Shown here one piece after another: positions 1 through 64,000 of a stretch of DNA of 64,000 nucleotides. The notes beneath the pieces were generated by a model. It saw nothing but the letters and a program-made list of their open reading frames with translations, had not been told where the DNA came from and searched no databases. This stretch comes from a virus. Its lineage: Duplodnaviria; Heunggongvirae; Uroviricota; Caudoviricetes. The stretch lies in the IMG/VR virus record IMGVR_UViG_2695420859_000012, one strand, 5' to 3'. The position numbers were made by a program, and so were the translations under genes. Position 1 is the first letter of the stretch; every line of letters begins with the position of its first letter.

Positions 1-972
1 GCCGTCTTTAATGTACTTCTGTTCAGACGCCCAACTCTTACCGTATGGCGGGTTAGACAACATAAAGTCAAAGCGTGAAGCCGCAAACTCGTCGGTAGAC
101 AAGGTTGAGCCTACCTTGATGTTCTCAGGGTTGTTACCTTTGATCATCATGTCCGATTTACAAATCGCGTAGGTCTCGTCATTGATCTCTTTGCCGTAAA
201 GGTAAATATCTCGGCTGTCGTTCGGGTATTTCTCTTCAATGAAGTTTTGAGATTCAGTGAGCATACCACCGCTACCACACGCAGGGTCGTAAACGGTCAT
301 GGTCAATGGTAGCTGCTCTTTCACTGGGTCAAAAACCAAGTGTGTCATCAGCTCAATCACTTCCCTAGGTGTAAAGTGCTCACCGGCTTCTTCGTTATTC
401 TCCTCGTTGAACTTACGGATCAACTCTTCGAACACGTACCCCATACCCAGGTTAGTAAGGGCTGGCATCTTGTTGCCATCTGGGTCTTCGATCGTTTCAT
501 GAGTTAAGTTGATGTAAGGGGAAACAAACTTTTCGACGACATCAAGAAGGACTTGCTTTGAGGCCATGTGACGAATTTGCAACTTGAGGTTAAAGCATTC
601 AATGATTTCTTTAACATTATCGCTAAAGCCAAGCAGGTACTCTTCAAAGTTGGCGAGTAATATCTGTTGGTTATTCGTTGCGGTGTTGAACAGGGATTTC
701 AGGGTCCATTTAGATGTATTGTAAAAAACATAACCACTAGCCGCCTTCAATGGTTCATCATCAAGCTCCGTGGCTTGCATCTCTTCTTTTTGGAACTTGA
801 CCTCTTCAAGCACGGCTTCTTTGGTGGGTTCAAGTAACGTATCTAAACGTCGTAATACCACCATAGGTAAAATCACATCGCGGTACTTACCGCGAACGTA
901 CACATCACGTAAACAGTCGTCGGCAATGTTCCATATAAATGAGATGAGCTTGTTATGTACACTATGATCCAT
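1..972 (-). CDS. hsdM: Type I restriction-modification methyltransferase subunit (HsdM-like), N-terminal part only; gene runs off the left edge
   Basis: Own minus-strand translation from ATG at 970-972: MDHSVHNKLISFIWNIADDCLRDVYVRGKYRDVILPMVVLRRLD..., FTPREVIELM, SAM motif DPACGSGGML, N6-adenine MTase motif NPPYG; no stop before position 1. Absent from ORF track because open-ended. Confidence 0.75.
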   Translation of the reverse strand, partial: MDHSVHNKLISFIWNIADDCLRDVYVRGKYRDVILPMVVLRRLDTLLEPTKEAVLEEVKFQKEEMQATELDDEPLKAASGYVFYNTSKWTLKSLFNTATNNQQILLANFEEYLLGFSDNVKEIIECFNLKLQIRHMASKQVLLDVVEKFVSPYINLTHETIEDPDGNKMPALTNLGMGYVFEELIRKFNEENNEEAGEHFTPREVIELMTHLVFDPVKEQLPLTMTVYDPACGSGGMLTESQNFIEEKYPNDSRDIYLYGKEINDETYAICKSDMMIKGNNPENIKVGSTLSTDEFAASRFDFMLSNPPYGKSWASEQKYIKDG

Positions 973-1134
973 TTTCTTTTCCTGTTCAGTGTTGGTTGCA
1001 CCCCACAAAGTTGCTGCAACGGCTTCACTATAAATTTAAAATTCTGTTCTTTCTGTAACGCCTAAATGGCCTCTACATCGTTCGATTAACTTGTTCTACC
1101 CGGCGCTAGATTTAAGTTTATGACACCATAAAGT

Positions 1135-1176
1135 GAATCGCCACAGGTTTAATAGACTGAATCGCCACAGGTTTAA
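1135..1176. repeat. Two 18-bp direct repeats (gaatcgccacaggtttaa) separated by 6 bp, upstream of hsdM
   Basis: Exact copies at 1135-1152 and 1159-1176. Confidence 0.6.
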
Positions 1177-1204
1177 CAGACACCTCAGAGTCATTTAAGA
1201 TGAC

Positions 1205-1396
1205 TTAAAGAGAGGTGTACAGCTCGGTATTCAGACCAGTCCACTGACGGCCAACGCCGACAACTTCACCGATACCTTTGTCTTCACCCAATTTGTTTAC
1301 TTTGATGCCAACGTACCCAGGCTCAACACGATCGCAGCCTGTAAGACCCATTGTGCAAACAGCAGCCACGATCACTGCCAGTAAACCTTTCTTCAT
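1205..1396 (-). CDS. Small lipoprotein, function unknown
   Basis: 63 aa; signal peptide with lipobox LTGC (MKKGLLAVIVAAVCTMGLTGC). Confidence 0.5.
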   Translation of the reverse strand: MKKGLLAVIVAAVCTMGLTGCDRVEPGYVGIKVNKLGEDKGIGEVVGVGRQWTGLNTELYTSL

Positions 1397-1399
1397 TAC

Positions 1400-1600
1400 T
1401 TACTTCCCCTTCGAATTAATTAGTGACTTCAGAAAGTTACGACCAACATTAAAGCCGATAACAGGAGCGCCAAAAGCAACAATGATTCCAAGCATTACGG
1501 CAATATCGCTTTTAGCCGAGATCAGCGACGGAACCAGCAAACAGTAGATGAAAACTACAGATATACCTGTAGCCACTGCCATCAGATAGAGTTTGATCAT
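1400..1600 (-). CDS. Small hydrophobic membrane protein, function unknown
   Basis: 66 aa, two hydrophobic segments; abuts the lipoprotein gene. Confidence 0.4.
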   Translation of the reverse strand: MIKLYLMAVATGISVVFIYCLLVPSLISAKSDIAVMLGIIVAFGAPVIGFNVGRNFLKSLINSKGK

Positions 1601-1690
1601 GTGTTTTCCTATGTGGCTATTGTGTGTAGATGGTGAGTAAGTGTTTATATATTTTCAAGGTATAAAGGCGTCCATTCGGACGCCTGAAAA

Positions 1691-4030
1691 TTAATCTTCT
1701 AATTCATCTGTCGGTGATGTCTTCTCGCGCCTGTCATCTATTGCCTGTAACGCAGCAATGATTTCAGCTAATGGCTTCTCCCGGTACATCTCGACGATCT
1801 GTGATTTGGTGTATTTCTTCTCGCCAATTTCCACACGCCCGCTGGCGCTCTTGGGCAGGTATCCTTCCTCCAGCATGTATTCAACCAGAGACTCGACGAC
1901 GTCCAGCCCGCGAGTCGGGTCGAAGTAGAATTTCCATGAGCATTTGCCAAACGGAGGCGCGACTTTGTTTTTAATGCACTCGGCGCCAACGTCCTGTCCG
2001 ATCTTCTCTTTGCCATCCTTCATGACGGATGCACCCAGACGGATGCGCACCGACGCGTAGAACTTCGGAGAGTCGCCACCCGGAGACGTAGTCGGATCGC
2101 CAAACATCACACCAATTTTGGTACGCACCTGGTTCAAGAAGATGATGCACGCGTTGTACTTACGCGCCCAAAGCGCCAGAGTAGGGAAGTTCGCACTTGT
2201 CGCGCGCGCCAGCGCCGTGTTGTCGTTCATGTTCAGCTGATCTTTGTCTTTCGCAGTGCCTTCTGCCATCTTGTCGAACTTCTCAGCCTTCGAGTTCGGA
2301 ACCATCGACGCCAGAGAGTCGGCTACGATGCAGATAGGGGCTGTTTCCGGAATAAGCTCTTCGTCGCGCACCAGCTTGAGGATTGTGCCGATCAGCTCTA
2401 CGGAGTCTTCGAAGGTATCCGGCTGTTTGTAGACCCACTGACCGTCATCCTCATCTGCGTTCAGGCCATTGGCTACAGCCAGGCCAACGTCAAAACTGTT
2501 TTCATGATCGAGGAATACCGCCAGACCATCTTGTTTTTGAGCGGAGATCATCGCTGCTGTTGCAAGGAATGTGTTGTGGCTGATAATCCCGTTAGACCAG
2601 AAAGAGTGTGTTTCCGGCATCGCTACGTCGAACGTTGGTGCTTCACCTTCCTCAATAGCCACGACTTCGTCGTAGAACAAGTTAGAGCCAATTACCGCTG
2701 CCAGTTGTGCAAACAGATGCTCGTTAAAACGATTCTTTCTGCCAATGAAGGAGACATAGATTTCTCGCAGTTTGTCTATTCCGACACGATCGCCGCGGCC
2801 AATAACGTGGTCTACCAGAGCGTAGTCTTCACGGGTGGTCTTGGTGAGCGACTCGTAGAGTGATTTCACTAAGCCGCTGATGTGCGGAACATAGCCTGAG
2901 TAAGTGCGGTCAAAACCAATGTCCCGTTTGGTTGCCACTGATAAACGTGCCGGAGATTCGAAACCAATCGTTGACAGAAAAAGGTCGTAATTAGAGCCAC
3001 TGAATGACAGCCGGTAATATGTATTTTCATAACCCGCGACGTGTTTTTCAGAGATAGTTGACGTAATCCCCAGATTCAGGAGCATGAGGCGAATTTGCTG
3101 TAGCAGCAGCCCACTCGCGCTCACAACCTCAATGCAGCGACCATCATTGACGTGGCATTCCAGCTCAAAGTAGCCGCGAAGGAATGCAATTTGAGCCTCG
3201 CTATTGGCGCGACGCACACTCAACGGAACCTGCTTGCCAGCAGCTTTCTCATACTCCAGACCATATTCTTTAAAAAGCAGCGAACGCACCTCTTTGCTAA
3301 ACAGCACATGGTCTTCCGAGCCGTTATGTTTTCTCGTAACTGGCATCTTGTCTGATACCAGCGAAATGAGGCGGTAGTACTCATCCTTGATGAAAGGATC
3401 TGTGTTAGAAAAATTCACTGAATTTTCAGAGGCGACGTATCCGTCAGCAATTAAATAGCCCATCAGTTTTGCGATATTGGCATCCAGGTGCTGATCGCCG
3501 AATTGATGTGTGCCAACCATTGAAGGAATCGTGTCGCCTACACTGATTTTTTCAGCATGTCGCCAGACGACATTACCTAAGTCGTCAACCACACGGATTG
3601 GGTGACGGAACGTAGCCTCGATATAACCGCCTGATGCCAGCTTAATACGCTTGAATTTGCGACGGTTGTTCCATGTCAGGTGTGAGGTCTTCTCTATCAC
3701 GCCATTTTCATTGATGAGTCCAACGTTATGCTCTACATCGCGAGTAGTGCATGTCGCTTTGTACCCTTCAATCTCAAACAACTCTTTCACTGTTACCATT
3801 CCACGCTCCGTCAGCAGCATGGTGTCTGCGGTAACACATTTCCCTGCACTTGGAGGACCGAATACTTCGACGATACGACCACATGGGAAGCCGCCATCGT
3901 AACGACCAGAAATAGCTTTGTTTAACGGTGGAAAGCCTGTATCAATCCAATGAGTTACTTTCTGAATTTCGTCGTTGCTACCGATTTTCTTTTTCAGAGC
4001 AAGTGCCAGTGCGGATTTTCCTTTTGCCAT
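1691..4030 (-). CDS. recA: RecA-family recombinase interrupted by an intein in the Walker A P-loop
   Basis: N-extein ends GRIVEVFGPPSAGK, C-extein resumes TFLATAAM... and contains IIFLNQVRTKIGVMFGDPTTSPGGDSPKFYASVRIRL, closely matching bacterial RecA as recalled; exteins total 357 aa. Confidence 0.85.
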   Translation of the reverse strand: MAKGKSALALALKKKIGSNDEIQKVTHWIDTGFPPLNKAISGRYDGGFPCGRIVEVFGPPSAGKCVTADTMLLTERGMVTVKELFEIEGYKATCTTRDVEHNVGLINENGVIEKTSHLTWNNRRKFKRIKLASGGYIEATFRHPIRVVDDLGNVVWRHAEKISVGDTIPSMVGTHQFGDQHLDANIAKLMGYLIADGYVASENSVNFSNTDPFIKDEYYRLISLVSDKMPVTRKHNGSEDHVLFSKEVRSLLFKEYGLEYEKAAGKQVPLSVRRANSEAQIAFLRGYFELECHVNDGRCIEVVSASGLLLQQIRLMLLNLGITSTISEKHVAGYENTYYRLSFSGSNYDLFLSTIGFESPARLSVATKRDIGFDRTYSGYVPHISGLVKSLYESLTKTTREDYALVDHVIGRGDRVGIDKLREIYVSFIGRKNRFNEHLFAQLAAVIGSNLFYDEVVAIEEGEAPTFDVAMPETHSFWSNGIISHNTFLATAAMISAQKQDGLAVFLDHENSFDVGLAVANGLNADEDDGQWVYKQPDTFEDSVELIGTILKLVRDEELIPETAPICIVADSLASMVPNSKAEKFDKMAEGTAKDKDQLNMNDNTALARATSANFPTLALWARKYNACIIFLNQVRTKIGVMFGDPTTSPGGDSPKFYASVRIRLGASVMKDGKEKIGQDVGAECIKNKVAPPFGKCSWKFYFDPTRGLDVVESLVEYMLEEGYLPKSASGRVEIGEKKYTKSQIVEMYREKPLAEIIAALQAIDDRREKTSPTDELED
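2573..3838 (-). mobile_element. Intein (about 422 aa) with LAGLIDADG homing-endonuclease domain, inside the recA P-loop
   Basis: Begins with Cys immediately after GPPSAGK and ends ...IISHN followed by Thr; LAGLIDADG-type blocks LMGYLIADGYV and FLRGYFELECHVNDG. Confidence 0.8.
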
Positions 4031-4032
4031 GA

Positions 4033-4305
4033 TCAGGCTCCTTTTGTTTCGTTGATTCGTTTTAAAGCGGCGGATTCATCGAATACAATCGCATCGTGGT
4101 TAAGGAGTCTGGATACACGAGCGAGGATTTTTACGACCTGCTCGCTGACTAATCCAAACTCGCGATCTGTCGCTTTCATTCCGGCAGCGCCTAGAATTGA
4201 CGGCAGTGCGATGACAGCGTACTCACCGTGATAAAAGACAATCTCTTTTGCCAGTTGGGCAGGGGTGGTTGTAGCGCCATTAATAATTGATTTAAGCATT
4301 AGCAA
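4033..4305 (-). CDS. Hypothetical protein
   Basis: 90-aa ORF packed between exonuclease and recA genes. Confidence 0.4.
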   Translation of the reverse strand: MLMLKSIINGATTTPAQLAKEIVFYHGEYAVIALPSILGAAGMKATDREFGLVSEQVVKILARVSRLLNHDAIVFDESAALKRINETKGA

Positions 4306-5294
4306 TACCTTTCGAATGGAAGAACATACACTTCAAGGTCTTCAAGGAACGAACGGAAATTCAGCTCGTAGCACAGTTGCTCGAATGCTTTCACGTCACG
4401 ATTGCCTTTGATTGTTTCGATTTCGGTAGGCGGAAACTTCGTCTCAATCAGGTTCATTAGCGTGATGTTTCTCTTGAACGCTTCGAGCATTCGACAGCCT
4501 GTTTTCTCGTTGAAGGCATTCTTCGCTAGTTTGTTGAAGGCGGTCTTATGGCGTCCTTTGTCAACCACGATTGAGCCGTCGTTGATGCCGCGTACCATCG
4601 TTGCGACACTTCCCCATTCATGCAGCAGCTCTTTCGCACCGCCAGCACCAATGCCACCAACACCGCTAATGTTGTCCGATTTATCGCCTTGTAATGCTTT
4701 TGCTTCCAAAAATGCGCGAGGAGTAGCGAATCCTGTCAGCTCCGCAAATTGCTCAAAATTAACCTGCTTGTTTTTGGCGTCTTCACGCAGGCTTACCCAG
4801 CTTACGTTTTCACGAACTAACTGAAGCCAGTCGCTATCGCCTGTTAACAGATAGATGTGTTCAACGGTTGGCTGCGGTGCCATGCGGGATACCAGCAGCC
4901 CGGCCAGATCATCCGCTTCTGCATCTTTTGCAATGAGTTGGGTAACTCCAAGCGCGGTCATCATTTTGAGGATGTATGGCTTCTGGATAGCAAAGCCTTC
5001 CTTCATCTTTTTCATATCAGGATCGTCGTCGCGATTTGCTTTGTAGTCCGGGTAAAAGTCGCGACGCTTGTCACTAAATCCATCCCAAAGAATCATAGGT
5101 CGGGCATGGAGGATGGAGGCATAACGACGGACGTTCTTAACAAAGCCGAAAGCAGCCTGTACTTCCATTTCGCCGTTGTGCAATTTGTCAGATTGTTGGT
5201 GGTAATAACCCAGGCTATTGCCATCTACGAAGAGATAATTCACCGGTACATTCCTTCCAAAAAGTAAGGCGTCCGTAGACGCCTTACTGGTCAC
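4299..5294 (-). CDS. 5'-3' exonuclease / flap endonuclease (FEN, RNase H-like)
   Basis: AKDAEADDLAG acidic motif and H3TH-like GDKSDNISGVGGIGAGGAKELL. Confidence 0.75.
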   Translation of the reverse strand: MTSKASTDALLFGRNVPVNYLFVDGNSLGYYHQQSDKLHNGEMEVQAAFGFVKNVRRYASILHARPMILWDGFSDKRRDFYPDYKANRDDDPDMKKMKEGFAIQKPYILKMMTALGVTQLIAKDAEADDLAGLLVSRMAPQPTVEHIYLLTGDSDWLQLVRENVSWVSLREDAKNKQVNFEQFAELTGFATPRAFLEAKALQGDKSDNISGVGGIGAGGAKELLHEWGSVATMVRGINDGSIVVDKGRHKTAFNKLAKNAFNEKTGCRMLEAFKRNITLMNLIETKFPPTEIETIKGNRDVKAFEQLCYELNFRSFLEDLEVYVLPFERYC

Positions 5295-5303
5295 GTAATG
5301 GGA

Positions 5304-6332
5304 TTACAGAGAGTCCAGCTCTCTCAGTAGGTCATCCAGACCTTCATCTTCCGTCGCAGATGCGGCTGCTACAGATGTCGTTGCGACTGCTTCAGACTCT
5401 TTGACTGATACTGCAACGGCAGCGGGACTTGCTTCTGGTTTAAATTCAGTTTCAACGGCACGGAGGATTTCTTCATCAACCAGACTGGTTGGTTCAGAAG
5501 CTGGGGTATGAGCGGTAGCTACAGCAGTCGCACCCTCCGTATGACCAGTGACAGAGCCAAATCCAGGTAGTGCCGCAGCCGATGTTTTCGCGGTTGAGGA
5601 AATTGCTGGTGCAGATGCTGCGGCAGTTGGTGCAGCGATGCCAATCAGACGACCCATAGTGCGAACTGTCGACAGAAGACGAGTTTCATCAGCCTGATTT
5701 GCGTATGCGATCAGATCATGCTGGGTATTCCAGAATTTATCTTCGATATCGCCTTTGTAGACTTTACGCTTAGGCGAGACGTCATATTTGGTATCGCGAC
5801 CAGAGCCAGTACGTTTAATCAGGAATGCGTAGCCTTCCTCTTTGCTCAGTGGATTGCCGATATCATCAGCGATGTCTTCGGTGATTGCTTTGCAGATATC
5901 ATCGAATACAGTAGACGGCAGCTCGATTAACTGGCATTTCTCAGCATCTGCGAAATCCTCACGAGCAGAAAGAATGCCGTTGACCAGGTAGCGAGGAGTG
6001 GCACGCATTTGACCGATGCGTTCTTCCATTGCTTTGTTACCCTTGTGACGAGCGCGACCTTCCATCACCATTTCGCATAGCTGACAAGCGCGACCGTGAG
6101 TATGTTGCTCACAAATATAAGCGTTGGTTGCTTCTTTACCTTCCTCGTTCTGATACTTAACGTAGTGCATACCGAAAGTCTGGAAGAACTTACCGTTTGG
6201 GTCGTCTTTATTCGGGAAGATGCGGATATAGTTGACGCCGTCTTTTAAGCGAGTCAGATCAACGTTGTTACCACGTTTGGCGGCAATGTCTTCACGAGTT
6301 TTGTTAAGCAAATCAAGTAATGTCTTAGACAT
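5304..6332 (-). CDS. Single-stranded DNA-binding protein, T4 gp32-like
   Basis: Recalled similarity to T4 gp32 around the zinc-binding region (IRIFPNKDDPNGKFF...CEQHTHGRACQLCE); Ala/Ser/Thr-rich acidic C-terminal tail. Confidence 0.6.
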   Translation of the reverse strand: MSKTLLDLLNKTREDIAAKRGNNVDLTRLKDGVNYIRIFPNKDDPNGKFFQTFGMHYVKYQNEEGKEATNAYICEQHTHGRACQLCEMVMEGRARHKGNKAMEERIGQMRATPRYLVNGILSAREDFADAEKCQLIELPSTVFDDICKAITEDIADDIGNPLSKEEGYAFLIKRTGSGRDTKYDVSPKRKVYKGDIEDKFWNTQHDLIAYANQADETRLLSTVRTMGRLIGIAAPTAAASAPAISSTAKTSAAALPGFGSVTGHTEGATAVATAHTPASEPTSLVDEEILRAVETEFKPEASPAAVAVSVKESEAVATTSVAAASATEDEGLDDLLRELDSL

Positions 6333-6449
6333 GTGTTTCTCCTTGTTGTGATTTGGCCGATGGCGCTATGCGCGTTGGGCTTTCGTTCATTCGTGGCTCT
6401 TTCGAGCTGTTAAATGATAGATCAGTACTTACTTATTATCTATCAAAAA

Positions 6450-6905
6450 TCAACGGGGAGTAATAAAGCGTTCAGAGCCTAATCGCTCTAATTCAACGAT
6501 GGCCATCTTTGACGCCTGAACGATCATGTCTCGGCGATGCGAAAAGGCGGCGACAGCATGTTTGTATATGTCTGCGATGTGCCGTGCTTCATCCAACTTC
6601 TGCCTTTTAGACAGATACTGTGGGTTTGTTTTAACCTTAGCGTCCAGTACAGATTCGTTGAACTTAATGCCGTTCATACTCAAGTTCTTACGCTCTGTGT
6701 CGTATAGCTTTGCTTCAACAGCTTCAAGGTTAAGTTTTGCCTCTGCGACACTTCTTTCTGCATGAGCGAGTTTTGAGCCATACTCCATTAAAAGGCGGGG
6801 TTGTCTACGCCAGACTTCCTCCAGATTGTCTCGGTCAAACTCGAGATCAGACATTATTTTCTCGTAAATATCGGCGATCATGCACATTTCCTTATCACTT
6901 ATCAT
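6450..6905 (-). CDS. Hypothetical protein (position suggests a replication/recombination accessory)
   Basis: 151-aa ORF between SSB and DnaE genes. Confidence 0.4.
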   Translation of the reverse strand: MISDKEMCMIADIYEKIMSDLEFDRDNLEEVWRRQPRLLMEYGSKLAHAERSVAEAKLNLEAVEAKLYDTERKNLSMNGIKFNESVLDAKVKTNPQYLSKRQKLDEARHIADIYKHAVAAFSHRRDMIVQASKMAIVELERLGSERFITPR

Positions 6906-7007
6906 TTTGTATTGATTATATCATTGTAATGATGAGGCAATGAGCTTGAAGATAGGGGGGGTGAGGGGATAAGGGAAAACATGGCCTTTATGGCCATGTT
7001 TATTGGA

Positions 7008-8177
7008 TCACGTCTTAATAGTTTCTGCTACGTCGGCTAATATCGCTTCTAGTCGTTCTCCCTCTTCAGGTCTGAAGTAAAGAATGTTGGGGTTAAACCC
7101 GTAAAAGACAGTAACGTCAAGGTCTGGAAGATACTCCTTCCTGCCGACCAAATCGGATGGCTTGTTTTTGTTGTTAAACAATGAAGTTGCCCGGCTGCCA
7201 CACGTCAGCACATAGGTCGGACGCACCAGATTGATCTCTTCACGCATAAAGTCGGTGAACTGGCCGATCTCGTCTTTGGTGTAGTCTTTTTCTTTGTCTT
7301 TAACCTTCTTGCAAACACCTGTGACATAGAGATCGCCCATGCGTAAATCTCCAGCCGTCAATAGCTTGGCCTTAAAGTCGTCGTATCCGTTCTCCATAAA
7401 GTAACCGGTTCGAGCATCATTGCCGTTCGCATTGTCCAGAATGATCATGATTTTCGGCTTAATACCAATGCTGGGGCGGATTAGTTCATCACCTAAGCCC
7501 ATTTCAGCCGCCATCCGCGTCATGAGTACGTTAATTTCAGCCGAACGTTTGGGGTTCATCTCAAACGGACGTGAGGCTTTAACTGCGTCTATGACAAGGT
7601 TTCCCATCAATTCAGCCTGGTCGCGTAGGCGCTCTGGATCAGTTGCTGGCAGACTGCCTGGCTCGATGGATGCAAACGCCCCTACTTTTTGCAGCGATTC
7701 GCGCACTCGACTATTACAGGCACGTTTCTCGACAGCTTCTTCGAATTGCGCCAGTGACTCGAATTTGCCGCCAACTTTTTCTCGCGCTCTCATGATGGCT
7801 TGGCAGCCATTCTCAGAACACCCCTTCACAGCAGAGAAGGGCGCATACAGCACCTGGCTGCCATCTTCAAGCGTGCGGATCTCGATTCGGTTAGATGACA
7901 CGTTAACGTCTGGTGGCAATACGCGAATGCCATAGGTCAGCGCATCTTTAACCAGCCCCTGGTGTTTATCTTCGCCAAGAATAGTGAGAGCAGCAGCGAA
8001 AAACTCTGCGGGATAATGAGTTTTCAACCACATAGATTGATAACTGATTAAGGAGTAAGCAACAGAGTGTGATTTGTTGAAGGCATACGCGCCGGATTTC
8101 TCAAACATATTCCAGATTTCTTCGGCTCGTTCGTGCGTCAGGCCATTGCTCTCTTCGACAACACCGGTAATTTTCAT
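7008..8177 (-). CDS. dnaE: DNA polymerase III alpha (DnaE-type), C-terminal fragment
   Basis: ERAEEIWNMFEKSGAYAFNKSHSVAYSLISYQSMWLKTHYPAEFFAA matches the DnaE finger region as recalled; GAGG 7 nt before the ATG, which overlaps the HNH stop (ATGA). Confidence 0.8.
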   Translation of the reverse strand: MKITGVVEESNGLTHERAEEIWNMFEKSGAYAFNKSHSVAYSLISYQSMWLKTHYPAEFFAAALTILGEDKHQGLVKDALTYGIRVLPPDVNVSSNRIEIRTLEDGSQVLYAPFSAVKGCSENGCQAIMRAREKVGGKFESLAQFEEAVEKRACNSRVRESLQKVGAFASIEPGSLPATDPERLRDQAELMGNLVIDAVKASRPFEMNPKRSAEINVLMTRMAAEMGLGDELIRPSIGIKPKIMIILDNANGNDARTGYFMENGYDDFKAKLLTAGDLRMGDLYVTGVCKKVKDKEKDYTKDEIGQFTDFMREEINLVRPTYVLTCGSRATSLFNNKNKPSDLVGRKEYLPDLDVTVFYGFNPNILYFRPEEGERLEAILADVAETIKT

Positions 8178-8908
8178 GCAGTCACCTCATCAATCTTCAC
8201 GAACTCATACCCATTGGAGGCCAGCCAGTTCCGTTGGCGCTCCCAGCTCCATATCTCTTCACGCATTTCACTATGCAGGCGAATGTGGGCGTCTTCTGGA
8301 AGTGCTACAAGATTCCCAGGGGCGTTATCTATCGTATCGCGGTTAATATGGTGGACATGTTCATCGTCACGTAGCTCCCGACCGAGACGTTCTTTCGCTA
8401 TCAATCGATGAACGTATTCGTATTGCGAAACGCCATTGTTACCAACCAGCTGCATCATGTAGCCGTTGGTTTTTACGATGATGCCACCTTTGTAGTTGTT
8501 CGCTTCTTCTCCGATCTTTCCGCGTTTGGCAGCCGCCAGCTTTTCCTTCGTCTCCGCGCGGATTGTTCTGCCGGTTAGCTTTTTCGAAACGGTGGCCACT
8601 CGCTCATCGATATCAGCACGCAGACCGGCATTCCACGAGGTTTTCCCATACATAGGGTTGCCAGTGCCAGTCCGGGCTTCGGAGAGACGCTTCATACGTT
8701 CGTCATTATTTTTGTTTTTGCCACGATTCCAGGCTGGGGTAGCGGAGATCCGCGCGCTTCCGCGCCTGATCCCCCATTTGGCTAATAAGCGGTCAATATT
8801 TGCCTTGCTGCAACCAGCTTCGGCGGCAATGTCTTCTTTTCTCATCAGGTCAACCATGTAACGCTGACGTAACCATTCTTCTGTGATTTTGTACTTCGTA
8901 CTCGGCAT
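8174..8908 (-). CDS. HNH homing endonuclease inserted within dnaE
   Basis: HNH motif EHVHHINRDTIDNAPGNLVALPEDAH; separate frame and start. Confidence 0.8.
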   Translation of the reverse strand: MPSTKYKITEEWLRQRYMVDLMRKEDIAAEAGCSKANIDRLLAKWGIRRGSARISATPAWNRGKNKNNDERMKRLSEARTGTGNPMYGKTSWNAGLRADIDERVATVSKKLTGRTIRAETKEKLAAAKRGKIGEEANNYKGGIIVKTNGYMMQLVGNNGVSQYEYVHRLIAKERLGRELRDDEHVHHINRDTIDNAPGNLVALPEDAHIRLHSEMREEIWSWERQRNWLASNGYEFVKIDEVTA

Positions 8909-8956
8909 TTCTAAGACTCACTAAACAAATTGTTTTCTTATCTTATAAATTAATTC

Positions 8957-11320
8957 TCAAATATCGAAGCTCGTTATGTCGGCATTTATTGCCATTGCTT
9001 CGGCATAAGTGCGACGCTCACCATCAGCACAAAGTAGGCGTGCTGCTTTATGGATTTTTCTCGTAGAACCATCATCCAGTGACACTGTCACCCAGCCTTC
9101 CTCCGCTCGCTTAATGAAGTCGCCGCCAATGGATTTCATTTTCTCCATATCTTTTTTCCCGATCGCTTTCCTGACCGAGTCTGCTTCCGCCATTGAGAAC
9201 CCCGCCAAGATTCGCGTAGCAGCCATGATCTGTTCCTGATAAATCAGAACTCCGTTTGTGTCGCGAGAGATGTCGTCCAGCATTGGGTGTAAGGAATGTG
9301 GGGCCATGAAGCCTTTGGCCACGGACACATAATCGTCCAACATGCCGGATTGAATCGGGCCAGGTCGGAAGAGCGCAGTTGTAGCGACGACCGTTTTAAA
9401 GCTCATTGGCTCAATTCCACCACCTAAATCTTTAAGCAGCTTGCGCATTGGGCCTGATTCAAGCTGGAATACGCCCTGTGTATACCCTGCAGCAAAACCA
9501 TCCAGCACCTTGCGATCTTCAAGAGAAATGGCATCAAGATTGATATCTTCACCTGTGTTCTCTTTTATGTAGCGTTTTGCACTATCGAGCAAATCGAGAG
9601 TTGCCAGGCCAAGCACGTCCAGCTTAATTAGGCCCATAGCCTCGCAGTAACGCTTGTCAAATGCGATACAACGCGCGTCACCACGGCGTTCAACCGGTGT
9701 ACGTTCTGTCAGAGGAACACCTGCTACGATCATCCCTGCCGCATGTCTACCAAAGCCACGCATAAGGCTTTGTAACTTGCAGGCTGCATTGAATGCATCA
9801 GGATATTTTGTTGCGTATTTGTCGAGACTTGCCAGTTGTTCGCGCAGCTCTTCCAATGGAAGGCTATCATCCTCGACGTTCTTCAGTTCTTTTGATACCG
9901 CCATATCTGCGGACTCCACACCATAAATACGAGCGGTGTCACGTAGTGCAGAGGCTGCGCCCAGGTAGGTGAAGTTCGGAATGCCTGCAACGTAATCTTC
10001 GCCGTAGCGTTCATTCAGATACTCGATCACCTCATGGCGACGTGCCTGGCTGAAGTCCAAGTCCGCATCCGGCAAGTCGAGACGCTCAGGGTTGATGAAA
10101 CGCTCAAACAGAAGACCGTGACGGATTGGGTCGACGTTGGTTATGCCTATGCACCACGCCACCAGAGAACCGGCAGAGGAACCACGACCAGGCCCGACAG
10201 GAATGCCAGTTTCACGGCTGTGATTCATCAGATCGCGTACCATCAGGAAGTAACCACAAAATCCCAGGCGAGTAAGCGTGTCCATTTCGTACTTAAGTCG
10301 CTCAACATAAACCCTGTTCTCAGAAGCAGGTGGTGTGTATCCAAACTCTTTTGTGGTAAGACGTTTACGCAGCCCTGCAACAGCCAGTTTCATCAGCGTT
10401 GCAGGTTCGTCGTCTGCCATCTTGGGCAGTGCTGGTGGCAATTCATGCCAGCGCCATGTGCAGGCATCGATAATGGAGTCCTGCGTTGTTGAGGCCATTG
10501 CAGCTGTTACCGGCACATCCATGCGAACGGAGAAGGCTTTAAGCGCCTCAAGGAGATGGCGACGACCATTGATGGCGTTATCTCGCTGGTGGGGGATACG
10601 CAGACGATGCGGCTGGTCGATTTTTATGTTGTTCGTAACCATGTGCGCAATGTCTTTAATGTCTGCATCGTCGATCGATTCGTAATAAGCGGGATAGAAC
10701 GCTACTGGCTCTATTTTCAGTGCGCTGGCGACTTTCATCGCCCGGACGTTAATCTGGTCGTAGAATGGGGTAGGGTGCGGATAAACCACACTATAGAAGT
10801 TGTCTTTTCCACCCGCTGTAATCAGTGTGCTTATGATTTTTGCAAAATCGTTGCGTTGGAACACGCTACCGATGTCGGAAGTAAGCAGGATGATGTTGCC
10901 TTTGGCATATGTAGAAACCAACTGTTCGAGCGAGAGACGCGGTACAAAGTAGAACTGTTCTCGTGTGTTGGCCGCCGTCATTAGTTCGCAGATGTCGCGA
11001 TATCCTTTCTCATTTTTAATTAGAGCGGTAAACGAGTAGTTACGTCCTCGCTCTAATGATTCCATACATCTCATAGATTCTTTAGCAAGTTTAGCCCGGT
11101 GCTCGTATGTGGGATCATCAACAATGTTTAGTTTCACACCACAAATAACCGCCATGTCGTCACCAGCGGCACGTTGTAGTGGAATAACGCTCGCAATATT
11201 CATGCTATCTGCTGAAATTACAGCGGTGTAGCCAGCTTCTCTGGCAATCTTCACCGCGTTTTCTGCTTTTAGAGCCGACTCCCCAAGTGAGAAGTCAGTT
11301 CGAACCATCAGTGCCTTCAT
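8957..11320 (-). CDS. dnaE: DNA polymerase III alpha (DnaE-type), N-terminal part
   Basis: GYFLMVRDLMNHSRETGIPVGPGRGSSAGSLVAWCIGITNVDPIRHGLLFERFINPERLDLPDADLDF matches the DnaE catalytic core as recalled; ORF stops 44 codons after the point where similarity to uninterrupted DnaE ends. Confidence 0.85.
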   Translation of the reverse strand: MKALMVRTDFSLGESALKAENAVKIAREAGYTAVISADSMNIASVIPLQRAAGDDMAVICGVKLNIVDDPTYEHRAKLAKESMRCMESLERGRNYSFTALIKNEKGYRDICELMTAANTREQFYFVPRLSLEQLVSTYAKGNIILLTSDIGSVFQRNDFAKIISTLITAGGKDNFYSVVYPHPTPFYDQINVRAMKVASALKIEPVAFYPAYYESIDDADIKDIAHMVTNNIKIDQPHRLRIPHQRDNAINGRRHLLEALKAFSVRMDVPVTAAMASTTQDSIIDACTWRWHELPPALPKMADDEPATLMKLAVAGLRKRLTTKEFGYTPPASENRVYVERLKYEMDTLTRLGFCGYFLMVRDLMNHSRETGIPVGPGRGSSAGSLVAWCIGITNVDPIRHGLLFERFINPERLDLPDADLDFSQARRHEVIEYLNERYGEDYVAGIPNFTYLGAASALRDTARIYGVESADMAVSKELKNVEDDSLPLEELREQLASLDKYATKYPDAFNAACKLQSLMRGFGRHAAGMIVAGVPLTERTPVERRGDARCIAFDKRYCEAMGLIKLDVLGLATLDLLDSAKRYIKENTGEDINLDAISLEDRKVLDGFAAGYTQGVFQLESGPMRKLLKDLGGGIEPMSFKTVVATTALFRPGPIQSGMLDDYVSVAKGFMAPHSLHPMLDDISRDTNGVLIYQEQIMAATRILAGFSMAEADSVRKAIGKKDMEKMKSIGGDFIKRAEEGWVTVSLDDGSTRKIHKAARLLCADGERRTYAEAMAINADITSFDI

Positions 11321-11498
11321 GTGTTTTTACCTTTCTGGTTTTTTTGATTTTGTCATTGGGGAAGCCTACGAACTTCCCATGCATCGAAATCGCAACTTCT
11401 TTTGCTGATTGGTGACAATCGGGCTTGTCTGGACACACCAGACAAGCCTTACCTGTTTCAGAAGCAGCGATAAGAGAGCCGAAACATCCTTTACGCAC
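11295..11498 (-). CDS. Small Cys-rich hypothetical protein
   Basis: 67 aa with CLVCPDKPDC; overlaps dnaE start by 26 bp. Confidence 0.3.
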   Translation of the reverse strand: MRKGCFGSLIAASETGKACLVCPDKPDCHQSAKEVAISMHGKFVGFPNDKIKKTRKVKTHEGTDGSN

Positions 11499-11500
11499 GA

Positions 11501-12736
11501 TTAACCAAATATTTTTTGAACAACTTCACGAGCCGCTTGTGCAGAAGCTGAAGGGAGTTTGTTAATGAAAGAACGCTCAATACCTGTCACAAAGTCGCCT
11601 CGCATCATTCCAATCTTGGCTGACAACAAAAGTTCACGAGGGCCAATTGGCTGACTAATAAGGTGTTCTTCGTATCCATCGCGAACGATACCGGCAAACT
11701 TAACCATCTTTTCAGCGTATTCATCCACGATGCCTGCATTTGTCAACATGTTGATCTCTGCGTCTTTGCTCATGTATTTCACATTCGAAACGATGCCAAA
11801 ACGCGAAAAGTTCGCGGCGTTCTGGATGTTTGTACCCTGGTACAAGCCGGTTTCATCACCAGATCCGTTCGTGTTGCCAGTGCCAATGAAAGCAAACCGT
11901 TCATGCGGAGTAATGCGACGCCATTCTGGAGTTGCCTCTTTGATGACCAACGCTTCACCTTCCAGCACTGGCTGATACACGCCAAGAATTTGTGGAAACG
12001 CAAAGTCGTATTCATCCGCGAGGTAAACCCAGCCATGCTTCATTGCGAGCGCAAGCAAGCCAGGTTCGAAATACGTAGAGCCATCACGCGCCAGAATTTG
12101 CCCCGTAACATGTGCCTCTTCCATTGATGCTGTATGTTGGGCACGGATCAACGGACGATTGAGCAAAGCACATAGCTGTGTAGGCAATGACGATTTGCCT
12201 GTTCCTGCATGACCCCACAAATAGCCAGGTATGCCAAGTTCAAGCATCATGAAAATATCTTTGATCAGTTCGAAGTCGCCATATACGTAGCCCTTCTTCA
12301 CTTCTGGAACGAACTCTGGATACGGCGTATTGACGTTGACGCTAACCATGAGCGGCGTCCCACGTTTTGTTCCGAGTTCTTCCACCGTTACGTTTAGCAG
12401 TTCGTGAGCTGCGACCAGATCTGTCTTGTACTCAACTGTGCCTGTGTAGCCAGGGCTACTGGTCAAGACAGAAGATTTGGCCATTTCGCTTTTTTGCTCG
12501 GCACGTTTAGCTTGAATTGCATCAAGTGCCTTTTTCGATAGCGTTGGTTCATCTGGAAACTGCGTTGTGTACATTTTCAGTACGGTGTCAGGATCGGCAT
12601 CTTTTACTGACTCAGGAATGCCCTCGCAATTACCATTGGCTACATGGGACTTAAAATAGTGAAATGATTTGCCGCACCACTTGCAAACAAGGTAATCAGA
12701 AGGATTTTTTTCATTTTGCAGTGCAGTAGTCGTCAT
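11501..12736 (-). CDS. AAA+ ATPase, MoxR/CobS-like
   Basis: Walker A GHAGTGKSS; N-terminal CxxC; adjacent to a vWA protein. Confidence 0.7.
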   Translation of the reverse strand: MTTTALQNEKNPSDYLVCKWCGKSFHYFKSHVANGNCEGIPESVKDADPDTVLKMYTTQFPDEPTLSKKALDAIQAKRAEQKSEMAKSSVLTSSPGYTGTVEYKTDLVAAHELLNVTVEELGTKRGTPLMVSVNVNTPYPEFVPEVKKGYVYGDFELIKDIFMMLELGIPGYLWGHAGTGKSSLPTQLCALLNRPLIRAQHTASMEEAHVTGQILARDGSTYFEPGLLALAMKHGWVYLADEYDFAFPQILGVYQPVLEGEALVIKEATPEWRRITPHERFAFIGTGNTNGSGDETGLYQGTNIQNAANFSRFGIVSNVKYMSKDAEINMLTNAGIVDEYAEKMVKFAGIVRDGYEEHLISQPIGPRELLLSAKIGMMRGDFVTGIERSFINKLPSASAQAAREVVQKIFG

Positions 12737-12831
12737 GCGTTTTTCCTTTGTTCTCTAATGAGCGTTCAACTTCTTATATAAATATATCATTATATATCGT
12801 AAGTGGTTACTTATCGTTAAGGCTGTTTTGT

Positions 12832-14940
12832 TCACTTTAAAATGATACGAGATAGTTCAGTAACTACAGATGAACCAAGACTATCAACGCTCGTTACCAG
12901 GGCATGATTTGAGTAAAATCTCTCCGGTGCGTCAGTCATGATGCCAATTGCCATCAAATCAATATCAGTCTGCGTTTCAATTTGCTTCGCAACTGAACGC
13001 AAATGAGCGTCAAAACCTCTCCCAACAGCCCACGGCGCGCCATCACTCAGAACAAGCATGATCTTCCTGTCCTCCATGCGACCGGAAAATAACGATGCAA
13101 GGCTGGCTATGCTTTCACCATCCACGTTATTAAGAAGTGGGAATGTGTAGCCTACGCACCCCATACGTGAGCGAACTTCGCGAGAATTTACCTTTTCATT
13201 CCAATTTTTGATGATAGGTAGCATTAAAGATTCAAAGCGAGAGAACTCATACTTGACAGCCTTAAGTTCTCCTGCCGCCATATGACTACCAAATGTAGTG
13301 AAGCCGGTGATAATGTTGGGAACATTTATTCGATCAAGGGCATCGGCGATGGTATATGCACTTGCAAGAGCCAGTTTAATCGTTATACCACTCATTGAAC
13401 CTGATAAATCAATCACTTGTTGAACACAGGCGTTAACGGCTTTAGATTCTTCTTTTTTACGAAACACGCGAGCATCATTCATTGCTAATCTGTAGATACT
13501 AGAACCATGAATGCGCCCCCGACGCTGGCCCGGTATAAACTGAACTCTGTTTCTGCTTGCTATTGCTCGCTCCAGGTCTTTTGCCAGCGTCGACGAAACA
13601 CCTGACGAAAGATGCTTTTCAATATATTTGTCGAAGAGCTGGTTGCCTTCAGGAACGATGCGATAGCGGCTGATTGGATATCCTCCCAAATCAATATCGG
13701 AGAATGTTTTAATAAGCCGTTTGATATGGGCTTCTGCCTGATCAATCGAGCCGATGAAGTCGTATGAGCGATTGTATGGCCTGTATTCGCTTTTCGAGCT
13801 TTCTGTTAACTCGCTTTTAATCGTTTCGGATAGAGCATCTTCTGTCATGCCTCCGACTTCATCTTCTATGCTATCCAGCTCCTCTAAAGCCTCTTCCAGA
13901 CTCATTTTTGACGGAGTTGGGATATCTGAAGAGCCATCTTCTGTCGTTTTTCTTTTTTCGTGGTCAGCGGTTAATGATTCTGACGCCGCGTTATCAGAAG
14001 CATCAGAATCTGATACCTCTTTATCATTTTCTGTATCATCGAATATTGTTTCTGATGATTCAGAATTATCTGAATCATCACTGTCGCTATTATCATGTTT
14101 GTACTTACTATGTGATTCTGATTTGATAGATTTGTGATTATCTAACACTGAGGGTGTCTCATGATCTTCGTTGTCTTCATTGTTTTCTCCAGAGGCATCC
14201 GTCTGGTCAGCGTCTGAAGGATCGGAAGTTTTTCCCGGAGCTGACTCCTTACCTTTGCTTTCACTTTCAGTGTCTTTGAGGATCTTAGCTATGGTCGCAG
14301 CCACCTTTACACAATCCTCGGTGCAAGACATGTTACGCACGGCCACATCGATACCATGTTCTTTTAATAATGAAATTGGTTTCTCAATGACAGGCCAATG
14401 TTCATCCATGAAATCTACGAACGGTGCTTGGCCATCCCAGGCTCTTACAACCGGACAGAGAAAGAAGTTTAGAAAAAGCGCGCGCTGATCTTTGCCACAA
14501 TAAGCAATAGCCTCTGAAGCCTTTGGTTTAAAGACTTTTTCGATTATAAGGCGCTGAGTTGCCATCAGATTACGTCTTGTTCCGTTAAAGACCTGACCCA
14601 TTTTTCGCTCGATGAACACGTCTTCTAAGGCATTCCATAGCGACCAGGAAGGAACGCGTCCTTTTTCTCTCATTTTGTTGGACACACGAATATCGGTAAA
14701 CAAAATGTGAGCAACCTCATGATCGAGAAATCCGCGCACAGCATTCATCAATGCCGGTGTTGCGTTATCCGGGATTGATGGGATGTTTACGAAAATTGGC
14801 TCTCCATCATCGTTATAGCGTACATAAGCGTCGTCCCCTCGTTCTGCAACAGGGATGTTTTTACCTGAAAGGAGAGCGACTACTCGTTTTACACTGTCAC
14901 GGAAGTCCTGAACCTCTTTGATGGAACGTTTTTTAGACAT
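12832..14940 (-). CDS. vWA-domain protein with acidic linker, CobT-like partner of the AAA+ ATPase
   Basis: C-terminal MIDAS-like DLSGSMSG; long Asp/Ser/Glu-rich low-complexity middle region. Confidence 0.65.
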   Translation of the reverse strand: MSKKRSIKEVQDFRDSVKRVVALLSGKNIPVAERGDDAYVRYNDDGEPIFVNIPSIPDNATPALMNAVRGFLDHEVAHILFTDIRVSNKMREKGRVPSWSLWNALEDVFIERKMGQVFNGTRRNLMATQRLIIEKVFKPKASEAIAYCGKDQRALFLNFFLCPVVRAWDGQAPFVDFMDEHWPVIEKPISLLKEHGIDVAVRNMSCTEDCVKVAATIAKILKDTESESKGKESAPGKTSDPSDADQTDASGENNEDNEDHETPSVLDNHKSIKSESHSKYKHDNSDSDDSDNSESSETIFDDTENDKEVSDSDASDNAASESLTADHEKRKTTEDGSSDIPTPSKMSLEEALEELDSIEDEVGGMTEDALSETIKSELTESSKSEYRPYNRSYDFIGSIDQAEAHIKRLIKTFSDIDLGGYPISRYRIVPEGNQLFDKYIEKHLSSGVSSTLAKDLERAIASRNRVQFIPGQRRGRIHGSSIYRLAMNDARVFRKKEESKAVNACVQQVIDLSGSMSGITIKLALASAYTIADALDRINVPNIITGFTTFGSHMAAGELKAVKYEFSRFESLMLPIIKNWNEKVNSREVRSRMGCVGYTFPLLNNVDGESIASLASLFSGRMEDRKIMLVLSDGAPWAVGRGFDAHLRSVAKQIETQTDIDLMAIGIMTDAPERFYSNHALVTSVDSLGSSVVTELSRIILK

Positions 14941-15038
14941 GGCTAATCCTTTGTTATGAAAACAAATTATTTACTAGTGTGTTTAATGTAGCACTGCGCG
15001 AATAGGGAACTAAGCCATTCGCGCAGGGAGAAGAGGGG

Positions 15039-15251
15039 TTAACAGATTCTGACGGCTAAAGACCCGGAGCCGATATTGAGAAGCGTGAAGCGTTTGTTGT
15101 TAAGTTCGAATATAAAGCCAGTTGTGTCATTCACACCAACCTGAATCTGCTCATTCGGTAGATCGGTGAGGATGTCAGCTACACACTCATCAGCTAATTT
15201 CTGTACGTGTCCGATCTCAAGAGCGATTAGGCTGGAAATAGTGGTGTTCAT
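15039..15251 (-). CDS. Hypothetical protein
   Basis: 70-aa ORF; preceded by hairpin ctgcgcgaat...attcgcgcag at about 14984-15026. Confidence 0.3.
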   Translation of the reverse strand: MNTTISSLIALEIGHVQKLADECVADILTDLPNEQIQVGVNDTTGFIFELNNKRFTLLNIGSGSLAVRIC

Positions 15252-15457
15252 TCAATCAATCCATTCTAACTTATACTATGGTAAGGAATACTACTAAAAT
15301 TTATATCAATACTGAATACATTCATATCATATGCAAGTTAATTTTCTTACCTGTTTTGGGCTAATTTTTCTCCGTGCAATGGCCTTTAACCGGTCTTTTA
15401 AGTGCCTATCGAAAAAAATGATAATAGCTTTACAACCCTAACCTTTGATGTAATATC

Positions 15458-15471
15458 GGTAAGCACTTACC
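15458..15471. promoter_or_regulatory. Dyad GGTAAG-CA-CTTACC upstream of the XRE regulator gene
   Basis: 14-bp palindrome about 30 bp upstream of the ATG at 15503. Confidence 0.4.
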
Positions 15472-15502
15472 AGAGAGAATTGAACGCGCAAAGGTTGTAA
15501 CA

Positions 15503-15889
15503 ATGTCTGACAACAAGATTGAATTTATAGAAAGTCGCTATGCTGCTTTTATCGCAGGGCTGATTGAATCCTCACCTATGAGTCAGGCCCAAATAGCCAG
15601 ACTTATTGGTTATAAAAATGCCAACAACCTTTCTTTAATTAAAAGTGGCAAAATTCCTTTGCCTATCGATAAGGTTCGTCCGTTGGCGCTGGCGCTGGGT
15701 ATTGAGCCAAGTCGTCTTATGATGATGGTGCTGGAAGAACGCCAACCTGAACTCGCAGCATTTTTATACAAAGAAGGCACCGCTCCTCTTAACGAGGACG
15801 AAAAACAGGTTCTTGCTGCATATAACGAGCGATTCGGTAAAGAGAAAGGCGCATCACAAAAGGTTGTTGAGGCCATAAAGTCTCTATGA
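15503..15889 (+). CDS. HTH transcriptional regulator (XRE-like)
   Basis: HTH-like segment MSQAQIARLIGYKNANNLSLIKSGK; plus strand, 3' end overlaps recombinase 3' end. Confidence 0.6.
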   Translation: MSDNKIEFIESRYAAFIAGLIESSPMSQAQIARLIGYKNANNLSLIKSGKIPLPIDKVRPLALALGIEPSRLMMMVLEERQPELAAFLYKEGTAPLNEDEKQVLAAYNERFGKEKGASQKVVEAIKSL

Positions 15890-16987
15890 AAAATTTACAC
15901 GAATAAGCTCTGTTGATAGACGATCTCCCTTGAATTTGTGGTCAATTTCGTCTAAATCCGGTTGCTCTACGATTGATGCGATGTACGTCGAGAAACTTTC
16001 TAAGGCGTCTCGCATCTCGTCCATATAATCGTGCCGGTCGTAGACTCGATCTATCCCCTCAAGACTGTGGTTCATGATTTTGCGTGATACCTCCTGGCTT
16101 ATGCCTAATGCTGGGAAGTAACTACGCGCAGTGCGGCGCAAGTCTCGGGGTGTAAATGGCTCAAGCTCCATCAGTTCTGGTCGTTCCAGAATACGACGTA
16201 ATGCCTGGGCTATTGCCACTTTAGACATAGGAAGGTCTTTCCCGATTTTTTTATTCGAAGGCACGAGCCACTGGCTGCCTTTACCGTATTCGAACAACTC
16301 TTCAATGCATGTGCGCATTAATGAGCTTAAAGGCAGAGAATGCTCACGGGCAGATTTGTTCCTCTTGCCTTGATTCCAAACCCCACGCTTAAGATTGAAC
16401 TCACTTTTTTTAGCCCGCAGTACTTCGTCAGGTCGTCTTGCGGATACAAGACATAGCCTGGCCGCCCATTTTGTACCAGCACACACATTGAAGTAGTCCC
16501 ATATATTCCAGAACACCCATACCTCTGCGTCGGTTAGCTTCCGCTCGCGAGGTGTGGGCTTTGCGCCACCGGCAACTTTGTTAAGTGACATATCGTTTAA
16601 CGGTGACACGTCGATCATCCCCTGGAAGGCGCACCAGCTGAGGAACTGCTTCATCAGAGAGAAAACGCGGCGACCCATAACAATTTTGCCATCCAGTATT
16701 AGTGGGTTGACCAGTTGGTTCACCATGAACCTATTAATATCACTTACTTTTACATCGGCAATGTGCGGCAAAACATGTATCAAAATACAATGAACAGCGA
16801 TCTCTGGCCGACGTCTTGTTATCAGCAGAGATAAGCGAGTGAATAACATGAATGCGTCCGAGAATCTCATGTCATTGCTGACCTGGGAGATCATAACGGC
16901 CTGCATTTGAGATGCTCTTTCGAGATACTCAATCGCCTCTTTTGAGGTGTTCTCCGCAGCGCGTGCTCTGTCAAAGCTATTTTTCAT
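15884..16987 (-). CDS. Tyrosine site-specific recombinase / integrase family
   Basis: LVSARRPDEV (catalytic Arg box), RDLRRTARS (HxxR-box variant), NHSLEGIDRVYDRHDY (nucleophile Tyr region). Confidence 0.75.
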   Translation of the reverse strand: MKNSFDRARAAENTSKEAIEYLERASQMQAVMISQVSNDMRFSDAFMLFTRLSLLITRRRPEIAVHCILIHVLPHIADVKVSDINRFMVNQLVNPLILDGKIVMGRRVFSLMKQFLSWCAFQGMIDVSPLNDMSLNKVAGGAKPTPRERKLTDAEVWVFWNIWDYFNVCAGTKWAARLCLVSARRPDEVLRAKKSEFNLKRGVWNQGKRNKSAREHSLPLSSLMRTCIEELFEYGKGSQWLVPSNKKIGKDLPMSKVAIAQALRRILERPELMELEPFTPRDLRRTARSYFPALGISQEVSRKIMNHSLEGIDRVYDRHDYMDEMRDALESFSTYIASIVEQPDLDEIDHKFKGDRLSTELIRVNFS

Positions 16988-17085
16988 ATGACAATCACCG
17001 AGTTACGCCGATGCACTGTATAAGTAAACAGTATATTAGGCATAGATTCTTATAGGATCAAGAGTAAAAGTAACTCATTTTCAGT

Positions 17086-17118
17086 AATGATTCCATACAT
17101 AGTAGGTATGGAATCATT
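17086..17118. other. Candidate recombination core site: 13-bp inverted repeats flanking a 7-bp spacer
   Basis: AATGATTCCATAC (17086-17098) / ATAGTAG / GTATGGAATCATT (17106-17118); arms are exact reverse complements; 130 bp upstream of the recombinase start. Confidence 0.45.
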
Positions 17119-17237
17119 GTAGGCCTTTTTTATAAAATCTGTGATTCTTCTCAGGATAAATTATCTAAACTAAAAATTGTGTTTTGTGTTGGCATCTGCT
17201 TGAATAGACGCATGTTTATTCAGATATGGAATAATCA

Positions 17238-17774
17238 GTGAACAACCAAATTCATTGGGACTACCCATTCTCAGAAGAATTCGGCAGTGGGATGGTACAC
17301 AGACAATTCACTGTGGGAAGCACTATTTATGCCGTTGGGTTTGAACAAATATTGACGATGGATGATTTCACACGTAAGGGAGTTGATATCCTAAATGTAC
17401 ATCCAACATTCCGGTTTCCTCTGAGTGGTGTATGGGGAGTGATTTTTGACGAAATTGACCCTGTAGAAATGGATTTCAAAGGATTTCGGCATATCCAACA
17501 TCAAGGCTTGGCAGGTGGTCAAGTGCTTTTGAATGTTGCAAGTATAATCTTTGACCATTATACTGTTTGTAACGCAGGAGCTTATGTCTTCTCCGCCGCA
17601 GACGACCATCAGCATTTACGCAGAACTGACTTGGTAGACATTTACTGTAAGATACTAGGTCTAAATGGAAAACGTAAAAGTAGATTGTTCGCCAATGGTT
17701 TTCCTGGATGGGAGGCATACTGTGATGTACCAACAGGAGGAAGAGGCTATGTCGTCACGACTGAAAGTTATTAA
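17238..17774 (+). CDS. Hypothetical protein, weak GNAT-like motif
   Basis: 178 aa; QHQGLAGGQVLL loosely resembles GNAT motif A; plus strand in accessory island. Confidence 0.4.
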   Translation: MNNQIHWDYPFSEEFGSGMVHRQFTVGSTIYAVGFEQILTMDDFTRKGVDILNVHPTFRFPLSGVWGVIFDEIDPVEMDFKGFRHIQHQGLAGGQVLLNVASIIFDHYTVCNAGAYVFSAADDHQHLRRTDLVDIYCKILGLNGKRKSRLFANGFPGWEAYCDVPTGGRGYVVTTESY

Positions 17775-17976
17775 TTATTACCCCACCTCTGCAGAACGTT
17801 TGAGCCTTGAAATGGGCGAAAGACTACAGAAAGCTGCTGGTCAGGATTTAAAGAACAAGTTGGGTTCAGGGGAAATTAAACTGATTAACGGTAAATATGT
17901 AGGTGAAAGCCTGAAAGTTAATAGCACCTCTATGCTAAAAGCGCGGTTGCGTAAAGCGTATATCTCCGCTAAATGA
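17749..17976 (+). CDS. Small hypothetical protein, overlapping downstream partner of 17238..17774
   Basis: Re-called start ATG at 17749 behind AGGAGG (MSSRLKVINYYPTSAERL..., 75 aa); track ORF 17665..17976 starts further upstream. Confidence 0.35.
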   Translation: MSSRLKVINYYPTSAERLSLEMGERLQKAAGQDLKNKLGSGEIKLINGKYVGESLKVNSTSMLKARLRKAYISAK

Positions 17977-18005
17977 AAAGGCCTATATGGGCCTTTTCAT
18001 TTTTA
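17976..18005. terminator. Intrinsic terminator hairpin between convergent genes
   Basis: aaaaggcc-tatatg-ggcctttt followed by cattttta. Confidence 0.6.
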
Positions 18006-18248
18006 TAGTGTACTCACCAGCGCCGCAAATTCCGTATACCCCCCAATATGCTCTCCATGTATGAATATCTGAGGTATGGTATCCACTGGTTTACCAACCT
18101 GGTTGCTCAACGTTTCTTTGTTGATCCCCGCAGATGTAATATCTATATACTCATAATCACCGTAGCCATGTCCCTTTAGTTGCTTCGCCAACTCGACCGC
18201 ACGTTTGCAGTATGAGCAGTTATCTCGTCCGTAGATAGTGATCGTCAT
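18003..18248 (-). CDS. Glutaredoxin (NrdH-like redoxin)
   Basis: 81 aa with CSYC active site (MTITIYGRDNCSYCKRAVELA). Confidence 0.8.
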   Translation of the reverse strand: MTITIYGRDNCSYCKRAVELAKQLKGHGYGDYEYIDITSAGINKETLSNQVGKPVDTIPQIFIHGEHIGGYTEFAALVSTL

Positions 18249-18421
18249 AACTTAACAAATACCTTTATAAATATTGATTCGAACATATCAGACTATACTA
18301 CAAACAGATTTTTTTGATAAGTATGTAGTAACTTATTGATTGACTAGTAAACAATTGAAGTGATTACGACAATAGATTACAGTAAGGATTGCCTTGAAAT
18401 GTACATTTTATAGAGGTTTTA

Positions 18422-19330
18422 ATGATTGGTAAGTTGTCTGATTCTTTGATTGAAAATAAATACAACGAATTTAGAGAAGAAATATCTTTACTTTTTGACT
18501 ATTTAAATCAGATAAATGATACAACAAAGAAAAATATAAAACGTCTTCTTAAAGAAGTGGAGTATGCACAAAATCCAGATACTATTATTAATATTAATGA
18601 AACTATTAAGATTAAGTGTGGCACAACGTTAGCTCGCCATTTATGTTCAAACCCATATACAGGTTCAACATTAGAGATAGGTAACAGCGCCATTGATTTA
18701 GAAGAAAAGATAAGATTGTGTAATACTTTGAAAAATAAACAATATCAGTGGGTTATTACTGAAGCCTATGAGTTACTGGAAGACTATATTGAGGCAATAT
18801 ATGTCTATACTGTATGTGTTCGAAATGATTTATGGTCCTCAAGTGATTTTGGTAAGGTTGAAGATGATGAAATTGGGAAAAGGGAAGTTTATTACAGATT
18901 ATTAAAAGCAAAAAGTAACCCATCGAAAAAAATAACTAAAATTTTCAGAAATAAAATACCTGGCTTCAAAGAGATAGAAACAAACAACAAGATTGGCAAA
19001 AACTATCGCTTTAACATCAAGCTAATTGAACTACTAAGACATACAATAGTACACAATAGTGGACGATTCAATGATACAGAAAAATTTATAAATAAGGTTT
19101 TAGATGAATCTGAAATAAACGGTAAGAAAAGAGTTATTGGAGAAAGAGCTGTTAGAAGTTACATTACTAAAGTGCAAGAAGATGATATTGTGATGCTCTT
19201 AGAAAGACCATCTGAAATTTTAGGTTCTTTTGGTGGGTATTTTAACAGAGCAAAATTTTTACTAAGTGATATTTTAGAATACTCACTAATCATTAAAGAA
19301 GAACTAAAATCATATCTAGGCAATCATTAA
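18422..19330 (+). CDS. AT-rich cargo protein with HEPN-like Rx4H motif; candidate abortive-infection/defence protein
   Basis: 302 aa; LLRHTIVHNSG (R206-x4-H211); Lys/Asn/Ile-rich; AGAGG RBS; own terminator. Confidence 0.45.
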   Translation: MIGKLSDSLIENKYNEFREEISLLFDYLNQINDTTKKNIKRLLKEVEYAQNPDTIININETIKIKCGTTLARHLCSNPYTGSTLEIGNSAIDLEEKIRLCNTLKNKQYQWVITEAYELLEDYIEAIYVYTVCVRNDLWSSSDFGKVEDDEIGKREVYYRLLKAKSNPSKKITKIFRNKIPGFKEIETNNKIGKNYRFNIKLIELLRHTIVHNSGRFNDTEKFINKVLDESEINGKKRVIGERAVRSYITKVQEDDIVMLLERPSEILGSFGGYFNRAKFLLSDILEYSLIIKEELKSYLGNH

Positions 19331-19331
19331 C

Positions 19332-19362
19332 AAAAAAGGGGCCGAAGCCCCTTTGGATTTTG
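19332..19362 (+). terminator. Rho-independent terminator
   Basis: aaaaggggc-cgaa-gcccctttt then ggatttt. Confidence 0.7.
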
Positions 19363-19427
19363 CGCTTAAAAAAGTGTTGCTAGGATGTTAGCAAGCTATG
19401 GTTAAGAACGTCTGCCGTAATTGTCTA

Positions 19428-19505
19428 TCACAGCGTTGAGCGGTCTGGTTTATGTTAGCGGAGTCTTAATCGAGTTGATTAAAAGGCCAAACCGCTCAAC
19501 GCTGT
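19428..19505. repeat. Long stem-loop (15-bp inverted repeat cacagcgttgagcgg / ccgctcaacgctgtg) abutting tRNA-Ser 3' end
   Basis: Perfect 15-bp arms, about 48-nt loop. Confidence 0.6.
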
Positions 19506-19507
19506 GT

Positions 19508-19594
19508 CTGGCGGAGAGTAATGGAATCGAACCATCATCGCTTGCGCAATGGGACGGTTTTCAAGACCGCTTGAGCACCATGCTCCCTACTCTC
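19508..19594 (-). tRNA. tRNA-Ser (anticodon UGA), type II, CCA encoded
   Basis: Own cloverleaf: acceptor GGAGAGU/ACUCUCC, anticodon loop CUUGAAA, long variable arm, T-loop GGTTCGATTCC. Confidence 0.7.
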
Positions 19595-19694
19595 CAGCTA
19601 TTGTGATGGTCGGTGCTGAACTCCGACACAGGGTTGTAGCAAGCCCCGCAAAGCGCGCACTACTGTAGTTGCGGCACATCAGCCTGTGCATTCA

Positions 19695-19773
19695 TCACAA
19701 CGGTAAGATCACTACCTTTCGACCAGTCATTGTGCACATGAACGACGATTAACCGTAATGATCTTATCGTTGT
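19695..19773. repeat. Stem-loop of the CACAACGGTAAGA family
   Basis: cacaacggtaagatcac pairs with atgatcttatcgttgtg. Confidence 0.55.
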
Positions 19774-19824
19774 GTTGTGAAGCCAGATGCTTATCTTCTG
19801 GTTGCTTCAAAGAGCTGCACTTCC

Positions 19825-19913
19825 TCACAACGGTAAGAGCACTGGTCTGACTCTATCGATTTACGGCCTTGTGGGTCAGTATCGCCGATTCGCCCAATGC
19901 TCTTACCTGTTGT
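19825..19913. repeat. Stem-loop of the CACAACGGTAAGA family abutting tRNA-Thr 3' end
   Basis: cacaacggtaagagca pairs with tgctcttacctgttgtg. Confidence 0.55.
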
Positions 19914-19914
19914 G

Positions 19915-19990
19915 TTGGTGCCGGTTAACGGACTTGAACCGCTGGCCATTCGCTTACAAAGCGACTGCTCTACCAACTGAGCTAAACCGG
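19915..19990 (-). tRNA. tRNA-Thr (anticodon UGU), CCA encoded
   Basis: Own cloverleaf: acceptor GCCGGUU/AACCGGC, anticodon loop UUUGUAA, T-loop GGTTCAAGTCC; 76 nt. Confidence 0.65.
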
Positions 19991-19994
19991 CAAT

Positions 19995-20081
19995 TTGGTG
20001 GGGAGTGATGGAGTCGAACCACCCGAGTCGCCATGACAGTAGATTTACAGTCTACACCGCTACCTCTACGGACTAACTCCC
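19995..20081 (-). tRNA. tRNA-Tyr (anticodon GUA), type II, CCA encoded
   Basis: Acceptor GGGGAGU/ACUCCCC, anticodon stem GUAGA/UCUAC with loop CUGUAAA, long variable arm. Confidence 0.7.
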
Positions 20082-20086
20082 CTAAA

Positions 20087-20161
20087 TTGGCGATGGTGGG
20101 TGGATTCGAACCACCGACCAGTTGGTTAACAGCCAACTGCTCTACCGCTGAGCTACACCAT
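20087..20161 (-). tRNA. tRNA-Asn (anticodon GUU), CCA encoded
   Basis: Acceptor GAUGGUG/CACCAUC, anticodon stem GUUGG/CCAAC with loop CUGUUAA, T-loop GGTTCGAATCC. Confidence 0.75.
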
Positions 20162-20430
20162 CAATTCAGCACTGCCAGTATTTATTACTCAACAGTGCCA
20201 ATCGCGACGGTTTAGTTTCTGCCAGGAAACGCACCGCTACTTGCACTTTTCGTTAGTGCCAGACGCTTTCGACTTCGCTCAATAGTAGAAGGCAAAATCT
20301 TTAAGTAGATGATGTTTCTGAGGACAGCACCTACTTTGTAATTTATACAATGTGATGTATGGAATCATTTGTTGTGAAAACAGGCACCAATGGCAACAGT
20401 GGTTAAACCTACACAACAATCCCGTCTTCA

Positions 20431-20550
20431 CAACGTTGAGGCCACTACTCCGATTGAATGTTTGCCCAACATGTTACATATCAACGCTCGCCGGTATCTC
20501 TGTGAATAGAACCTTAGAATTGATAAAAATGTAATGGCCTCAACGTTGTG
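20431..20550. repeat. Long stem-loop (cacaacgttgaggcc / ggcctcaacgttgtg)
   Basis: Perfect 15-bp inverted repeat, about 90-nt loop; shares CACAACG start with the other tRNA-region stem-loops. Confidence 0.55.
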
Positions 20551-20711
20551 TGCTGGCTAACCATACCAGCCGGGCTACGTCGCCGCTTTTTAACCCAGTA
20601 TAAACGACATAATTGAACAAAATGACGTAACAGGATGGGCGGTCAGTGGCTAAGAATCCGGGAGTCATATGGAGTTGAAAATATACCAACCGCCCATTCT
20701 GTTACTTCATC

Positions 20712-20735
20712 GGAGGGAACATGAATGTTCCCTCC
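20712..20735. repeat. Perfect palindrome ggagggaacat-ga-atgttccctcc
   Basis: 11-bp arms, 2-bp spacer, no T-run. Confidence 0.6.
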
Positions 20736-20940
20736 TGCGTTCTGCAATCACACTCGCTCAGTGTGTCCCATTTCGGTAACGAGGCTGGAAACTGACCTCG
20801 CTGGTGTTTGGCTTATTAGGCTACTGCCAGATAGACTTCTTCGTTTGCACTTGTATTTAAGTTCAAACAGTCGCGTCTCAACGAAAACAAAGTCATCTTA
20901 TACATAAAAGATAGGTAAGTAAATACTTATCGAAATGTTT

Positions 20941-21231
20941 TTATTCGGTTGTGACTTTTTTGATCAAGGCCACTCTACGATCAGGTGTTCTTGTGATGGT
21001 GGCAGTGAATCGTTTCGCTTGGATAGTAATGGTTTCGTTCTCATTAAGTTGCCCGTAGCGAGTTTCCACAAGGGTACCAAGACGCCACAGGCCATCATCA
21101 ATACGTTTATGGCTAGCAAATTTAATCAGCAGCAGTTTTACGACTAACTGCCCTACGTAAAAAGCGAATGCGACTCCGGCTGCCATAAAATAGGTTGCCA
21201 ACCACCATTCCCAAGAAGTTAAATTGCTCAT
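20941..21231 (-). CDS. Small membrane protein
   Basis: 96 aa with N-terminal hydrophobic segment. Confidence 0.4.
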   Translation of the reverse strand: MSNLTSWEWWLATYFMAAGVAFAFYVGQLVVKLLLIKFASHKRIDDGLWRLGTLVETRYGQLNENETITIQAKRFTATITRTPDRRVALIKKVTTE

Positions 21232-21376
21232 TTTCTCACCTTTGTTTCATGAACTACCCGATACACACGCTTTCCGATGCACAGTGTTTTGGTTTTAAGT
21301 TCCTGCTTAATTAAGTCACGACAGATGCCGAAGCCGATAAGGAAGCCACCCATAAAAGCTAATGAGATGTATGGAA
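21224..21376 (-). CDS. Very small membrane protein (not in ORF track)
   Basis: Own translation: MIPYISLAFMGGFLIGFGICRDLIKQELKTKTLCIGKRVYRVVHETKVRK; start coincides with one copy of the GTATGGAATCATT motif. Confidence 0.3.
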
Positions 21377-21592
21377 TCATTTTAACACTCCTGATTCTAC
21401 TAATTGCTGTAGCAATACTTTCCCTTTATCAGTTAACTGGTAGTTGGCCGAACACTTCGTTTCAGAAACGTTTGCAACCAACCCTAAACGCTCTAACTTA
21501 GCTCGCGTTTTAGGCTTCCAGTACTCAGGGAACTCCGGCCACTTACTGATTTCATGAAGCGTTTCCTTCTCCCGTTTACTTAATACGATCAT
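21377..21592 (-). CDS. Small hypothetical protein
   Basis: 71-aa ORF. Confidence 0.4.
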   Translation of the reverse strand: MIVLSKREKETLHEISKWPEFPEYWKPKTRAKLERLGLVANVSETKCSANYQLTDKGKVLLQQLVESGVLK

Positions 21593-21751
21593 CCTTAATC
21601 TCCTTCACGGTGTTGGTTATTTCTACAATGCGATAAATGCGACCGCGTCTTTCTATAACACCGTTTTTAATGTAGTCATTAATGCAACTGGACATCACCA
21701 CAATACCGATGAAAAAACCAACTGCTAAAAATGCAATCATCCAGCCGAGCA

Positions 21752-23074
21752 TCATTCTTTATCTCCGATTCGATCTTCTGTATCGCGTAAGCAACGCGGC
21801 CATTTCAGTCGTGGGTGGCGTAAGCTGCCATCAGGTGTTTTCTCGTGACAATGAACCTCGACAATACGACCACGGTACTTCTCTTTGTTGTTCCAGATCT
21901 CGTCCAGATATTTATGCTTAATGCCGCTCGCACGAACGATGACGCCGTTTTCAAGACGAATAACAATTTTTCCAAGCGTGTTGGCAAAACCAGAGTCCGG
22001 GTCGCCCGGCTCAAAATCGATAATTTCACCATCTTCTGAATCTTCGTCTTTTAACTTCCACCAGCTGCGGGTACGTTTAAATTCGTAAACAGAGTTCGGA
22101 TCTTTGCCCATCTCCCCTTCTTCGTTATCGTCCAGGCGTTTCATGAAGCGTTCGATGAAGTCTTCGTGGCTATGGATGATGTAGAACGGATGCAGGTGAA
22201 TGTCTTGTGCGTAGCCTTCACTGCGATCGTTTTTGAACAACGCCACGAGCATAGCCAGGCGCTCTTTCAGCTTCATACCTGTCTTTGCATACTCTTTGGA
22301 TTTAGCCTGTGCTCGCCATTCCGGTAGGAAGAAGTCGAAAACATGATAAATAGCGCCAATTGCCTGCACGTTCTTTTTGCGCAATGCAGATACGGACTGG
22401 TTAAATGAACCGGCTGTGCCTTCACCATCGAAGAAGATGTGTTTGTGGCCTGAAAGTTTGCCTAATTCGAGCATGGCTGGCTTTAGGTGATCGAGAGACG
22501 TGATTGGATTACCAGTACGAGAAAGGAAGTTAACCTCTTCTTCGTCAACAATAACCTCGCAAATTACTCGCAAACCATCGAGCTTAAGGCTGCCAATCAT
22601 CGGCCATTTTGCTTTAGGGTTTGGCTTGAAGGGGTATTTGTCGCCTTTTTCTTTATACGGTGACGCCAGCTGCACCTCGAATTTCGGAATGGGATTTTCA
22701 AAAACCTTGTTACATAGGCTAATCCCAACGCCAGCTTTCGGATCTTTTAAGAGGAAACGACGGAAGACGTCCTGCCCATCGGCGCACATTGACGCCACGA
22801 TAGACTCAACAGCAACTATTGCTGCGTTCCCCGTCAGCTCGCGAGAGGCCAGCTTATTCAGTATATCAATGGCTTTTTCGTCACTTGGGACGGACTCACT
22901 AAGCGGCTCTGCCACTTTGTATTTTTTTACCCCAAAACGGATGAAAGGGTTGAGCATCAATGAAACCATGCTTTGCTCGAAGTCATCCATGTTGGCCAAT
23001 GCCTCTTTTTTTGCATTGGTTCCCATAGCTTTCATTTCGTCCAGCTTATGCTTAAGTGCGATCAACTTTTTCAT
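21752..23074 (-). CDS. ATP-dependent DNA ligase
   Basis: Adenylation motif KLDGLR; downstream FFDGEG and WWKLK motifs. Confidence 0.85.
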   Translation of the reverse strand: MKKLIALKHKLDEMKAMGTNAKKEALANMDDFEQSMVSLMLNPFIRFGVKKYKVAEPLSESVPSDEKAIDILNKLASRELTGNAAIVAVESIVASMCADGQDVFRRFLLKDPKAGVGISLCNKVFENPIPKFEVQLASPYKEKGDKYPFKPNPKAKWPMIGSLKLDGLRVICEVIVDEEEVNFLSRTGNPITSLDHLKPAMLELGKLSGHKHIFFDGEGTAGSFNQSVSALRKKNVQAIGAIYHVFDFFLPEWRAQAKSKEYAKTGMKLKERLAMLVALFKNDRSEGYAQDIHLHPFYIIHSHEDFIERFMKRLDDNEEGEMGKDPNSVYEFKRTRSWWKLKDEDSEDGEIIDFEPGDPDSGFANTLGKIVIRLENGVIVRASGIKHKYLDEIWNNKEKYRGRIVEVHCHEKTPDGSLRHPRLKWPRCLRDTEDRIGDKE

Positions 23075-23541
23075 TGTTGTTTTACCTCCATATGTTGATC
23101 GATTTGCTCATGTGTTTCTTTTGTTGTTTCTTCAAGCAACGCCGCATACACGTCAGTGATCGCTGTTTGTGATGTGGTGCTCTTCTTAACCATGCTATTA
23201 ATCGTTACACTGTCACGTTTTCGTTTTATAGTTCTGGCTTGTTTATTCCGTTCTTCAACCTCCTTAATGAGCGCGGTCATATCTTCGAAATACAGAGATT
23301 CTCCTTTACGAATCTCTTCAACCATCATTTTTAACGCCTTGCATTTGCCTGCTTTAATAGCGGTTGCGCACGACTGGAAAGAAGTTCGAGGAAGACGGTT
23401 TTCTTTGAAGGCAAGAATGGTGTGCTGGCAAACGGAATAGCTGCAATATGTCGACTCACCGTTTATCTTTACTTCCTCACAACGAAGTGAATAACCGTTA
23501 TTTCCTGAAATAGAAGGGATTTTTGACAAATCAGCTTTCAC
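23071..23541 (-). CDS. Hypothetical Cys-containing protein
   Basis: 156 aa, apparent GTG start, weak RBS. Confidence 0.35.
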   Translation of the reverse strand: MKADLSKIPSISGNNGYSLRCEEVKINGESTYCSYSVCQHTILAFKENRLPRTSFQSCATAIKAGKCKALKMMVEEIRKGESLYFEDMTALIKEVEERNKQARTIKRKRDSVTINSMVKKSTTSQTAITDVYAALLEETTKETHEQIDQHMEVKQQ

Positions 23542-23607
23542 AATTACCGCCAGAAATAATCTTGTGCTTACCTATCATTATTTGCGTAAAAACGACACAC
23601 AGAGAGC

Positions 23608-24384
23608 TTACCAACTTCCCCAGCTAATCATCTTGCGCTGATCGCTTTCTAAGCGATAAGGGGCAAGAAGCTCTGTGACATGATTGGTGGCGTATGATTT
23701 AGCCTCTTGCTTAATCATCGGTAATTCGTTAGCAATCCTGACCATCTTCCCAGCAAATTCCGCCATTACGCCATCACAAGCCTTCCCCGCATCAACAACG
23801 ATATGCACAAGATCCAACTGGCTTTTGCACATATCCCAAAGAGACGCGTATTCACTCTCTCTGATTACATTTACGGCACTATTAGCCCCTTTATTAATCA
23901 AAACTTCCAACAGATTTTTCGGGGTAACGAAATCTGCTTTCAGAGATAATGTCTTTTCACCACTTATCGAACGCAAGTACTCTTCGTAGTTATTCTTCAT
24001 CAAACCGCTGCTGCGCATTGCTAGAACTGCTTCTTGAATGGCCGCTTCAATAGTTTCGTCGTTTGAAAGACAAAAAACGGTATTTGTGTAGATCACTCTG
24101 CCATCAAGCCATGCTCCAACCTGCACTTTAAGACTGAGCGGGTTTTCTTTGCTAATAAAAACAACTAATGCAGAACGCCGTGCACAAGAAGGTTCGCCCC
24201 ATACGTGTAACTCAACCTTCAGATAAGGCAACCCTGGTAGCGGGATCTCGTCCATACGAGCAGCGATATGATTCATTGCTGTATTGACGGCCTTTCCAAT
24301 GATGTCTAGTCGACTGCCCTCGCTGATTTCTAAACCTGTTTTATCAATGATGTCACAGGCCAATTTCTGAATTTCGTCTTTCAT
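23608..24384 (-). CDS. Hypothetical protein
   Basis: 258 aa; TAAGTA-N6-TACTTA dyad about 43 bp upstream. Confidence 0.4.
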   Translation of the reverse strand: MKDEIQKLACDIIDKTGLEISEGSRLDIIGKAVNTAMNHIAARMDEIPLPGLPYLKVELHVWGEPSCARRSALVVFISKENPLSLKVQVGAWLDGRVIYTNTVFCLSNDETIEAAIQEAVLAMRSSGLMKNNYEEYLRSISGEKTLSLKADFVTPKNLLEVLINKGANSAVNVIRESEYASLWDMCKSQLDLVHIVVDAGKACDGVMAEFAGKMVRIANELPMIKQEAKSYATNHVTELLAPYRLESDQRKMISWGSW

Positions 24385-24509
24385 ACCAACTCCTAGCTAA
24401 CAGATGAAAGTATTCTTACAAAAAACTAAGTATGTATCTACTTATCATTTTAGGCGCAATAGTTCCCTATACGAAGATGCCGGGCTTATAGTCTGCCCGG
24501 CATTCACCA

Positions 24510-24923
24510 TTAATGAGCTACAGCCTCACTGTTGCACATCTTTCTGTAGACCTGCTTATAACGCTGTAAGTCATGAGGATCATTAGGTGCCAACGACTTC
24601 GATAGGATTTTGTATACCACCCCTTTCGAAAACATGCCCTTTGGCTTCATTTCGAGTTCAACAACATATGAGTGATAGCCCACGTATGCACCAAAGCCAT
24701 TTTTGGCGTTCAATTCTCCGCACACAAAGCCTGTCACACTCCCATCGTCATGATCAGTCCTGACAAACTTATCTTTCCTAAACATCACCGACGTGGGATC
24801 TTTCATATCATCCGCAATTGCTTGTTGGCCCAGAGCAATAGCCTTCTCGTCTGTAGGCTTACACCCCACTAAAGCAAACAAAGACAATAAAGCTCCTGTT
24901 AAAATCAGCTTATTTTTGCTCAT
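24510..24923 (-). CDS. Lipoprotein, function unknown
   Basis: 137 aa; lipobox LVGC. Confidence 0.5.
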   Translation of the reverse strand: MSKNKLILTGALLSLFALVGCKPTDEKAIALGQQAIADDMKDPTSVMFRKDKFVRTDHDDGSVTGFVCGELNAKNGFGAYVGYHSYVVELEMKPKGMFSKGVVYKILSKSLAPNDPHDLQRYKQVYRKMCNSEAVAH

Positions 24924-25156
24924 GTTGGCTTCCCTTTATTTATATTTATCGCAGGTATTAGTTAATCAAAACACGAGCAGTGCCACAATAATTAAATGGC
25001 GTACTATTTCTTATGGTTATTAGTTTCCTAGTAACTTTACCGACCATAAACTAAATCAACAAAGCTGACATATTAACTAAATTTAAGTACCATTTTTCGC
25101 ACACTTGACACTTGCCGCGTCTAAACTGTTCATCCTATATCAACAGAACAAAAAAT

Positions 25157-26302
25157 ATGAAATACATAAAATCTTCATCGTTGCTGGCATTAACTTTGCT
25201 TTTTAGCTCTGGATTCGTTAACGCAGACAATAAACAAACGCTGATAGAAGCCGCTACCGCAGGGGATACCGCAGCACAAAGTGAGTTAGGGACAAATTAT
25301 TTTGATGGTATCAATGGTTTTGATAAGGATGTAGTTGAGGCCAAGAAGTGGATTGATCTCGCTGCAGAAAAGGGAGACAAAGTAGCATATTATGCACTTG
25401 GGGTTATGTACACATTTGGCGAGGGTGTAGATAAAGACTTAAATAAAGCAGTTGAGTACTACAAACTTGCGGGAGATGCTCGTGAAGGTAGAGCCTATAA
25501 CAATCTTGGTGCTATTTATCAAAAGGGGATGCTTGGTAAAGTAGATCATGCGCTCGCCATTAAATACTTCAAACTAGCCTCTGATGCCGGGTATGTTAAA
25601 GCTAGCTACCTTCTTGGTGCGTATTACCAATATGGTAAAGGTGTACAAAAGAGTTATAAAAAAGCTTTTACTTATTACAAAAAAGCGGCGGATCAAGGTA
25701 GTTCAGATGGCATGTTCGCATTAGGCACCTTATACGATGACGGTTTAGGTGTTAAACGCAACGATGCCGAAGCAATTAAGTGGTATAAAAAAGCTGCTGA
25801 ACTCGGAAACGCCGATGCCATGACAAATCTTGGCATTATGTATGAGTATGGTGAAGGGGTTAAAAAAGACTATAAAAAAGCAGCTGAGCTTTATCAGGCT
25901 GCTTGTGATAAAGAAGATAAAAATGGCTGTGATTACATTGCAGAACTGAAAGAAAGCGGCAAATATCGAGCGCCGGCTTCCAAAGCCAAAACAAAATCCG
26001 CCACCCAGCGACTTATTGCTAAATCCATTGATAAGGGCGTTAACGCTACATTTACCTGGCAGGGTGATGATGCTACCTTCACCGCTAATGATGGCAAAGT
26101 TGACTGCACCTTCCTGAAGGATTTTTCAGAGAAAGGAGGCAATCTGGCTACCTCGTTTGTTTGCACCGATAACGTTCAAATCATACTGAAGCAATTCAGA
26201 GATACCAAGAATGCCTACCTCGCGGTAATGACTGACAACTTCAACACAGAAGTTAAATCATTTTCGGTCAATGTGTACGTGACTAATACTGGTTCAAACT
26301 AA
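25157..26302 (+). CDS. Secreted Sel1-like repeat protein with unknown C-terminal domain
   Basis: Start re-called at ATG 25157 (MKYIKSSSLLALTLLFSSGFVNA); tandem Sel1-type repeats (KWYKKAAELGNADAMTNLGIMYEYGEGV...); about 115-aa non-repeat C-terminus. Confidence 0.7.
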   Translation: MKYIKSSSLLALTLLFSSGFVNADNKQTLIEAATAGDTAAQSELGTNYFDGINGFDKDVVEAKKWIDLAAEKGDKVAYYALGVMYTFGEGVDKDLNKAVEYYKLAGDAREGRAYNNLGAIYQKGMLGKVDHALAIKYFKLASDAGYVKASYLLGAYYQYGKGVQKSYKKAFTYYKKAADQGSSDGMFALGTLYDDGLGVKRNDAEAIKWYKKAAELGNADAMTNLGIMYEYGEGVKKDYKKAAELYQAACDKEDKNGCDYIAELKESGKYRAPASKAKTKSATQRLIAKSIDKGVNATFTWQGDDATFTANDGKVDCTFLKDFSEKGGNLATSFVCTDNVQIILKQFRDTKNAYLAVMTDNFNTEVKSFSVNVYVTNTGSN

Positions 26303-27547
26303 TGCTGCTATGCCTTTTACCTTGCTTAAAAGTTCAAGCTGTCGTGAGTAAGGTTTTGCGCAATAGTAGGCTTTGATAATCTGCCCCGGGGTCGCATCGC
26401 CGGGGTCGAGTCCTTCCTCGCCCAAACATGCAATTTTCACATTAAGACCGATACTGGTCAGTCGCCTGGCTGCGGCCATAGTGTTTCGTATAGCTTGCTT
26501 TTCACTATCCCACATCATGATCACATTACGTAATCCACGCGCCTTGAGCGTCAGGAACGCGCCCAACTGATCTTCTGCATCCTGAGTGGTGTTACCAGAT
26601 AGATGCATCCCGAACGTTCCTATTGGTTCCACGTAATCGCGTAATGTTTCTTCGTCAAAAATAGCTCGTTTGACCCCCATAACATCGAACGCCCCCTCAC
26701 AGACAACTACAGTCTGTTTGCCGACTGCATTGTGGCCGTTGTAGAGAAACTTACCTGAAGCTGGAAGCTGCATAGGAAAGAGGTAGCGGCGTTCTGCTGT
26801 ACCGGTAATGTCTCGTCCTTGAAATGTCTTCATTACCCCATCCAGATCGTAAACCGGTATCAGTATTCGCATATCGAAAATCTGTCCTTTAACCTGATCT
26901 GTATACGGATCTACATAAGCGTGCTTGCCTTCGACGCAGTATCGTAGGTCAAAATACTTTGCCATTTCAGGCGATATATTTCGTTCAACCAGATAGTCTG
27001 GAAGATGGCCATCTATAGGAAGATCGTAATGACGAGGGAGTGCAACTGGTCCCTCTAACTCGACTGTGCTTGCAAGCACTATCTCTTCTTTCTTTGGTGC
27101 CCACCCCTGGGAAAGAAGAGCGTTCTGCACATATTCCTCGAACTGTCGTCGTGATTTACCGCTGTAGTGCTTGAGGAAGACCAGCTTATTGAACTGAATC
27201 TCTTCGGGATGATCACCAGCGAAGCATTTACCGACGCCACTGGTCAGATTGAAATATACCTTCCAGTTGGAGCTGCCGCATACCGGACACTCCTTGATAT
27301 TCACTTCACGACCGCGAGTACTCACGCCTCCACGTCGATAAACGATACCTTCAGTATCCAACCATTGTTCAAAATCTAATTCGGTAATTAGCTCTTTCAG
27401 CTCGCTCACGATAATTCCACTTTTAACAGGCAATATTGTGACCAACCTAAATGTTGATATAACATAAAGGCTCATGTGTTTTTCTTTTGTGGTTTGGCAA
27501 AAGAAAAGTTGTTTCACCAATGAATCAAGCGTGGAGGTGTTCTCCAC
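26294..27547 (-). CDS. DNA primase (zinc finger + TOPRIM)
   Basis: CPVCGSSNWK...CFAGDHPE; TOPRIM-like VVVCEGAFDVMGV with downstream acidic residues; follows helicase gene. Confidence 0.7.
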   Translation of the reverse strand: MENTSTLDSLVKQLFFCQTTKEKHMSLYVISTFRLVTILPVKSGIIVSELKELITELDFEQWLDTEGIVYRRGGVSTRGREVNIKECPVCGSSNWKVYFNLTSGVGKCFAGDHPEEIQFNKLVFLKHYSGKSRRQFEEYVQNALLSQGWAPKKEEIVLASTVELEGPVALPRHYDLPIDGHLPDYLVERNISPEMAKYFDLRYCVEGKHAYVDPYTDQVKGQIFDMRILIPVYDLDGVMKTFQGRDITGTAERRYLFPMQLPASGKFLYNGHNAVGKQTVVVCEGAFDVMGVKRAIFDEETLRDYVEPIGTFGMHLSGNTTQDAEDQLGAFLTLKARGLRNVIMMWDSEKQAIRNTMAAARRLTSIGLNVKIACLGEEGLDPGDATPGQIIKAYYCAKPYSRQLELLSKVKGIAALV

Positions 27548-27556
27548 GCTTATTTT

Positions 27557-28897
27557 TTAGGTAACGTCTAAGATTCGCTCAATGAAGCGCATTTGTTCGA
27601 GGTTTTGTTTAACGCGAATGCTGATCCCTCCCTGCTGGTTACGCGAACCAGCAAAGTAGAGACGAGCCTCTCCTTTCGCTTCTTCTTCTTCGGTTTTGTT
27701 GATCGTTATTACCAGGTCAGCAATACGTACTTTTTCGATGTTGTCGGCAGCGTGCATCATTGTGGCAACTTCTGACGCGCCACCTTCACGGTTTGTTTGC
27801 GACGCCGTGATACCAGCAACGTTATGCTTGTCATAAAGAGCACGTAAATCGGTGTAGATACTACGAATGTTGGCGCGATCATCACGAAGGTCATAACTGG
27901 CACGCATCAAATCTGCGTAGTCGACAACAACCATGTCAGGCACCATGCCATTGGCTTTCATACTGTTAAGCATACGGTCCAGATCTGCCGGTGACATACT
28001 TCCTGACGGACGCTCAACAACCCACAAACTACCAATCCCCTTCGTGGCTCCCAACTCTGCCAACTTGCGATGAACTTCATCGCGCCGTTCCACCAGCTTG
28101 GACATTTCCGTCTCCGACAATCTTGCATCAAAACGGTCGGACAAAATGGTGGTGTGAACCTCCAGCGAGAGATACAGAACATTGTAGCCAGCAAGCGTAG
28201 CGTTTATGGAAAACTCACCCATTGCGGTCGATTTACCGGATTTAGCAAAACCCATGAAGAGCACCATTTCGCGCTTTGCCCAGCCTTTTTGGTACAGCAA
28301 TCTATCAAGCAGAGGGAGTCCAGTTGTAATGCTGTTTGGCACATACTCCTCTGAAGCCTCATATTCACGCGCTTTCAATCGCTCACTTGCGGAGGTGTAG
28401 TAGTCATAGATTCCGGTCGCTTCGTTCGAGCCTATCTGCTGAACCTTGGCCATGATTGCCATCGCCCCCTGAAAGTCGCCCTTCTCTTTCAGTTCAGCAG
28501 CTTTAATCAGAGCATCATCAAACGCTACACTTTTTGCGAATGTGGATACCTGGTCAACCATGTACGAGGTATCAGACAATTTTTCTGCAAGGATGCGCTT
28601 AAACGCAGCAACAACATCCGGGAAGAGTTCCTCACGGATGGTCTTATCGCGTTTCGCACGCTTAAGCATATCCAGAATCGCAGATGAAGAAGGCGCGCTC
28701 TTGTACATACGGTAATAGCCCGAAACCATATTAACCAATATGGCATTGGCCGCATTGGCAAATTGGCTAGGCACAACCAGATCTCCCGCACGAGTAAGAA
28801 ACTCGTGATCACGACAAAAATATGCCGTCAGTCTGTTCTGGAAATCTTCATCAAACTCTTCGGACAGCCCGCGTCCTGTATGGCAAAGTTCGGTCAT
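27557..28897 (-). CDS. Replicative DNA helicase, DnaB-like
   Basis: Walker A FMGFAKSGKST; ADLVITINK strand. Confidence 0.75.
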   Translation of the reverse strand: MTELCHTGRGLSEEFDEDFQNRLTAYFCRDHEFLTRAGDLVVPSQFANAANAILVNMVSGYYRMYKSAPSSSAILDMLKRAKRDKTIREELFPDVVAAFKRILAEKLSDTSYMVDQVSTFAKSVAFDDALIKAAELKEKGDFQGAMAIMAKVQQIGSNEATGIYDYYTSASERLKAREYEASEEYVPNSITTGLPLLDRLLYQKGWAKREMVLFMGFAKSGKSTAMGEFSINATLAGYNVLYLSLEVHTTILSDRFDARLSETEMSKLVERRDEVHRKLAELGATKGIGSLWVVERPSGSMSPADLDRMLNSMKANGMVPDMVVVDYADLMRASYDLRDDRANIRSIYTDLRALYDKHNVAGITASQTNREGGASEVATMMHAADNIEKVRIADLVITINKTEEEEAKGEARLYFAGSRNQQGGISIRVKQNLEQMRFIERILDVT

Positions 28898-28940
28898 GTG
28901 CTTTCCTTTGTTTTTTAAACAAATTGTTTTCTAGTATTAG

Positions 28941-29681
28941 TTAATTAGATAGGGGATCAATAAACCGCCGTGCTTCTTCCAGTTCTTCTGGAAAGTGGGC
29001 GGAAATAAGGCGCTCTGGAACGATTTCCATTAGCCAGATAGCGGAGAAAATTGCGCGTATGCGCTTGCTGCGGGGGATGGTGCGTAAACGCTCCAGAATC
29101 CACTCAAAATAGCTTTCCTGGATCGGGTTGAACTGCATGTCTCCCATATGCTTAAAGCTAACTAGAGAGTCATCCAGACGGGTTGTTGCGCGTCTGGCTA
29201 ATTTCTCTTCGAATATCTCAACCAGCTCTGGCTGCCATAAATGCTGTGGGCGCGGCAGCTTGTCCCACAGCCGTCGTGCAGCTGCGGAAAGAACGGTGGA
29301 GATAAAGTAGTCGTATGAGCAGCAATAGCGGTCAGCAAACTGGCGTGCTTTCCATAGAGACGTTTTATTGGCAGTCGACAACTCCTGATAAGGCAGGCGT
29401 TTTAACCCGGTGGTGAACGGAGCTGTTTCAAAGTGTTCGCGACCGTGCGTCAGCATGATATTTGAGTACTGACGTTTGTATGCCTCCGTAAAAAGACAGG
29501 TGGCCATGAGAGGATGCATGTCGCGGTAATCAAACCACTTCGTCTCGAAGAGTTCAGCCTCGTCTTTACAGCGCGACAAACCAATGTTTTCAGCGACCCA
29601 CTTGTCCATAACAGCGGTATTCCACTCTGTCATGAAGTCGTACTGGTCGTTGTCGATGGTATCGAAAAAGATTTGGCTCAT
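28941..29681 (-). CDS. Hypothetical protein, first gene of helicase/primase operon
   Basis: Start moved to ATG at 29679-29681 (AGGTGAG RBS; track ORF starts at GTG 29690); no recognisable motifs. Confidence 0.4.
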   Translation of the reverse strand: MSQIFFDTIDNDQYDFMTEWNTAVMDKWVAENIGLSRCKDEAELFETKWFDYRDMHPLMATCLFTEAYKRQYSNIMLTHGREHFETAPFTTGLKRLPYQELSTANKTSLWKARQFADRYCCSYDYFISTVLSAAARRLWDKLPRPQHLWQPELVEIFEEKLARRATTRLDDSLVSFKHMGDMQFNPIQESYFEWILERLRTIPRSKRIRAIFSAIWLMEIVPERLISAHFPEELEEARRFIDPLSN

Positions 29682-29797
29682 GTGGCTCACCTGGTAGGTA
29701 GTTACTTACTTATCACAATGAGCGGATGATAGCGACTGGTGGCAGTTTTTGGAAGTGGAAACGGAAGGGAGTTGTTCTGGTGGTGTCTTTTAAAAGA

Positions 29798-29852
29798 CCT
29801 GCTTCCGTATATATTTAATAAGTTACTTATTATTTATATATACAGAAGCAGG
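29798..29852. repeat. 55-bp palindromic element, copy 1
   Basis: cctgcttccgtatatatttaataagttacttattatttatatatacagaagcagg; identical to 62647-62701. Confidence 0.9.
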
Positions 29853-29963
29853 CATAACTTGTCGTCTTAGACGCCCAGAAGCTCTACACTTTGAGCCTGT
29901 TAAATTGATTAAAAACTTATGTGTAAAATAGAACGCATTAGTCAGTAGCAAAGAGATGCAATA

Positions 29964-30731
29964 ATGGACGATTTATCGGTATACGCGAGATCATTGGATA
30001 AGGCTAAATACTATGTTTACTGTCTCTATGATACAGAAGACAAGATGAAAAGACCGTTTTACATAGGAAAAGGCAAATCGACTCGTTGTCTCGATCACAT
30101 CAAGTATCCCGATGACTCTCCCAAATCCATGCGGATCAAAGAACTTTTGGCTAATAAAAAATTAGGCATAGATATACTTCGTCATGGTATGGATGAAACC
30201 ACAGCCAAACTTGTTGAGGCGACATGCATCGACCTTATGGGGGTCGGAGAGCTTACGAATAAGGTACGAGGAAGTGGTTCCATGATGGGCAGAATATCAC
30301 TGGACGCCTACCATCACTTAGTGCTGCAAGAGGAAACTGAAATTGCTCCTGAGCACGCCGGTCTTGCCTTCCTGCTAAACAGCACCTACAAGTCAGGAAT
30401 GTCCGCTCTGGCATTATATGAGGCTACGCGTGGCGTATGGGCAAAGGTTCCAAGAGACGAGAATCTCAAATATGCCTACGCTACATATGGTGGGCTGATA
30501 ATGGAAGTTTATCAGATTGAATGCTGGGTCAAAGCCGGTTCTCAGCAGTACTTTACAAGGGATATAGCTCTTGGCCCCGACACAAAACGTTATGAATTTG
30601 TTGGCAGAATAGCCGATGAGCATATTAGAAAACTGTATGTAGGCAAATTAATCAAGAAGCCACCAAGCTACGGTAGCCCTTTTGTGAAGGTTGGGGTGGT
30701 TAGGACTGAACATAGTGTTAGCGCGGCATAA
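29964..30731 (+). CDS. GIY-YIG nuclease-domain protein (possible free-standing homing endonuclease or cargo nuclease)
   Basis: N-terminal YYVYCLYD...PFYIGKGKSTR; about 150-aa unknown C-terminal region. Confidence 0.6.
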   Translation: MDDLSVYARSLDKAKYYVYCLYDTEDKMKRPFYIGKGKSTRCLDHIKYPDDSPKSMRIKELLANKKLGIDILRHGMDETTAKLVEATCIDLMGVGELTNKVRGSGSMMGRISLDAYHHLVLQEETEIAPEHAGLAFLLNSTYKSGMSALALYEATRGVWAKVPRDENLKYAYATYGGLIMEVYQIECWVKAGSQQYFTRDIALGPDTKRYEFVGRIADEHIRKLYVGKLIKKPPSYGSPFVKVGVVRTEHSVSAA

Positions 30732-30749
30732 AGCTGACACTGTAGTTAT

Positions 30750-30786
30750 GCATTGGCGCAATGTACGCGCCAATGCATGATTTTTA
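30750..30786. terminator. Bidirectional intrinsic terminator between GIY-YIG gene and parG-like gene
   Basis: gcattggcgc-aatgtac-gcgccaatgc followed by atgattttta. Confidence 0.7.
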
Positions 30787-31143
30787 ACCTTTCTTCATCA
30801 ACTCTCGTTTGATTTCATCGGTACGCATCGTGACATCGGCAGCGGTGATCGCCTCATTCAATTTCACGATGTCCTCGATTTCCTGCGGTGACTTCTCTGC
30901 CAGATGGAAAATGGCTGCTCGAATCACGTCAGAACGAGTGAACTTCTCGAAGCGAGGGATGAACTTCATCATCTCCAGCAGTTCGAAGTATTCGTCCTCC
31001 AGTGACATTGTGCGGCTTTTAATTTTCTCTTTGCCACGAGTCGGGCGTCCCTGTGGTCTGACTGGTTGGCGCAAAGGAGTTGTGTTCTTAGCCGGTGCAT
31101 CAGGCTCTTTGCGCTTTGCTAGGTCACCCATTTTCATGGACAT
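30784..31143 (-). CDS. Small partition-operon partner protein (ParG/ParB-like)
   Basis: Immediately downstream of parA (ATGA overlap); basic N-terminal tail. Confidence 0.5.
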   Translation of the reverse strand: MSMKMGDLAKRKEPDAPAKNTTPLRQPVRPQGRPTRGKEKIKSRTMSLEDEYFELLEMMKFIPRFEKFTRSDVIRAAIFHLAEKSPQEIEDIVKLNEAITAADVTMRTDEIKRELMKKG

Positions 31144-31811
31144 TATTCTTCTTCCTCCAGACTCAACAGATAATCTACAAATTCTTCAAACTCGGCTTCC
31201 GCCTTTTTGTCGCGCTCGCTACCGGTCATTTCAAAGATAGAACGACCAGACTCTTCCGCATCATCATAGACGTTGCGGTTATATAGATTGACTGGCGCAG
31301 ACTCGATGCCAAACGTCTCAACAATCTCTTTAGCCGCCAGAATGCGAGACACTTGTGATGGCAAAGCCGGGCACTGGTTCATGACCGCGCGGACCTTCAC
31401 TTTATCGTTTACATTACGAACATTGTCGATAATAGGATCGATGTCACGCAGAGATTTCAAATCACGACGCTTAGGACGAAGCGGGATAATGATAACGTCG
31501 GCCATCAGCATCGCTTGTCGCTGAATTTCGGAGTCAAAGCCACCAGCATCTACCACTACATACTCAGCTCTACCCTGAAGCGATTTTAGGTGCTTAATGA
31601 TGTCATCCTGAACGTATGCAAAAGGAATCAGCTCAAGGTCTTCGTTCTGTCGACGGTCTTCACACCAGCTCGTTGTCGTGCGCTGAATATCTATATCGGT
31701 GATATAAACCTTCTTCTTCTTTTTGACTTTCAGGCAAACGGCAATTTGCTGGGCAACGGTGGATTTGCCAGGCCCGCCCTTTGTGCCGCCAACCACAAAG
31801 ATCTTGGTCAT
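31143..31811 (-). CDS. parA: ParA/ParF-family partition ATPase
   Basis: Deviant Walker A GGTKGGPGKST; 222 aa. Confidence 0.85.
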   Translation of the reverse strand: MTKIFVVGGTKGGPGKSTVAQQIAVCLKVKKKKKVYITDIDIQRTTTSWCEDRRQNEDLELIPFAYVQDDIIKHLKSLQGRAEYVVVDAGGFDSEIQRQAMLMADVIIIPLRPKRRDLKSLRDIDPIIDNVRNVNDKVKVRAVMNQCPALPSQVSRILAAKEIVETFGIESAPVNLYNRNVYDDAEESGRSIFEMTGSERDKKAEAEFEEFVDYLLSLEEEE

Positions 31812-31959
31812 TGGAGAGTTCCCTTTGCGTATATAATTATCGTCTGAAACAACTTGTTTTCTTATATGTGATATAGCCTAAATGCCTACGGCTGTGGTGT
31901 AAAGGTTAAATGGTAGGTGCTGCCTTAGAATTTTTAGGCGAGAATCAATGGCTGTTAAC

Positions 31960-31990
31960 AAAAAAGGCGACCAAAGTCGCCTTATTTTTA
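31960..31990. terminator. Intrinsic terminator
   Basis: aaggcgac-caaa-gtcgcctt followed by atttttaa. Confidence 0.65.
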
Positions 31991-32740
31991 ATCTTTTAGG
32001 TATAAACCTACTGGAGTTCTTGTTTTGCGGGAGATGATAAGTACGATAAATTTCTGAACGTTAACTTGCACTTTGTTTGGGAGCCAAGAGCTTAACTCTG
32101 CATCAAGCAACAATCCTCTGTTCCACGGCAAAAATCCGGTTTCTTTCCCCATCCCGTACTCGCCTAACACATCCTCGAACGTTTCTGTTTTGGCATTGTA
32201 TATACGCACATCGCCGGTTCGCATGAGAGGCCCTGCCCAGATCTTAGCACCAGGAATGGTTTGTGTATCGTCGCAGACTAAATGCTCATACCAATGAAGA
32301 AGAAAGAGATAGGTACGGTGACACAATCCTCGCTGACGACGCTCTCTGACAGTTTCGACACCGGCTACCTGGTAACATTCGATCTCATTACCGTCTTCAA
32401 CAAAACTATATTCACGCAGAGCTATCCTACCAGCGATCGTATTTTTGTTTTCGTCCAGAAGCCCGGACTGGAGCACCTCTTTGATAATCTCTTCTTCAGG
32501 GGCATCTTCATCCGCTCGATCTAAGATGAATTCGCTCAGGTCGCCTTGGTCGCGCGCACCTACAAGTTCCATAGAGACATACAGGCAAATGTCATCTTCT
32601 GGTTCAATGATTTCAATTTCTGAGATTTTATAGAGGGAGGCTTCATTGATAAGAAAGCCAAAACGAACAACACGAGTCTCCCCTTTATGAGGAAACTCGC
32701 TTAGATCTTTTGAATATGCGCTATCTAGTGTAGGAGCCAT
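31988..32740 (-). CDS. Hypothetical protein
   Basis: 250 aa, overlaps upstream ORF. Confidence 0.4.
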   Translation of the reverse strand: MAPTLDSAYSKDLSEFPHKGETRVVRFGFLINEASLYKISEIEIIEPEDDICLYVSMELVGARDQGDLSEFILDRADEDAPEEEIIKEVLQSGLLDENKNTIAGRIALREYSFVEDGNEIECYQVAGVETVRERRQRGLCHRTYLFLLHWYEHLVCDDTQTIPGAKIWAGPLMRTGDVRIYNAKTETFEDVLGEYGMGKETGFLPWNRGLLLDAELSSWLPNKVQVNVQKFIVLIISRKTRTPVGLYLKD

Positions 32741-33108
32741 TTTGTAGCAGAATCATCAGCCTTAACCGTGCTGACAATGCTACCATGATTGCGTAAGAAG
32801 CGGCGAATAGAATGTTCAATAACCTCCGAAAAAGCCTCGATAAAACGAGACAGCTCAGGGTACTGTTTAGCTGGCTTGACTACAAAACGAACACGACCAT
32901 TCAGGTAAATTGCTTCAGCTAATGGCTTCACGCTTGCACCAGCGCGCTCAACATCGTCTTTGAAGGTAACGATGAAGCGTGAGTCTTCCGGTTCAATAGC
33001 GTCATTATTGAGCTTACGTACTTCAAGCTTGTGCTGATTCAGCACATGAGTCTCGATAATACTCGTGCAATCGCGAATAGTTTGTATAGAACGTTTCTCG
33101 TTCAGCAT
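32725..33108 (-). CDS. Hypothetical protein
   Basis: 127-aa ORF. Confidence 0.4.
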   Translation of the reverse strand: MLNEKRSIQTIRDCTSIIETHVLNQHKLEVRKLNNDAIEPEDSRFIVTFKDDVERAGASVKPLAEAIYLNGRVRFVVKPAKQYPELSRFIEAFSEVIEHSIRRFLRNHGSIVSTVKADDSATKWLLH

Positions 33109-33332
33109 GTGTCCACCTTAGCCGTTAACACAAGTGTCATTGCGGCACCCCTCTCGGGGTTGAAGGCTACGAGGATGCGTAGCCTGTATGTGCCCACTTA
33201 CGTGGATGCCTAATAAATCTACATCAAATTACTAAATGATTCAACATGAGCTTGAGTGAACAGGCGTGTATATGAGTGAAGATGCCATCTTTAGGATAAA
33301 AGGTAAACTGAGACCACTCATCAATCATCGAC

Positions 33333-33560
33333 TCAGTTCAGGTGCCCCCACTCACACAACCTTTCACCTATCGTATTGTGGATAAGCAACTGTCGCTCCG
33401 TTTCCTCAGTCATAAAATCCTCTCTACTCACATAAATAGGATTTGCAGCATCGCAGAATAGCACGCCTGGAGCCTGCGTCTTAATCACGCACCCATTTAT
33501 CAAACAGCTCGCGATGAACACCAGAGGCATCTTTTTGCCGCACTTCATTAACCGTTTCAT
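33333..33560 (-). CDS. Outer-membrane spanin (Rz1-like lipoprotein), overlapping the i-spanin gene
   Basis: Frame overlapping 33481..33732; internal start MKRLMKCGKKMPLVFIASC with lipobox IASC; start choice approximate. Confidence 0.45.
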   Translation of the reverse strand: MKRLMKCGKKMPLVFIASCLINGCVIKTQAPGVLFCDAANPIYVSREDFMTEETERQLLIHNTIGERLCEWGHLN

Positions 33561-33732
33561 TTTTGACATCCACTGTGCTTTGAAGTCGTTTTCTGTCTTC
33601 CTGTTTTGCCTTCTCTTCCATTGCTCGTCGCGCCGCATTTCCGCCCATCGTGTAAGCGCCGACAAGAACGAAAAGAACGGCAGCCAGCGTAATCAAAGCA
33701 ACTTTTAGCTTTGTCATCAGGCTGCCTAGCAT
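33481..33732 (-). CDS. Inner-membrane spanin (Rz-like)
   Basis: 83 aa; N-terminal TM helix then charged segment. Confidence 0.5.
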   Translation of the reverse strand: MLGSLMTKLKVALITLAAVLFVLVGAYTMGGNAARRAMEEKAKQEDRKRLQSTVDVKNETVNEVRQKDASGVHRELFDKWVRD

Positions 33733-33733
33733 A

Positions 33734-34453
33734 TTAGACCATCCCTTTCTGGTGTTTTCTTACCTGCGACCAGGCAATGAATCCTGCCACAACAATAGTG
33801 GCAATACCGAAGATGATGCGTACTGTATCCCCGCTAGAGATATGACCTTGTGCTTTATCCATAGCAGCGGAAACCTGCGGCATAACATCGGCAAGCTGCG
33901 CCAGACCAATACCTGCTGTGACAGTTGCGCCTGCGGTTTCTTTAGTTACAGGAACAGCCTTCACGGTTTTCACCGGCTTAACGACGCCGGCTCGACGCAG
34001 ACCTTCCTCAATAACTTCTGCCGCATACCAGGTGTTCAGCGTTTTTAGTGGACCTCGACCATTCTCGTGGCGAATGATTGCCTCAACCAAAGGTCGAAGG
34101 ATGTCGTAATCATGCAGATCGATGATCATGTCTGCGGTTACACCAACGGCTTTAGACACCTCATTAATGTAGGCGTCAGTGTTGTTTTCATTCGGCGGTG
34201 CCCAACGTTCAATAACTTCACGAATGGTATCGATACTTGAGCCGTCTTTTGCGCGACGTTTGTCGTGGTAGGTAATTAGAGTCACCGCCAGCGCACGAAT
34301 CCCCCAAACAGGGTCTTTAAACGTGCAAAAGCGCGGTTCGTCTGGATTCGCAACCAGACCTTGCCACGGTGATCCTTTATCAAGATTACCGGGGTTATTA
34401 TTACGAATGCCTCTCGGAGTCTTCATCCTTGATCTCCTGTTATTGCAGTCCAT
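33734..34453 (-). CDS. Putative endolysin with C-terminal hydrophobic segment
   Basis: Assigned by position between holin-like and spanin genes; enzymatic family not identified by eye. Confidence 0.45.
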   Translation of the reverse strand: MDCNNRRSRMKTPRGIRNNNPGNLDKGSPWQGLVANPDEPRFCTFKDPVWGIRALAVTLITYHDKRRAKDGSSIDTIREVIERWAPPNENNTDAYINEVSKAVGVTADMIIDLHDYDILRPLVEAIIRHENGRGPLKTLNTWYAAEVIEEGLRRAGVVKPVKTVKAVPVTKETAGATVTAGIGLAQLADVMPQVSAAMDKAQGHISSGDTVRIIFGIATIVVAGFIAWSQVRKHQKGMV

Positions 34454-34763
34454 TTTTTACGCCATACGCGGCTAACCCCAAAAGCAGTGCAGTAATAATG
34501 AACGACGTTATTTTAGAAACAATGCCGCCAAAGAACCCACTGGAGATGGAATCTAACCGGTTAAGGAGTTTGTCCAGATTGGAGTGTTGAATACTATGTT
34601 GCGCCGGGGTCATATCACCAAAGTAGGTTTTCAGCTGATCATTGACCTCCTGGCCAATTTCTTCACGTAGCTCTTTACCTAATTTGCCAACAACCTCCCG
34701 AGCAACGATCGCGGCAATACGCTCAACTTGCTCTGTTGTAACGCTCGCCATCTCGTTCGACAT
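34440..34763 (-). CDS. Holin-like membrane protein
   Basis: Start re-called at M5 behind GGAGG (track 34440..34775); C-terminal TM ITSFIITALLLGLAAYGV. Confidence 0.45.
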   Translation of the reverse strand: MSNEMASVTTEQVERIAAIVAREVVGKLGKELREEIGQEVNDQLKTYFGDMTPAQHSIQHSNLDKLLNRLDSISSGFFGGIVSKITSFIITALLLGLAAYGVKNGLQ

Positions 34764-34844
34764 GTTTTCCTCCATGAAAAGTCAAATCGGGATGGCGGAT
34801 TTATATCACATTTCACCCTTTTATTGTAGGTGTGTACCTACCTA

Positions 34845-35078
34845 TCATTCAGCATTGCAACGGACTGATGAGAAAGCACCTACTCCTACCCATCGCCAGT
34901 TATAGATACTACCCGCTTTGTATAAGGTATAGTCGTTCACTTTTTTAACAGCATATATGGGTATGACTGTCTCCTGTCCACCAATGATAGCCTCACCGTA
35001 ACATATAGGTGTCGGCAATTTCTGGCAGCCAGTAAGAGAGAGAACAACAGCTATTATTAGAAATAATCTTTTCATCAT
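34845..35078 (-). CDS. Small lipoprotein next to tail-fibre genes (candidate superinfection-exclusion lipoprotein)
   Basis: 77 aa; lipobox LTGC. Confidence 0.45.
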   Translation of the reverse strand: MMKRLFLIIAVVLSLTGCQKLPTPICYGEAIIGGQETVIPIYAVKKVNDYTLYKAGSIYNWRWVGVGAFSSVRCNAE

Positions 35079-35085
35079 TTACTCA

Positions 35086-35694
35086 TCAGTTATACAGATT
35101 TCTATTTATTACCGGTACTCTGCCATTTACGCTAAAACTATGGCCGCCATTAAGTTGGTTTACGAATATCGAGCTAACAGTATTTCCATATGCCGCATAT
35201 CCATAAACCATTGTCATGGCTCCGCCCGGTACTGGAACAGCGAACACATTCGCATATGTTGGGATTATCGCTGGTGGGTAATCAAAAACATGCCCTCCAG
35301 AGCTGTTCCACTCCGTATTATTAAGAAAGGTAAATGAAAGTGGGATATTTGCCGTATTATAGATTTCCTCCCCTTGTGCATTGAAAAAACTCATGCCCCA
35401 AGTTTCTTTTTTGGCTATACCTTTCGAAAATACGTATATCGTGGCACTAGAGTCGCTACCCTGACCTCCGAAACTGTAAATCACCTGGTTGTTACGCACT
35501 ATTCTGTTGGCTATTAATGAAACAGCTTTCGAATAGGCAACAAAAATCATCGGTGAACGATCTGGAGATATTTGGGTGTTAAACTCTGTCCCGCCGGACA
35601 AAGAAACAACCTGCTTTCTCTGAAAAACGATAGGAGACAAAGAAGGAGACATCCAGACCTTCCCGTCAGATCGATATATCTTGCTTCCGTACAT
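35086..35694 (-). CDS. Hypothetical tail-fibre-associated protein
   Basis: 202 aa; translationally coupled to upstream ORF (TAATG); Gly/Ser/Asn-rich. Confidence 0.4.
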   Translation of the reverse strand: MYGSKIYRSDGKVWMSPSLSPIVFQRKQVVSLSGGTEFNTQISPDRSPMIFVAYSKAVSLIANRIVRNNQVIYSFGGQGSDSSATIYVFSKGIAKKETWGMSFFNAQGEEIYNTANIPLSFTFLNNTEWNSSGGHVFDYPPAIIPTYANVFAVPVPGGAMTMVYGYAAYGNTVSSIFVNQLNGGHSFSVNGRVPVINRNLYN

Positions 35695-35948
35695 TATTTT
35701 TGAAAAACCAATATGTTTAAATTACCACTAGCTCCAGACCACGAAATGGTATTTCCAGAAACCGTAAGACTTGTGTATTTTCCATTGGTTACGTCCATTA
35801 TGTAATAGTCGATTCCCAATCCCGCCTCAACCTCATATGTTCTACTTCCTGAACCAGAGGGAGTAAAATAATCGAGGTAATAAACAGGGGCCAACGCATC
35901 GACCATCTCCTGTCTTGATGGCGACCAAACCTGTGCACCATAGCTCAT
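35694..35948 (-). CDS. Hypothetical tail-fibre-associated protein
   Basis: 84 aa immediately downstream of tail-fibre gene. Confidence 0.4.
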   Translation of the reverse strand: MSYGAQVWSPSRQEMVDALAPVYYLDYFTPSGSGSRTYEVEAGLGIDYYIMDVTNGKYTSLTVSGNTISWSGASGNLNILVFQK

Positions 35949-36008
35949 AAATATATCCTTATACTTTTAAGCAGGGGCTGGTTTAGTTCCAGCCCCGATT
36001 GAAGTTGT

Positions 36009-39000
36009 TTATTCTTTAGGTGAATTTAACTTCGTTTCAAGCTCCTCAACCCTTTTGGTCAATTGCTGAATATGATGAATGAGTGGTACAACCAAACGCT
36101 CATACATCACTCCTTCAGCGACCATACCATTTGAGGAAATATCTTCTGGAGAATCATTATTTGTTGGTTCACGCCAATGGACATATTGCGGGGCAATCTC
36201 ACCAACCTCTTCAGCAATAAGGCCGTAATACCCCCAATCCTTTCGGTCACCTCGACAAATTGAACGATACCAAACAGGTCTTAATGACAAAAGTTCATCA
36301 GCATATCGATCTTGTAATGTTTCAATATCCTTTTTATAGCGCCTTGAAGAGGTTGAACGCCAAACTGTATTGATACCTGGGTTTGGATCAATGTACATAT
36401 TGGCACCGCTAGTAGTTGTGCCAATATCCCATATAGCAAACCCTCCACTACCGCCTGATTTGACAACCAGTGTTTCAGCAATAATATCCAGGTTGCCACT
36501 ATAGCCTGTCAGTGATGATCTGCTTGCATAGGAACTTAGAAGGTTTGTTACCTCTGTTTTCGTGTAAGCATTAAGGTTAGCCGCAGTCAAAGTTATATCG
36601 GCAGAGCCATCAAACGCCACACCAGCAATTTTCCTTGCTGTCTGCAATTTTGTGGCGGTTGCGGCATTACCAGTAGTGTTCTGATTACCAGTTGTATTCA
36701 CACCAGGGATTGAATCCTTAGCGGTATATACCTGCGCCCACGCTGACCATGCCGCACCTGTGTTATCTCTTCGTGAGCGAATGAAAACTGGCGCATGTGC
36801 ACCGCTCGTACCACTCCAGCCAATAAGCAACTCTCCCTCACCAGCAGCACTCGCACCTTTCATGTGCAATACGTTGCCATACATGGTCGGGTAGCTATTG
36901 TTGTACGCCTCGTACATTTGAATGCCAGCAGTGCCTTGAGTAGAGCCGCTTAACGCCGTAACTCGGCCACGAGATACCAATGTATTAATGTTGATATCGC
37001 CTGAGCCATCAAACTTAACACCATTGATGTTTCTCGCTGTTTGCAACTTCGTAGCTGTTGAAGCATTACCGTTCAAACTACCATTTACGCCACCAGTCAC
37101 ATTTAGTCCATTACCAATTGATACAGCACCGCTGGTATTATTAATTGTAATAGGTCGCAAACCGTTCCATGAACCTAATGTGTCTCCTGATGCTGTTAGC
37201 ATGAAATATGTGTTCGATCCATCATTACGGATAAAGAACCCAAAGCTACCGTAAGCAATGCGGAAACCATTTGCATATTTTGAAATGATCTCGCCAGAAG
37301 ATGTCAAACCTCCAGATAATGTACCACCGGTAAGAGGTAATGCACCGACATCAGAGGCTGTTGGTTTGTTTTTCGTGTTATATACTCTTCGCCATCCCGG
37401 AGAATAATCTGTGCCATTAAATACATAGATAAACTCCGCATTAGTGAGAGCACCAGAGACACTCGTCGTTGTGGCCGTTGTTATACGGATCGTATAATTG
37501 TTTGAGCTACTACCGTTATTAAATACCTCTATAACAGCTCCTGCCAATGGAATAACGCCACAACCAGTTTCACTATTTGGTATGGTTGCACTATTGGCAT
37601 AGGCCCACGCACATCGAGCAATCCATGACTTTGTGTTAAATGCTCCATTATTTTGCAATAACGTCACTAACTGTGCTGTTGTTATTGCTCCGCCATTACT
37701 TCCTGTAGTTAACCAACCAGTAGGAGATGCCGGGCAACCTATATTTGCTGGCGACAAGGAAATATTTGCCGAGCCGTCAAACGACACCCCATTGATAGTA
37801 CGCGCAGTCTGCAACTTCGTAGCAGTAGCCGCGTTGCCCGTTGTATTCTGATTACCAGTCGTATTAACACCTGGCAAATTAATATTCGCAGTACCATCAA
37901 AGCTCACGCCGCCGATAGTTCTTGCCGTCTGAAGTTTTGTAGCAGTTGCAGCATTACCAGTGGTGTTCTGATTACCCGTAGTATTTACACCTGGAAGGTT
38001 GATATTTGCAGAACCGTCGAAACCAACTCCACCGATAGATCTTGCCGTCTGCAATTTCGTTGCTGTACTTGCATTACCATTTAATGTTCCGGTGATCCCA
38101 CCAGTAACAGACAACGGACCTGAAACTGTTCCTCCGGTTGTTGGCAGTGCTCCAATATCTAACGGCGTCGGTTTCTGATGTGTGCTATACATCGTATAAA
38201 CAACACCATCGGTAACGCTGGAAGGCTTACTAGCTGAATATGTTGGCGATGTATAAATAGAAACTGTCGCATTTGCAGTACAATCCCAATGGATATTTAC
38301 ACGAGTCGCATAATTGCCAATCTCAACGTAAATATCATATGTATCGCCGGATGTGTTGATCCAGGCGAAATTCGTTAATCCGACAGCTGTACGCTTCCAC
38401 AAAGCACCTGTAATCCCTTTGGGGTTTCCATTGCCTGCTCGTAGAACCAGTTCTGAAATGCCTGCCTGATGTGGGGAGCCGACGTTGTAACCAGCGCCAC
38501 CAATCAATGCGATGTAAACGATGGAACTCGCTTGTGGCATGGTAACCGTAGCCAGTTTGAACCACCCTGCCCCGCCAGAGAAAGACATCGTTACTGAATT
38601 TAAAGTACCAATATCTTTCGGCGTTAATGTGATATCCGCAGTCAGTGCTTTACCGTTAACTTTTCGGTTAGATGGCACCCTGCTATTCGCATTGTCATTG
38701 GCTGCTTTAACTGCTTTTGGCGTTGCGGCCAGCGATTCACTGGTGCTGTCGACAGCACTGCTAAGTTTCACAACACCTTTAGTTGTAAGGCTTGCGTCTT
38801 CCATCGCAACTGCACCGGCAATCTCTTCAGCACGATCAGCAGCAGCTTCCGCACGGGTCGCAGCGGATTCAGCAGCAGTTTTGCTCTGAGATGCTGCCGT
38901 CGCACTGCCTGCCGCCTCTGTTGCTTTCGTGGATGCCGTCGTGGCGCTGCCCTTCGCTGCTGACGCCTGTCTGGTCGCCTCATCTTTTGAAGCAGACGCA

Positions 39001-40166
39001 GATGATGCCGATGACGCTGCCGAACTGGCGGACGATGCGGCTGCCGTTTTTGAGGATTCTGCACGGGTTTCCGACGCTTTCGCGTTCGTTTCGGATGTCT
39101 TCGCTGCGGAAGCAGACCTCGCTGCTGCGCTGGCCTGTTCAGTGGCTTCGCCAGCCTTCGTTGTGGCTGTTGAAGCAGACGATGCGGCACTTTCTGCCGA
39201 TTTTCCGGCGGCTGTGGCACTGGCTGAGGCCTGCCCGGCACTTGTTGACGCGGCACTGGCAGACGACGCAGCCGCTGTTTTTGAGCCTGCTGCAGCCGAG
39301 GCGCTCTGTCCCGCTGCCGTTTCAGAAGACCTGGCGTTCGTCTCGGACGTTTTTGCCGCCTTCGCGGAATTTCCTGCCGCCGTTGCCGAGGAAGCTGCGC
39401 TACTGGCGCTCGAGGATGCGTTCGTTTCTGATGATTTCGCTGCCTCTTTTGAGGCCGCCGCATCCCGGGCTGAGGTGGCAGCTTCTGACGCTTTCGTGGT
39501 CGCGGTGGATGCAGAAGTGGCTGCTGATTGTTGTGACGCTGCGGCATTCGTTTCAGATTTTTTCGCAGCAGTTGCACTCGCACTTGCGGCACTTTGTGAG
39601 GATGCCGCAGCGGATGCACTTTGAGACGCTTGAGAGGCTTTTTCTCCAGCGGTATTGGCGCTTTCTGCTGCTGCGGCAGCACTGGCCGCCGCCTCACGAG
39701 CTTTGTCGCCAGCAGCATCAATCGCGTCAGTGTTATTTTTATACCACTCAACGTTTTCGTTGTGCTCGTTGACGATCTGCATTAGCGGCTTAACGGTTAC
39801 TTCTGAACCGTCTTCACGCTCGATTGTCACCTCATCCAGAGCAGTCAACCAACTGCGCATGGACTTGGAATCAGCCGACATACGCGACATTAGTGCTGTA
39901 AAGCGCGCGCTAAACTGTGTTAAGTCGCCTTCATAGGTCGTAATGATTCGGCACGGAACTTCAGACTGAGTTTCGCCGGTATAAGGTTCTGAGAGAACAA
40001 TGTTCGTATCACTGGTTACGCGCTTGATCTCATACAGCTTATTGTCGGGGCCAATGACGATCATCCCCGGCAACACACCATTAGCTGTTACGTTCCAGGC
40101 TGTCCCTGCCCCAACCAGAGTATTGCTGCCCTGTGTAAATGTGATAGTACCTTCCCTGTACCACAT
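36009..40166 (-). CDS. Long tail fibre with C-terminal intramolecular-chaperone domain
   Basis: 1385 aa; Ala/Ser/Thr-rich shaft; repeated NAATATKLQTARTIGGVSFDG fibre motifs; C-terminal ...SSRRYKKDIETLQ... region resembles the S74-type chaperone as recalled. Confidence 0.8.
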   Translation of the reverse strand: MWYREGTITFTQGSNTLVGAGTAWNVTANGVLPGMIVIGPDNKLYEIKRVTSDTNIVLSEPYTGETQSEVPCRIITTYEGDLTQFSARFTALMSRMSADSKSMRSWLTALDEVTIEREDGSEVTVKPLMQIVNEHNENVEWYKNNTDAIDAAGDKAREAAASAAAAAESANTAGEKASQASQSASAAASSQSAASASATAAKKSETNAAASQQSAATSASTATTKASEAATSARDAAASKEAAKSSETNASSSASSAASSATAAGNSAKAAKTSETNARSSETAAGQSASAAAGSKTAAASSASAASTSAGQASASATAAGKSAESAASSASTATTKAGEATEQASAAARSASAAKTSETNAKASETRAESSKTAAASSASSAASSASSASASKDEATRQASAAKGSATTASTKATEAAGSATAASQSKTAAESAATRAEAAADRAEEIAGAVAMEDASLTTKGVVKLSSAVDSTSESLAATPKAVKAANDNANSRVPSNRKVNGKALTADITLTPKDIGTLNSVTMSFSGGAGWFKLATVTMPQASSIVYIALIGGAGYNVGSPHQAGISELVLRAGNGNPKGITGALWKRTAVGLTNFAWINTSGDTYDIYVEIGNYATRVNIHWDCTANATVSIYTSPTYSASKPSSVTDGVVYTMYSTHQKPTPLDIGALPTTGGTVSGPLSVTGGITGTLNGNASTATKLQTARSIGGVGFDGSANINLPGVNTTGNQNTTGNAATATKLQTARTIGGVSFDGTANINLPGVNTTGNQNTTGNAATATKLQTARTINGVSFDGSANISLSPANIGCPASPTGWLTTGSNGGAITTAQLVTLLQNNGAFNTKSWIARCAWAYANSATIPNSETGCGVIPLAGAVIEVFNNGSSSNNYTIRITTATTTSVSGALTNAEFIYVFNGTDYSPGWRRVYNTKNKPTASDVGALPLTGGTLSGGLTSSGEIISKYANGFRIAYGSFGFFIRNDGSNTYFMLTASGDTLGSWNGLRPITINNTSGAVSIGNGLNVTGGVNGSLNGNASTATKLQTARNINGVKFDGSGDININTLVSRGRVTALSGSTQGTAGIQMYEAYNNSYPTMYGNVLHMKGASAAGEGELLIGWSGTSGAHAPVFIRSRRDNTGAAWSAWAQVYTAKDSIPGVNTTGNQNTTGNAATATKLQTARKIAGVAFDGSADITLTAANLNAYTKTEVTNLLSSYASRSSLTGYSGNLDIIAETLVVKSGGSGGFAIWDIGTTTSGANMYIDPNPGINTVWRSTSSRRYKKDIETLQDRYADELLSLRPVWYRSICRGDRKDWGYYGLIAEEVGEIAPQYVHWREPTNNDSPEDISSNGMVAEGVMYERLVVPLIHHIQQLTKRVEELETKLNSPKE

Positions 40167-40258
40167 GTTGAATATGCTCCTTGATTTGGTGGGCTATCCT
40201 TGCCCACCATTAAGTATGTACCTACTTATTTTTACCGATATAAATATTTTTTTCTACA

Positions 40259-43200
40259 TTACAGAAGGCCAATTCTTACTCGTAGGACGTTGTTATCGTC
40301 ATAAACGTCAATCCGCTGACCATTTATGACCAGTCGCCCATTACCCCCGCTATTACCGTTGATCTCAAGCGTTCCATTTTTGCCGAACCGCCATCCAGAT
40401 CTACCGCTAACAAAATTGGTAGATTGCAGATCGCCTACTTTTGCATTGGTGATTGTGCCATCCTTGATATACGCACCATTCATATAGGCGATACTGTTTT
40501 CGATAACAAATGGCGTGGTGATCTTCCCGTTAACAGAGTTGACCAAACCAAACCTGTCAGCCTGCACCAAAAACTGAGAAAGGCCAGTGGTGTCGATACC
40601 AAGCGCAATACCAGCAACATACTTCTGCCCTCCGCTCGTTGAAGTTTCCATTTTCAACGTCCACGCGGTTGACACTTTTTTGTTGGTATCAGCAATAGCT
40701 GTTGCCTGCTGTTGAATTGTCGCGGTATTTCCATCCACCTCTGCTTTCAGAGTATCGATTCGCCCACTCAGAGCATTATCTGCCTGCGTTCTCGCTGTCG
40801 TTTCAGTTGTTACCGCCGCGGAAATGTTGGCTGCCGTTTGAGACTCTAAGTTTGTGATTTGAGTCGCCAATGCAGCATCTTGCTCTGTACGCGTTTTCGT
40901 TTCGGTTGCTACAGCCGCTTTAATATCCTCTTTGTATTGAGAGGTCAGCTTGGTGATCTGAGACGACAACGCCGAGTCAGCATCAGTTCGAGCCTGCGTT
41001 TCAACTGCAACGGCCGCACTAATATCTTTCGCTGTCTGTGCTTTTAAACTTGAAACCTCTTTTGTTAAAGCGGTATCACCATCAGCACGAGCCGTTGTTT
41101 CTCTGGCAAGAGATGCCTCGAGATCATTAGCTTTTGCTGTAAGAGACGAAATCTGAGTGGACAATGCACTATCGGCATCAGTCCTTGCCTTTGTCTCTAC
41201 AGCAACCGCTGCGGCAATATCAGTTCCGGTTTGTGCTCGCAGGCTGTTAATTTCTCGTGAGAGCGCCTGGTCAGCACTTGCTCTGGCCTCCTGCTCCTGA
41301 GTGATGGCAGCGGATATATCACCGTCAACCTTTGACTGAAGCTGGTTTATTTGTTTGGCTAACGCAGAGTCCCCGCTTGCTCGGGCCTCCTGCTCACTAC
41401 GTATTGCAGCAGAAATATCATCATCAACCTTTGCCTGAAGTTGGGTGATCTGGCTTGCCAGAGCCGAATCTTCCGTTGCTCGGGCTTCTTGCTCTTCCTT
41501 AATAGCTGCGACGATATCGTTGCTTACTTTCGACTCAAGCTGAGTGATCTGTGTCGTCAGAGCTTCATCGGCAGATGTGCGAGCCTCCTGCTCTGTACTA
41601 ATCGCCGCGCTGATATCTCCTTCAAACTTAGATTGCAGCTGAGTGACACGCTTTGCCAACGCTTCATCGCCATCGGCACGAGCGGTGGACTCTTCCAGAA
41701 TACTGGCCTTAATGTCTTCGCCAATTTCTACGCGAATTTCCTCAACCTTCGTGGCCATTGCAGACATATCATCAGCAAAGGTTTTCTGTGTTGTTGCGAT
41801 CTTCGCGTTATTGACCATCTGCTTGTGCTGGTCTTCATCTTGACGAAGAGCTAGGTCAATATTTGTTTTGGCTAACGCCTCAATGTTCGTAGTCAGTTCT
41901 GCACTGGCACGATCGACCTCTGCAACCGTCTTTTTCATTTCTTCAACGGCAGCGGAGCTTTCCTCTACCGTTGACTGCAACACTTCCAGTTGTTTAGCGT
42001 TTGCAGCATCGCCTTCAACACGAGCCTCGCTTTCCTTAGCAATAAGAGCCGCCGCTTCATCTCTTGCAGCCTTTATTGCCTCGACTGTATTAGCGAGAGC
42101 TTTATCGTGTTCAGATACGGTGTTTTCGATTTCAACAATTGCAGCATCAGTAGCATCAATTTTTTCAAACGCTTCATTGACCTTGTCGATCGTTGCCGAA
42201 ACCTCACCTTTAAGCTCGGTTTGTGCGTTCTCCAAAGCATCGCTACGCTCGTTGAATTTTATTTCAAAACCCGCGAGGTTATCGCTGAACTGCTTATCTA
42301 ATTCAGCTATATCTTCCTTAACGTCGTTTACCGACCCCTCCAAAGATTCGACGCTCTGGTTGATATGCTCATTTAACTCGTCAACTGCTTCTTGAGAGGC
42401 TTTGCTGTTGATGTCCTCAAGCAGAGCCTGACCAAGCTCGGAAGATGTAATTTTGCCAGCCAGGAACGACAGTACATCGCGAGTTGTCGCCTCTGTACCC
42501 AAGTTTGAGTTCGGAGGGCTTAACATACCTCGCTTGTTCGATGCTCGAACCCAGTAATACCACGTTTCGCTATCCCCAAGGCCAGCATGTGTAAAGGTGG
42601 TGCTTGCAGACTCTGCGATCAGTTTCGCCGTATCCAGATTGTTGGTCTGGGATGCGTAAACATTAATGTGATCAAGGTCTACCGAATCTGGATTAACCCA
42701 ATTCAGTATCACATTACGATAGTCTCCAACGGCCGTTAATGACGTTGGTGCATCCGGCGGTGTCATTGTGCCCAGCACCTGATAAACGGTACTGATAATT
42801 TCTGTTTTTTTACCGTTGAATGAAACCGCATACAGTTGGAAGTCGTAGCGTCCATTCTCCGCGACATTAACGATTTCGTATTGTTCTTCGGTTACACGCG
42901 CCGATTGCCAGTTCGATACATTGTTTTCATCAGAACGTCGCCAACTGATCCAATACTCTGGAGATTTCCCTTCCCATGTTGCAGTCAGTTTTACTGACAG
43001 GTTGCCCGGGCTTGAGAGGTAAGTCCCTTCAGTGATTTGCAAATTAGACGGCTTGGAGTAAGTCGGGTCCAATACCGTCGTATTCTGCGGGATAAGCGTT
43101 GCACCATTGTCGATCGCCTCATATTTAGACGGATTGTTTTCAACAGCGGTGATGTCAAAGCTACCCGACGTTTCCCCCTGAGCGATGTTAACGATGCGAA

Positions 43201-44989
43201 CGCGCATAGGTTCGAGATCTGGTTCTGTAATTGTCCAGACACCGTTCAAAACAGGCGTTTCCGCTGACGACAGAGCTTTTGAAAACGTAACCTTTGTTAT
43301 GTTTTCGCCAGTTTCAAGAACATCGCGCTCAACGATTTTGCCTTCCTGATTCAATATCCGAATAAAGCTGCCGCTTTTAGCTAACGACACAGGCGCATCG
43401 AGAGTGATGCTGTTTTTGGTAAACTCCACAATTCGACCGGAGTTACGTTTACCTGCACGATATTTGTTCTGAATCAGAACGGTTTCACCGGGCATCAGAA
43501 ATGAGGCGTCTAAGCCGGCAGTAAATGTAATTACATCCGACTCCATTCTGGCGGTATACAAAAGCCACAAACCAACTCGGTGAGCCTGGCCTCGGCTTGT
43601 ACATCCAAATGCTACGACTTCTGTTTTACGCTCACCATAACGGCGCATTGCGTCCTGATCTTCAACGTACTCGATGTTTTGCTTATAACCGTCCTCCTTG
43701 TTGTTGTAGGTTACGAGCGCAACGGATGGGCGATCTTTACGCGCAGAACCTTTATAGGTAAACAGTCCATCTTTGACGTTGGAGTTGGTAAACATCATTA
43801 CTGGATCTGATGGGCTATCCTGCATGATGTTAACCATGCCACCAGCCCAAAACACCATGCCGCGGAATGCACCGGCAATATCCTGAATTAATCGGTATGC
43901 GTCTTGTCGACTGGTGATCTGCGTATTGATTGCAAAGCGTTTCTCTTTACCCCCAAAGCCATCATCGACCTCTTCGTCACAATATCGACCAATCTGGTAG
44001 AGCTGGCCGAGGTCAATCATGGATTCCGACACAAATTGCCCAAGACCATACCGAGTATTGGTAAGCAAATCGTAGAGAATCCACGCAGGGTTTGAAGAAG
44101 ACAACAGCTTAAAAGTACCGTCCCATACGCCGACATAAGTATTGGTGTATTCGTTGTAGTTTGACGGTACTCGGATTTTGATACCGCGCACCAAATACGA
44201 ACGGGAAGGCATTGTGCTACCAAACTGCTCTGAATTGACCTTCAAGCCAACAAGAGCAGAGTTAGGGTAGTTCATTGGCGTGTCGACAATCTCACCTATG
44301 GAATCAACCCATGTGTCGTTGTAGAGGTACTGGCTACTGTTATCATCTGTAAGACGAATCACCCTAACCTTGTATGCACGACCAGGCTTAGGTAGTTTCA
44401 GCTCATAGCTACGGTAATACACGCCGGTTTTCTTTGCCGTTAGCGTGATATCAACGCTTTTCTCACCTTCTGCCACTACATCAGAAAATGTTGCGTCTCC
44501 GTTGGCGATCTGGAATTTGTACTTCACCGTAGTGCCATTTGTATCGCCAGAGCTTTTATCAACGCTACGTAAAGAGGGGAATTTCATGATGACACGAACG
44601 CGATCAGCTTCATCGTTATCGATTGAAACCGTAACGTCGTGTGTTTTTTTAAGCTGAATATTTACGGACTTAGGCGTTTCGACAAAATCAAAACCAGCCA
44701 TTGGCGTCTGGTCTTGTGAGCCGTCACGAAAATCCCATGTAATACCGCTGAAGTTGGAAGAGCCATCTTCATTCAAGATCGGTAAATCGTCGATGAAGAT
44801 CGACTTTGCGCCATTTACCAGGCCACCGATAACCCCCTCGCCAAGAAGGTCGAGGATGGCTGCCATAGCACGAGAATTGACAGTATCATCAGCTTCAACC
44901 GGGGTACGGCTGGAGCTTTTACTTTTCTTGCCACCAGCACCGGCAATAAGAAGCGGTAATTTTTTCTTCTTGAACTGTTCCATGTCCAA
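40259..44989 (-). CDS. Central tail fibre / host-specificity protein (lambda gpJ-like)
   Basis: 1576 aa following gpI-like gene; contains about 33-aa tandem coiled-coil repeats. Confidence 0.75.
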   Translation of the reverse strand: MDMEQFKKKKLPLLIAGAGGKKSKSSSRTPVEADDTVNSRAMAAILDLLGEGVIGGLVNGAKSIFIDDLPILNEDGSSNFSGITWDFRDGSQDQTPMAGFDFVETPKSVNIQLKKTHDVTVSIDNDEADRVRVIMKFPSLRSVDKSSGDTNGTTVKYKFQIANGDATFSDVVAEGEKSVDITLTAKKTGVYYRSYELKLPKPGRAYKVRVIRLTDDNSSQYLYNDTWVDSIGEIVDTPMNYPNSALVGLKVNSEQFGSTMPSRSYLVRGIKIRVPSNYNEYTNTYVGVWDGTFKLLSSSNPAWILYDLLTNTRYGLGQFVSESMIDLGQLYQIGRYCDEEVDDGFGGKEKRFAINTQITSRQDAYRLIQDIAGAFRGMVFWAGGMVNIMQDSPSDPVMMFTNSNVKDGLFTYKGSARKDRPSVALVTYNNKEDGYKQNIEYVEDQDAMRRYGERKTEVVAFGCTSRGQAHRVGLWLLYTARMESDVITFTAGLDASFLMPGETVLIQNKYRAGKRNSGRIVEFTKNSITLDAPVSLAKSGSFIRILNQEGKIVERDVLETGENITKVTFSKALSSAETPVLNGVWTITEPDLEPMRVRIVNIAQGETSGSFDITAVENNPSKYEAIDNGATLIPQNTTVLDPTYSKPSNLQITEGTYLSSPGNLSVKLTATWEGKSPEYWISWRRSDENNVSNWQSARVTEEQYEIVNVAENGRYDFQLYAVSFNGKKTEIISTVYQVLGTMTPPDAPTSLTAVGDYRNVILNWVNPDSVDLDHINVYASQTNNLDTAKLIAESASTTFTHAGLGDSETWYYWVRASNKRGMLSPPNSNLGTEATTRDVLSFLAGKITSSELGQALLEDINSKASQEAVDELNEHINQSVESLEGSVNDVKEDIAELDKQFSDNLAGFEIKFNERSDALENAQTELKGEVSATIDKVNEAFEKIDATDAAIVEIENTVSEHDKALANTVEAIKAARDEAAALIAKESEARVEGDAANAKQLEVLQSTVEESSAAVEEMKKTVAEVDRASAELTTNIEALAKTNIDLALRQDEDQHKQMVNNAKIATTQKTFADDMSAMATKVEEIRVEIGEDIKASILEESTARADGDEALAKRVTQLQSKFEGDISAAISTEQEARTSADEALTTQITQLESKVSNDIVAAIKEEQEARATEDSALASQITQLQAKVDDDISAAIRSEQEARASGDSALAKQINQLQSKVDGDISAAITQEQEARASADQALSREINSLRAQTGTDIAAAVAVETKARTDADSALSTQISSLTAKANDLEASLARETTARADGDTALTKEVSSLKAQTAKDISAAVAVETQARTDADSALSSQITKLTSQYKEDIKAAVATETKTRTEQDAALATQITNLESQTAANISAAVTTETTARTQADNALSGRIDTLKAEVDGNTATIQQQATAIADTNKKVSTAWTLKMETSTSGGQKYVAGIALGIDTTGLSQFLVQADRFGLVNSVNGKITTPFVIENSIAYMNGAYIKDGTITNAKVGDLQSTNFVSGRSGWRFGKNGTLEINGNSGGNGRLVINGQRIDVYDDNNVLRVRIGLL

Positions 44990-45000
44990 AAAATCCTTGA

Positions 45001-45591
45001 TTACATAAGCTGGTCGATGGTGATAGAAGAACTCACGACCTGTGAGCCAACTAAAATTTCCTCGCCATAGATAAGCTGTACAGGGTTCCCCTGGTTTGTT
45101 GTGTTTTGAGGTCCATCAAAGTAATAAGAGTTCGAGTTATCCGCCTGCCTCACACTTTCGTTAGTGGCTTGCGGAGATATGATTTGCGCTATACCGCCCA
45201 TCATCAGTGACAAACCGAGAGGCGCAAGAGCGGGCACCCATATCGAGGCAACCATTAATACTGCTCCAACAACCGTCTGAAACCATCCAAAAGCAGATCC
45301 ACCACTTCCTCGCGGAACAGGGGTAATGCGGATTTTTGCAATATTGTCAGACTGCCCCATCATCTGATATTCACTCTCGTCCACAGACCACTTGTGGCCC
45401 TGTTTATTGGTGATCTGGATGTGGTATCTGTCATAGGTTTTGATATTGCGCTTCATCCATGCTTTAAACCCAGGCTTGTTGGCCTCAATTAAATCCAGAG
45501 CCTGTTTTGTATTACGCACCTTTAGATGCCAGTGGCGGCCAAAATGTTTGGCCATAGGGCCGCCAAGCTGCACATGAACTAACTCAGACAC
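45001..45591 (-). CDS. Tail assembly protein (gpI-like)
   Basis: Gene order M-L-K-I-J; C-terminal hydrophobic segment. Confidence 0.6.
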   Translation of the reverse strand: MSELVHVQLGGPMAKHFGRHWHLKVRNTKQALDLIEANKPGFKAWMKRNIKTYDRYHIQITNKQGHKWSVDESEYQMMGQSDNIAKIRITPVPRGSGGSAFGWFQTVVGAVLMVASIWVPALAPLGLSLMMGGIAQIISPQATNESVRQADNSNSYYFDGPQNTTNQGNPVQLIYGEEILVGSQVVSSSITIDQLM

Positions 45592-46403
45592 GTCTCATCT
45601 CCCTTGAGCAAGTCTCTGTGACGCAAGTGATGCGTCGTATGTTTCTGATACATTCCGCCGTAATAAGCACGACAACTTAGGCGGTCGATCTGGTGATGAA
45701 GAATCATTCCATCGCCGATATAAACCGCGCAGTGGTCAGGCATTTTCCCGTATTGGATAAAGAATACGTCCCCACGTTGAGGCTCTGTTCCGGGCGCAAG
45801 ACGCACCAATCCCTCGTTACGGTAGTTCTGATCGAGAATGTCGTTATCGCCGGTGTACCACGATGGAATATGCAGGTGTGCGTTCGGGTTTAGTTCGACG
45901 TTAAACTCACGCTTCAAATAGTCCCGACACAACATCCAGCAATCAAATACGCCAAATACATACGGTCTGCCCAGGTATGGCATTTCGAAACCATCAGGTG
46001 TGATCACATTCATCTCGCTAAAATGGAAAGGGGCATCTCCCTCAACATTCTTGCGAATAGCCAGAATCATCCACGGAACTTCCGTCGCTTCGCAGCCTGC
46101 ACGATCGGCATCAGATGCTTCTGCTGATTCATCAGTATGTGAATGCCAGATTGCGATAACATCACCCGCATCCTCTGCCGCCATAATGTCGTCAACGTGC
46201 ATTACAAAAGTGTTCTGCGGGTTCTCCGAAACATTCCGCGCTTCCATAAAGCGATATTTGTCGCCATTAGTTCTAACCAGAAAGCCACACGCTTCATTAG
46301 GGTAGCGATTTATGGCGCAGAGATAGATTTGCTGCATAACGTCAGAGCCAAGCTCAGGGATTGCTTTATTACCCATACCGCGTAGCTCCAATAAATCCGC
46401 CAA
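45579..46403 (-). CDS. Tail assembly protein (gpK-like, JAB/MPN + NlpC/P60-type)
   Basis: HSHTDESAEASDADRAG metalloprotease-like motif; position between gpL-like and gpI-like. Confidence 0.6.
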   Translation of the reverse strand: MADLLELRGMGNKAIPELGSDVMQQIYLCAINRYPNEACGFLVRTNGDKYRFMEARNVSENPQNTFVMHVDDIMAAEDAGDVIAIWHSHTDESAEASDADRAGCEATEVPWMILAIRKNVEGDAPFHFSEMNVITPDGFEMPYLGRPYVFGVFDCWMLCRDYLKREFNVELNPNAHLHIPSWYTGDNDILDQNYRNEGLVRLAPGTEPQRGDVFFIQYGKMPDHCAVYIGDGMILHHQIDRLSCRAYYGGMYQKHTTHHLRHRDLLKGDETCLS

Positions 46404-47067
46404 AATGGATCACACCGTCGGCAAAATAATTCCGACGCGCATTACAGGCGTCATAACGTTTTGTGCAGTAATCCGCACCAGACATAGACGTCTGCTGGTT
46501 ATTTTTGTCGAAATATGGACCGGTATAGCCGCATTCTGGCCCTCGGTATTTCCACGGGCAGGTGTTTTTAATGATCTGACGATACGGCAGTTGCACCCCC
46601 ATCAAATCGAACACACTGGACAATTCAAACTCGACAACCTGATGAGTTTCGAGAGTTTTCTGTTCGATAAACCACATTTCATCCGGGAAATGTTGGTTTG
46701 GATCTGCTGTTGGGTTGCCGTCTTTAAAATTAACGGCATCGAGGAAGCGAGCCAGCGTCATCTTGCGAATAATGCGGCAGCCAACAAGATCGTCGTTCGC
46801 CTGAACTTCCGCAGAGACGGTTCCGGCAAAGTTCGATACCTGAATTTTTGGACGTGGCAACGTTCCCTGGCCCGTTTTGTCAAAGCCTGATGCTTTTATT
46901 GGCCACGGCTCGTATGTCACTCCTTGCCAGACGACCGGTTGCATCAGTTCGTTTGTTCCGGCGTGGAAGAATAGCTTCCCCCCTGAAGTTGTGTTCGACA
47001 TATCCAGTACGAACAACTCAATGAGTGCAGAGGGAGATAAGCTCTGAATATCAGCTTTAATTCCCAT
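46369..47067 (-). CDS. Minor tail protein (lambda gpL-like)
   Basis: C-terminal LARFLDAVNF...CPWKYRGPECGYTGP...CNARRNYFADGVIHFGGFIG matches lambda gpL as recalled; start moved to M12 behind AAGGA. Confidence 0.8.
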   Translation of the reverse strand: MGIKADIQSLSPSALIELFVLDMSNTTSGGKLFFHAGTNELMQPVVWQGVTYEPWPIKASGFDKTGQGTLPRPKIQVSNFAGTVSAEVQANDDLVGCRIIRKMTLARFLDAVNFKDGNPTADPNQHFPDEMWFIEQKTLETHQVVEFELSSVFDLMGVQLPYRQIIKNTCPWKYRGPECGYTGPYFDKNNQQTSMSGADYCTKRYDACNARRNYFADGVIHFGGFIGATRYG

Positions 47068-47149
47068 TGTTTCATCCTTGAAATAAGTAGGCGCTAACAT
47101 CCTGTCAGCGCCACAATGATAGTAAATTAGTACTTACTTATCCAGATAC

Positions 47150-47485
47150 TTAAGCCTCAAATACTTGTCTGAATGTAGCAGTTAAGACACAGTACCCCTG
47201 ATATCGCTTGACCGTATGACTGTCACATACAACTACAATCTGCTTGCCTCTTGGATTAACCCAATAGAACGATTCAACGCCTGATCGCTCAGTCAGGAAG
47301 TCATCGATTGCATTAATTTCGTTGTATGATCTGGTAAAGGTTAACGACCATTCTTCTTTAATACGATTAAGACCTTGAGCCTGTCGCTGCTCGTAGTCAT
47401 CACCAAAATTAAGTACCGTTACATTCGGTTTTACGCTTTTTTCAGATTCGTAATCTGGATACCAATTAAACGTTTGTCTTTCCAT
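47150..47485 (-). CDS. Minor tail protein (gpM-like)
   Basis: 111 aa between tape measure and gpL-like gene. Confidence 0.6.
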   Translation of the reverse strand: MERQTFNWYPDYESEKSVKPNVTVLNFGDDYEQRQAQGLNRIKEEWSLTFTRSYNEINAIDDFLTERSGVESFYWVNPRGKQIVVVCDSHTVKRYQGYCVLTATFRQVFEA

Positions 47486-47527
47486 CTCACATCCTTGTGA
47501 GACTGCCCCGGTCGGGGCAGTCGATAG

Positions 47528-50500
47528 TTAGTTACGTTGAGTGTTTGGGTTGAGAGATCCGCCAGGGCGTTTCTCTTGAGCGATAGTCTCAAGCGCGATT
47601 GCTTTCATCCGTTGAGCGGCATTGTTCCATATGCTTTCTGTATCGCCGGATTCAGTTGTGCTACCGTCACTATGGACGTTGATCTCAATTGATACCGGAG
47701 AAAGAACATTTCCTCCTCCACTCATACCATCGGTACTGAGCGTTACAGGGATTGTTCGACCATCAGGCAATGGAACATACGCCTCATTCATATCGCCTTC
47801 CCCAAACAACGCCAATTGAGGTGAGTTGGCGATACCGCCTTTCTGGTATGCCCGGAGCGGGATCACGCCGTCTTTTCCGAATATGCCACCATTTGCAAAC
47901 TTCGGAATTGCAGGAATACCATTCGTGCCATCGGCAGCAGAACTGGTCAGATTGTTGAACCCGGAAGTTGAGCCAGAAGAACCGGACATCAATCCATCGA
48001 ATCCACCACCAGCCCATACTGAAACCAAACCAGATGCAACTGTCGCGCCGAAATTCAACCACTTATTACCAGAGCCGGAAGCATTAGCTCCAAGCATTGC
48101 AAACGCGGCAGACAGAGCGCCGGTAACAGAGCTGAGGTTCTGCATCGAGAAGATGGAGTCCTTCACTGCTTTTGTCTCAGCATCTTTGGCTTCGGTGCTA
48201 TCAAATAGCCCCGATACCCAGCTACCAATCGCATTTGTTGCTGTGCCAATTGCGCTGGTGGTCTGCTGTGTTGTTTGCCCCAATCCAGTTACCGAACTGG
48301 ACGTCTCCTTCGTGGCTTCTCCTACCGACTTGTCGCCATTAACAGTGTTGCCCATTCGTACACCTTGATTGGCAACGGCAGAAGCAACTCCAGTGAGCAA
48401 ATTGCCACTCTGTGAACTACCAGCTGCGGTGGTTCCCATCCCCAACATGTTCATTAGAGGCAGCGTGATTTGCGACTTCACGACCATATTGGTGATATCT
48501 TTCAAAATGGACTGAGATAGGCTGGAGAAGCTCATCTTCCCGTTAATAACGAAATCAGTCAGGACATCAGTTAAGCCACTAAACAAATCAGTCCAGGTGC
48601 TTTCGATCTGCTCTGCCAAGTTTTCGTATTCCAGTGCCAACTTCTGCGTCGCAGTCCCCGTCTCTTTAATAAGCGCGGTATTGCCAGCAGCAATCAGTTG
48701 ATTGATTTTCTTTGTATAAAGCGCCACAACTTTAGGATCAGACGCCTTATCACGAAGTTCTATCAACGCTTTGAGATTGCGGTTGTAGGTGTCTTCGAAA
48801 TCGGCAACTTTCTCTTCGCGAGACGGCGTATAGCCAGCACTAATAATGGAATCCGCCTCCGGTGCCCAAGTGGAGATCATCTGCTCAACATTGCGGCGAT
48901 TAAACATCTCACGATATTCAGGTGTCGCATTTTTGAGGTCTTCAAGACGTTTTTTCGCCTTGTCGATCATCTCTTGAGTGATGAACTCGTTAGGAACCGC
49001 ATTAGCCAAATCTGTCAGCGATTTCGTTGTATCGCGAAGAGACTGATCAAACGATACCGTAGCCTTAGAGCTTTCACCCATTTGCCCCATAAGCTGATCG
49101 GCTTTGTCCAGAGCCTTCTGGTATCCGGCTGCCAGTTTCTGTTGCGCTGCCTGTTCCTTCTTGGCCGCACGCTGCGAGGCGTTAGCTGATCGTTGGGCTG
49201 CTTTCTCGGCAGCTGCTGCATCCTGTTCACGAGCTTTAGTTAGTGCAGCAATGGCTGCGGCACGCTCTTCATCGCTCATTTTCTCCAGAGAGCTGGCGCT
49301 GGATGCTTTCTGCAAATTAAGCTGCGTCTTGAGTTGTTTAGGCCCAATAATCGGCTTACCTTCGAAGTCCATCATCGGAGTGCCGTCAGGCAAAGTACGC
49401 TGATAAGTCGCAGAATCCATCTGGTTTCGCATATATTGCGCCAACGCCTTCTGAGCAGCTTTATCAGTTGTACCTAACCCAAGAACAGTCCCCTGGTTTG
49501 ACATTACGCCCTTACCAGTTTTGGCCGCGTTATCTCTCTCGAACTCTGCCTGAGTAAGTTCCTGAGCAACGGCTTCCAAATGCTCCTGATAACCACGAAT
49601 ACTGCCTTGCAGTTTCTGGATTTGCTCGGTATTGCCATCCTTTTTGGCTTTTTCAAGCTGATCATTAAGAGTCGCGATTTGCTTCTCGGTCGCATTCTTA
49701 CGAGAAGAAAGTGAATCAACCAGTTTTTGCGCAGGCTCCAGATAGCTTTTGTTTACCGTTTCACGTAACGGTGCCAATAGCTTGTTCTTTTCGTCATCTG
49801 AAAGTGAACCGTCATCATTGATTTTCTGGATCTTATCCAGAGCCTCCTGCCGGGCTTTCACGAATGTTGCCGCGAAAATCTGGTTTTCCGCTCGAATTTT
49901 CTCAATCTGAGATTCGGCAGCCTCTTTAGCCAAACGCTTTGCTACAGCGCCGTCACCAAGAGCTATCGTGCCGGTTATCTTTTGATACTCTTCCTGATTT
50001 TTTTTCAGGCGTGCTTCGATGTCAGCCTTCGACTCTTTGTGAGTAATAACACCGGCAGAGTTAGATACGTAATTAACACCCTCACCAGTTTTTAATGCTC
50101 GTTGATCAGCAAGAATCTGCTTTTCGAGCTTTTCTGCGCGGTCGGCCATTTGTGCACGTTTGGCCGCCGTCATCGCCTCTGGTATTTTCCTAATCTCGTC
50201 AACGACCTTTGAAGTTTCGCTGCGGAGCATGGTCATGTACGTGATTAGGCCAGCAACAGCTACAGTGGCAACTGTAAATGCTGCCCCTATAGGGTTTGCT
50301 GCAATGAACGCCGTTAATCCAGCAAAAGCGCCTTTAAGCCCCGTAATCGCCCCACGGATGGCGAAAATAAGAGAGGGGATCGGAGCCAGCCCCATACGTG
50401 CCGCACGATTGAATCGGGTTACTGCTGTAGCGCCGAGGTTAAATGGAGTCTGTATGGCGGTCGCCATCGTGGCAAAGGTGCTAACCATCTGGCTGCCTGC

Positions 50501-52120
50501 GCCAACTACCCCCATGATCCCTGCTCGCATCAGTTTGAACGCAACCATCGCGGCCACGACCTTACCGAGATTAATTACCAGCTCTTGGTTCTTTGCTAAC
50601 CATTGAGCAAGCTGACGCAACCCATCAATTGCCGTCGTTAACCCCGAGCCTAAAGAATTGGCAAACGAAATCCCTTCGGCGCTATTCATGATTGAAGCCA
50701 GTTCTTTCATCCCCTTCGATAGAGAATCCAGATATCCGGCCTGACCAACCCGATCAGCAAATAACGTGAATGACGTCTGAAGTTGCGCCAGCGCACCTGT
50801 GTAGGTTTGCATCATGTCTTTCGCTGCGTTCTCATTCTCCGCACGCAGACCAACAAACATCAGAGACAACGCCTGTTTTGCCTCAACCGTACCGCTGGCA
50901 ACGGCTTTAGTCAGTTCCCCCATAGTGATGCCTGCGGCGTCTGCCATTGCCTGCATCGCGTTAGGAACGGCTTCACCTAATTGCTGACGTAGCTCTTCCA
51001 TTGACACAACGCCCTTACCGGACATCTGCTGAACGGCCACAGCCGCACGTTTCAACAGCTCACTATCACCACCAAAACGAGCAACGGAGTCCACCAGCGC
51101 CTTCAGAGAACCATCGGTTGGATCTAAGCCAGCAGAACGAAACTTCACGAAGGAATCTGTTAACGCCTGCATCGCGAACGGCGCATTTTGCGCCATGTCT
51201 ACGATGTACTTCATATCATCAGCGGCAGCCTGGCCAGGGTTGGACTTCTCCTTATTCAACCCTCGAAGCATCACCCGCATACGTTCCATTTCGGCCGCAG
51301 CTTCAACAATAGGCTTCTGCCACCCAAACATGATGTCAGTAACCGTTCTGGCTGCATCTCCGATCTCGCCAAGCAGGAAAATGTTGCCACGAAGGCCAGA
51401 GAACATACCTCCTTCGTTACTTTTACCGCTATGGCCAGAAGCGCCGCTACGCCGCCCGCTACCACCATCGCCACTTCCAGATGTACGAACGCGTACCGGC
51501 TTGCTAATCAGTTGCTGACGTCCGATAACTTCGTCCATCTGCTCACGAACCTTTTTCAGTCCCTCGGCAGCCTGACTCGTTGTGACACCCCAATTACTGA
51601 GTCGCTTCGTCGTGGTATTAAGGCGCGTATTCATGCCACTCACGGACGCAGAGGCTTCTTTGACCTCCGTACCAAAGCGGCTTGCGCTTTTGCTTGCATA
51701 GGTCGCCCAATCAGAGAAATCATTTAGCTCTGATTGCACTTTACGTAATGACGCGGTGAGTTTATCTACTGAAGAAGTTGTCGTATCGACGCGCTCAATC
51801 AGGGCTTTAAGACCAGAATTGAGGCTGGTGATGTTGCCACGCATTTTACGCGTAGCATCTGAAGCAAGCTCAAAACCGGCAGCTACATCCTGTAGTTTAT
51901 CTGCTGTAGAATCGAGCTTGCTTTCCAGAACGCCAATGATACGGGCGACCGAACCCAAAGAGCGTTCAAAGGTTTGGATTTTTTGAGCAGGCTTTGTTAC
52001 CTGCTCACCAAATCGAGTAAGCAGTTTCCCCGCACGATCGATTGACGCTGTAAACTGTTTGTCTTCCAGCGACAGGATAAACTCTACGTTTTGTGACATT
52101 CCCTTGTCATCCTCTGCCAA
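47528..52120 (-). CDS. Tail tape measure protein
   Basis: 1530 aa, Ala/Gln-rich coiled-coil; follows G/GT chaperone genes. Confidence 0.85.
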   Translation of the reverse strand: MAEDDKGMSQNVEFILSLEDKQFTASIDRAGKLLTRFGEQVTKPAQKIQTFERSLGSVARIIGVLESKLDSTADKLQDVAAGFELASDATRKMRGNITSLNSGLKALIERVDTTTSSVDKLTASLRKVQSELNDFSDWATYASKSASRFGTEVKEASASVSGMNTRLNTTTKRLSNWGVTTSQAAEGLKKVREQMDEVIGRQQLISKPVRVRTSGSGDGGSGRRSGASGHSGKSNEGGMFSGLRGNIFLLGEIGDAARTVTDIMFGWQKPIVEAAAEMERMRVMLRGLNKEKSNPGQAAADDMKYIVDMAQNAPFAMQALTDSFVKFRSAGLDPTDGSLKALVDSVARFGGDSELLKRAAVAVQQMSGKGVVSMEELRQQLGEAVPNAMQAMADAAGITMGELTKAVASGTVEAKQALSLMFVGLRAENENAAKDMMQTYTGALAQLQTSFTLFADRVGQAGYLDSLSKGMKELASIMNSAEGISFANSLGSGLTTAIDGLRQLAQWLAKNQELVINLGKVVAAMVAFKLMRAGIMGVVGAGSQMVSTFATMATAIQTPFNLGATAVTRFNRAARMGLAPIPSLIFAIRGAITGLKGAFAGLTAFIAANPIGAAFTVATVAVAGLITYMTMLRSETSKVVDEIRKIPEAMTAAKRAQMADRAEKLEKQILADQRALKTGEGVNYVSNSAGVITHKESKADIEARLKKNQEEYQKITGTIALGDGAVAKRLAKEAAESQIEKIRAENQIFAATFVKARQEALDKIQKINDDGSLSDDEKNKLLAPLRETVNKSYLEPAQKLVDSLSSRKNATEKQIATLNDQLEKAKKDGNTEQIQKLQGSIRGYQEHLEAVAQELTQAEFERDNAAKTGKGVMSNQGTVLGLGTTDKAAQKALAQYMRNQMDSATYQRTLPDGTPMMDFEGKPIIGPKQLKTQLNLQKASSASSLEKMSDEERAAAIAALTKAREQDAAAAEKAAQRSANASQRAAKKEQAAQQKLAAGYQKALDKADQLMGQMGESSKATVSFDQSLRDTTKSLTDLANAVPNEFITQEMIDKAKKRLEDLKNATPEYREMFNRRNVEQMISTWAPEADSIISAGYTPSREEKVADFEDTYNRNLKALIELRDKASDPKVVALYTKKINQLIAAGNTALIKETGTATQKLALEYENLAEQIESTWTDLFSGLTDVLTDFVINGKMSFSSLSQSILKDITNMVVKSQITLPLMNMLGMGTTAAGSSQSGNLLTGVASAVANQGVRMGNTVNGDKSVGEATKETSSSVTGLGQTTQQTTSAIGTATNAIGSWVSGLFDSTEAKDAETKAVKDSIFSMQNLSSVTGALSAAFAMLGANASGSGNKWLNFGATVASGLVSVWAGGGFDGLMSGSSGSTSGFNNLTSSAADGTNGIPAIPKFANGGIFGKDGVIPLRAYQKGGIANSPQLALFGEGDMNEAYVPLPDGRTIPVTLSTDGMSGGGNVLSPVSIEINVHSDGSTTESGDTESIWNNAAQRMKAIALETIAQEKRPGGSLNPNTQRN

Positions 52121-52484
52121 ATATTTGCATCAGTTGCTCTTTGGCGTCAGGGTCTGCCTTATCCTGGCTTGGATCGTAGACTTTATCTGTTACGACTGGT
52201 CTTCCAATCCTGAGTTGCAAACCCTCCATGAACGCCTTCACAGCCTCGCCATCCGCCTGGGACGCACGAGCGACTTGTAAGTTGCGGACATCCTCTTCCG
52301 CACGCAGACGGTCTATATTGCGACTGAGCATCCAGAACATCGTGAGAGGAACGTTCAGTAGCTCTAATGGCGACACGGCGTAGTGAGCAACTACACGACT
52401 GAAATAGAATCCGAGATCTATTGAGACGGTCCTTGTCCCGGATTCATCGCGGGAAATTACTTTGCCCCTTCGCCAGCCGCTTTT
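52107..52484 (-). CDS. T-frame extension of tail assembly chaperone (GT product by -1 frameshift)
   Basis: -1 frame relative to G is open from 52493 down to 52107; A5 run (plus 52481-52485) allows Lys-tRNA re-pairing. Confidence 0.5.
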   Translation of the reverse strand, partial: KSGWRRGKVISRDESGTRTVSIDLGFYFSRVVAHYAVSPLELLNVPLTMFWMLSRNIDRLRAEEDVRNLQVARASQADGEAVKAFMEGLQLRIGRPVVTDKVYDPSQDKADPDAKEQLMQIFGRG

Positions 52485-52774
52485 TCGTTTTCTTCATCAA
52501 TCACTTCCATAGCGAAGGTGAAGATCTGCTGGAGTTGCGGAACAGTCAGTTTTTCAAGAACTTCATCAGGCACTGAAGGGATAACCTTACGAACCAGATC
52601 TGCATAAGCTGTCACTTGCTCAACAGGAGACATGTTCATGAGATCTTTGCCTTCCATCTGCTTGATGGAAACGAACAAACCTACCGTCATTTCAACGATG
52701 GGATATTCCTGACCGCCAAATTTGATGCTTTTCTTCGGAGGCAGAATGGAATCGAGATCGAGTAATTTGGTCAT
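52457..52774 (-). CDS. Tail assembly chaperone (gpG-like)
   Basis: 105 aa between major tail and tape measure genes; acidic C-terminus. Confidence 0.6.
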   Translation of the reverse strand: MTKLLDLDSILPPKKSIKFGGQEYPIVEMTVGLFVSIKQMEGKDLMNMSPVEQVTAYADLVRKVIPSVPDEVLEKLTVPQLQQIFTFAMEVIDEENEKAAGEGAK

Positions 52775-52829
52775 TGGTTTAAATCCTTTTAAAAGAGAGG
52801 CTCATCCTGAGCCTCTGCTTAGTTACTGA

Positions 52830-53576
52830 TTAATCTGCGGAGTTAATCGTTACTGACTTAGTAGCCTTCTTAGAACCGCTATTGCTGGTGAAGGAGATGT
52901 TTGCAGTACCCTGCGCCACACCGCGCACAAGACCCGTTTGATCTACCGTGGCCTTTTCCTGGTCTTCGGATTCCCAAACACCGGTTTTGTCTGCGGCATC
53001 AGCTGGAGTGATTTCGGCTGTCAGTTGCACAGTTTCTCCAGCTTTTACGGTTGGAGATTCCGGTTTGATCGACACGGTTTTTACCGGTTTAGGGCCGCTC
53101 ATTCTTCCCAGAACGCCTTCGTCATCAGGGTACGCACTGAACTGAACAGAGAACACACGAACATCATCAGACTGGTAAGTCATGGTGAAGTTACCTGCGG
53201 TCGCAGCTTTCGGGATGGTCAGAACGTAGTCGGTAGTGTCCTGCGGAGTCAGAACCAGCTCTTTGGCTACGTCGATCAGGTTGACACCCTGTGCGGAAGT
53301 GATGGTCACAGCGTTGTCGTCTTCGTTCAGAGTAGACCCCGGCATCAGATCGACCATATTTTTCAACACAGACTCGGCCAGCGGCGCAGTAATGGTAATG
53401 TTACGACCCTGCACCAGCTCGGACATAATTGTCTGCCCGTGCTGGTCGACAGTGACTTTCAGCGTTTCAGTGGCTACTTCAACCTGAACACCACCTTTGG
53501 TGTAACCCAAATCCACACCACCAAACGACACCTTACAGGCACCAAGTTTGATGTTTTTTACATGGGTATTAGACAT
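52830..53576 (-). CDS. Major tail protein with C-terminal Ig-like domain
   Basis: Start re-called at M13 behind AAGGAG (track 52830..53612); C-terminal Big_2-like segment. Confidence 0.65.
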   Translation of the reverse strand: MSNTHVKNIKLGACKVSFGGVDLGYTKGGVQVEVATETLKVTVDQHGQTIMSELVQGRNITITAPLAESVLKNMVDLMPGSTLNEDDNAVTITSAQGVNLIDVAKELVLTPQDTTDYVLTIPKAATAGNFTMTYQSDDVRVFSVQFSAYPDDEGVLGRMSGPKPVKTVSIKPESPTVKAGETVQLTAEITPADAADKTGVWESEDQEKATVDQTGLVRGVAQGTANISFTSNSGSKKATKSVTINSAD

Positions 53577-53650
53577 TGATGGAAAACTCCTTTTTCCGTT
53601 AATTCTACGCATTCATTGCGCTAATAGTAAGTATATACTTACCGATTAAC

Positions 53651-54157
53651 TTAATTCAATAAATAGCCAGCAAATTCAACAGGAATGCCTGCTTCTATTA
53701 ATGCTCCATCATTTTTGGGATAAATGATTGGCATCGCAATCGGTCGTACCAGTCGAAAATAAACACCACCAGATTCCGTTTCCTCTACTGGAAACATCTC
53801 AATGATTTTATTGGCTTTCTCAACCGTCGTAGTAATTGACGAACCACGCACAATGATTGTGAATGATTCGTGATAAAAGCCCTGTAGCTCATGATCGATG
53901 CTGATACCGGTATTTGGGTTAATAAGCAGGACGCCAGATTTCACATTGGCAGGCAAGTAGTGACAGAAAATGTCAGTCCCGACCGTGCCAATCTTTGCCT
54001 TCTGCATCAAACTTGCAAACGCTTCAATAAACACATTAACCTCTCGTAAATCCGGCTTTTCTGGCAGCCTCAAGAATCGCTTCTGAGAACTGCTTCTCGC
54101 TAATTTCCACCGCTCTTTCCAGAAAGTGTGGCCCAACACGGGGTTTAACACCGGCAA
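53651..54157 (-). CDS. Tail terminator / tail completion protein (by position)
   Basis: 168 aa upstream of major tail gene. Confidence 0.45.
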   Translation of the reverse strand: MPVLNPVLGHTFWKERWKLARSSSQKRFLRLPEKPDLREVNVFIEAFASLMQKAKIGTVGTDIFCHYLPANVKSGVLLINPNTGISIDHELQGFYHESFTIIVRGSSITTTVEKANKIIEMFPVEETESGGVYFRLVRPIAMPIIYPKNDGALIEAGIPVEFAGYLLN

Positions 54158-54509
54158 TTGGTGGGTTTGTCACGTTCTTCATTCGAGAAAGATAACCGAG
54201 TCGGTATTTACCCAGCTCCATGTACTTAGCATAGTCACCTACTTCTACGCCCGGATGCCCCTGACGTGGTTTTGCTCCAGACACAGAAAGCTCAATACGC
54301 AGCCCTGAATAACCTTCTTTAATCACCCTGGCAAAGATGGCTGTCTCCAGAGATCCGGTTTCCAGCGGGGCCATTGCACGGCTGAGGCGCTCAACCAAAC
54401 GCGCCAGCTTTTCCATGTCCCGAATAAGATATCGCTTAAATGCTTTCTGGCTGTTGTTGAGTCTATTCCCCGCACGTTTGAACTGATGCGCATCGTATTT
54501 CAGACCCAT
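54036..54509 (-). CDS. Head-tail joining protein (by position)
   Basis: 157 aa in head-tail connector cluster. Confidence 0.4.
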   Translation of the reverse strand: MGLKYDAHQFKRAGNRLNNSQKAFKRYLIRDMEKLARLVERLSRAMAPLETGSLETAIFARVIKEGYSGLRIELSVSGAKPRQGHPGVEVGDYAKYMELGKYRLGYLSRMKNVTNPPIAGVKPRVGPHFLERAVEISEKQFSEAILEAARKAGFTRG

Positions 54510-54940
54510 ATATTCGCCCCTACTTCAAGATGCCCAGGTCTTCCTCGTAGCCCCCAGCGGCGATGAACACTGGACACCTTTAATTTTTGACCTTCAAGGA
54601 TCAGTACATCATCAAGTTGTACAGCCGCTTCTAAAGGGACAACTAACACAGCATCAAACAGCTCCAGACTCGCCTTACCACGACTACCAGAGCTATCAGC
54701 ACGAACTGACGATTTCTCATTACTCTGTTCGAACTTAACCACGCCGACATTCGTCTTCCTGACGAATTGTAATTGCGCCTCACCGTAAACGTTCTTTGCG
54801 CCAAAGCGGTAGATCGCAATTTCTGTTTGCCATGAAATATTCATGCTCTCTCCCTGTTGTTGTCGGTCGCTCTCATTACTGGCCAAAAAACCTTTCGACC
54901 AAAAGTAAATAATGCGACTGGCGTTACGCACGGCGAACAA
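54500..54940 (-). CDS. Head-tail connector protein (by position)
   Basis: 146-aa ORF. Confidence 0.4.
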   Translation of the reverse strand: MFAVRNASRIIYFWSKGFLASNESDRQQQGESMNISWQTEIAIYRFGAKNVYGEAQLQFVRKTNVGVVKFEQSNEKSSVRADSSGSRGKASLELFDAVLVVPLEAAVQLDDVLILEGQKLKVSSVHRRWGLRGRPGHLEVGANIWV

Positions 54941-55757
54941 TCATACGGTTGTTGATGTAACTGACCAGCAAGCGCCAGGTACTACGAGCCACATGCACGT
55001 TTGCAGCTTTACCGGTACGGTACATGTTGGTTGTTTCACCGATGGACTCTGACAAAATGCCATCCTCTCGTGCTGCGGCTACATCATTGCCATTTGCGAT
55101 CTCACACGCTTCGTTGACAACGGCAAGCATCAACGCTTCTTTGAAGTAGTCAGGGAACTCTTCAAACTTCTCCTGCGTCATCTTTTCCCAATCGACTAAA
55201 TCATGCCGGTACGCTCCATCTGCTTCCCACGGAATGTCATACACATTCAGCATATTTTGAGGGCGATCGTATCGGTCAAAGTCGATACGTAGAATTTTGC
55301 GGATTGAGAACGGTAAAGTTTTAATTCGTCTGGTAGCCTCAATGAGACGCTTGCGCATTAAGCCTTCACCATCCGACAGCAAAGTGTCCCCATTCAGCAT
55401 ATCGATCGCCTGCATTTGAGCATCAGCGACAGTTGCAAACGACTGTTCTGGTATCGACAGTTCAAAACTATTCAGCAGAACATACATTTGCCGCTCTTCA
55501 TGCGTCAGACCCGATGCAACAGCCTTCACAATGACGTACCGCAGATCTCGCTCTTTCTCAGAGAGCTGGTTATATTCAGCCGACACGACAACCGGAATCG
55601 ACATTTGACCGCTGGTAATTTCTAGCGGCTCGCCATCAACGAGAATAGCCCCGGTGCTGTCCTTTACTGTGTAGGTGGCAGATTCGATATCCAGCACGTT
55701 GAAGGCAAATGAAAGAGAAACAGCTTCACCGCTACGATACGAGTCGATCTGCGCCAT
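54924..55757 (-). CDS. Head completion / connector protein (by position)
   Basis: 277-aa ORF. Confidence 0.4.
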   Translation of the reverse strand: MAQIDSYRSGEAVSLSFAFNVLDIESATYTVKDSTGAILVDGEPLEITSGQMSIPVVVSAEYNQLSEKERDLRYVIVKAVASGLTHEERQMYVLLNSFELSIPEQSFATVADAQMQAIDMLNGDTLLSDGEGLMRKRLIEATRRIKTLPFSIRKILRIDFDRYDRPQNMLNVYDIPWEADGAYRHDLVDWEKMTQEKFEEFPDYFKEALMLAVVNEACEIANGNDVAAAREDGILSESIGETTNMYRTGKAANVHVARSTWRLLVSYINNRMIVRRA

Positions 55758-56191
55758 TACTCACCGCCTTGTGCTTTCAGGATGCCGTCAATCATTTCGA
55801 CAATTCCTTTCGCTTTGACACCAACCTGATTACCAATAACTCGTAGACCGGCAATACCTTCGTTGTCTGCAATTGACTCCAGCTCTTCTCGTGTGAAAGT
55901 CTGGATCTGTTTGGCCGGTTCATCTGGTGTCCCACGTTTCATTGGCACAATGTCAGGCGCTGCTGGCTCGGTAATCAGGTCTGCTGTCAATTCACCACGA
56001 TCACTGTATGCGGCAGACGGAGAAACATTTTTGCCCTCTACTGTTGACGCTCGCATTGAAGCACAAATCCTCTGCTGATCGATAAAAGGCAACTCCGCTA
56101 CGGATACCCCGTTCTCGAACTGAACGCCACACAGCATTCCCGAATAACCGGAAAATTGCGGTTCTAATAAAACAATTTTTGCTGGTTTCAT
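55757..56191 (-). CDS. Hypothetical head-associated protein
   Basis: 144-aa ORF. Confidence 0.35.
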   Translation of the reverse strand: MKPAKIVLLEPQFSGYSGMLCGVQFENGVSVAELPFIDQQRICASMRASTVEGKNVSPSAAYSDRGELTADLITEPAAPDIVPMKRGTPDEPAKQIQTFTREELESIADNEGIAGLRVIGNQVGVKAKGIVEMIDGILKAQGGE

Positions 56192-56235
56192 AACGCTTTC
56201 TCTCCACTTGGGCGGCGAAAGCCGCCCAATATCGG

Positions 56236-57156
56236 TTATTCCTGTGCGGCAGTAACTTCTACAGTTGCTGTCGCTTTGTGGCTACCATCTTGGGTAGTAA
56301 CCTCGATTGTGGCAGTACCAGCCGCAACACCAGTTACAACACCGGTTTCGCTGTCAACCGTTGCAAACTCGGTATTTTTGGATTCCCAAGTAACGGTTTT
56401 ATTTGTGGCTCCTGCCGGCTCGACATTTGCTGTCAGCTGAACAGTTTTGTTTGCCTCAACGGTTGTGCTATTTGGGTCGATTTCGACGCCGGTAACAGCC
56501 ACAACAGGCGCAGTTACTTCCACCGTTGCAGTTGCCTTTTTGCTGCCATCTTGGGAAACGATCTCAATCGTCGCAGTGCCAACTTCTACACCAGTAACGT
56601 TCCCGCTCTGGTCTACCGTTGCCTTATCTTCATTTTTGGAAGACCAGGTAACAGCCTTATTCGTCGCATTTGACGGCTGAACATTCGCTTTCAGACTGAC
56701 TGATTTCCCTTTCTCAACAGACGTTGATTCTGGCGTTACCGTTACGGATTGAACGGCTACCGGATTTACGGTGACTTCCACTGAAGCGGAAAGCTGGGTT
56801 TCCTGATCAGTTGCAGTAATTTTTACTTTGCCTGGTGCTACGCCAGTTACTAATCCAGTGCCGTTAACGGTTGCAATTTGGTCATTGGCTGACTTCCAGG
56901 TGAATGAACTGGCACTCTTACCCATACTAATACCTGCACTAAGTTGAACAGTTTTCCCAACCAAAACTGACGGTGAAGCCGGGGTTATGTTTACGGATTG
57001 GGAGAGGGGAACCGCCTGCAAACAAGCAGATAGCTGACTTTGTTGCCGCTCGGTTAAAGGTTCATCGGAGATAGAATTGGTAAATCCGGCACGGCACATA
57101 TGCCCCGTAAAATCCGAAAATGCCTCTTCCGTAATCTTCATCTTTTGTTCTGGCAT
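56236..57156 (-). CDS. Ig-like (Big_2) repeat protein, probable capsid decoration protein
   Basis: Three Big_2-like repeats (e.g. VTPESTSVEKGKSVSLKANVQPSNATNKAVTWSSKNEDKATVDQSGNVTGVEVGTATIEIV); follows capsid gene. Confidence 0.6.
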   Translation of the reverse strand: MPEQKMKITEEAFSDFTGHMCRAGFTNSISDEPLTERQQSQLSACLQAVPLSQSVNITPASPSVLVGKTVQLSAGISMGKSASSFTWKSANDQIATVNGTGLVTGVAPGKVKITATDQETQLSASVEVTVNPVAVQSVTVTPESTSVEKGKSVSLKANVQPSNATNKAVTWSSKNEDKATVDQSGNVTGVEVGTATIEIVSQDGSKKATATVEVTAPVVAVTGVEIDPNSTTVEANKTVQLTANVEPAGATNKTVTWESKNTEFATVDSETGVVTGVAAGTATIEVTTQDGSHKATATVEVTAAQE

Positions 57157-57170
57157 TTCTCGCTCCTACA

Positions 57171-57200
57171 AAAAGGGTGGGCGTATAGCCCACCCTTTAA
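57171..57200. terminator. Hairpin agggtgggc-gtata-gcccaccct downstream of capsid gene
   Basis: 9-bp GC-rich stem with T-run on minus-strand transcript (CCCACCCTTTTTG). Confidence 0.6.
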
Positions 57201-57229
57201 CATAGATAACTACTTATCTACTACACTGA

Positions 57230-58105
57230 TTAAATTTTTACATTGGTCAGTGCAGCGATAGCCTTATCGTGCTTATTCGCCAGAGAGCAGTACCACTTCA
57301 CACGGGTACGTACTGCGTCTTTGTTCTGTACAGTACCAATGTTTTCAACAACGATACCTGCGTTATCGCCGCCATACAGACCAGTAACGCCGTTCTCTTC
57401 TGACAGATGCAAGCAGTAGATGCTTGCTTTGCCAGAATCAGTCGGGATGAAGTCGTTGATGATGAACGGAACGCCGTTATGACACAGCATCGGACGACCG
57501 AAGTTCTCCATCATGATTTCAGACGGACCTACGTTTACTGTACGCAGCAGCGCACGGTAAGCACGAAGGTGCTCTGAACGCATCATGATGCAGTCAGCAC
57601 CAAGATCTTTCACCGCATCGACCAGTTCGTCGAACATAGAGAAAGTCATAGATGCACCGGCGATATCGATCTTCTGATCTGCGTGCATCAGGCGTGGAAT
57701 GCCGTCAAACGCTTTGTTGTTGGTGCTGGAGTCACCCAAAATCAGATTGCGACGGAACGCACGAGCCAGACCTTTAACTTTCTGACGAACCTGAATAGCC
57801 AACTGGTTATTGGTGTCGGCCATAGTGGTTGCCAGGAATTTATCAACGTCTACGTCACCAGCCAGAATACGCAGTTTCGCAACGCATTCTTCGAAGGTTG
57901 CTGCACCTTCCGGGATGGTGTCGTTAACGTCGATGAAGGTAGCCTCACTCAGCGTTTTTTCACGGTTGTACAGATATGCCTTTGAAGTAATTTTCATAAA
58001 AGGCAGGATGGCAAACAGGTCATCGCGATCGATGATGGTTTCAATCACGCCCTGTTCAAGTTCGTTGTTAGACAGCTTTTCAGCTTCTTCACGCAGTAAT
58101 GGCAT
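57230..58105 (-). CDS. Putative major capsid protein
   Basis: 291 aa; position after scaffold, strong RBS AAAGGGAA, terminator downstream. Confidence 0.55.
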   Translation of the reverse strand: MPLLREEAEKLSNNELEQGVIETIIDRDDLFAILPFMKITSKAYLYNREKTLSEATFIDVNDTIPEGAATFEECVAKLRILAGDVDVDKFLATTMADTNNQLAIQVRQKVKGLARAFRRNLILGDSSTNNKAFDGIPRLMHADQKIDIAGASMTFSMFDELVDAVKDLGADCIMMRSEHLRAYRALLRTVNVGPSEIMMENFGRPMLCHNGVPFIINDFIPTDSGKASIYCLHLSEENGVTGLYGGDNAGIVVENIGTVQNKDAVRTRVKWYCSLANKHDKAIAALTNVKI

Positions 58106-58130
58106 CTATCAATTCCCTTTGATTTAGATG

Positions 58131-59018
58131 TTACTTAAGTCCAATTTTCCCCAGACCGGAGGCCAACTTATCCATAGTCGACTTGTTCTTCGGTTGGGAT
58201 ATTGTGTAGGTCGATTTGGAATGTGAGCCTACACCCTGCTTGGCTTCGCTACGCATCAATGCGTCAGCTTCCGGATCTGCCCGCACAATGCGTTCAATCG
58301 CGGATTCAAACGGCAACGGCTTACCTTCACCGTCAACCAGAACAGCTCGTTCTTTATGACCTGCCGGTTTGTCATAACCCACTACGCTACCGTCTTCACC
58401 CACTTCAAAATGAGAACCGTAGATCACGCGGGCTTTTGCCGGAGTCATCAGAACTTTGTCACGTAGGAAGAGAGAGTTACTGAAGGAAGCGCCCACGGTC
58501 ATCTCGACTAATTGAGATTTCAGTGATGCGTTTTCACTTTCCAGTGCTGCATAACGTTCGTCACGCTGTGCCAGCTCTGCCTGGTGTGCTTCGATCATCT
58601 GTTTTTTAACAGCATCGAACTCACCACGACGCTCCAGTTCAGCTTGCTCCGCCTCACGACGTGCGTTTTCTGCGGCCTGTTCAGCTTCTAAAAGCTGGCG
58701 AGCACGCGCCGGGTCGATTTCACCGTACTGAGCAAGCTGATCGGCCAATGTGCGCTCTTTCTCTTTGCGCTTCATGTTCTCTTTCAGCAGTTCAGCACCA
58801 GCTTTCTTGGTTTTGCGAAGTTCGGCCAGTAACTCTTCATGAGTCATGCCAGCGTATTCGTCATCACCCTTCGGCTGCTCTTTTTGTTCACCCTGCTTGT
58901 CAGGATCTTGTGTACTCTGCTCATTATCAGCAGCTACACCGCCAGCGCCCCCACGCTCATGCGCTTCAGCAACATCCATCAGACCACGACGGGCCAAAAG
59001 CATTTGCCACAGTTTCAT
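58131..59018 (-). CDS. Head scaffolding protein
   Basis: 295 aa, charged coiled-coil (AEQAAENARREAEQAELERR...). Confidence 0.6.
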   Translation of the reverse strand: MKLWQMLLARRGLMDVAEAHERGGAGGVAADNEQSTQDPDKQGEQKEQPKGDDEYAGMTHEELLAELRKTKKAGAELLKENMKRKEKERTLADQLAQYGEIDPARARQLLEAEQAAENARREAEQAELERRGEFDAVKKQMIEAHQAELAQRDERYAALESENASLKSQLVEMTVGASFSNSLFLRDKVLMTPAKARVIYGSHFEVGEDGSVVGYDKPAGHKERAVLVDGEGKPLPFESAIERIVRADPEADALMRSEAKQGVGSHSKSTYTISQPKNKSTMDKLASGLGKIGLK

Positions 59019-59039
59019 AAAAATTCCCTTTGTTACTTA

Positions 59040-60614
59040 TCACTCGTTCTCTTGAGTAGATGAGTCCCCATTCCCTCGGGGTTGATCTTGCCCGCTTTCT
59101 TGGGCTGCACCACGATCATAAGTAAGTACTGACTTATTTTCAAGGGTATTTAGATCATTTTTTGGCGGAAAATTCAAGAGATCTTTATCAAATTCCTTTT
59201 TCATCGCCTCAGTAATGTTCGGGAAAATCTTCTCAATAAGCATTTCCATCTGGTGACGACGTACAGAGTCCGGTGCCTGAAGTAATGACAGTTTCTCGGC
59301 AACAGAAAATTCATCTGTAAGGCCACGAATATCGAAACTTTCTGGATACGCAATTAAAGAGTGGTCTTCGTCCAGATCTACCCCCATCCATTTCGCAACC
59401 AGTAGCATGATTTGGCGTTCAGCCCTTTCCAGACGCTCTGCTTTTGTGACAAGCAAGCTATTTACACGCTGGAAGTCATACATTTTTGCGGCACCAGATG
59501 AGTTATCAATTCCCTGTGCGTTGTCCTGCTTCGTTCGCTCACCAGCGACACCAACTGAATGGTAGATTTCGTTAATCACCGTCTTAATCGTAGTGATGAT
59601 CATCTGAGCTTGTTTCGGGTCTGGTGACAAATAAAACGGCTGGTTTCCACCTTCAGAATCGTAGGTGAAGACTCGCTTTGTGCCCATTTCAAGCACTTTA
59701 GTGTGGTTTTCATCACCAGGTAAAAGCGACTGTACCGGTATAGCCAACTGGCTAAATGTCTGATCCTGAATAATGGCATCAAGGTTTGACAGATAGTTTG
59801 CAACCGCACGATCAAGATAAGCGATATCATCGATCAACGATGGGCTGAAATACGGTGATTCACTTTCTCCAATACAATCAACAGGAAACACAGGAACTAC
59901 GCTGAGATTATGCTCACCGCTATCCTCTAAAATAACTTTTGCCTGACGGCGACCTGCTCCACCAGCGCCCTTCTTCACTTCCTCACGGAACAGATACCAC
60001 TCGTTTTGTGTCCACAGACGATAACGTTGGTATTCCTGACCTGTAGAAGTAAAAGGATCTGCATCATCACGAGCGACTTCCACAATTAACGCCCACAACA
60101 TATTCCCGTCGTCGTCCCATGCCACATCCAGCATTTGCTGAGGTGAAATCCAGTAGGCGTAGGCGCGAGCATCTTTCTTTTTCTCGTCAGCTACTGACTC
60201 AACATCACCACTCATCGTGCTATCGACAACAACCCATATGCGACCGTAAATAGACGACTGCAAATCAATAGCGGCCATAAATGAGTCAATAGAGGCATTC
60301 TGGCGAGTCGCACGTTTCCAGAAATTGCGGATCTGCTCTGGTGCCTCTTCGATATTTCTATGAATGTCTTCTTTAAAGAGATATTTGTTGATGAGGTTTA
60401 CCACCTCACGAGTGTGGTTGAAGCGATAAGCACGCTCAACTCGCTCCTTAAACTCCTGATCTCCCTCTTTAAAGTAACGAAAGATATTGTCTGTAAACCA
60501 ACCACGCCCGCCAGCGTAAGTGCTGGCGAGGAAGTCCCAATGTTCTTTTTTCTTTTCGTATTCCGGGTGGCGTCGCGCCACCAGATCCTTAATTTGTTTG
60601 TCGTTCAATTCCAT
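59040..60614 (-). CDS. Portal protein
   Basis: 524 aa directly downstream of large terminase. Confidence 0.7.
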   Translation of the reverse strand: MELNDKQIKDLVARRHPEYEKKKEHWDFLASTYAGGRGWFTDNIFRYFKEGDQEFKERVERAYRFNHTREVVNLINKYLFKEDIHRNIEEAPEQIRNFWKRATRQNASIDSFMAAIDLQSSIYGRIWVVVDSTMSGDVESVADEKKKDARAYAYWISPQQMLDVAWDDDGNMLWALIVEVARDDADPFTSTGQEYQRYRLWTQNEWYLFREEVKKGAGGAGRRQAKVILEDSGEHNLSVVPVFPVDCIGESESPYFSPSLIDDIAYLDRAVANYLSNLDAIIQDQTFSQLAIPVQSLLPGDENHTKVLEMGTKRVFTYDSEGGNQPFYLSPDPKQAQMIITTIKTVINEIYHSVGVAGERTKQDNAQGIDNSSGAAKMYDFQRVNSLLVTKAERLERAERQIMLLVAKWMGVDLDEDHSLIAYPESFDIRGLTDEFSVAEKLSLLQAPDSVRRHQMEMLIEKIFPNITEAMKKEFDKDLLNFPPKNDLNTLENKSVLTYDRGAAQESGQDQPRGNGDSSTQENE

Positions 60615-60640
60615 TTGAATAACCTTAGATAATTACCTAC

Positions 60641-61897
60641 CTATCGAGAACCACCAAGAATAACACGGTTTTTGACTGGATACCTACGATGTACTGGATA
60701 GCCCAATGCGTCTGCACTATGCTCAATGCCACCTGTCTTATCCATATCTCGTGTTCCAGGCTTGTAGATGACTTTTTCCAGTGAATCAATCAAATGCTTG
60801 CACTTCGGATCGATATACAACCGGATATCTCCAGATGCGGTCATCAGCATTCGGTTAACAGCATTAACACGATCCGCAATTGGCGGGTGCTTTTTCGAAT
60901 AATCGACACGTAAGAATCCCTTCTCTTTGAATATGTCGACGTCAGACTCCCCGCGAGCATGTTGGCGATAAGCACCTGCCGGATCTGGAAATACCGTTAT
61001 CTGTGATTTCCAGCGCCAGAAGCGTCTCTCAAGCTCATCACAAACCTCTGCCGTGTTAGAGGAAAAGAGCACCAATTCATCAATTGCCCATAGCTCACCA
61101 TTTGGCTGAGGTTGCAAAATTACTGAAGACATCGGGTCAATGTTGAAGTCCTGCCCTACCCATATAGGCAACCGAGGGTTGAACTGAAGCGGTTTTACAT
61201 GCACGTTACGATCGAACGGGTAGTAAACGCGCCCGGACATGTTCTCAAAGCTCGCCAGGTACTCCTGAGCGAACGATTTCGGGTCCATATCGTTCTTAGC
61301 AGCTTCAATTTCCGCCGTAGGCACAAACGGAGAATCGGCAGTTACAAACTGCCAGCTCTTCCACTGTCCCTTTCTTTGCAGCTCTACGTTCTGGCCTATA
61401 GTCCACAGTTTGTGAAATTCCGAGAAACCTTTTGGCGTACCAATGATAAGTGCACCGCCGCGTGTCGATGAAAGAGTAGGTCGTAACACCTTGTACCAGG
61501 TGTCAGCCTTCATATCCTGAAATTCATCAAGCACTACAAAATGCAACGCTACGCCGCGCAGAGTGTCAGGCTTATCAGCACCTTTGAGGGCGATCTCCGA
61601 ACCGTTCTTCAACACGATTGTCATCGTGGTGTCGTTCTTTTTCCTAACCCACTTACGAGGCAGAACTTCCTGTAGATCGTCCCACAAAATCTGGCGAGCC
61701 ATCTGGTAAGTAGGAGCGACATACCAGACCCTTTGCTTTTTTTCCTTTGCCGCCGCACGAATAATAGTGGAGATCGACAACCGGGATTTTCCCCAGCGTC
61801 GACCAGCACAAACAACTTTAAATCGATGCGGAGACTGGAAGACTTTCATCTGTCCAGAATGCAGTTGCACAAGACTGAGCGAGGACGGGATTGCCAT
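60641..61897 (-). CDS. Terminase large subunit
   Basis: Walker A VVCAGRRWGKS, Walker B VVLDEF; nuclease-region acidic residues. Confidence 0.8.
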   Translation of the reverse strand: MAIPSSLSLVQLHSGQMKVFQSPHRFKVVCAGRRWGKSRLSISTIIRAAAKEKKQRVWYVAPTYQMARQILWDDLQEVLPRKWVRKKNDTTMTIVLKNGSEIALKGADKPDTLRGVALHFVVLDEFQDMKADTWYKVLRPTLSSTRGGALIIGTPKGFSEFHKLWTIGQNVELQRKGQWKSWQFVTADSPFVPTAEIEAAKNDMDPKSFAQEYLASFENMSGRVYYPFDRNVHVKPLQFNPRLPIWVGQDFNIDPMSSVILQPQPNGELWAIDELVLFSSNTAEVCDELERRFWRWKSQITVFPDPAGAYRQHARGESDVDIFKEKGFLRVDYSKKHPPIADRVNAVNRMLMTASGDIRLYIDPKCKHLIDSLEKVIYKPGTRDMDKTGGIEHSADALGYPVHRRYPVKNRVILGGSR

Positions 61898-62529
61898 TAT
61901 TCGTCCTCCCCTTCACTTCCATCATCTGTCGCATCAAATTCGCTTAGAGCTTCTTCTTCCAACGTCTCAAGCAATTCGTCATCGATGATTTCAGGCTCGT
62001 CGTCTTCCTGACGTAATTTCGCCACCTGGGAAGGCGTAAGCTCACCAAATACCAGGTTCGGAATTTCTTCCTCGTCATTTTCCGCATGATCCATGCCCAA
62101 TGCTTTGGACGAAACTTCAAAGCATTTTGCAAGGGTATTACTGGCTCTCTGTAAGCTCTTGAGAGAATCCTCAATCGCCCCTAAAGGCTTACCCTCACGT
62201 TTGGCCGTAGTGACTTCGACCATCACCATCTGCCCCAACGCATACGCCCAGCCGTCATAACGTGTACGACGTTCTTCTATCTTTTCCGCACGGGCTTTAG
62301 CGCGAAGCTCTGCGTCAGATTTAAGAGACTCACGAACCATCTTCCCAACAGAGTCCGCGCCTTTCTCTAATCCTCGCTTTTTGAAATGTCTGGAGAGTGT
62401 TTCACGACGAATGCCGTACTCTTCCTCCAGCTTTGAGAGTGTATATTCGCCTGACGTCCATTTGGCTTCAGCTTCGGCCCACTCCGCTGGTGTCAGGCGA
62501 GTTTTTACCTCGTCTTTTTCGACCGTCAT
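61897..62529 (-). CDS. Terminase small subunit
   Basis: 210 aa upstream of TerL with ATGA coupling; HTH-like N-terminus; acidic C-terminus. Confidence 0.6.
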   Translation of the reverse strand: MTVEKDEVKTRLTPAEWAEAEAKWTSGEYTLSKLEEEYGIRRETLSRHFKKRGLEKGADSVGKMVRESLKSDAELRAKARAEKIEERRTRYDGWAYALGQMVMVEVTTAKREGKPLGAIEDSLKSLQRASNTLAKCFEVSSKALGMDHAENDEEEIPNLVFGELTPSQVAKLRQEDDEPEIIDDELLETLEEEALSEFDATDDGSEGEDE

Positions 62530-62646
62530 AGATCCCTCTAAAACACACAGAGCGCGTCCATGCGCTCTAAAACAACTTGTTTACTGCATTTTCTAACCAA
62601 CTTGTTTTCTGGGTTGTTTAATTAGGTCTGGGCATGTCTTATTAAG

Positions 62647-62701
62647 CCTGCTTCCGTATATATTTAATAAGTTACTTATTATTTATATATACAGAAGCAG
62701 G
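62647..62701. repeat. 55-bp palindromic element, copy 2
   Basis: Identical to 29798-29852; between terS start and the 88-aa gene. Confidence 0.9.
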
Positions 62702-62725
62702 TCTTTAAATAAGCTCCCAGACCGA

Positions 62726-62992
62726 TTACATCACCAGTAACTTCGCTTTGGCTCGACCTAAAGTGGTTAACCCAAGAGTTCGGCGGTGATAGCGATTGTC
62801 ACTGCGTTGGCGCGTATGCCCTTTCTCCACAAGCCCCTTTTTTATCAGAGCGCGAATTGAGAACTGGATACTTTGCTTGGTTGTCTTGTACGGCAAAACT
62901 TCAAGCAATTCGTCCAGATCAAGTAGATAACCTCGCTCATAACCGAGATTGAGCGTTTTGATGATGTCCTTTTGTTTATCGGTTAACGTCAT
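62726..62992 (-). CDS. Small basic protein, possible DNA-binding regulator
   Basis: 88 aa, Lys/Arg-rich C-terminus. Confidence 0.4.
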   Translation of the reverse strand: MTLTDKQKDIIKTLNLGYERGYLLDLDELLEVLPYKTTKQSIQFSIRALIKKGLVEKGHTRQRSDNRYHRRTLGLTTLGRAKAKLLVM

Positions 62993-63001
62993 GGCAAATC
63001 C

Positions 63002-63892
63002 TTATGCCGGTAAAGCAATTTCTAACGGTTTATCCAAAGGTTGTTTGTCGAATGCCAGCAGTGGCAGCGTGTCAGGCAGTCGACGACCAAAGTCAGGGTT
63101 TCGATACACCCCATACAACGGAGACGTAAAGCTCAGGTTGTGAATGTCCTTGAGCAACTTCACAATGCTGGCCTCGTCCACCAGACTGTCGGCAATGTCC
63201 TGAATCGTCGTGCCACGATTCCGCCCAGCTTTTGCCAGGGAACTGTTCTTGTGGTAGTCCGCCACCAGATCACGCAGTGCACGGCGACGACGAGACTCGC
63301 TCATTGCGAACAACTCTTTGACGATCGCCTCGTTATCACCCGGGTCGGAACGGAAATGGCGCTGGAATACACGCAGTGCACTTTCATAGCTCTTCGGTCG
63401 CTCAGGGCGGATGAACTTAAACCCTGCTTTCATGGCGAAGGGATTGTATTTGCTCATCGAGGACTGGATCTCAATGATTGGCCGGTCATGCATCCTGCTA
63501 ACCAGGTTAATCATTCGATAAGAGACGCCTACGCCACGATACTGAGTATCCACAACTGAGCGACTGATCACCGCAAAGTTGTTATTCACGTACCGACCCC
63601 AGTACTGGTTAGCCACGGTGGTATTAGTGGTTGGTTTCAACTTAGGAAACATGCGGTGGCGAGGTGCCAACAGTAGTTTCGGGTAAGCCATAACCACGAC
63701 GCCCACCAGACGGTCATCAAGTTCGCAGCGATAGTAAGTTGGCGCGAAAGGTTTGCCGTCTGTTTTGTAGTGAAGCGACTTAAGAGCGTGCCAGTCCTCT
63801 ACAGTTCCCTTTGTAACAGTCATTCGCTCCAGAAAGTCCAGATGACGCGGAAACTCTTCAGGGCGGTAGCGTTTAATGATGATGTCCGTCAT
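63002..63892 (-). CDS. Hypothetical protein (weak GNAT-like motif)
   Basis: 296 aa; YRGVGVSYRMINL resembles acetyltransferase motif A. Confidence 0.35.
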   Translation of the reverse strand: MTDIIIKRYRPEEFPRHLDFLERMTVTKGTVEDWHALKSLHYKTDGKPFAPTYYRCELDDRLVGVVVMAYPKLLLAPRHRMFPKLKPTTNTTVANQYWGRYVNNNFAVISRSVVDTQYRGVGVSYRMINLVSRMHDRPIIEIQSSMSKYNPFAMKAGFKFIRPERPKSYESALRVFQRHFRSDPGDNEAIVKELFAMSESRRRRALRDLVADYHKNSSLAKAGRNRGTTIQDIADSLVDEASIVKLLKDIHNLSFTSPLYGVYRNPDFGRRLPDTLPLLAFDKQPLDKPLEIALPA

Positions 63893-64000
63893 GAATGGAC
63901 CTCATCGTGACTACCATTGCGATATTCCACCTTCACGCGTTCTTTGTAGTGCTTGGTGATCTGCATATCCGGGCGCAGCGCGTTCTTCAGGTCTTCGTGA
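63889..64000 (-). CDS. Hypothetical protein, 3' end only (gene enters from right edge)
   Basis: Open frame ending ...HEDLKNALRPDMQITKHYKERVKVEYRNGSHDEVHS with TGA at 63889-63891. Confidence 0.4.
   Translation of the reverse strand, partial: HEDLKNALRPDMQITKHYKERVKVEYRNGSHDEVHS

Follow-up and report, generated by a model that had tools for sequence, protein, structure and literature searches.

Palindromic sites at lytic genes of an SSU5-like phage-plasmid as possible dispersed operators of a prophage repressor

A palindromic motif of 20-22 bp recurs, mostly between genes, in the DNA analyzed here, a stretch of 64,000 nucleotides from IMG/VR virus record IMGVR_UViG_2695420859_000012 (hereafter the window). 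It is a real, conserved palindromic protein-binding site. We consider it somewhat probable that its copies are dispersed operators of one small prophage repressor that silences the virus in the plasmid state. The initial annotation had suggested an element-specific promoter consensus or an activator site. For the promoter-linked dyads, an activator site is the less likely of the two functions and a repressor operator the more likely, because near-consensus promoters bearing the motif are silent, the register of the motif to the promoter is variable, and the motif core lies at the promoter of a repressor gene.

Source of the DNA and comparators

The window was 96-98% identical to, and collinear in reverse orientation with, the genome of Escherichia phage Cyrano (pLF82, OV696614), a 108-kb phage-plasmid of the SSU5 type. 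By this alignment, the window is an SSU5-like phage-plasmid. Its minus strand carries nearly all of its genes. As comparators, the annotated genomes of Cyrano and SSU5 (81% nucleotide identity) and 80 TerL-anchored IMG/VR loci were used. Phage-plasmids of the SSU5/pHCM2 type are frequently found in E. coli, Salmonella, and Klebsiella, and resistance genes are present on some of them. In the literature that we searched, also with the motif strings themselves, neither the control of lysis versus plasmid life in these elements nor the dyad motif was described.

Form and enrichment of the dyad motif

The annotation had noted a perfect copy of the motif at 53626-53643, upstream of the major tail gene. 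This focal copy was found as described, with a perfect 16-bp palindrome, GTAAGTATATACTTAC, at 53627-53642. Site alignment showed that the repeated GATAAGTAAGTA/TACTTACTTATC is a 20-22 bp dyad, (G)ATARGTA-AGTACT-TACYTAT(C), which can be generalized as ATARGTA-N6-TACYTAT and has invariant TA steps, one per 4 bp. Mismatches in the left and right half sites numbered 19 v 29 and 14 v 22, i.e. the asymmetry is weak.

Allowing for at most two mismatches, 32 matches to GATARGTARGTA were found in the window compared with 9.9 ± 3.4 in shuffled sequences (a 3-fold excess), and five 12-mers were exact. A 22-bp matrix was trained on nine Cyrano sites, all of them outside the region equivalent to the window, and applied with a threshold of at least 14 bits. 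It detected 16 loci in the window where 0.3 were expected, so that the proposed dyad family upstream of many genes proved to be real. Non-coding DNA, which makes up 11% of the window, contained 13 of these 16 loci (34-fold excess in density, binomial p = 2e-10). Equal motif density inside coding regions, named beforehand as a reason to abandon the idea, was thus not seen. Motif discovery, likewise proposed as a check, led to the same sequence: an unbiased count of 8-mers in Cyrano ranked ATAAGTAA as the top intergenic word (13 intergenic vs 2 coding occurrences), and GATAAGTA occurred 8 times in intergenic and 0 times in coding DNA. The heptamer ATARGTA was present 44 times in Cyrano, 36 times within the 13% of non-coding DNA. 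Whole SSU5-type phage-plasmid genomes carry 25-30 copies of the motif, with ~25 strong sites each in Cyrano and SSU5.

The spacing of the half sites differed by whole 4-bp units at orthologous positions (N2 vs N6 after the capsid gene), and the number of units upstream of the ParB-like operon varied among relatives ((AGTA)2-5). We also noted a mini-palindrome with a 1-base spacer, AATAAGT-A-ACTTATT, at two loci, one of them the loop formed by a large inverted repeat that lies upstream of terS. Such 4-bp variation and the 1-base-spaced mini-palindrome are hard to reconcile with one rigid dimer. Possibly, half sites offset by 4 bp overlap, or the sites are bound by a protein that reads arrays.

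Sites in the window

The dyads of the window and the perfect core at the repressor gene are listed below, with matrix scores in bits.

1632-1653, no strand: dyad past the terminator of the recA-like gene, 31 nt before the membrane-protein gene (17.5 bits)
6416-6437, no strand: dyad between the uvsY-like and gp32-like SSB genes (24.5 bits)
12794-12815, no strand: weaker dyad between the cobT-like and cobS-like genes (13.1 bits)
15458-15471, no strand: perfect core GGTAAGCACTTACC at the repressor gene promoter
18316-18337, no strand: dyad 67 nt upstream of the glutaredoxin-like gene 18003-18248 (21.2 bits)
20910-20931, no strand: strongest site of the window, GATAAGTATTTACTTACCTATC (26.9 bits)
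23555-23576, no strand: dyad upstream of gene 23071-23541 (15.7 bits)
24425-24446, no strand: dyad 40 nt upstream of gene 23608-24384 (20.1 bits), followed by TGTAAGAAT (extended -10-like)
29693-29714, no strand: dyad preceding the helicase/primase operon, 11 nt upstream of its first gene (23.6 bits)
34825-34846, no strand: dyad 61 nt upstream of the holin gene (18.3 bits)
40209-40230, no strand: dyad between the host-specificity (J) and tail-fibre genes (21.1 bits)
47121-47142, no strand: dyad between minor tail genes M and L (22.5 bits)
53626-53647, no strand: focal dyad between the tail-completion and major tail genes, AATCGGTAAGTATATACTTACT in minus-strand reading (18.5 bits)
57201-57222, no strand: dyad of the short-spacer class, 7 nt past the major-capsid stop codon
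59117-59138, no strand: dyad inside the 3' end of the portal gene (22.4 bits)
60624-60645, no strand: dyad overlapping both the stop codon of terL and the ribosome-binding site of the portal gene, whose ATG is 9 nt away

Eleven of the twelve examples that had been listed originally belong to the family; the remaining one, 59025-59038, is only a half site beside a Shine-Dalgarno sequence. The sites at 1632, 15454, 18316, 23555, and 59117, the last inside the portal gene, were absent from that list. Distances from the dyad to the next ATG range from 9 to 83 nt rather than from 12 to 70 nt. The AAAGGG(A/T) element described as following several copies is not part of the motif: copies standing 13-16 nt ahead of an ATG are Shine-Dalgarno sequences, and the AAAGGG at 57198 is the 5' arm of a terminator.

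The focal palindrome lies 3 nt past the stop codon of the upstream gene and 49 nt ahead of the major-tail ATG (53576), and the site is conserved in ~50 distinct relatives. The dyad at 57201 stands 5 nt ahead of a conserved terminator, GGGTGGGC-N5-GCCCACCC-T5 (about 57172-57196), and the one at 20910 lies 9 nt past a stop codon, upstream of a tRNA cluster (19509-20162). Sites orthologous to the dyad at 60624 are present in SSU5 and in more distant clades.

Conservation among relatives

SSU5 contains ~24 strong dyad sites at positions orthologous to those of Cyrano. The half sites ATARGTA/TACYTAT were kept at the same junctions down to 81% identity in TerL, 60% in the major tail protein, and 45% in the ParB-like protein, while the flanks and the central bases changed; in the most distant clade, the inner core was not conserved and has become GGTAWGT·RAATACC. 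The site in the portal gene was retained although the encoded peptide differs (ENKSVLTYD vs ESKYLNTYD), indicating that the constraint acts on the DNA.

Relation to promoters

Promoters were assessed as consensus matches. Among the coding-strand sigma70-type matches of the window, the top two both overlap dyads. The best one, TTGAAA-17-TATGAT (59143-59115), agrees with the consensus at 10 of 12 positions, and the dyad at 59117 fills its spacer; it is probably the promoter of the scaffold/major-capsid operon. The second-best match, TTGAAT-18-TATACT (53659-53630), is overlapped in its spacer and -10 by the focal dyad. The dyad at 47121 overlaps TGGATA-17-TATCAT (47144-47116) and has a hairpin behind it (47112-47090), and the one at 1632 has TTGAAA in register as -35. 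Across the 108 kb of Cyrano, the two highest-ranking sigma70-type matches overlap dyads, as do 8 of the best 13; first rank is taken by TTGAAA-17-TATCAT, the orthologue of the 1632 site.

The position of the dyad relative to the promoter is not constant. Site by site, the putative Cyrano -10 starts at motif position 19, 19, 22, 13, 8, -2, 32, or 43. An in-register -35 is lacking at most dyad sites. Some dyads coincide with a stop codon or ribosome-binding site, others are placed directly against an ATG, and the major-tail site of the distant clade surrounds both Shine-Dalgarno sequence and ATG. Outside the palindrome, the only conserved element at a fixed offset is an AT-rich block 11-17 nt upstream. 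A TAnnnT sequence follows the motif (positions 19-24) at 13 of 23 sites, but its mirror image on the other strand is found at 11 of 23 and 16 of 24 sites, which points to an extension of the palindrome and not to a directional -10. The idea that the right edge of the motif holds a fixed -10 (TAYNAT) was rejected since its mirror image was equally frequent. A variable register is expected of a repressor operator, but not of an activator site.

Expression in the Cyrano lysogen

Per-gene RNA-seq data for Cyrano are given in S1 Table of the LF82 paper (PMC9928086); all values below have gene resolution and refer to this relative, which is 96-98% identical to the window. In LB, motif-linked genes were at background. 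No reads at all were recorded for CYRAN_56 and CYRAN_60, notwithstanding their near-consensus promoters (TTGAAA-17-TATCAT and TTTACA-17-TAGTAT). At 6 h in macrophages, with the element's SOS-type genes upregulated, transcript levels stepped up exactly at five dyad sites (log2 values):

recA-like to membrane protein junction: +3.6
CYRAN_59 to CYRAN_60 junction: +3.65
tail completion to major tail junction (focal site): +2.5
CYRAN_39 to CYRAN_41 junction: +1.9
portal to scaffold junction: +1.2, and +2.8 to MCP

Larger steps tended to go with better sigma70 promoters (rho +0.40, p 0.07), and induction tended to fall as motif strength rose (rho -0.41, p 0.056), both trends being marginal. At motif-bearing junctions downstream of genes expressed in the lysogen, transcript levels dropped by 2.4-6 log2. 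The change of -6 log2 occurred across the junction of the 29693 dyad, downstream of the lysogen-expressed parA operon. At two such junctions with drops of 2.4-2.5 log2, no terminator was predicted on the coding strand, among them the Cyrano junction orthologous to the 23555 dyad (2.5 log2). Taken together, silence in LB, steps upon induction, and these drops argue for repression in the plasmid state and its relief on induction.

Overlap of the two best promoter matches of the window with dyads, together with the step-ups in Cyrano, agrees with the part of the initial annotation that called the motif element-specific and linked to promoters. Its description as a promoter consensus was not supported, in view of the differing -10 registers, the scarcity of in-register -35 elements, and the sites on stop codons, ribosome-binding sites, and ATGs.

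A candidate repressor

The most likely repressor is encoded in the window by the following gene.

15503-15889, plus strand: Xre-type HTH protein of 128 aa, homologue of the Cyrano 'putative repressor' CYRAN_45 and candidate dyad binder

Its product matched HTH_19 below the Pfam cut-off. CYRAN_45 is expressed in the lysogen (96 normalized counts vs a background of ~10), and of 12 SSU5-like phage records 9 contain a homologue, as do 71 IMG/VR loci, with 57-100% identity; Salmonella-type elements closely related to SSU5 are among them. The only perfect match of the window to the motif core RGTAAGYRCTTACY is the core listed above, 31 nt upstream of this gene and directly after the -10 (TGTAATAT) of its putative promoter. 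The arrangement TTTACA-N16-TGTAATAT-C-GGTAAGYACTTACC is kept across three clades (E. coli, Salmonella-type, and Klebsiella) that share 57-70% identity in the repressor and diverge in the flanks. We therefore propose 15458-15471 as a putative autoregulatory operator, with the palindrome over the start site, as is classical for autoregulation. It matches only the inner 14 bp of the motif, lacks the outer GATA/TATC arms, and reaches ~10 bits on the 22-bp matrix. We infer from these observations that the Xre protein may bind the dyad.

In SSU5, the Xre gene is absent and strong dyad sites are retained. We assume that SSU5, which was isolated as a plaque former, is a repressor-less derivative that lost its integrase-repressor module. 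Dismissing the Xre protein on account of SSU5 was rejected, given its wide presence in the family and the motif core on its promoter.

Alternative explanations

A second candidate binder, which could be an activator or a lytic-phase regulator, is encoded immediately upstream of terS.

62726-62992, minus strand: MarR-like winged-helix protein of 88 aa

Its predicted structure (AF2 pLDDT 82) resembles MarR/MepR-type proteins (Foldseek TM 0.7-0.78). That the dyads are activator-dependent elements, at which a phage activator would replace the missing -35 of middle and late promoters (cf. the P1 Lpa box at about -22), appears unlikely to us. Such an activator would account for the many sites that have no in-register -35 and for the TAnnnT following 13 of 23 sites, but not for the equally frequent mirror image or for a register to the best -35/-10 pairs that varies by more than 10 bp. 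The winged-helix gene adjoins the terminase genes on their upstream side, the place of P1 lpa and staphylococcal rinA. As with the half sites, the helix-turn-helix region of its product hardly changes even in the most distant clade, and in Cyrano the gene is at background in the lysogen and induced under stress. However, condition B6 raises this gene without raising promoters P56, P60, and P12. Similarity exists between the P1 late box AAGTTACTT and the core AAGT·ACTT of the motif, yet P1 Lpa has no homologue in Cyrano (BLASTP/TBLASTN, best E-value 0.17). Persistence of the sites in SSU5 without the Xre repressor would also suit an activator. On the other hand, stronger motif matches tend toward less induction, sites on a ribosome-binding site or ATG leave no room for a leader, and motif-bearing near-consensus promoters are fully silent in the lysogen, which calls for repression and not for a missing activator.

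Improbable in our view are centromere-like or silencing sites, bound either by a ParB-N-domain protein, in the manner of the global regulator KorB with its dispersed sites, or by a ribbon-helix-helix protein reading RGTA arrays. Two ParB-N-domain proteins are encoded upstream of the terminase genes and conserved in all clades, and a strong Cyrano site lies 16 nt upstream of the ParB-like operon, where the (AGTA)n copy number varies among relatives. Variation in unit number is typical of the repeat arrays read by ribbon-helix-helix proteins such as omega and ParG, and thus fits such a binder; a ribbon-helix-helix-like family expressed in the lysogen is found downstream of uvsW in all clades. 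Nevertheless, expression of the ParB-like genes in the lysogen does not exceed background, clades differ in the strand with which the ribbon-helix-helix-like protein faces the DNA but not in the half sites, and the link of all these proteins to the motif is one of proximity. The parA promoter region has other repeats (TAGGC boxes) and no dyad; a ParG-like partner of ParA was rejected as binder for the same reason. HicB was discarded because the alignment of window and Cyrano breaks at hicAB, with other ORFs there in the window. To our knowledge, none of the sites of Fur, LexA, CRP, TrpR, RcsB (RcsB box), and H-NS fits the dyad. The half site matches the NarL heptamer TACYYMT, but in the opposite arrangement.

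We regard it as very improbable that the dyad itself serves as promoter, whether for host RNA polymerase or for a polymerase modified or encoded by the phage. Intergenic placement upstream of many genes and the step-ups at several sites would be expected of a promoter; a symmetric palindrome without strand asymmetry, an unfixed distance to the start codon (0-130 nt), overlap of several dyads with a ribosome-binding site or ATG, and a drop or no step-up at several strong sites would not. A sigma factor or RNA polymerase is found neither in the Cyrano annotation nor among the ~35 of its proteins that were scanned against Pfam or PHROGs; these scans, and PDB sequence searches with three candidates, revealed no such protein and no named activator. 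Least probable of all is an element acting as RNA, i.e. an mRNA hairpin serving as processing site, terminator, or translational operator, for instance for an FljA-like protein. Many dyad sites are transcribed, the major-tail site of the distant clade would hold its Shine-Dalgarno sequence in the 'loop' and its ATG in the 'stem', and Cyrano encodes a homologue of the FljA-like RNA-binding repressor, although this gene was not found within the 10 kb examined in the distant clade. A hairpin and translational operator were rejected on pair statistics despite that layout: counts of G·U vs A·C on the coding strand were 33 v 25 in Cyrano and 22 v 27 in SSU5, so that G·U is not in excess and A·C is not depleted, and in Cyrano the R/Y variation at position 5 is uncoupled from that at position 18. 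Lack of such a strand asymmetry indicates a dyad at the DNA level and thus a protein-binding site. In addition, the stems are AT-rich without a U tract, one dyad precedes tRNA genes, no site had a match in an Rfam search, and the true covarying hairpins that adjoin the focal site look different from the dyad.

Proposed mechanism

In the repressor reading that we prefer, a phage-encoded and probably dimeric DNA-binding repressor would recognize the dyad. Most dyads would overlap the core (-35 to +1) of sigma70-type promoters heading the lytic units, i.e. genes for replication, nucleotide metabolism, head, tail, and lysis. At a minority of sites, located on stop codons or ribosome-binding sites or just ahead of terminators, the bound protein may act as a roadblock to elongating read-through transcription. 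In the plasmid-prophage state, the repressor, most likely the 128-aa Xre-type protein with the core GGTAAGCACTTACC at its own promoter, would occupy all sites and keep the promoters off. Upon induction, the sites would be vacated, and host RNA polymerase would fire each promoter according to its -35/-10 quality. Exact transcription start sites at the dyads are predicted from sequence. Counting against the operator reading, most sites have no good -35, as in activator-dependent promoters; SSU5 retains strong sites without the Xre gene; the core at the repressor gene covers just the inner 14 bp; the inner core is lost in the most distant clade; and the 4-bp spacing classes do not suit one rigid dimer.

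A more far-reaching version, which we put forward as speculative, is that one Xre repressor holds the entire lytic program through 25-30 operators, some of them roadblocks, so that a stoperator-like system would exist outside actinobacteriophages. As the operators are made of 4-bp RGTA units, slippage ((AGTA)2-5, N2 vs N6) could tune or phase-vary operator strength. A single operator common to nearly all lytic operons would offer a handle for finding the master regulator; with it, transcription units could be predicted, and inducible or locked derivatives could be built.

Comparison with known systems

Palindromic operators of the P22 Arc/Mnt type, of ~21 bp, fill the -35/-10 spacer, as the dyad at 59117 does. 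Those systems have one or two operators in the immunity region, unlike the genome-wide set found here.

In P1, 11 late promoters combine a -10 with an Lpa box, a 9-bp inverted repeat at about -22 (PMC10695390). As here, an inverted repeat thus lies between the -35 position and the -10 at many promoters of a phage-plasmid, its sequence resembles the motif core, and a small DNA-binding gene stands directly upstream of the terminase genes. In contrast to the Lpa box, the dyad is longer, has a variable register, and is also found at early-type genes; moreover, two sites have a near-consensus -35, and promoters with a good -35 are silent in the lysogen. A late promoter of the Lpa type was therefore rejected, there being neither a fixed distance to the -10 nor an Lpa homologue.

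The repressor of mycobacteriophage L5 (gp71) and its cluster A relatives bind 20-30 sites genome-wide, the stoperators, many of which occupy short gaps between genes; some act as genuine operators at promoters, while others stop elongation (PMC6550527). The ~25-30 sites described here are similar in that several lie on stop codons or ribosome-binding sites and that transcript levels drop across some of them. Stoperators, however, are 13-14 bp long, have no dyad symmetry, are bound by a monomer, and are oriented with transcription, whereas the present motif is palindromic, many of its copies lie on recognizable promoters, and roadblocking is a putative function. An asymmetric, oriented 13-14 bp stoperator class was rejected, since the site is a 20-22 bp dyad.

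P1 C1 shares with the system proposed here a phage-plasmid with dozens of small transcription units and one repressor, made in the plasmid state, with many operators scattered over the genome. According to the annotation of the P1 record, C1 operators overlap sigma70 -35/-10 elements, including those of C1's own gene. They are asymmetric and 17 bp long, unlike the 20-22 bp dyad, and C1, with 283 aa, is unrelated to the 128-aa Xre-type candidate. Furthermore, the late structural genes of P1 are under Lpa boxes and not under C1 operators, whereas here one motif precedes both replication and structural operons. If the repressor reading is true, the design of many dispersed operators known from P1 and mycobacteriophage L5 would extend to a third, unrelated group. 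The proposed logic follows P1 C1 and is reminiscent of L5; the 22-bp dyad of 4-bp units and the candidate protein differ from both.

Genes beside the putative repressor gene and elsewhere in the region

The gene divergent from the putative repressor gene (Xre-type, proposed to bind the dyad) could be an early gene of the cro or antirepressor type. CYRAN_46, its orthologue in the closely related Escherichia phage Cyrano, is one of the genes with the highest induction (+6.4 log2 at 6 h in macrophages). Near the start of the gene, a weaker motif-like sequence is found (GGTAAGGAATACTA).

Features of the window
15039-15251, minus: 70-codon gene, divergent from the repressor gene (also given: interval 15252-15502)
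19509-20162, minus: tRNA cluster (Asn, Tyr, Thr, Ser), with the strongest dyad site (20910) upstream of it
8957-11320: DNA polymerase III alpha, ORF of split gene
7008-8177: DNA polymerase III alpha, other ORF of split gene (HHH_6 domain)
8174-8908: free-standing homing-endonuclease ORF (HNH_3 and NUMOD3), between both polymerase ORFs
25112-26302, +: Sel1-repeat protein, window-specific
29964-30731, +: GIY-YIG (LEM-3-like) nuclease, window-specific

The DNA polymerase III alpha gene (7008-11320) is carried in two ORFs, and Cyrano lacks the homing-endonuclease ORF. Both window-specific genes lie on the opposite strand, where the Cyrano alignment breaks.

Features of Cyrano outside the window
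100780-101301: FljA-like gene (PF03614, 'repressor of phase-1 flagellin', E = 1e-80)
50542-50960: cspA thermoregulator (Rfam match)
78657-78791: 44-codon locus, highly expressed in the lysogen

The 44-codon locus might be an RNA gene; its counterpart in the related phage-plasmid SSU5 is 95% identical at the protein level.

Leader and repeat elements

The 5′UTR of the major tail gene (approximately 53581-53622) contains two hairpins, both backed by compensatory changes among relatives. Stems of hairpin one are GCGCA/TGCGT, GTGTC/GACAC, or GCCGCA/TGCGGC, depending on the relative. Hairpin two presents the Shine-Dalgarno sequence in its loop (GGAAAA-AGGAG-TTTTCC), and its stem varies from GGAAAA/TTTTCC to GGTAAA/TTTACC and GCAAA/TTTGC.

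The dyad that precedes the ParB-like operon lies outside the window and is orthologous to Cyrano 105106. Among the otherwise close relatives L050, L053, L057, and L063, it ranged from (AGTA)2 to (AGTA)5. These whole-unit differences look like slipped-strand variation within a regulatory site.

A large inverted repeat, CCTGCTTCTGTATATA...TATATACGGAAGCAGG, occurs twice in the window (approximately 62646-62702 and 29797-29853), one copy being located 136 nt upstream of terS; a similar element is present in Cyrano at 78098. Within its loop lies AATAAGT-A-ACTTATT, in which the motif half sites are spaced by 1 bp and which resembles the late box of P1 (AAGTNACTT), the 9-bp inverted repeat of Lpa-dependent late promoters.

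Follow-up and report, generated by a model that had tools for sequence, protein, structure and literature searches.

The 64,000-nucleotide stretch that we analysed (the window) is part of an SSU5-like phage-plasmid, with 97% identity to Escherichia phage Cyrano and 81% identity to SSU5. Its late genes lie on the minus strand. Cyrano in E. coli LF82 can be induced with ciprofloxacin (PMC9928086). SSU5-like phage-plasmids are widespread, and a 361-base probe over the capsid junction had matches in 932 plasmid records, among them plasmids of Yersinia pestis, Salmonella enterica and Klebsiella. To our knowledge, late regulation in these elements is essentially unstudied. The major capsid protein (MCP) gene is annotated as such in Cyrano and SSU5 and belongs to the SrpI-like and GP7 capsid families of Pfam. 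It is followed by an Ig-like gene, and a J-like tail tip gene precedes the tail fibre gene in the same way (Table 1). The usual ribosome-binding sequence in this phage is AAGGAU.

Table 1 Genes, hairpins and dyads of the window discussed in the text (SD, Shine-Dalgarno sequence)
Feature	Position	Strand	Sequence or context
Major capsid protein (MCP) gene, 291 aa	57230..58105	−	From the open reading frame list; stop codon TAA 57232-57230
Ig-like gene (3x Big_2), "decoration" gene of the initial annotation	56236..57156	−	ATG at 57156
SD of the Ig-like gene	57167-57163	−	AGGAG
J-like tail tip protein gene, 1576 aa	40259..44989	−	Phage_Tail_Tip, FNIII-A_GpJ
Tail fibre gene, 1385 aa	36009..40166	−	Cyrano annotation: homolog of phage P1 tail-fibre protein S
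SD of the fibre gene	40177..40182	−	AAGGAG; ATG at 40166
Element A, predicted intrinsic terminator of the MCP gene	57170..57198	−	Stem AAAGGGUGGGC/GCCCACCCUUU, loop UAUAC, U-run 57174-57170
Element B, fibre-leader hairpin	40187..40209	−	UGGUGGGC-AAGGAUA-GCCCACCA, then AAUCAAGG; loop GGA 40199-40197
L-like leader hairpin	47090..47112	−	GGCGCUGAC-AGGAU-GUUAGCGCC (CAGGAUG); dyad copies 47119-47152 upstream; then SD AAGGA and L-like start 47067 (probable RefSeq start)
Tail-gene leader hairpin	52796..52816	−	AGAGGCUC-AGGAU-GAGCCUCU (CAGGAUG); then CUUUU, SD AAAGGA and start codon of gene 52457..52774
terS leader hairpin	62548..62569	−	UAGAGCGC-AUGGAC-GCGCUCUG, then UGUGUUUU
Dyad, capsid gap	57203..57220	−	TAGATAAGT/AGTTATCTA, with the quoted string GATAAGTAGTTATC within; 9 nt past MCP stop
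Dyad, fibre leader	40211..40228	−	TAAGTAGGT/ACATACTTA; quoted string TAAGTAGGTACATACTTA
Dyad	60626..60643	−	Overlaps TerL stop codon, abuts SD of portal gene
Dyad	53628..53641	−	GTAAGTAT/ATACTTAC; between genes 53651..54157 and 52830..53612
Dyad	29695..29712	−	Abuts SD of gene 28941..29690; divergent intergenic gap
Dyad	24427..24444	−	GC hairpin before, T-run after
Dyad	20912..20929	.	11 nt past stop codon of CDS 20941..21231

The initial annotation had described one leader architecture, a dyad motif followed by a GGTGGGC hairpin, before the Ig-like and the tail fibre genes. The strings it quoted are all found on the minus strand of the two gaps, where it had placed them. In the capsid gap, AAAGGGTGGGC-tatac-GCCCACCCTTTTT corresponds to 57198-57170, and in the fibre leader GGTGGGC-aaggata-GCCCACC corresponds to 40208-40188. 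The two hairpins, here called elements A and B, differ in stem length, loop, U-run and the gene with which each travels.

Element A: The hairpin starts 31 nt past the MCP stop codon and folds into an 11-bp GC-rich stem with a 5-nt loop (−20.5 kcal/mol, z = −4.3). It was detected by the terminator scan of the window, and UUUUU follows directly 3' of the stem on the sense strand (5-10 T in relatives). The hairpin stays with the capsid gene in all relatives, about 80 in number, and 73 of 80 related loci have it as GGTGGGC..GCCC(A/G)CC plus T-run. In a group of relatives (L051-L064) that lack the Ig-like gene, element A is kept and is followed by another gene, which starts with ATGAAACCAGC. The stem is nearly invariant, and no double compensatory changes were found in it among the relatives. 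Therefore, its structural support comes from the wobble pairs, which number 25 G.U vs 1 A.C on the sense strand in relatives, and from the Acinetobacter relative, in which an analogous but non-homologous terminator (AAAAAAGAGACUA-GAAA-UAGUCUCUUUUUU) occupies the corresponding place after the MCP gene.

Element A thus has the GC stem-loop, the U-run and the conserved position downstream of a gene end that characterize intrinsic terminators. It is probably a canonical Rho-independent terminator of the major capsid gene, from which we infer termination and its efficiency. RNA polymerase leaving the capsid gene would transcribe the hairpin and UUUUU and terminate partially or fully. This may increase the amount of capsid mRNA over that of the genes downstream or block stray read-through in the plasmid state. 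As a point against this reading, a strong terminator placed inside a long late operon would require either read-through or antitermination. Of the functions that had been proposed initially, an attenuator or terminator-type signal is borne out for this hairpin. Its assignment as a leader of the decoration gene did not hold, as it marks the 3' end of the MCP gene with or without the Ig-like gene.

Element B: The fibre-leader hairpin (−15.5 kcal/mol, z = −4.9) was not reported by the terminator scan, and no U-run was found 3' of it, where AAAUCAAGG places AAAUC instead. Some relatives have UUUUC or CUUUC after the fibre hairpin. The stem occurs as GGTGGGC, GGCGGGC, GACGGGC or GTGTGGGC in relatives, and the loop AAGGAUA is conserved. 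Three pairs of the stem show compensatory changes, e.g., column pair 46-62 with CG in 13 and UA in 11 cases. Element B accompanies the fibre start ATGTGGTACAGG despite a different upstream gene (L133-L140, L144). Even with the stem largely lost, as in members of L128-L141, the loop string GCAAGGA(U/A)(A/U)GC is retained. The loop GGA lies 19 nt upstream of the GGA in the fibre SD. An RNase III site was ruled out because stems of 6-10 bp are too short for this enzyme. At the gathering threshold of Rfam 15, only three tRNAs were reported over the full window, and E-value scans of the two sites gave sub-threshold matches only, mostly to sRNA models ending in a terminator.

The 7-nt stem is identical at both sites, as the initial annotation had noticed. 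In 64 kb, GGTGGGC-N(3-12)-GCCCACC occurs exactly twice vs no occurrence in shuffles, and both gap regions are more stable than shuffles (z = −4.0 for the capsid gap and −2.8 for the fibre gap). Among the 24 intergenic minus-strand hairpins, 0.045 shared 7-mers are expected if the register is loop-proximal and 0.41 if any register is allowed, so that the identity is borderline with respect to chance. Conservation is also lacking: among 62 related loci with a fibre leader, GGTGGGC/GCCCACC is found in only 15, as a minority allele, and in Cyrano the fibre stem is GGCGGGC/GCCCGCC despite 97% identity. The expectation in any register would suit a mere coincidence, in which the two GC-rich hairpins are unrelated and neither they nor the two AT-rich strings have a function. 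We regard this as scarcely credible, since both hairpins and both dyads are conserved in position across genera, the hairpins have the z-scores given above, and the dyad census stands at seven sites vs 0.28 expected.

The dyad and the GGTGGGC hairpin could also be a single duplicated RNA leader module for attenuation, processing or stability before the highly expressed decoration and fibre genes. Both gaps indeed run from a dyad through a GC hairpin with the same stem to a ribosome-binding site, the M/L junction (47152-47068) shows the same order of parts, and the low loop-proximal expectation is in its favor. Such a module is nevertheless very unlikely, as its capsid-side copy stays at the capsid 3' end without a decoration gene, the fibre hairpin has neither the U-run nor the UAUAC loop of its counterpart, and the stem identity is restricted to a minority of relatives. 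In addition, the most abundant late product is the upstream capsid protein and not obviously the Ig-like or fibre protein. Dyad and hairpin lie between 2 and ~35 nt apart, depending on the relative, and are therefore independent modules rather than one architecture.

We favor with moderate confidence a joint reading, of which the terminator function of element A is one part and the CsrA and dyad readings below are the others: the two look-alike hairpins are different signals of the late transcript that share a 7-nt stem in the window genome. Each is a conserved RNA-level structure, but the conserved RNA element proposed initially is not one shared element. The initial observation is thus confirmed in part, and its interpretation is supported in part. 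As it was stated, the shared-leader finding is mostly ordinary: one would expect a terminator past the capsid gene, and the stem identity comes near coincidence.

GGA-loop leaders: Element B is one of four leader hairpins with GGA in the loop, which precede terS, gene 52457..52774, the L-like gene and the fibre gene. On the sense strand, the commonest 5-mer in the loops of GC hairpins is AGGAT. Counting the best hairpin of each leader, a loop with GGA was found in 17 of 25 terS leaders, 20 of 22 leaders of gene 52457, 18 of 19 L leaders and 22 of 33 fibre leaders, which gives 77 of 99 distinct related leaders overall. The terS leader loop in relatives is AAGGAA or AGGA. The stems vary by junction and by relative, for instance GUGUGGUC-AGGAC-GACCGCAC and AGCCCCCA-AGGA-UGGGGGCU. 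In a set of 80 related leaders, the frequent loop heptamers are CAGGAUG (23), AAGGAUG (14), CAGGAAG (11) and AAGGAUA (10), and the base 3' of the loop GGA is U in 56, A in 18, C in 5 and G in 1. GGAG is thus seen in 1 of 80 loops vs 22 of 80 true ribosome-binding sites of the same leaders. Of 80 distinct leaders, 79 have the ribosome-binding site 17-26 nt downstream of the loop GGA, and one has it 44 nt away. As the leaders are related by descent, all these counts overstate the independent support.

A search for the pattern "GGA-loop hairpin + ribosome-binding site + start codon" gave 8 distinct sense hits vs 1 antisense hit, and 2.4 ± 1.6 hits in random sequence. The same pattern had 0 hits in ~100 kb of very distant relatives (L151-L158), and no GGA-loop leaders were found in the Acinetobacter relative. 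The class is hence limited to the enterobacterial lineage. A crude Fisher test of GGA in the loops of intergenic vs coding hairpins (4/24 vs 5/81) was not significant (p = 0.2), unlike the more specific pattern above, which was enriched.

Loops of this type are known from RNAs bound by CsrA. CsrB carries CAGGA(U/A/C)G repeats in hairpin loops, and the SELEX consensus is RUACARGGAUGU, with stems of 4 or fewer pairs in most SELEX ligands (PMC7652899). In glgC, one CsrA site is in a hairpin loop and another at the ribosome-binding site, and CsrA can bridge distances of 10-63 nt, best above 18 nt (PMC7652899). In the window, the CsrB-type CAGGAUG is matched exactly at 47112 and 52816, as it is in 37 of 80 related loops. 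The window fibre loop reads CAAGGAUAG and the terS loop CAUGGACG. All four hairpins have a GGA in the loop and a second GGA at the ribosome-binding site, 17-26 nt away and within the published range of 10-63 nt. The geometry of the four leaders and, in part, their loops match a glgC-type CsrA dual site, from which we infer CsrA as the probable ligand and repression as the likely effect. A CsrA dimer tethered by the loop GGA would bridge to the ribosome-binding site and thereby repress translation. In the window, tblastn detected no CsrA homolog (best E = 0.057), so that the host protein would be the ligand. If this holds, CsrA, a carbon and stationary-phase regulator, would be a host input to virion-gene translation, and the four conserved leaders provide a testable link between host Csr physiology and virion production.

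The same four hairpins might act without CsrA, as intercistronic weak or decayed terminators and mRNA stabilizers whose SD-like loops serve as 30S standby sites and boost initiation after long untranslated gaps. In some relatives, a T-run is present past the fibre hairpin (e.g., GCCCGUCUUUUC in L127 and L133), and the hairpins at 52816 and 62569 are followed by the sequences given in Table 1; after the window fibre hairpin, AAAUC is found in place of such a run. Late gaps of at least 42 nt mostly have a GC hairpin of −13 to −20 kcal/mol directly upstream of the ribosome-binding site, whether it contains GGA or not. The loops are conserved while the stems change, and a plain stabilizer or terminator needs no loop conservation. 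As AAGGAU is also the usual ribosome-binding sequence of the phage, the loops could be auxiliary landing sites for ribosomes, but such sites should favor GGAG, which the loops avoid. Overall, we consider a function without CsrA rather unlikely, and we retain the CsrA reading for the four leaders.

Dyad: Beside each hairpin lies a separate dispersed palindrome, and this dyad is real. In enterobacteria, its consensus is TARGTARGT/ACYTACYTA with at least 10 copies, and the strict ones are all intergenic. In total, it marks twelve or more intergenic junctions. The strict pattern TA[AG][AG]TA-N-TA[CT][CT]TA gave seven sites, all intergenic, vs a mean of 0.28 in shuffles, and a relaxed pattern gave 28 matches vs 4.7 expected. 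The palindrome is undescribed in the literature on SSU5-like elements, where we found neither the dyad nor the leader-hairpin motifs. In the Acinetobacter relative, at least 8 junctions carry a consensus of their own, ATTAGTAAGCGCTTACTAAT, which is related to the enterobacterial one but distinct from it, and this variant occupies the same junctions.

The dyad is most likely read in a sequence-specific manner by a factor encoded on the element, which possibly controls the read-through of the terminators and hairpins that follow. An antitermination model in which the dyad overlaps the terminator, and a model with a transcription start inside the terminator, were ruled out because the spacing between dyad and terminator varies from 5 to 20 nt.

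The dyad may instead be a DNA site for a dimeric regulator encoded on the element, of the P1 late-promoter box or L5 stoperator type, with the hairpin independent of it. This is a real possibility, which we hold to be short of probable. Within a genome, one half-site is used at all copies. L082 has a variant half-site, TATGTA/TACATA, at 2 of 3 sites, and the Acinetobacter junctions share their own consensus. The R/Y positions in one half vary independently of those in the other (84 perfect, 61 G.T and 33 A.C distinct instances), in line with a DNA site. At the capsid site, by contrast, the dyad folds as an 8-bp hairpin (−6.0 kcal/mol), the pairing is kept to 96% in 41 distinct relatives with double changes in 5 of 9 pairs, and the wobbles are G.U in 24 vs A.C in 3 cases. 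Over all sites, the strand test gave no clear bias of this kind, with G.U:A.C ratios of 61:33 for spacing 6 and 33:39 for spacing 2. Some copies are found in divergent promoter gaps (18318, 29695), and one is in the spacer of a sigma70-like promoter (TTGAAA-N17-TATGAT, 59143-59115). Several others, however, are squeezed into gaps of 26-38 nt and abut the ribosome-binding site, and arm length and inner spacing vary among the sites. A promoter 5-20 nt ahead of a strong terminator, where the capsid dyad lies, would be pointless.

Late promoters of phage P1 are one model for such a DNA site. P1 has 11 late promoters in which a 9-bp inverted repeat at −22 is bound by Lpa, in addition to a −10 hexamer (PMC10695390). 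The dyads contain AAGT..ACTT, a partial likeness to the P1-type inverted repeat AAGTNACTT, but with inner spacings of 0, 4 and 8 nt. This core resembles the −22 box AAGTTACTT of P1 LPhot, which is found exactly only in long palindromes at ~29825 and ~62675. A sigma70 promoter scan returned no promoter-like site in the capsid or fibre gap. At the capsid dyad, the −10 candidate is TATGTT (4/6) with the terminator immediately after, and at the fibre dyad it is an overlapping hexamer, TAATGG (2/6), that is not usable; neither is a −10 of the P1 type. A promoter reading of the dyads in general was rejected: −10 sequences at dyad ends had to be forced (T at position 6 in ~9/13), with no −35 and nothing at the fibre site. 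Most sites lack a −35. A tblastn search of the window with P1 Lpa found nothing at E ≤ 10; another 45-50 kb of the element lie outside the window.

Taken together, enterobacterial phage-plasmids of the SSU5 family may couple the translation of terS, the tail gene, L and fibre to host CsrA and may separately carry a palindrome read by an element-encoded factor that possibly controls read-through; we propose this combined scheme only tentatively. The palindrome offers a handle on the putative regulator of the element. GGA-loop leaders and palindrome together could help explain why the element is silent as a plasmid.

Known systems offer parallels for each of these parts. In phage T7, the intrinsic terminator T-phi after gene 10 lies just past the major capsid gene. 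Like T-phi, element A is a GC stem-loop with a U-run directly past the most abundant structural gene, lies within a longer late transcription unit and is conserved in position in relatives. Unlike T-phi, it has a stem that is unusual in hardly varying within the family, and it is preceded by an AT-rich palindrome.

Intergenic repeats are known from several phages, namely, the "stoperators" of mycobacteriophage L5, which are intergenic repressor sites, the start-associated sequences of cluster K mycobacteriophages and the promoter/stem-loop cassettes (PeSLs) of T4-type phages. With these, the dyad shares that a short conserved motif recurs in short intergenic gaps throughout the operons of one phage lineage, but it differs in sequence, symmetry and host range. 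P1 (NC_005856) is likewise a phage-plasmid with many dispersed short inverted repeats before late genes and the core AAGT-N-ACTT. In contrast to P1, the capsid and fibre sites lack a −10 hexamer at the P1 distance, no Lpa homolog was found in the window, and the dyads are longer and variable in length, with one of them upstream of a terminator.

For the GGA-loop leaders, the likeness to glgC and CsrB is in a leader-loop GGA 17-26 nt upstream of the GGA at the ribosome-binding site. The loops CAGGAUG, CAGGAAG and CAGGACG reproduce the CsrB repeat exactly, and GGAG is avoided. Compared to typical CsrA ligands, the leader stems are longer and GC-richer (7-9 pairs), and the fibre loop AAGGAUA is a heptaloop that deviates from CAGGA(U/A/C)G of CsrB. 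Unlike glgC, the leader hairpins are intercistronic within a phage late operon, as putative CsrA sites proposed from sequence. Host CsrA is reported to repress the lysis gene cel of plasmid ColE7 (PMC2896534), which is a precedent for host CsrA controlling translation on an extrachromosomal element. There, the target is a single colicin lysis gene, whereas here a set of virion-gene leaders would come under the control of the host protein.

The window matches SSU5-like phage-plasmids, Escherichia phage Cyrano at 97% identity and Salmonella phage SSU5 at 81%; E. coli plasmids carry close copies of the region. The minus strand carries all structural genes. In L167 (NZ_CP022167.1, a near-identical E. 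coli plasmid), an IS3-family transposase is located at 60602-61815, in the interval equivalent to the tape-measure gene of the window. The window is without this insertion, and the offset between window and record coordinates shifts by ~1.3 kb across the interval. The plus-strand ORFs listed over three consecutive tRNA genes (Rfam tRNA, 41.6-75.5 bits) are spurious.

The strings quoted in the initial annotation are exact in both gaps when the minus strand is read. The window has two occurrences of GGTGGGC-N-GCCCACC, shuffled sequences none, and both gaps fold better than shuffled controls. The AT-rich dyad preceding each hairpin is strongly non-random: the strict half-site pattern has seven sites, all intergenic (0.28 expected), and the relaxed pattern 28 matches (4.7 expected). 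Less weight falls on the identity of the two 7-nt stems: among the 24 intergenic minus-strand hairpins of the window, 0.045 shared 7-mers are expected when only the loop-proximal register counts and 0.41 when any register does. The identical stems are present in the window, but only 15 of 62 related loci have a fibre stem equal to that of the capsid terminator; in Cyrano (97% identity), it is GGCGGGC/GCCCGCC. The proposal of one shared leader architecture is not supported: each hairpin has its own length, loop, U-run status, gene linkage, and evolutionary behaviour, and the distance from dyad to hairpin varies.

The capsid-gap hairpin is the terminator of the major capsid gene, at which we infer that transcription ends. 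It starts 31 nt past the stop codon, and its 11-bp stem extends beyond the common 7 nt (AAAGGGUGGGC paired with GCCCACCCUUU, loop UAUAC, -20.5 kcal/mol). A UUUUU run after the stem completes the canonical intrinsic terminator layout. With the capsid protein as query, 80 IMG/VR loci were fetched, and the order stop, AT-rich dyad, GC hairpin, and T-run recurs there 3' of the capsid gene; hairpin and T-run are found in 73/80. The related loci L051-L064 have no Ig-like gene; a ATGAAACCAGC... gene (homolog of 55757..56191 in the window) comes directly, and dyad and terminator are unchanged. Hence, the element belongs to the 3' end of the capsid gene and is not a decoration-gene leader, as had been assumed. 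Stem pairing is 92% over 41 distinct sequences. No double changes occur, and the single ones are wobbles, which form pairs on the sense strand only (25 G.U, one A.C). The loop varies among relatives (UAUAC, AAGUC, AGUC, UUUC). An Acinetobacter baumannii plasmid with a homologous capsid gene has a wholly different terminator at the equivalent place (AAAAAAGAGACUA-GAAA-UAGUCUCUUUUUU), also preceded by an AT-rich palindrome; the hairpin of a Moellerella relative is GGGGUGAGGC-GUAA-GCCCACCCCUUUUU.

The dyad is a dispersed palindrome, with a family consensus best written TARGTARGT|ACYTACYTA. In the Acinetobacter relative, the dyad takes a form of its own, ATTAGTAAGCGCTTACTAAT, found at eight or more late-operon junctions (3' of TerL, on both sides of the capsid gene, and 3' of the tape-measure gene among them); its copies recur at junctions matching those of the window. 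The dyad is therefore old with conserved positions, and this version shows a palindrome family that is ancient and co-evolving with the element. The arms, (TARG)n and (CYTA)n with a 4-nt period (e.g., 60626-60643, 29695-29712, 57203-57226), place stops in all frames of both strands at several junctions; such stops may serve the function or be incidental.

Action of the dyad as an RNA hairpin is favored by the capsid site, where pairing is 96% kept, 5/9 pairs changed on both sides, and wobbles are G.U 24 versus A.C 3; the arms measure 6 to 10 bp. Recognition of a specific DNA or RNA sequence by a factor of the element is indicated by one half-site common to all copies within a genome, a variant half-site at 2/3 sites of the related locus L082, and R/Y positions that vary independently between the arms when all sites are pooled. 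Divergent promoter gaps contain copies too, as does the spacer of a sigma70-like promoter, close to consensus, in the portal gene. Our best guess is sequence-specific recognition by a protein of the element. The promoter-like site, TTGAAA-N17-TATGAT (10/12), lies within the portal gene, at its 3' end; its spacer is filled by the copy TAAGTCAGTACTTACTTA, and the site is conserved in many relatives. In its core, the dyad is similar to the -22 box of P1 late promoters (AAGTTACTT in LPhot). However, the two dyad sites lack a -10 hexamer at the right distance, and the capsid-gene dyad lies upstream of a terminator at variable distance, which speaks against a P1-type late promoter. No Lpa homolog was found in the window. 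A ~60-bp long palindrome, GACCTGCTTC(C/T)GTATATAT..AATAAGT(T/A)ACTTATT..ATATATAC(A/G)GAAGCAGG, is present in two copies; one is in a divergent intergenic gap, the other ~90 nt upstream of the hairpin in the terS leader. The center of the palindrome is identical to the LPhot -22 box, making it a candidate late promoter or operator.

Coordinates of the features in the window and, where stated, in L168
Feature	Coordinates	Strand	Remark
Gap 1, first site			73 nt, between major capsid gene 57230..58105 and Ig-like gene
Ig-like gene	56236..57156	minus	three Big_2 domains
Capsid terminator	57170-57198	minus
Gap 2, second site			92 nt, between J-like tail tip gene 40259..44989 and tail-fibre gene
Tail-fibre gene	36009..40166	minus	P1 S homolog (Cyrano annotation)
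GGA-loop hairpin before terS	62569-62548	minus
GGA-loop hairpin before gene 52457..52774	52816-52796	minus
GGA-loop hairpin before L-like gene	47112-47090	minus	gene start 47067 after coordinate adjustment
GGA-loop hairpin before fibre gene	40187-40209	minus
Other intercistronic GC hairpins	56208-56229, 47501-47522, 35974-35996	minus	neither U-run nor GGA loop
Strict dyad copies	60626, 57203, 53628, 40211, 29695, 24427, 20912
Looser dyad copies	6418, 18318, 34827, 47119-47152, 59119, 62661
ATTAGTAAGCGCTTACTAAT in L168 (A. baumannii plasmid NZ_CP010398.1), gaps	1002-1153, 3014-3058, 5652-5786, 6690-6827, 10013-10096, 10643-10736, 17035-17106
Sigma70-like promoter	59115-59143	minus
Long palindrome	~29790-29850, ~62640-62700
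tRNA genes	19919-20162	minus

The fibre-leader hairpin differs in kind from the capsid terminator. It reads UGGUGGGC-AAGGAUA-GCCCACCA (-15.5 kcal/mol), then AAAUCAAGG; it has no U-run, and the terminator scan gave no call there. In every locus fetched with the C-terminus of J as query, the fibre gene (start ATGTGGTACAGGGAAGG) has a leader with the order dyad, hairpin, AAGGAG. As this arrangement holds despite an extra gene between J and fibre in some loci, the hairpin travels with the fibre gene. Its stem has compensating substitutions (GGUGGGC/GCCCACC, GGCGGGC/GCCCGCC, GACGGGC/GCCCGUC, GUGUGGGC/GCCCACAC); column pair 46-62 is CG in 13 sequences and UA in 11, and pair 45-63 is GC in 17, AU in 4, and GU in 2. 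The loop is nearly constant (AAGGAUA, AAGGAU, AAGGAC, AUGGAU), and the string GCAAGGA(U/A)(A/U)GC is retained even with the stem mostly lost.

Most late-operon gaps of at least 42 nt have a GC hairpin directly 5' of the next ribosome-binding site, and AGGAT is the commonest loop 5-mer of sense-strand GC hairpins. Among distinct leaders, GGA is in the loop in 17/25 for terS, 20/22 for gene 52457..52774, 18/19 for the L-like gene, and 22/33 for the fibre gene. Stems vary between and within junctions across relatives (e.g., GUGUGGUC-AGGAC-GACCGCAC, AGCCCCCA-AGGA-UGGGGGCU), and the loop heptamers include CAGGAUG (23), AAGGAUG (14), CAGGAAG (11), and AAGGAUA (10). The ribosome-binding site follows the loop GGA at 17-26 nt in 79/80 leaders and at 44 nt in one. 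The combined pattern (GGA-loop hairpin, ribosome-binding site, start codon) is enriched, with eight distinct matches on the sense strand and one on the antisense strand (random sequence, 2.4 ± 1.6), and none in ~100 kb of very distant relatives. A structured, loop-conserved leader is well supported. The chief alternative to CsrA as its reader (see below) would be an auxiliary landing site for ribosomes or a plain stabilizer. GGAG is avoided in the loops, which argues against a landing site: GGA is followed by U, A, or C in 79/80 leaders and by G in one, and 22/80 have GGAG at the genuine ribosome-binding site. Conservation of the loop sequence argues against a plain stabilizer.

The other GC hairpins in the table (-16 to -18 kcal/mol) also lie just 5' of ribosome-binding sites. 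Directly after the one at 47522-47501, a weak hairpin, CUCACA-AGGA-UGUGAG, has in its loop the ribosome-binding site of the M-like gene (47150..47485); this site sits within ACAAGGAUGU (~47488-47503, minus strand), the CsrA SELEX consensus core. After the terS leader hairpin comes UGUGUUUU, with a U-run to ~62540. This terminator-like signal separates the presumed late promoter region from the first late gene; the layout resembles lambda PR'-tR' and suggests control by antitermination. In L168, a strong terminator is at the equivalent place (~1100-1145).

We found no match to these motifs in curated RNA families and no description of them in the literature on SSU5-like elements. CsrB repeats carry CAGGA(U/A/C)G in hairpin loops, and the CsrA SELEX consensus is RUACARGGAUGU (PMC7652899). 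In the leader of glgC, a loop site of high affinity tethers the CsrA dimer, which bridges to the ribosome-binding site; the bridging range is 10-63 nt, with an optimum >18 nt (PMC7652899). The GGA-loop leaders agree with these published properties in distance to the ribosome-binding site and, for part of the loops, in sequence, and CsrA may, at somewhat short of an even chance, be their reader. As the window has no CsrA gene, host CsrA would be the ligand. There is a precedent in which CsrA controls the lysis gene of an extrachromosomal element (PMC2896534). The capsid-gene element belongs to a very well-known kind, the intrinsic terminator, and the fibre leader would fit a known kind, the CsrA-type leader, in an unreported context.

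Follow-up and report, generated by a model that had tools for sequence, protein, structure and literature searches.

A 55-bp palindrome upstream of terS in an SSU5-like phage-plasmid is part of a three-copy cassette and more likely an operon-boundary or regulatory element than a packaging signal

The DNA analyzed here, called the window throughout, is a stretch of 64,000 nucleotides which by sequence comparison represents an SSU5-like phage-plasmid of E. coli. It shares 98-99% identity with 'Escherichia phage CMS-2020a', PhiR41_1 and Cyrano, and about 80% identity with Salmonella phage SSU5 and with Klebsiella phage-plasmids. SSU5-like phage-plasmids are common in Enterobacteriaceae and are known carriers of resistance genes (PMC9600943); the terS leader described below matches 834 PLSDB plasmids. 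Every gene in the region around terS lies on the minus strand, the putative terS being the first gene of a terS-terL-portal block and being preceded by a gene of 88 aa (Table 1). Since both terS and the 88-aa gene are on the minus strand, the leader is read from 62725 down to 62530 and its elements are read as reverse complements. As RNA, this minus-strand leader is predicted to fold with -75.9 kcal/mol (z = -8.3).

The original prediction described the terS leader as unusually rich in structured elements and proposed a regulated late or packaging promoter or a pac-proximal region. The elements themselves were recovered in our analysis, namely a second copy of a 55-bp palindrome at 62647-62701 which exactly duplicates the one at 29798-29852, two dyads of which the second has one mismatch, a direct repeat, and a hairpin with the arms AGAGCGC and GCGCTCT (62549-62568) whose loop has 6 nt (GTCCAT) and not 7 as described. 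In the leader, phylogenetic footprints coincide with the arms of the palindrome, with the proximal dyad, with the small hairpin and with the U-tract/SD, so that a dense and conserved cis-regulatory leader directly upstream of the terS-terL-portal operon is what stands of the proposal. The view that these elements are specific for terS or for packaging was not supported, because the palindrome is found in three paralogous cassettes, the dyad is found genome-wide at gene starts, and a scan of both palindrome regions, terS leader included, gave no match to the sigma-70 consensus promoter.

The protein encoded by the 88-aa gene was modelled as a minimal MarR-like winged helix (AlphaFold pLDDT 81), and Foldseek searches with this model returned wHTH proteins of the MepR/MarR/AdcR type (TM 0.70-0.77, E about 1e-4). 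By this predicted fold the protein is a candidate trans factor for the leader elements. PDB sequence searches with TerS, the 88-aa protein and the 246-aa protein of the DnaB/primase operon gave no significant match.

Table 1. Features of the window and of the SSU5 record. Positions are those of the window unless SSU5 is named; identity is the mean pairwise identity of the terS leader among ten lineage representatives.
Feature	Position	Strand	Basis or context	Identity
Portal	59040-60614	-	Gene of the terS-terL-portal block	
terL	60641-61897	-	Terminase_6N protein; overlapped by terS	
Putative terS, 210 aa, DNA-binding region N-terminal	61897-62529	-	ORF; PHROG 867 'DNA binding domain'; annotated in Cyrano as terminase small subunit	
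U-rich tract, sense UGUGUUUUAG	62538-62547	-	After the hairpin, into SD GAGGGA (62533-62538) and ATG (62527-62529)	
U-tract, SD and ATG together				0.95
Direct repeat, sense TGTTTTAGAG, plus strand CTCTAAAACA	62536-62545 and 62565-62574 (span 62536-62574)	-	Brackets the hairpin	
Small leader RNA hairpin, sense UAGAGCGC-AUGGAC-GCGCUCUG	62548-62569	-	Terminator-like prediction	0.86
Proximal dyad, plus strand AAACAACTTGTTT, sense AAACAAGTTGTTT	62570-62582	-	Genome-wide dyad family beside start codons	0.96
Distal dyad, plus strand AACCAACTTGTTT (one mismatch), sense AAACAAGTTGGTT	62595-62607	-	Dyad family	
Nested extended palindrome round site A	62625-62723	.	Inverted repeat, 99 bp, 39-nt arms, 72%	
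Site A, 55-bp imperfect palindrome, terS-proximal	62647-62701	.	Exact duplicate of 29798-29852	
Right arm of palindrome				0.98
Left arm of palindrome				0.91
Palindrome centre				0.87
Flanking spacers				0.5-0.6
88-aa gene	62726-62992	-	ORF; PHROG 900, without Pfam match; stop codon 24 nt ahead of palindrome	
Site B, identical second copy	29798-29852	.	116 nt upstream of the 246-aa gene heading the DnaB-helicase/primase operon	
Dyad	28917-28929	-	19 nt upstream of DnaB-like helicase start	
Dyad	31847-31859		36 nt before parA	
Further dyads	8923-8935 and 14960-14972		Same AAACAANTTGTTT family	
SSU5 site A	Across ends of linear record		Upstream of terS	
SSU5 site B	33458-33513		Upstream of SSU5_038, DnaB, primase	
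SSU5 site C	78304-78360		Between methyltransferase gene and SSU5_089	

The 55-mer CCTGCTTCCGTATATATTTAATAAGTTACTTATTATTTATATATACAGAAGCAGG occurs exactly twice in the window, and no match was obtained in any of 100 shuffles. Sites A and B are the largest palindromes of the window and the identity between them ends at the edges of the element. The outer 17 nt of the arms are 94% complementary and the inner 16 nt 88% complementary, the half-site consensus is CCTGCTTCYGTATATAT, and the centre is made of A/T only; the total length ranges over 53-57 bp across copies. Around the 55-mer of site A the outer arms GGTCTGGG (62625-62632) and CCCAGACC (62716-62723), which on the sense strand read GTCTGGGAG ... 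CCCAGAC, complete the nested extended palindrome, and the same outer motif also flanks the other sites and the orthologues. For the extended palindrome, the RNA and the DNA hairpin are both predicted with z of about -8.3. In the folded sense RNA of the terS leader, the hairpin consists of a lower stem of 17 bp and an upper stem of 7 bp separated by a 3x1 internal loop, with G-C or C-G at 8 of its 10 basal pairs, and the 55-mer folds with -27.7 kcal/mol.

The window was also searched for extra copies or lone half-sites, and the sole further match (35680-35693) is the start of a coding gene. No Rfam 15 family reached its gathering score in 62350-62850, where just sub-threshold matches to generic hairpins (miRNA-precursor) were seen, and over the whole window only three tRNAs reached threshold. 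Several known sites were considered and rejected. The arms resemble LexA half-sites (CTGTATAT/ATATACAG), but their separation exceeds that of a LexA box by about 29 bp, and CCG/CGG stands in their place in many copies. A sigma-54 -24/-12 element in the outer arm was dropped for wrong spacing, and IHF, dif, loxP (CTTCGTATA-like) and Tus-Ter (AATAAGTA...GTAAC) sites were dropped for just partial similarity, in each case by eye.

The palindrome is one part of a larger unit. Relatives carry three paralogous cassettes of about 210 nt. One precedes terS, one the DnaB/primase operon and one a third block, this last (site C) lying outside the window. In each, the stop codon is followed by the outer arm GTCTGGGAG, the 55-bp palindrome, the second outer arm CTCCCAGAC, a leader of about 116 nt and the ATG. 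All three are placed in gene orientation, start 22-27 nt past the upstream stop and end 115-118 nt before the next ATG, and with these fixed distances the cassette fills the 'terminator slot' of the usual intergenic unit of this phage, in which a terminator hairpin, a -10-like hexamer, 13 nt, the operator dyad and the RBS succeed each other. Sites A-C can also be aligned beyond the 55-mer, over the outer arms and some 50 nt of the leader, and the cassettes are therefore taken as paralogues. The same three contexts recurred in a pattern scan of IMG/VR.

Among complete E. coli genomes, the cassette was found at 403 places in 258 of 5426, with 1-3 in each, on plasmids only and never on a chromosome; it is not a general mobile repeat. 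No target-site duplications were found at the cassette edges, and the features of REP/BIME, ERIC or MITE repeats were not found. Sites A and B are homogenised within lineages: the two are the same in E. coli, and in SSU5 they have lineage-specific bases in common. Recombination between the palindromes of sites A and B was tested as the origin of a 61-kb Enterobacter plasmid of reduced size and ruled out. In the literature searched on SSU5 termini, palindromes and regulation we found no description of this element.

The second class of elements in the leader, the 13-bp dyad, is also widespread. The two dyads before terS form the centres of the two units (62570-62594 and 62595-62619) of a 25-bp tandem repeat; the Klebsiella relatives have a single unit, the distal one being absent. 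The dyad AAACAANTTGTTT has 6 matches in the window, where 0.5 are expected. SSU5 has 20 for an expectation of 0.1, and 18 of these precede an ORF start by no more than 70 nt and are on the gene strand. Almost all of the dyads lie 4-70 nt upstream of start codons. About half of the SSU5 dyads have a GATAAT-like hexamer exactly 13 nt ahead, a spacing that would put the dyad centre near transcript position +13, which is an operator-like position. The small early genes of SSU5 share a unit consisting of terminator hairpin, GATAAT, 13 nt, dyad and RBS, and as these GATAAT-type early cassettes mostly fail the strict consensus, their hexamers are termed only '-10-like'. At the place where the paralogous early cassettes have GATAAT, 13 nt upstream of the distal dyad, the E. 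coli terS leader has CCTAAT (62621-62626) and that of SSU5 has CCGGTT, so any terS promoter would be weak or activator-dependent. The AAACAANTTGTTT dyads resemble operators or leader motifs.

For the small hairpin ahead of the terS ribosome-binding site, RNAalifold gave 5 conserved pairs with 6 G·U cells compatible with the sense strand only, and a compensatory GC-to-AU change is present in 2 sequences; the sense-only G·U cells and the compensatory changes identify it as an RNA element, resembling a terminator or attenuator. In the SSU5 clade the hairpin is followed by UGUGUGUUUU and obtains a terminator-like score, and in the divergent KpPF25 lineage the hairpin is kept and the U-tract is absent. 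Since the other cassettes run directly from dyad to RBS, the hairpin looks like an insertion or duplication in a standard dyad-RBS unit, and the direct repeat which brackets it looks like the scar of this insertion.

The best-conserved non-coding bases of the leader are the palindrome arms, and they change in concert between lineages. The half-site CCTGCTTCYGTATAT is present at the heads of the three blocks and is conserved at 0.91-0.98, against 0.5-0.6 for the flanks. A relative whose neighbouring protein is 64% identical (L214) has the perfect arms CCTGCTTCTGTATA / TATACAGAAGCAGG around a non-palindromic 25-nt centre, with a T-run after them, and in another with a neighbouring protein of 59% identity (L215) both arms are altered symmetrically to CCCAT / ATGGG. 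In K. pneumoniae KpPF25 p2 all three right arms read GAGCCAGGC instead of GAAGCAGG(C/T) and the left arms lag, so that the right arm has been homogenised at the cost of pairing; at its site C the right arm alone is kept, and ordinary terminators adjoin the palindrome at sites B and C. A Morganella relative has an ordinary terminator in the corresponding slot, ATGGGAGCA..TGCTCCCAT+TTCTTTC.

Over the alignment of the palindrome, 87.5% of cells are paired, 7 pairs show double changes, and the covariation score is 0.104 versus 0.073. Transition mismatches are G·U-compatible 14 times on the sense and 15 times on the antisense strand, and position 9/47 shows all four Y/R combinations; as the G·U-compatible changes do not favour the sense strand, they do not demonstrate that selection on the palindrome acts through RNA. 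These comparisons indicate that the symmetry of the palindrome is under selection and that the right arm is under a sequence constraint exceeding the needs of pairing.

The sequence following the palindrome was compared between the three sites. Site A is followed by CUUAAUAAG, or by UAAUUAAA past the outer stem, and all E. coli and Klebsiella variants have 3-4 T among the 8 nt here; in SSU5 the outer arm of site A is succeeded by TTTT. At site B the right arm is followed on the sense (minus) strand by TCTTTTAA with 5-7 T in 8 nt, and at site C by CTGTTTTG / CTTTTT with 4-6 T in 8 nt, both in essentially all variants, and no equivalent T-run is present on the antisense side of these two sites. 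Thus, among the features of an intrinsic terminator, the stable GC-containing stem and the co-directional stop upstream are present, and the U-tract is present at sites B and C but missing at site A, which would accordingly make a poor intrinsic terminator. The predicted fold also agrees with RNase III sites of the T7 R-site type in its intercistronic double-stranded stem of some 20 bp or more, which in such sites usually contains an internal loop.

As one of three copies of a conserved spacer between gene blocks, the palindrome is more likely to be an operon-boundary or regulatory element than a packaging signal. The reading we prefer, at a rough probability of 40%, is that the palindrome acts as a hairpin at operon boundaries (as terminator, insulator or processing site) and that a phage factor in addition recognises the sequence of its arms. 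It draws on the position behind stop codons, the T-runs at sites B and C, the Morganella terminator, the units of the SSU5 early genes, and a symmetry kept with some changes on both sides. Upon transcription the nested palindrome would fold into a highly stable hairpin, about 25 bp long or, if the outer arms are included, about 40 bp, which may terminate, insulate or be processed (e.g. by RNase III), and as a result the late, replication and third blocks would be uncoupled from upstream read-through. As the arms, above all the promoter-proximal right arm, are constrained in sequence, some phage factor probably recognises them and may either regulate read-through or bind the DNA. At site A, which has no U-run, control would pass to the remaining leader, to the two putative operator dyads first and then to the small RNA hairpin with its U-tract, which may work as an attenuator directly ahead of the terS Shine-Dalgarno. 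The missing U-run at site A, the lack of a G·U strand bias and the homogenised right arms of KpPF25 speak against a boundary hairpin, as does a conservation of arm sequence far beyond what is usual for terminators.

The same observations on the arms can be explained at the level of DNA, which we consider unlikely, though it is the main rival. In that case a dimeric or tetrameric phage regulator, of which the 88-aa wHTH protein would be one candidate, would bind the 14-17-bp arms as inverted half-sites and switch the three large lytic blocks on or off together, the AT-rich centre being no more than a flexible spacer. The arms are near-invariant in paralogues and orthologues while the centre and spacers drift, L214 has perfect arms and a non-palindromic centre, and the concerted change of three right arms in KpPF25, the lone right arm at its site C and the absent G·U bias agree with a DNA site. 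The wHTH gene lies directly upstream of site A, and late activators are often encoded just upstream of terS (RinA/LtrC/ArpU, lambda Q). If the transcription start is placed by the paralogous cassettes, the palindrome would lie at about -33 to -87 of the terS leader. However, with a length of 53-57 bp the half-sites are not in constant phase, the palindrome is not accompanied by a recognisable promoter, its distance from the likely -10 elements is not the same at all sites, the T-runs and the place behind stop codons are left unexplained, and the 13-bp dyad, found at no fewer than 20 gene starts (>=20), is a better operator candidate. It is quite unlikely, in our estimate, that the palindromes are dispersed, sequence-recognised DNA elements of a kind undescribed for phage-plasmids, either hr-like lytic origins or enhancers for the three blocks bound by a phage factor, or a set in which site A is a true terminase cut with the SSU5 virion end inside and the other two are uncut paralogues. 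Another proposal is that the palindromes are lytic origins or enhancer-like elements, with inverted GC-containing boxes round an A/T-only unwinding centre of about 35 bp in three dispersed copies. The 10-bp GC-rich boxes, the A/T-only core and a strong cruciform or hairpin potential (DNA fold z = -8.3) would suit it, and site B, the only copy next to replication genes, stands directly upstream of the 246-aa/DnaB/primase module and travels with it in a reduced and in a hybrid plasmid. We hold it very unlikely, as no iterons or DnaA boxes were noticed, GC skew tracks gene orientation only, and transcription units are what the position after stops, the T-runs and the constant orientation are characteristic of.

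A packaging site is a further reading, in which site A would contain the point where terminase cuts (cos-like, or the first cut of a pac system) and the dyads would be terminase-binding repeats as in lambda cosB. Cos sites are typically located just upstream of terS. The sole hint of packaging in the data is circumstantial: the linear SSU5 record, in both accessions, ends with ...ACTTATTA and starts with AATATATACGGAAGCAGG, so that its junction (...ACTTATTA/AATATATACGG) falls inside the palindrome, 133 nt upstream of terS; by simple arithmetic, an arbitrary start inside a 55-bp element of a 103-kb genome has a chance of about 5e-4. Yet an identical 55-mer lies 32.8 kb away and each genome has three copies, the entire cassette is paralogous and so not packaging-specific, and the dyads are generic start-codon motifs recurring at parA, DnaB and at least 15 other gene starts. 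An assembly break at the palindrome would explain the SSU5 record ends equally well. The Cyrano record starts one base away from the SSU5 start, and since the Cyrano paper compares its genome to SSU5 and reports no terminus mapping, that start was probably taken over from the SSU5 record. The deposited record of PhiR41_1 is circular. No terminus mapping of SSU5 was found in the literature searched, and those IMG/VR contigs which end near terS have their ends outside the palindrome. The TerL protein (Terminase_6N) has distant relatives in both Jersey-like phages, which package by headful, and T5-like phages, which have long terminal repeats; with just distant matches of about 25% identity to these two groups, TerL phylogeny was uninformative as a guide to packaging type. 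We therefore consider a packaging site improbable. It is also conceivable that there is no dedicated function, the palindrome being selfish or maintained by gene conversion in terminator loops and serving mainly as a recombination junction between mosaic modules. An inner palindrome nested in an outer terminator-like stem, of which Morganella has the outer-type hairpin only, would agree with this, and so would the homogenised sites A and B and the homology with Cyrano and CMS-2020a SCU-175, which breaks at the edge of site B beside a GIY-YIG nuclease gene. With just three copies always in the same orthologous places, none on the chromosomes of the 5426 E. coli genomes, no terminal inverted repeats with target-site duplications, and strong purifying selection on the arms even where neighbouring proteins are only 59-64% identical, a palindrome of this kind seems most implausible.

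The palindrome and the other leader elements can be compared with known systems (terminators, T7 R-sites, lambda cos, P1/L5 sites, Q/RinA and HSV/SPP1/hr). The intrinsic terminators of coliphages and the RNase III sites of T7 are likewise long irregular hairpins after a stop and before the next cistron, in several paralogous copies, and they share a GC-rich stem base with a T-run, which the cassette has at two of its three sites. They differ in that site A is without U-run, the cassette stem of 25-40 bp is far longer than in usual terminators, and its arms are conserved beyond pairing needs, with no G·U bias and no Rfam match. A lambda-type cos (cosN with partial dyad, cosB repeats, upstream of Nu1/terS) resembles the terS leader in having a dyad-symmetric element and short repeats before terS, with the SSU5 record ending inside; it differs from an element that occurs thrice per genome, identical at two loci, and whose repeats are generic at start codons. 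The operators of P1 C1, the 'stoperators' of L5 and the start-associated sequences of cluster K are dispersed motifs like AAACAANTTGTTT, whose 20 sites in SSU5 nearly all belong to one orientation class relative to the genes, but the P1/L5 sites are asymmetric whereas AAACAANTTGTTT is a symmetric 6-N-6 dyad with two tandem copies in the terS leader. In late control by lambda Q (PR'-tR') or RinA/LtrC/ArpU there is also a small DNA-binding protein gene upstream and a terminator-like leader hairpin before the first late gene, but the 88-aa wHTH protein has no sequence or fold relation to either and no promoter was found here. HSV oriS/oriL, baculovirus hr and SPP1 oriL/oriR are, like the three sites, dispersed imperfect palindromes with an AT-rich centre and inverted boxes, one of them near replication genes; unlike these viral origins and enhancers, the cassettes are all co-oriented with transcription and stand right behind stop codons.

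Nothing published on the regulatory wiring of SSU5-like phage-plasmids was found in the literature searched. The data presented here provide a map of cis elements, in which three conserved boundary cassettes split the genome into late, replication and early/maintenance blocks, together with a putative regulon of at least 20 sites with the 13-bp dyad and an RNA attenuator-like hairpin before terS. Identical 55-bp copies can break assemblies and serve as recombination substrates, and they may explain where the SSU5 reference record was opened. The map gives direct targets for studying how induction turns on the packaging genes.

The 13-bp dyad AAACAANTTGTTT is distributed genome-wide and adjoins start codons. 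In the window six matches were found against 0.5 expected, and each of the six precedes the start of a minus-strand gene by 14-65 nt, with parA and DnaB among these genes. In the Salmonella phage SSU5, 20 copies are present. Probably the dyad serves a global phage regulator as its operator, or else it is a leader motif. Two copies fall in the leader of terS, the putative small-terminase gene, where the distal dyad sits in a 25-bp unit that is a tandem duplication (62570-62619); this unit is missing in the Klebsiella lineage (loci L042, L051-L069), and the operator count of the terS leader therefore differs by lineage.

For the 88-aa protein encoded directly upstream of this leader (62726-62992, minus strand) no Pfam family was found; its structural model is that of a minimal MarR-like winged-helix (wHTH) DNA-binding protein, and its gene is located as expected of a late regulator. 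Directly upstream of the wHTH gene, a conserved cluster carries genes of an ATPase with a fused acetyltransferase-like domain and of an ABC-type ATPase, together with ParB-like nuclease or methylase genes; this cluster and the late genes may belong to a single operon.

Coordinates of the features and of the SSU5 record ends
Feature	Position	Strand	Remark
13-bp dyad	8923-8935, 14960-14972, 28917-28929, 31847-31859		window
13-bp dyad, terS leader pair	62570-62582, 62595-62607		window
Conserved gene cluster	63002-63892 and upstream	-	directly upstream of wHTH gene and terS
GIY-YIG (LEM-3-like) nuclease gene	29964-30731	+	adjoins copy B
SSU5 record ends	L004 1-18, L005 2464-2500		approximately window 62663/62664

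The 55-bp palindrome also stands at copy B (29798-29852), ahead of the DnaB/primase operon, and homology to the close relatives Cyrano and CMS-2020a strain SCU-175 ends at the edge of this copy (query 1-556/563 of 29300-30300), hence the palindrome marks a mosaic junction. The nuclease gene adjoining it is oriented divergently from the replication operon, and in SSU5 a DUF2971 gene stands in its place.

The low-GC island of the window (about 17000-19000, GC 0.33-0.40) has a reversed GC skew and contains near-perfect palindromes at 17086-17118 and 17971-18002, of which the latter resembles a bidirectional terminator. Three clustered tRNA genes (19919-20162, minus strand) gave the sole Rfam matches at gathering score in the window.

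The linear reference record of SSU5 (NC_018843 / JQ965645) both starts and ends within the terS-proximal palindrome, and the Cyrano record OV696614 starts 1 base away from the SSU5 start. This is either a true virion terminus or an artefact of assembly or orientation which was passed on to later records.

A divergent lineage is represented by K. pneumoniae KpPF25 p2 (NZ_CP065827.1; loci L210, L212, L213), in which the right arms of the palindromes in all three cassettes (palindrome with outer arms and leader) are altered in concert to GAGCCAGGC, and at site C, the third cassette, only the right arm is left, followed by an ordinary terminator. KpPF25 is the best natural experiment for telling a constraint on sequence from a constraint on pairing.
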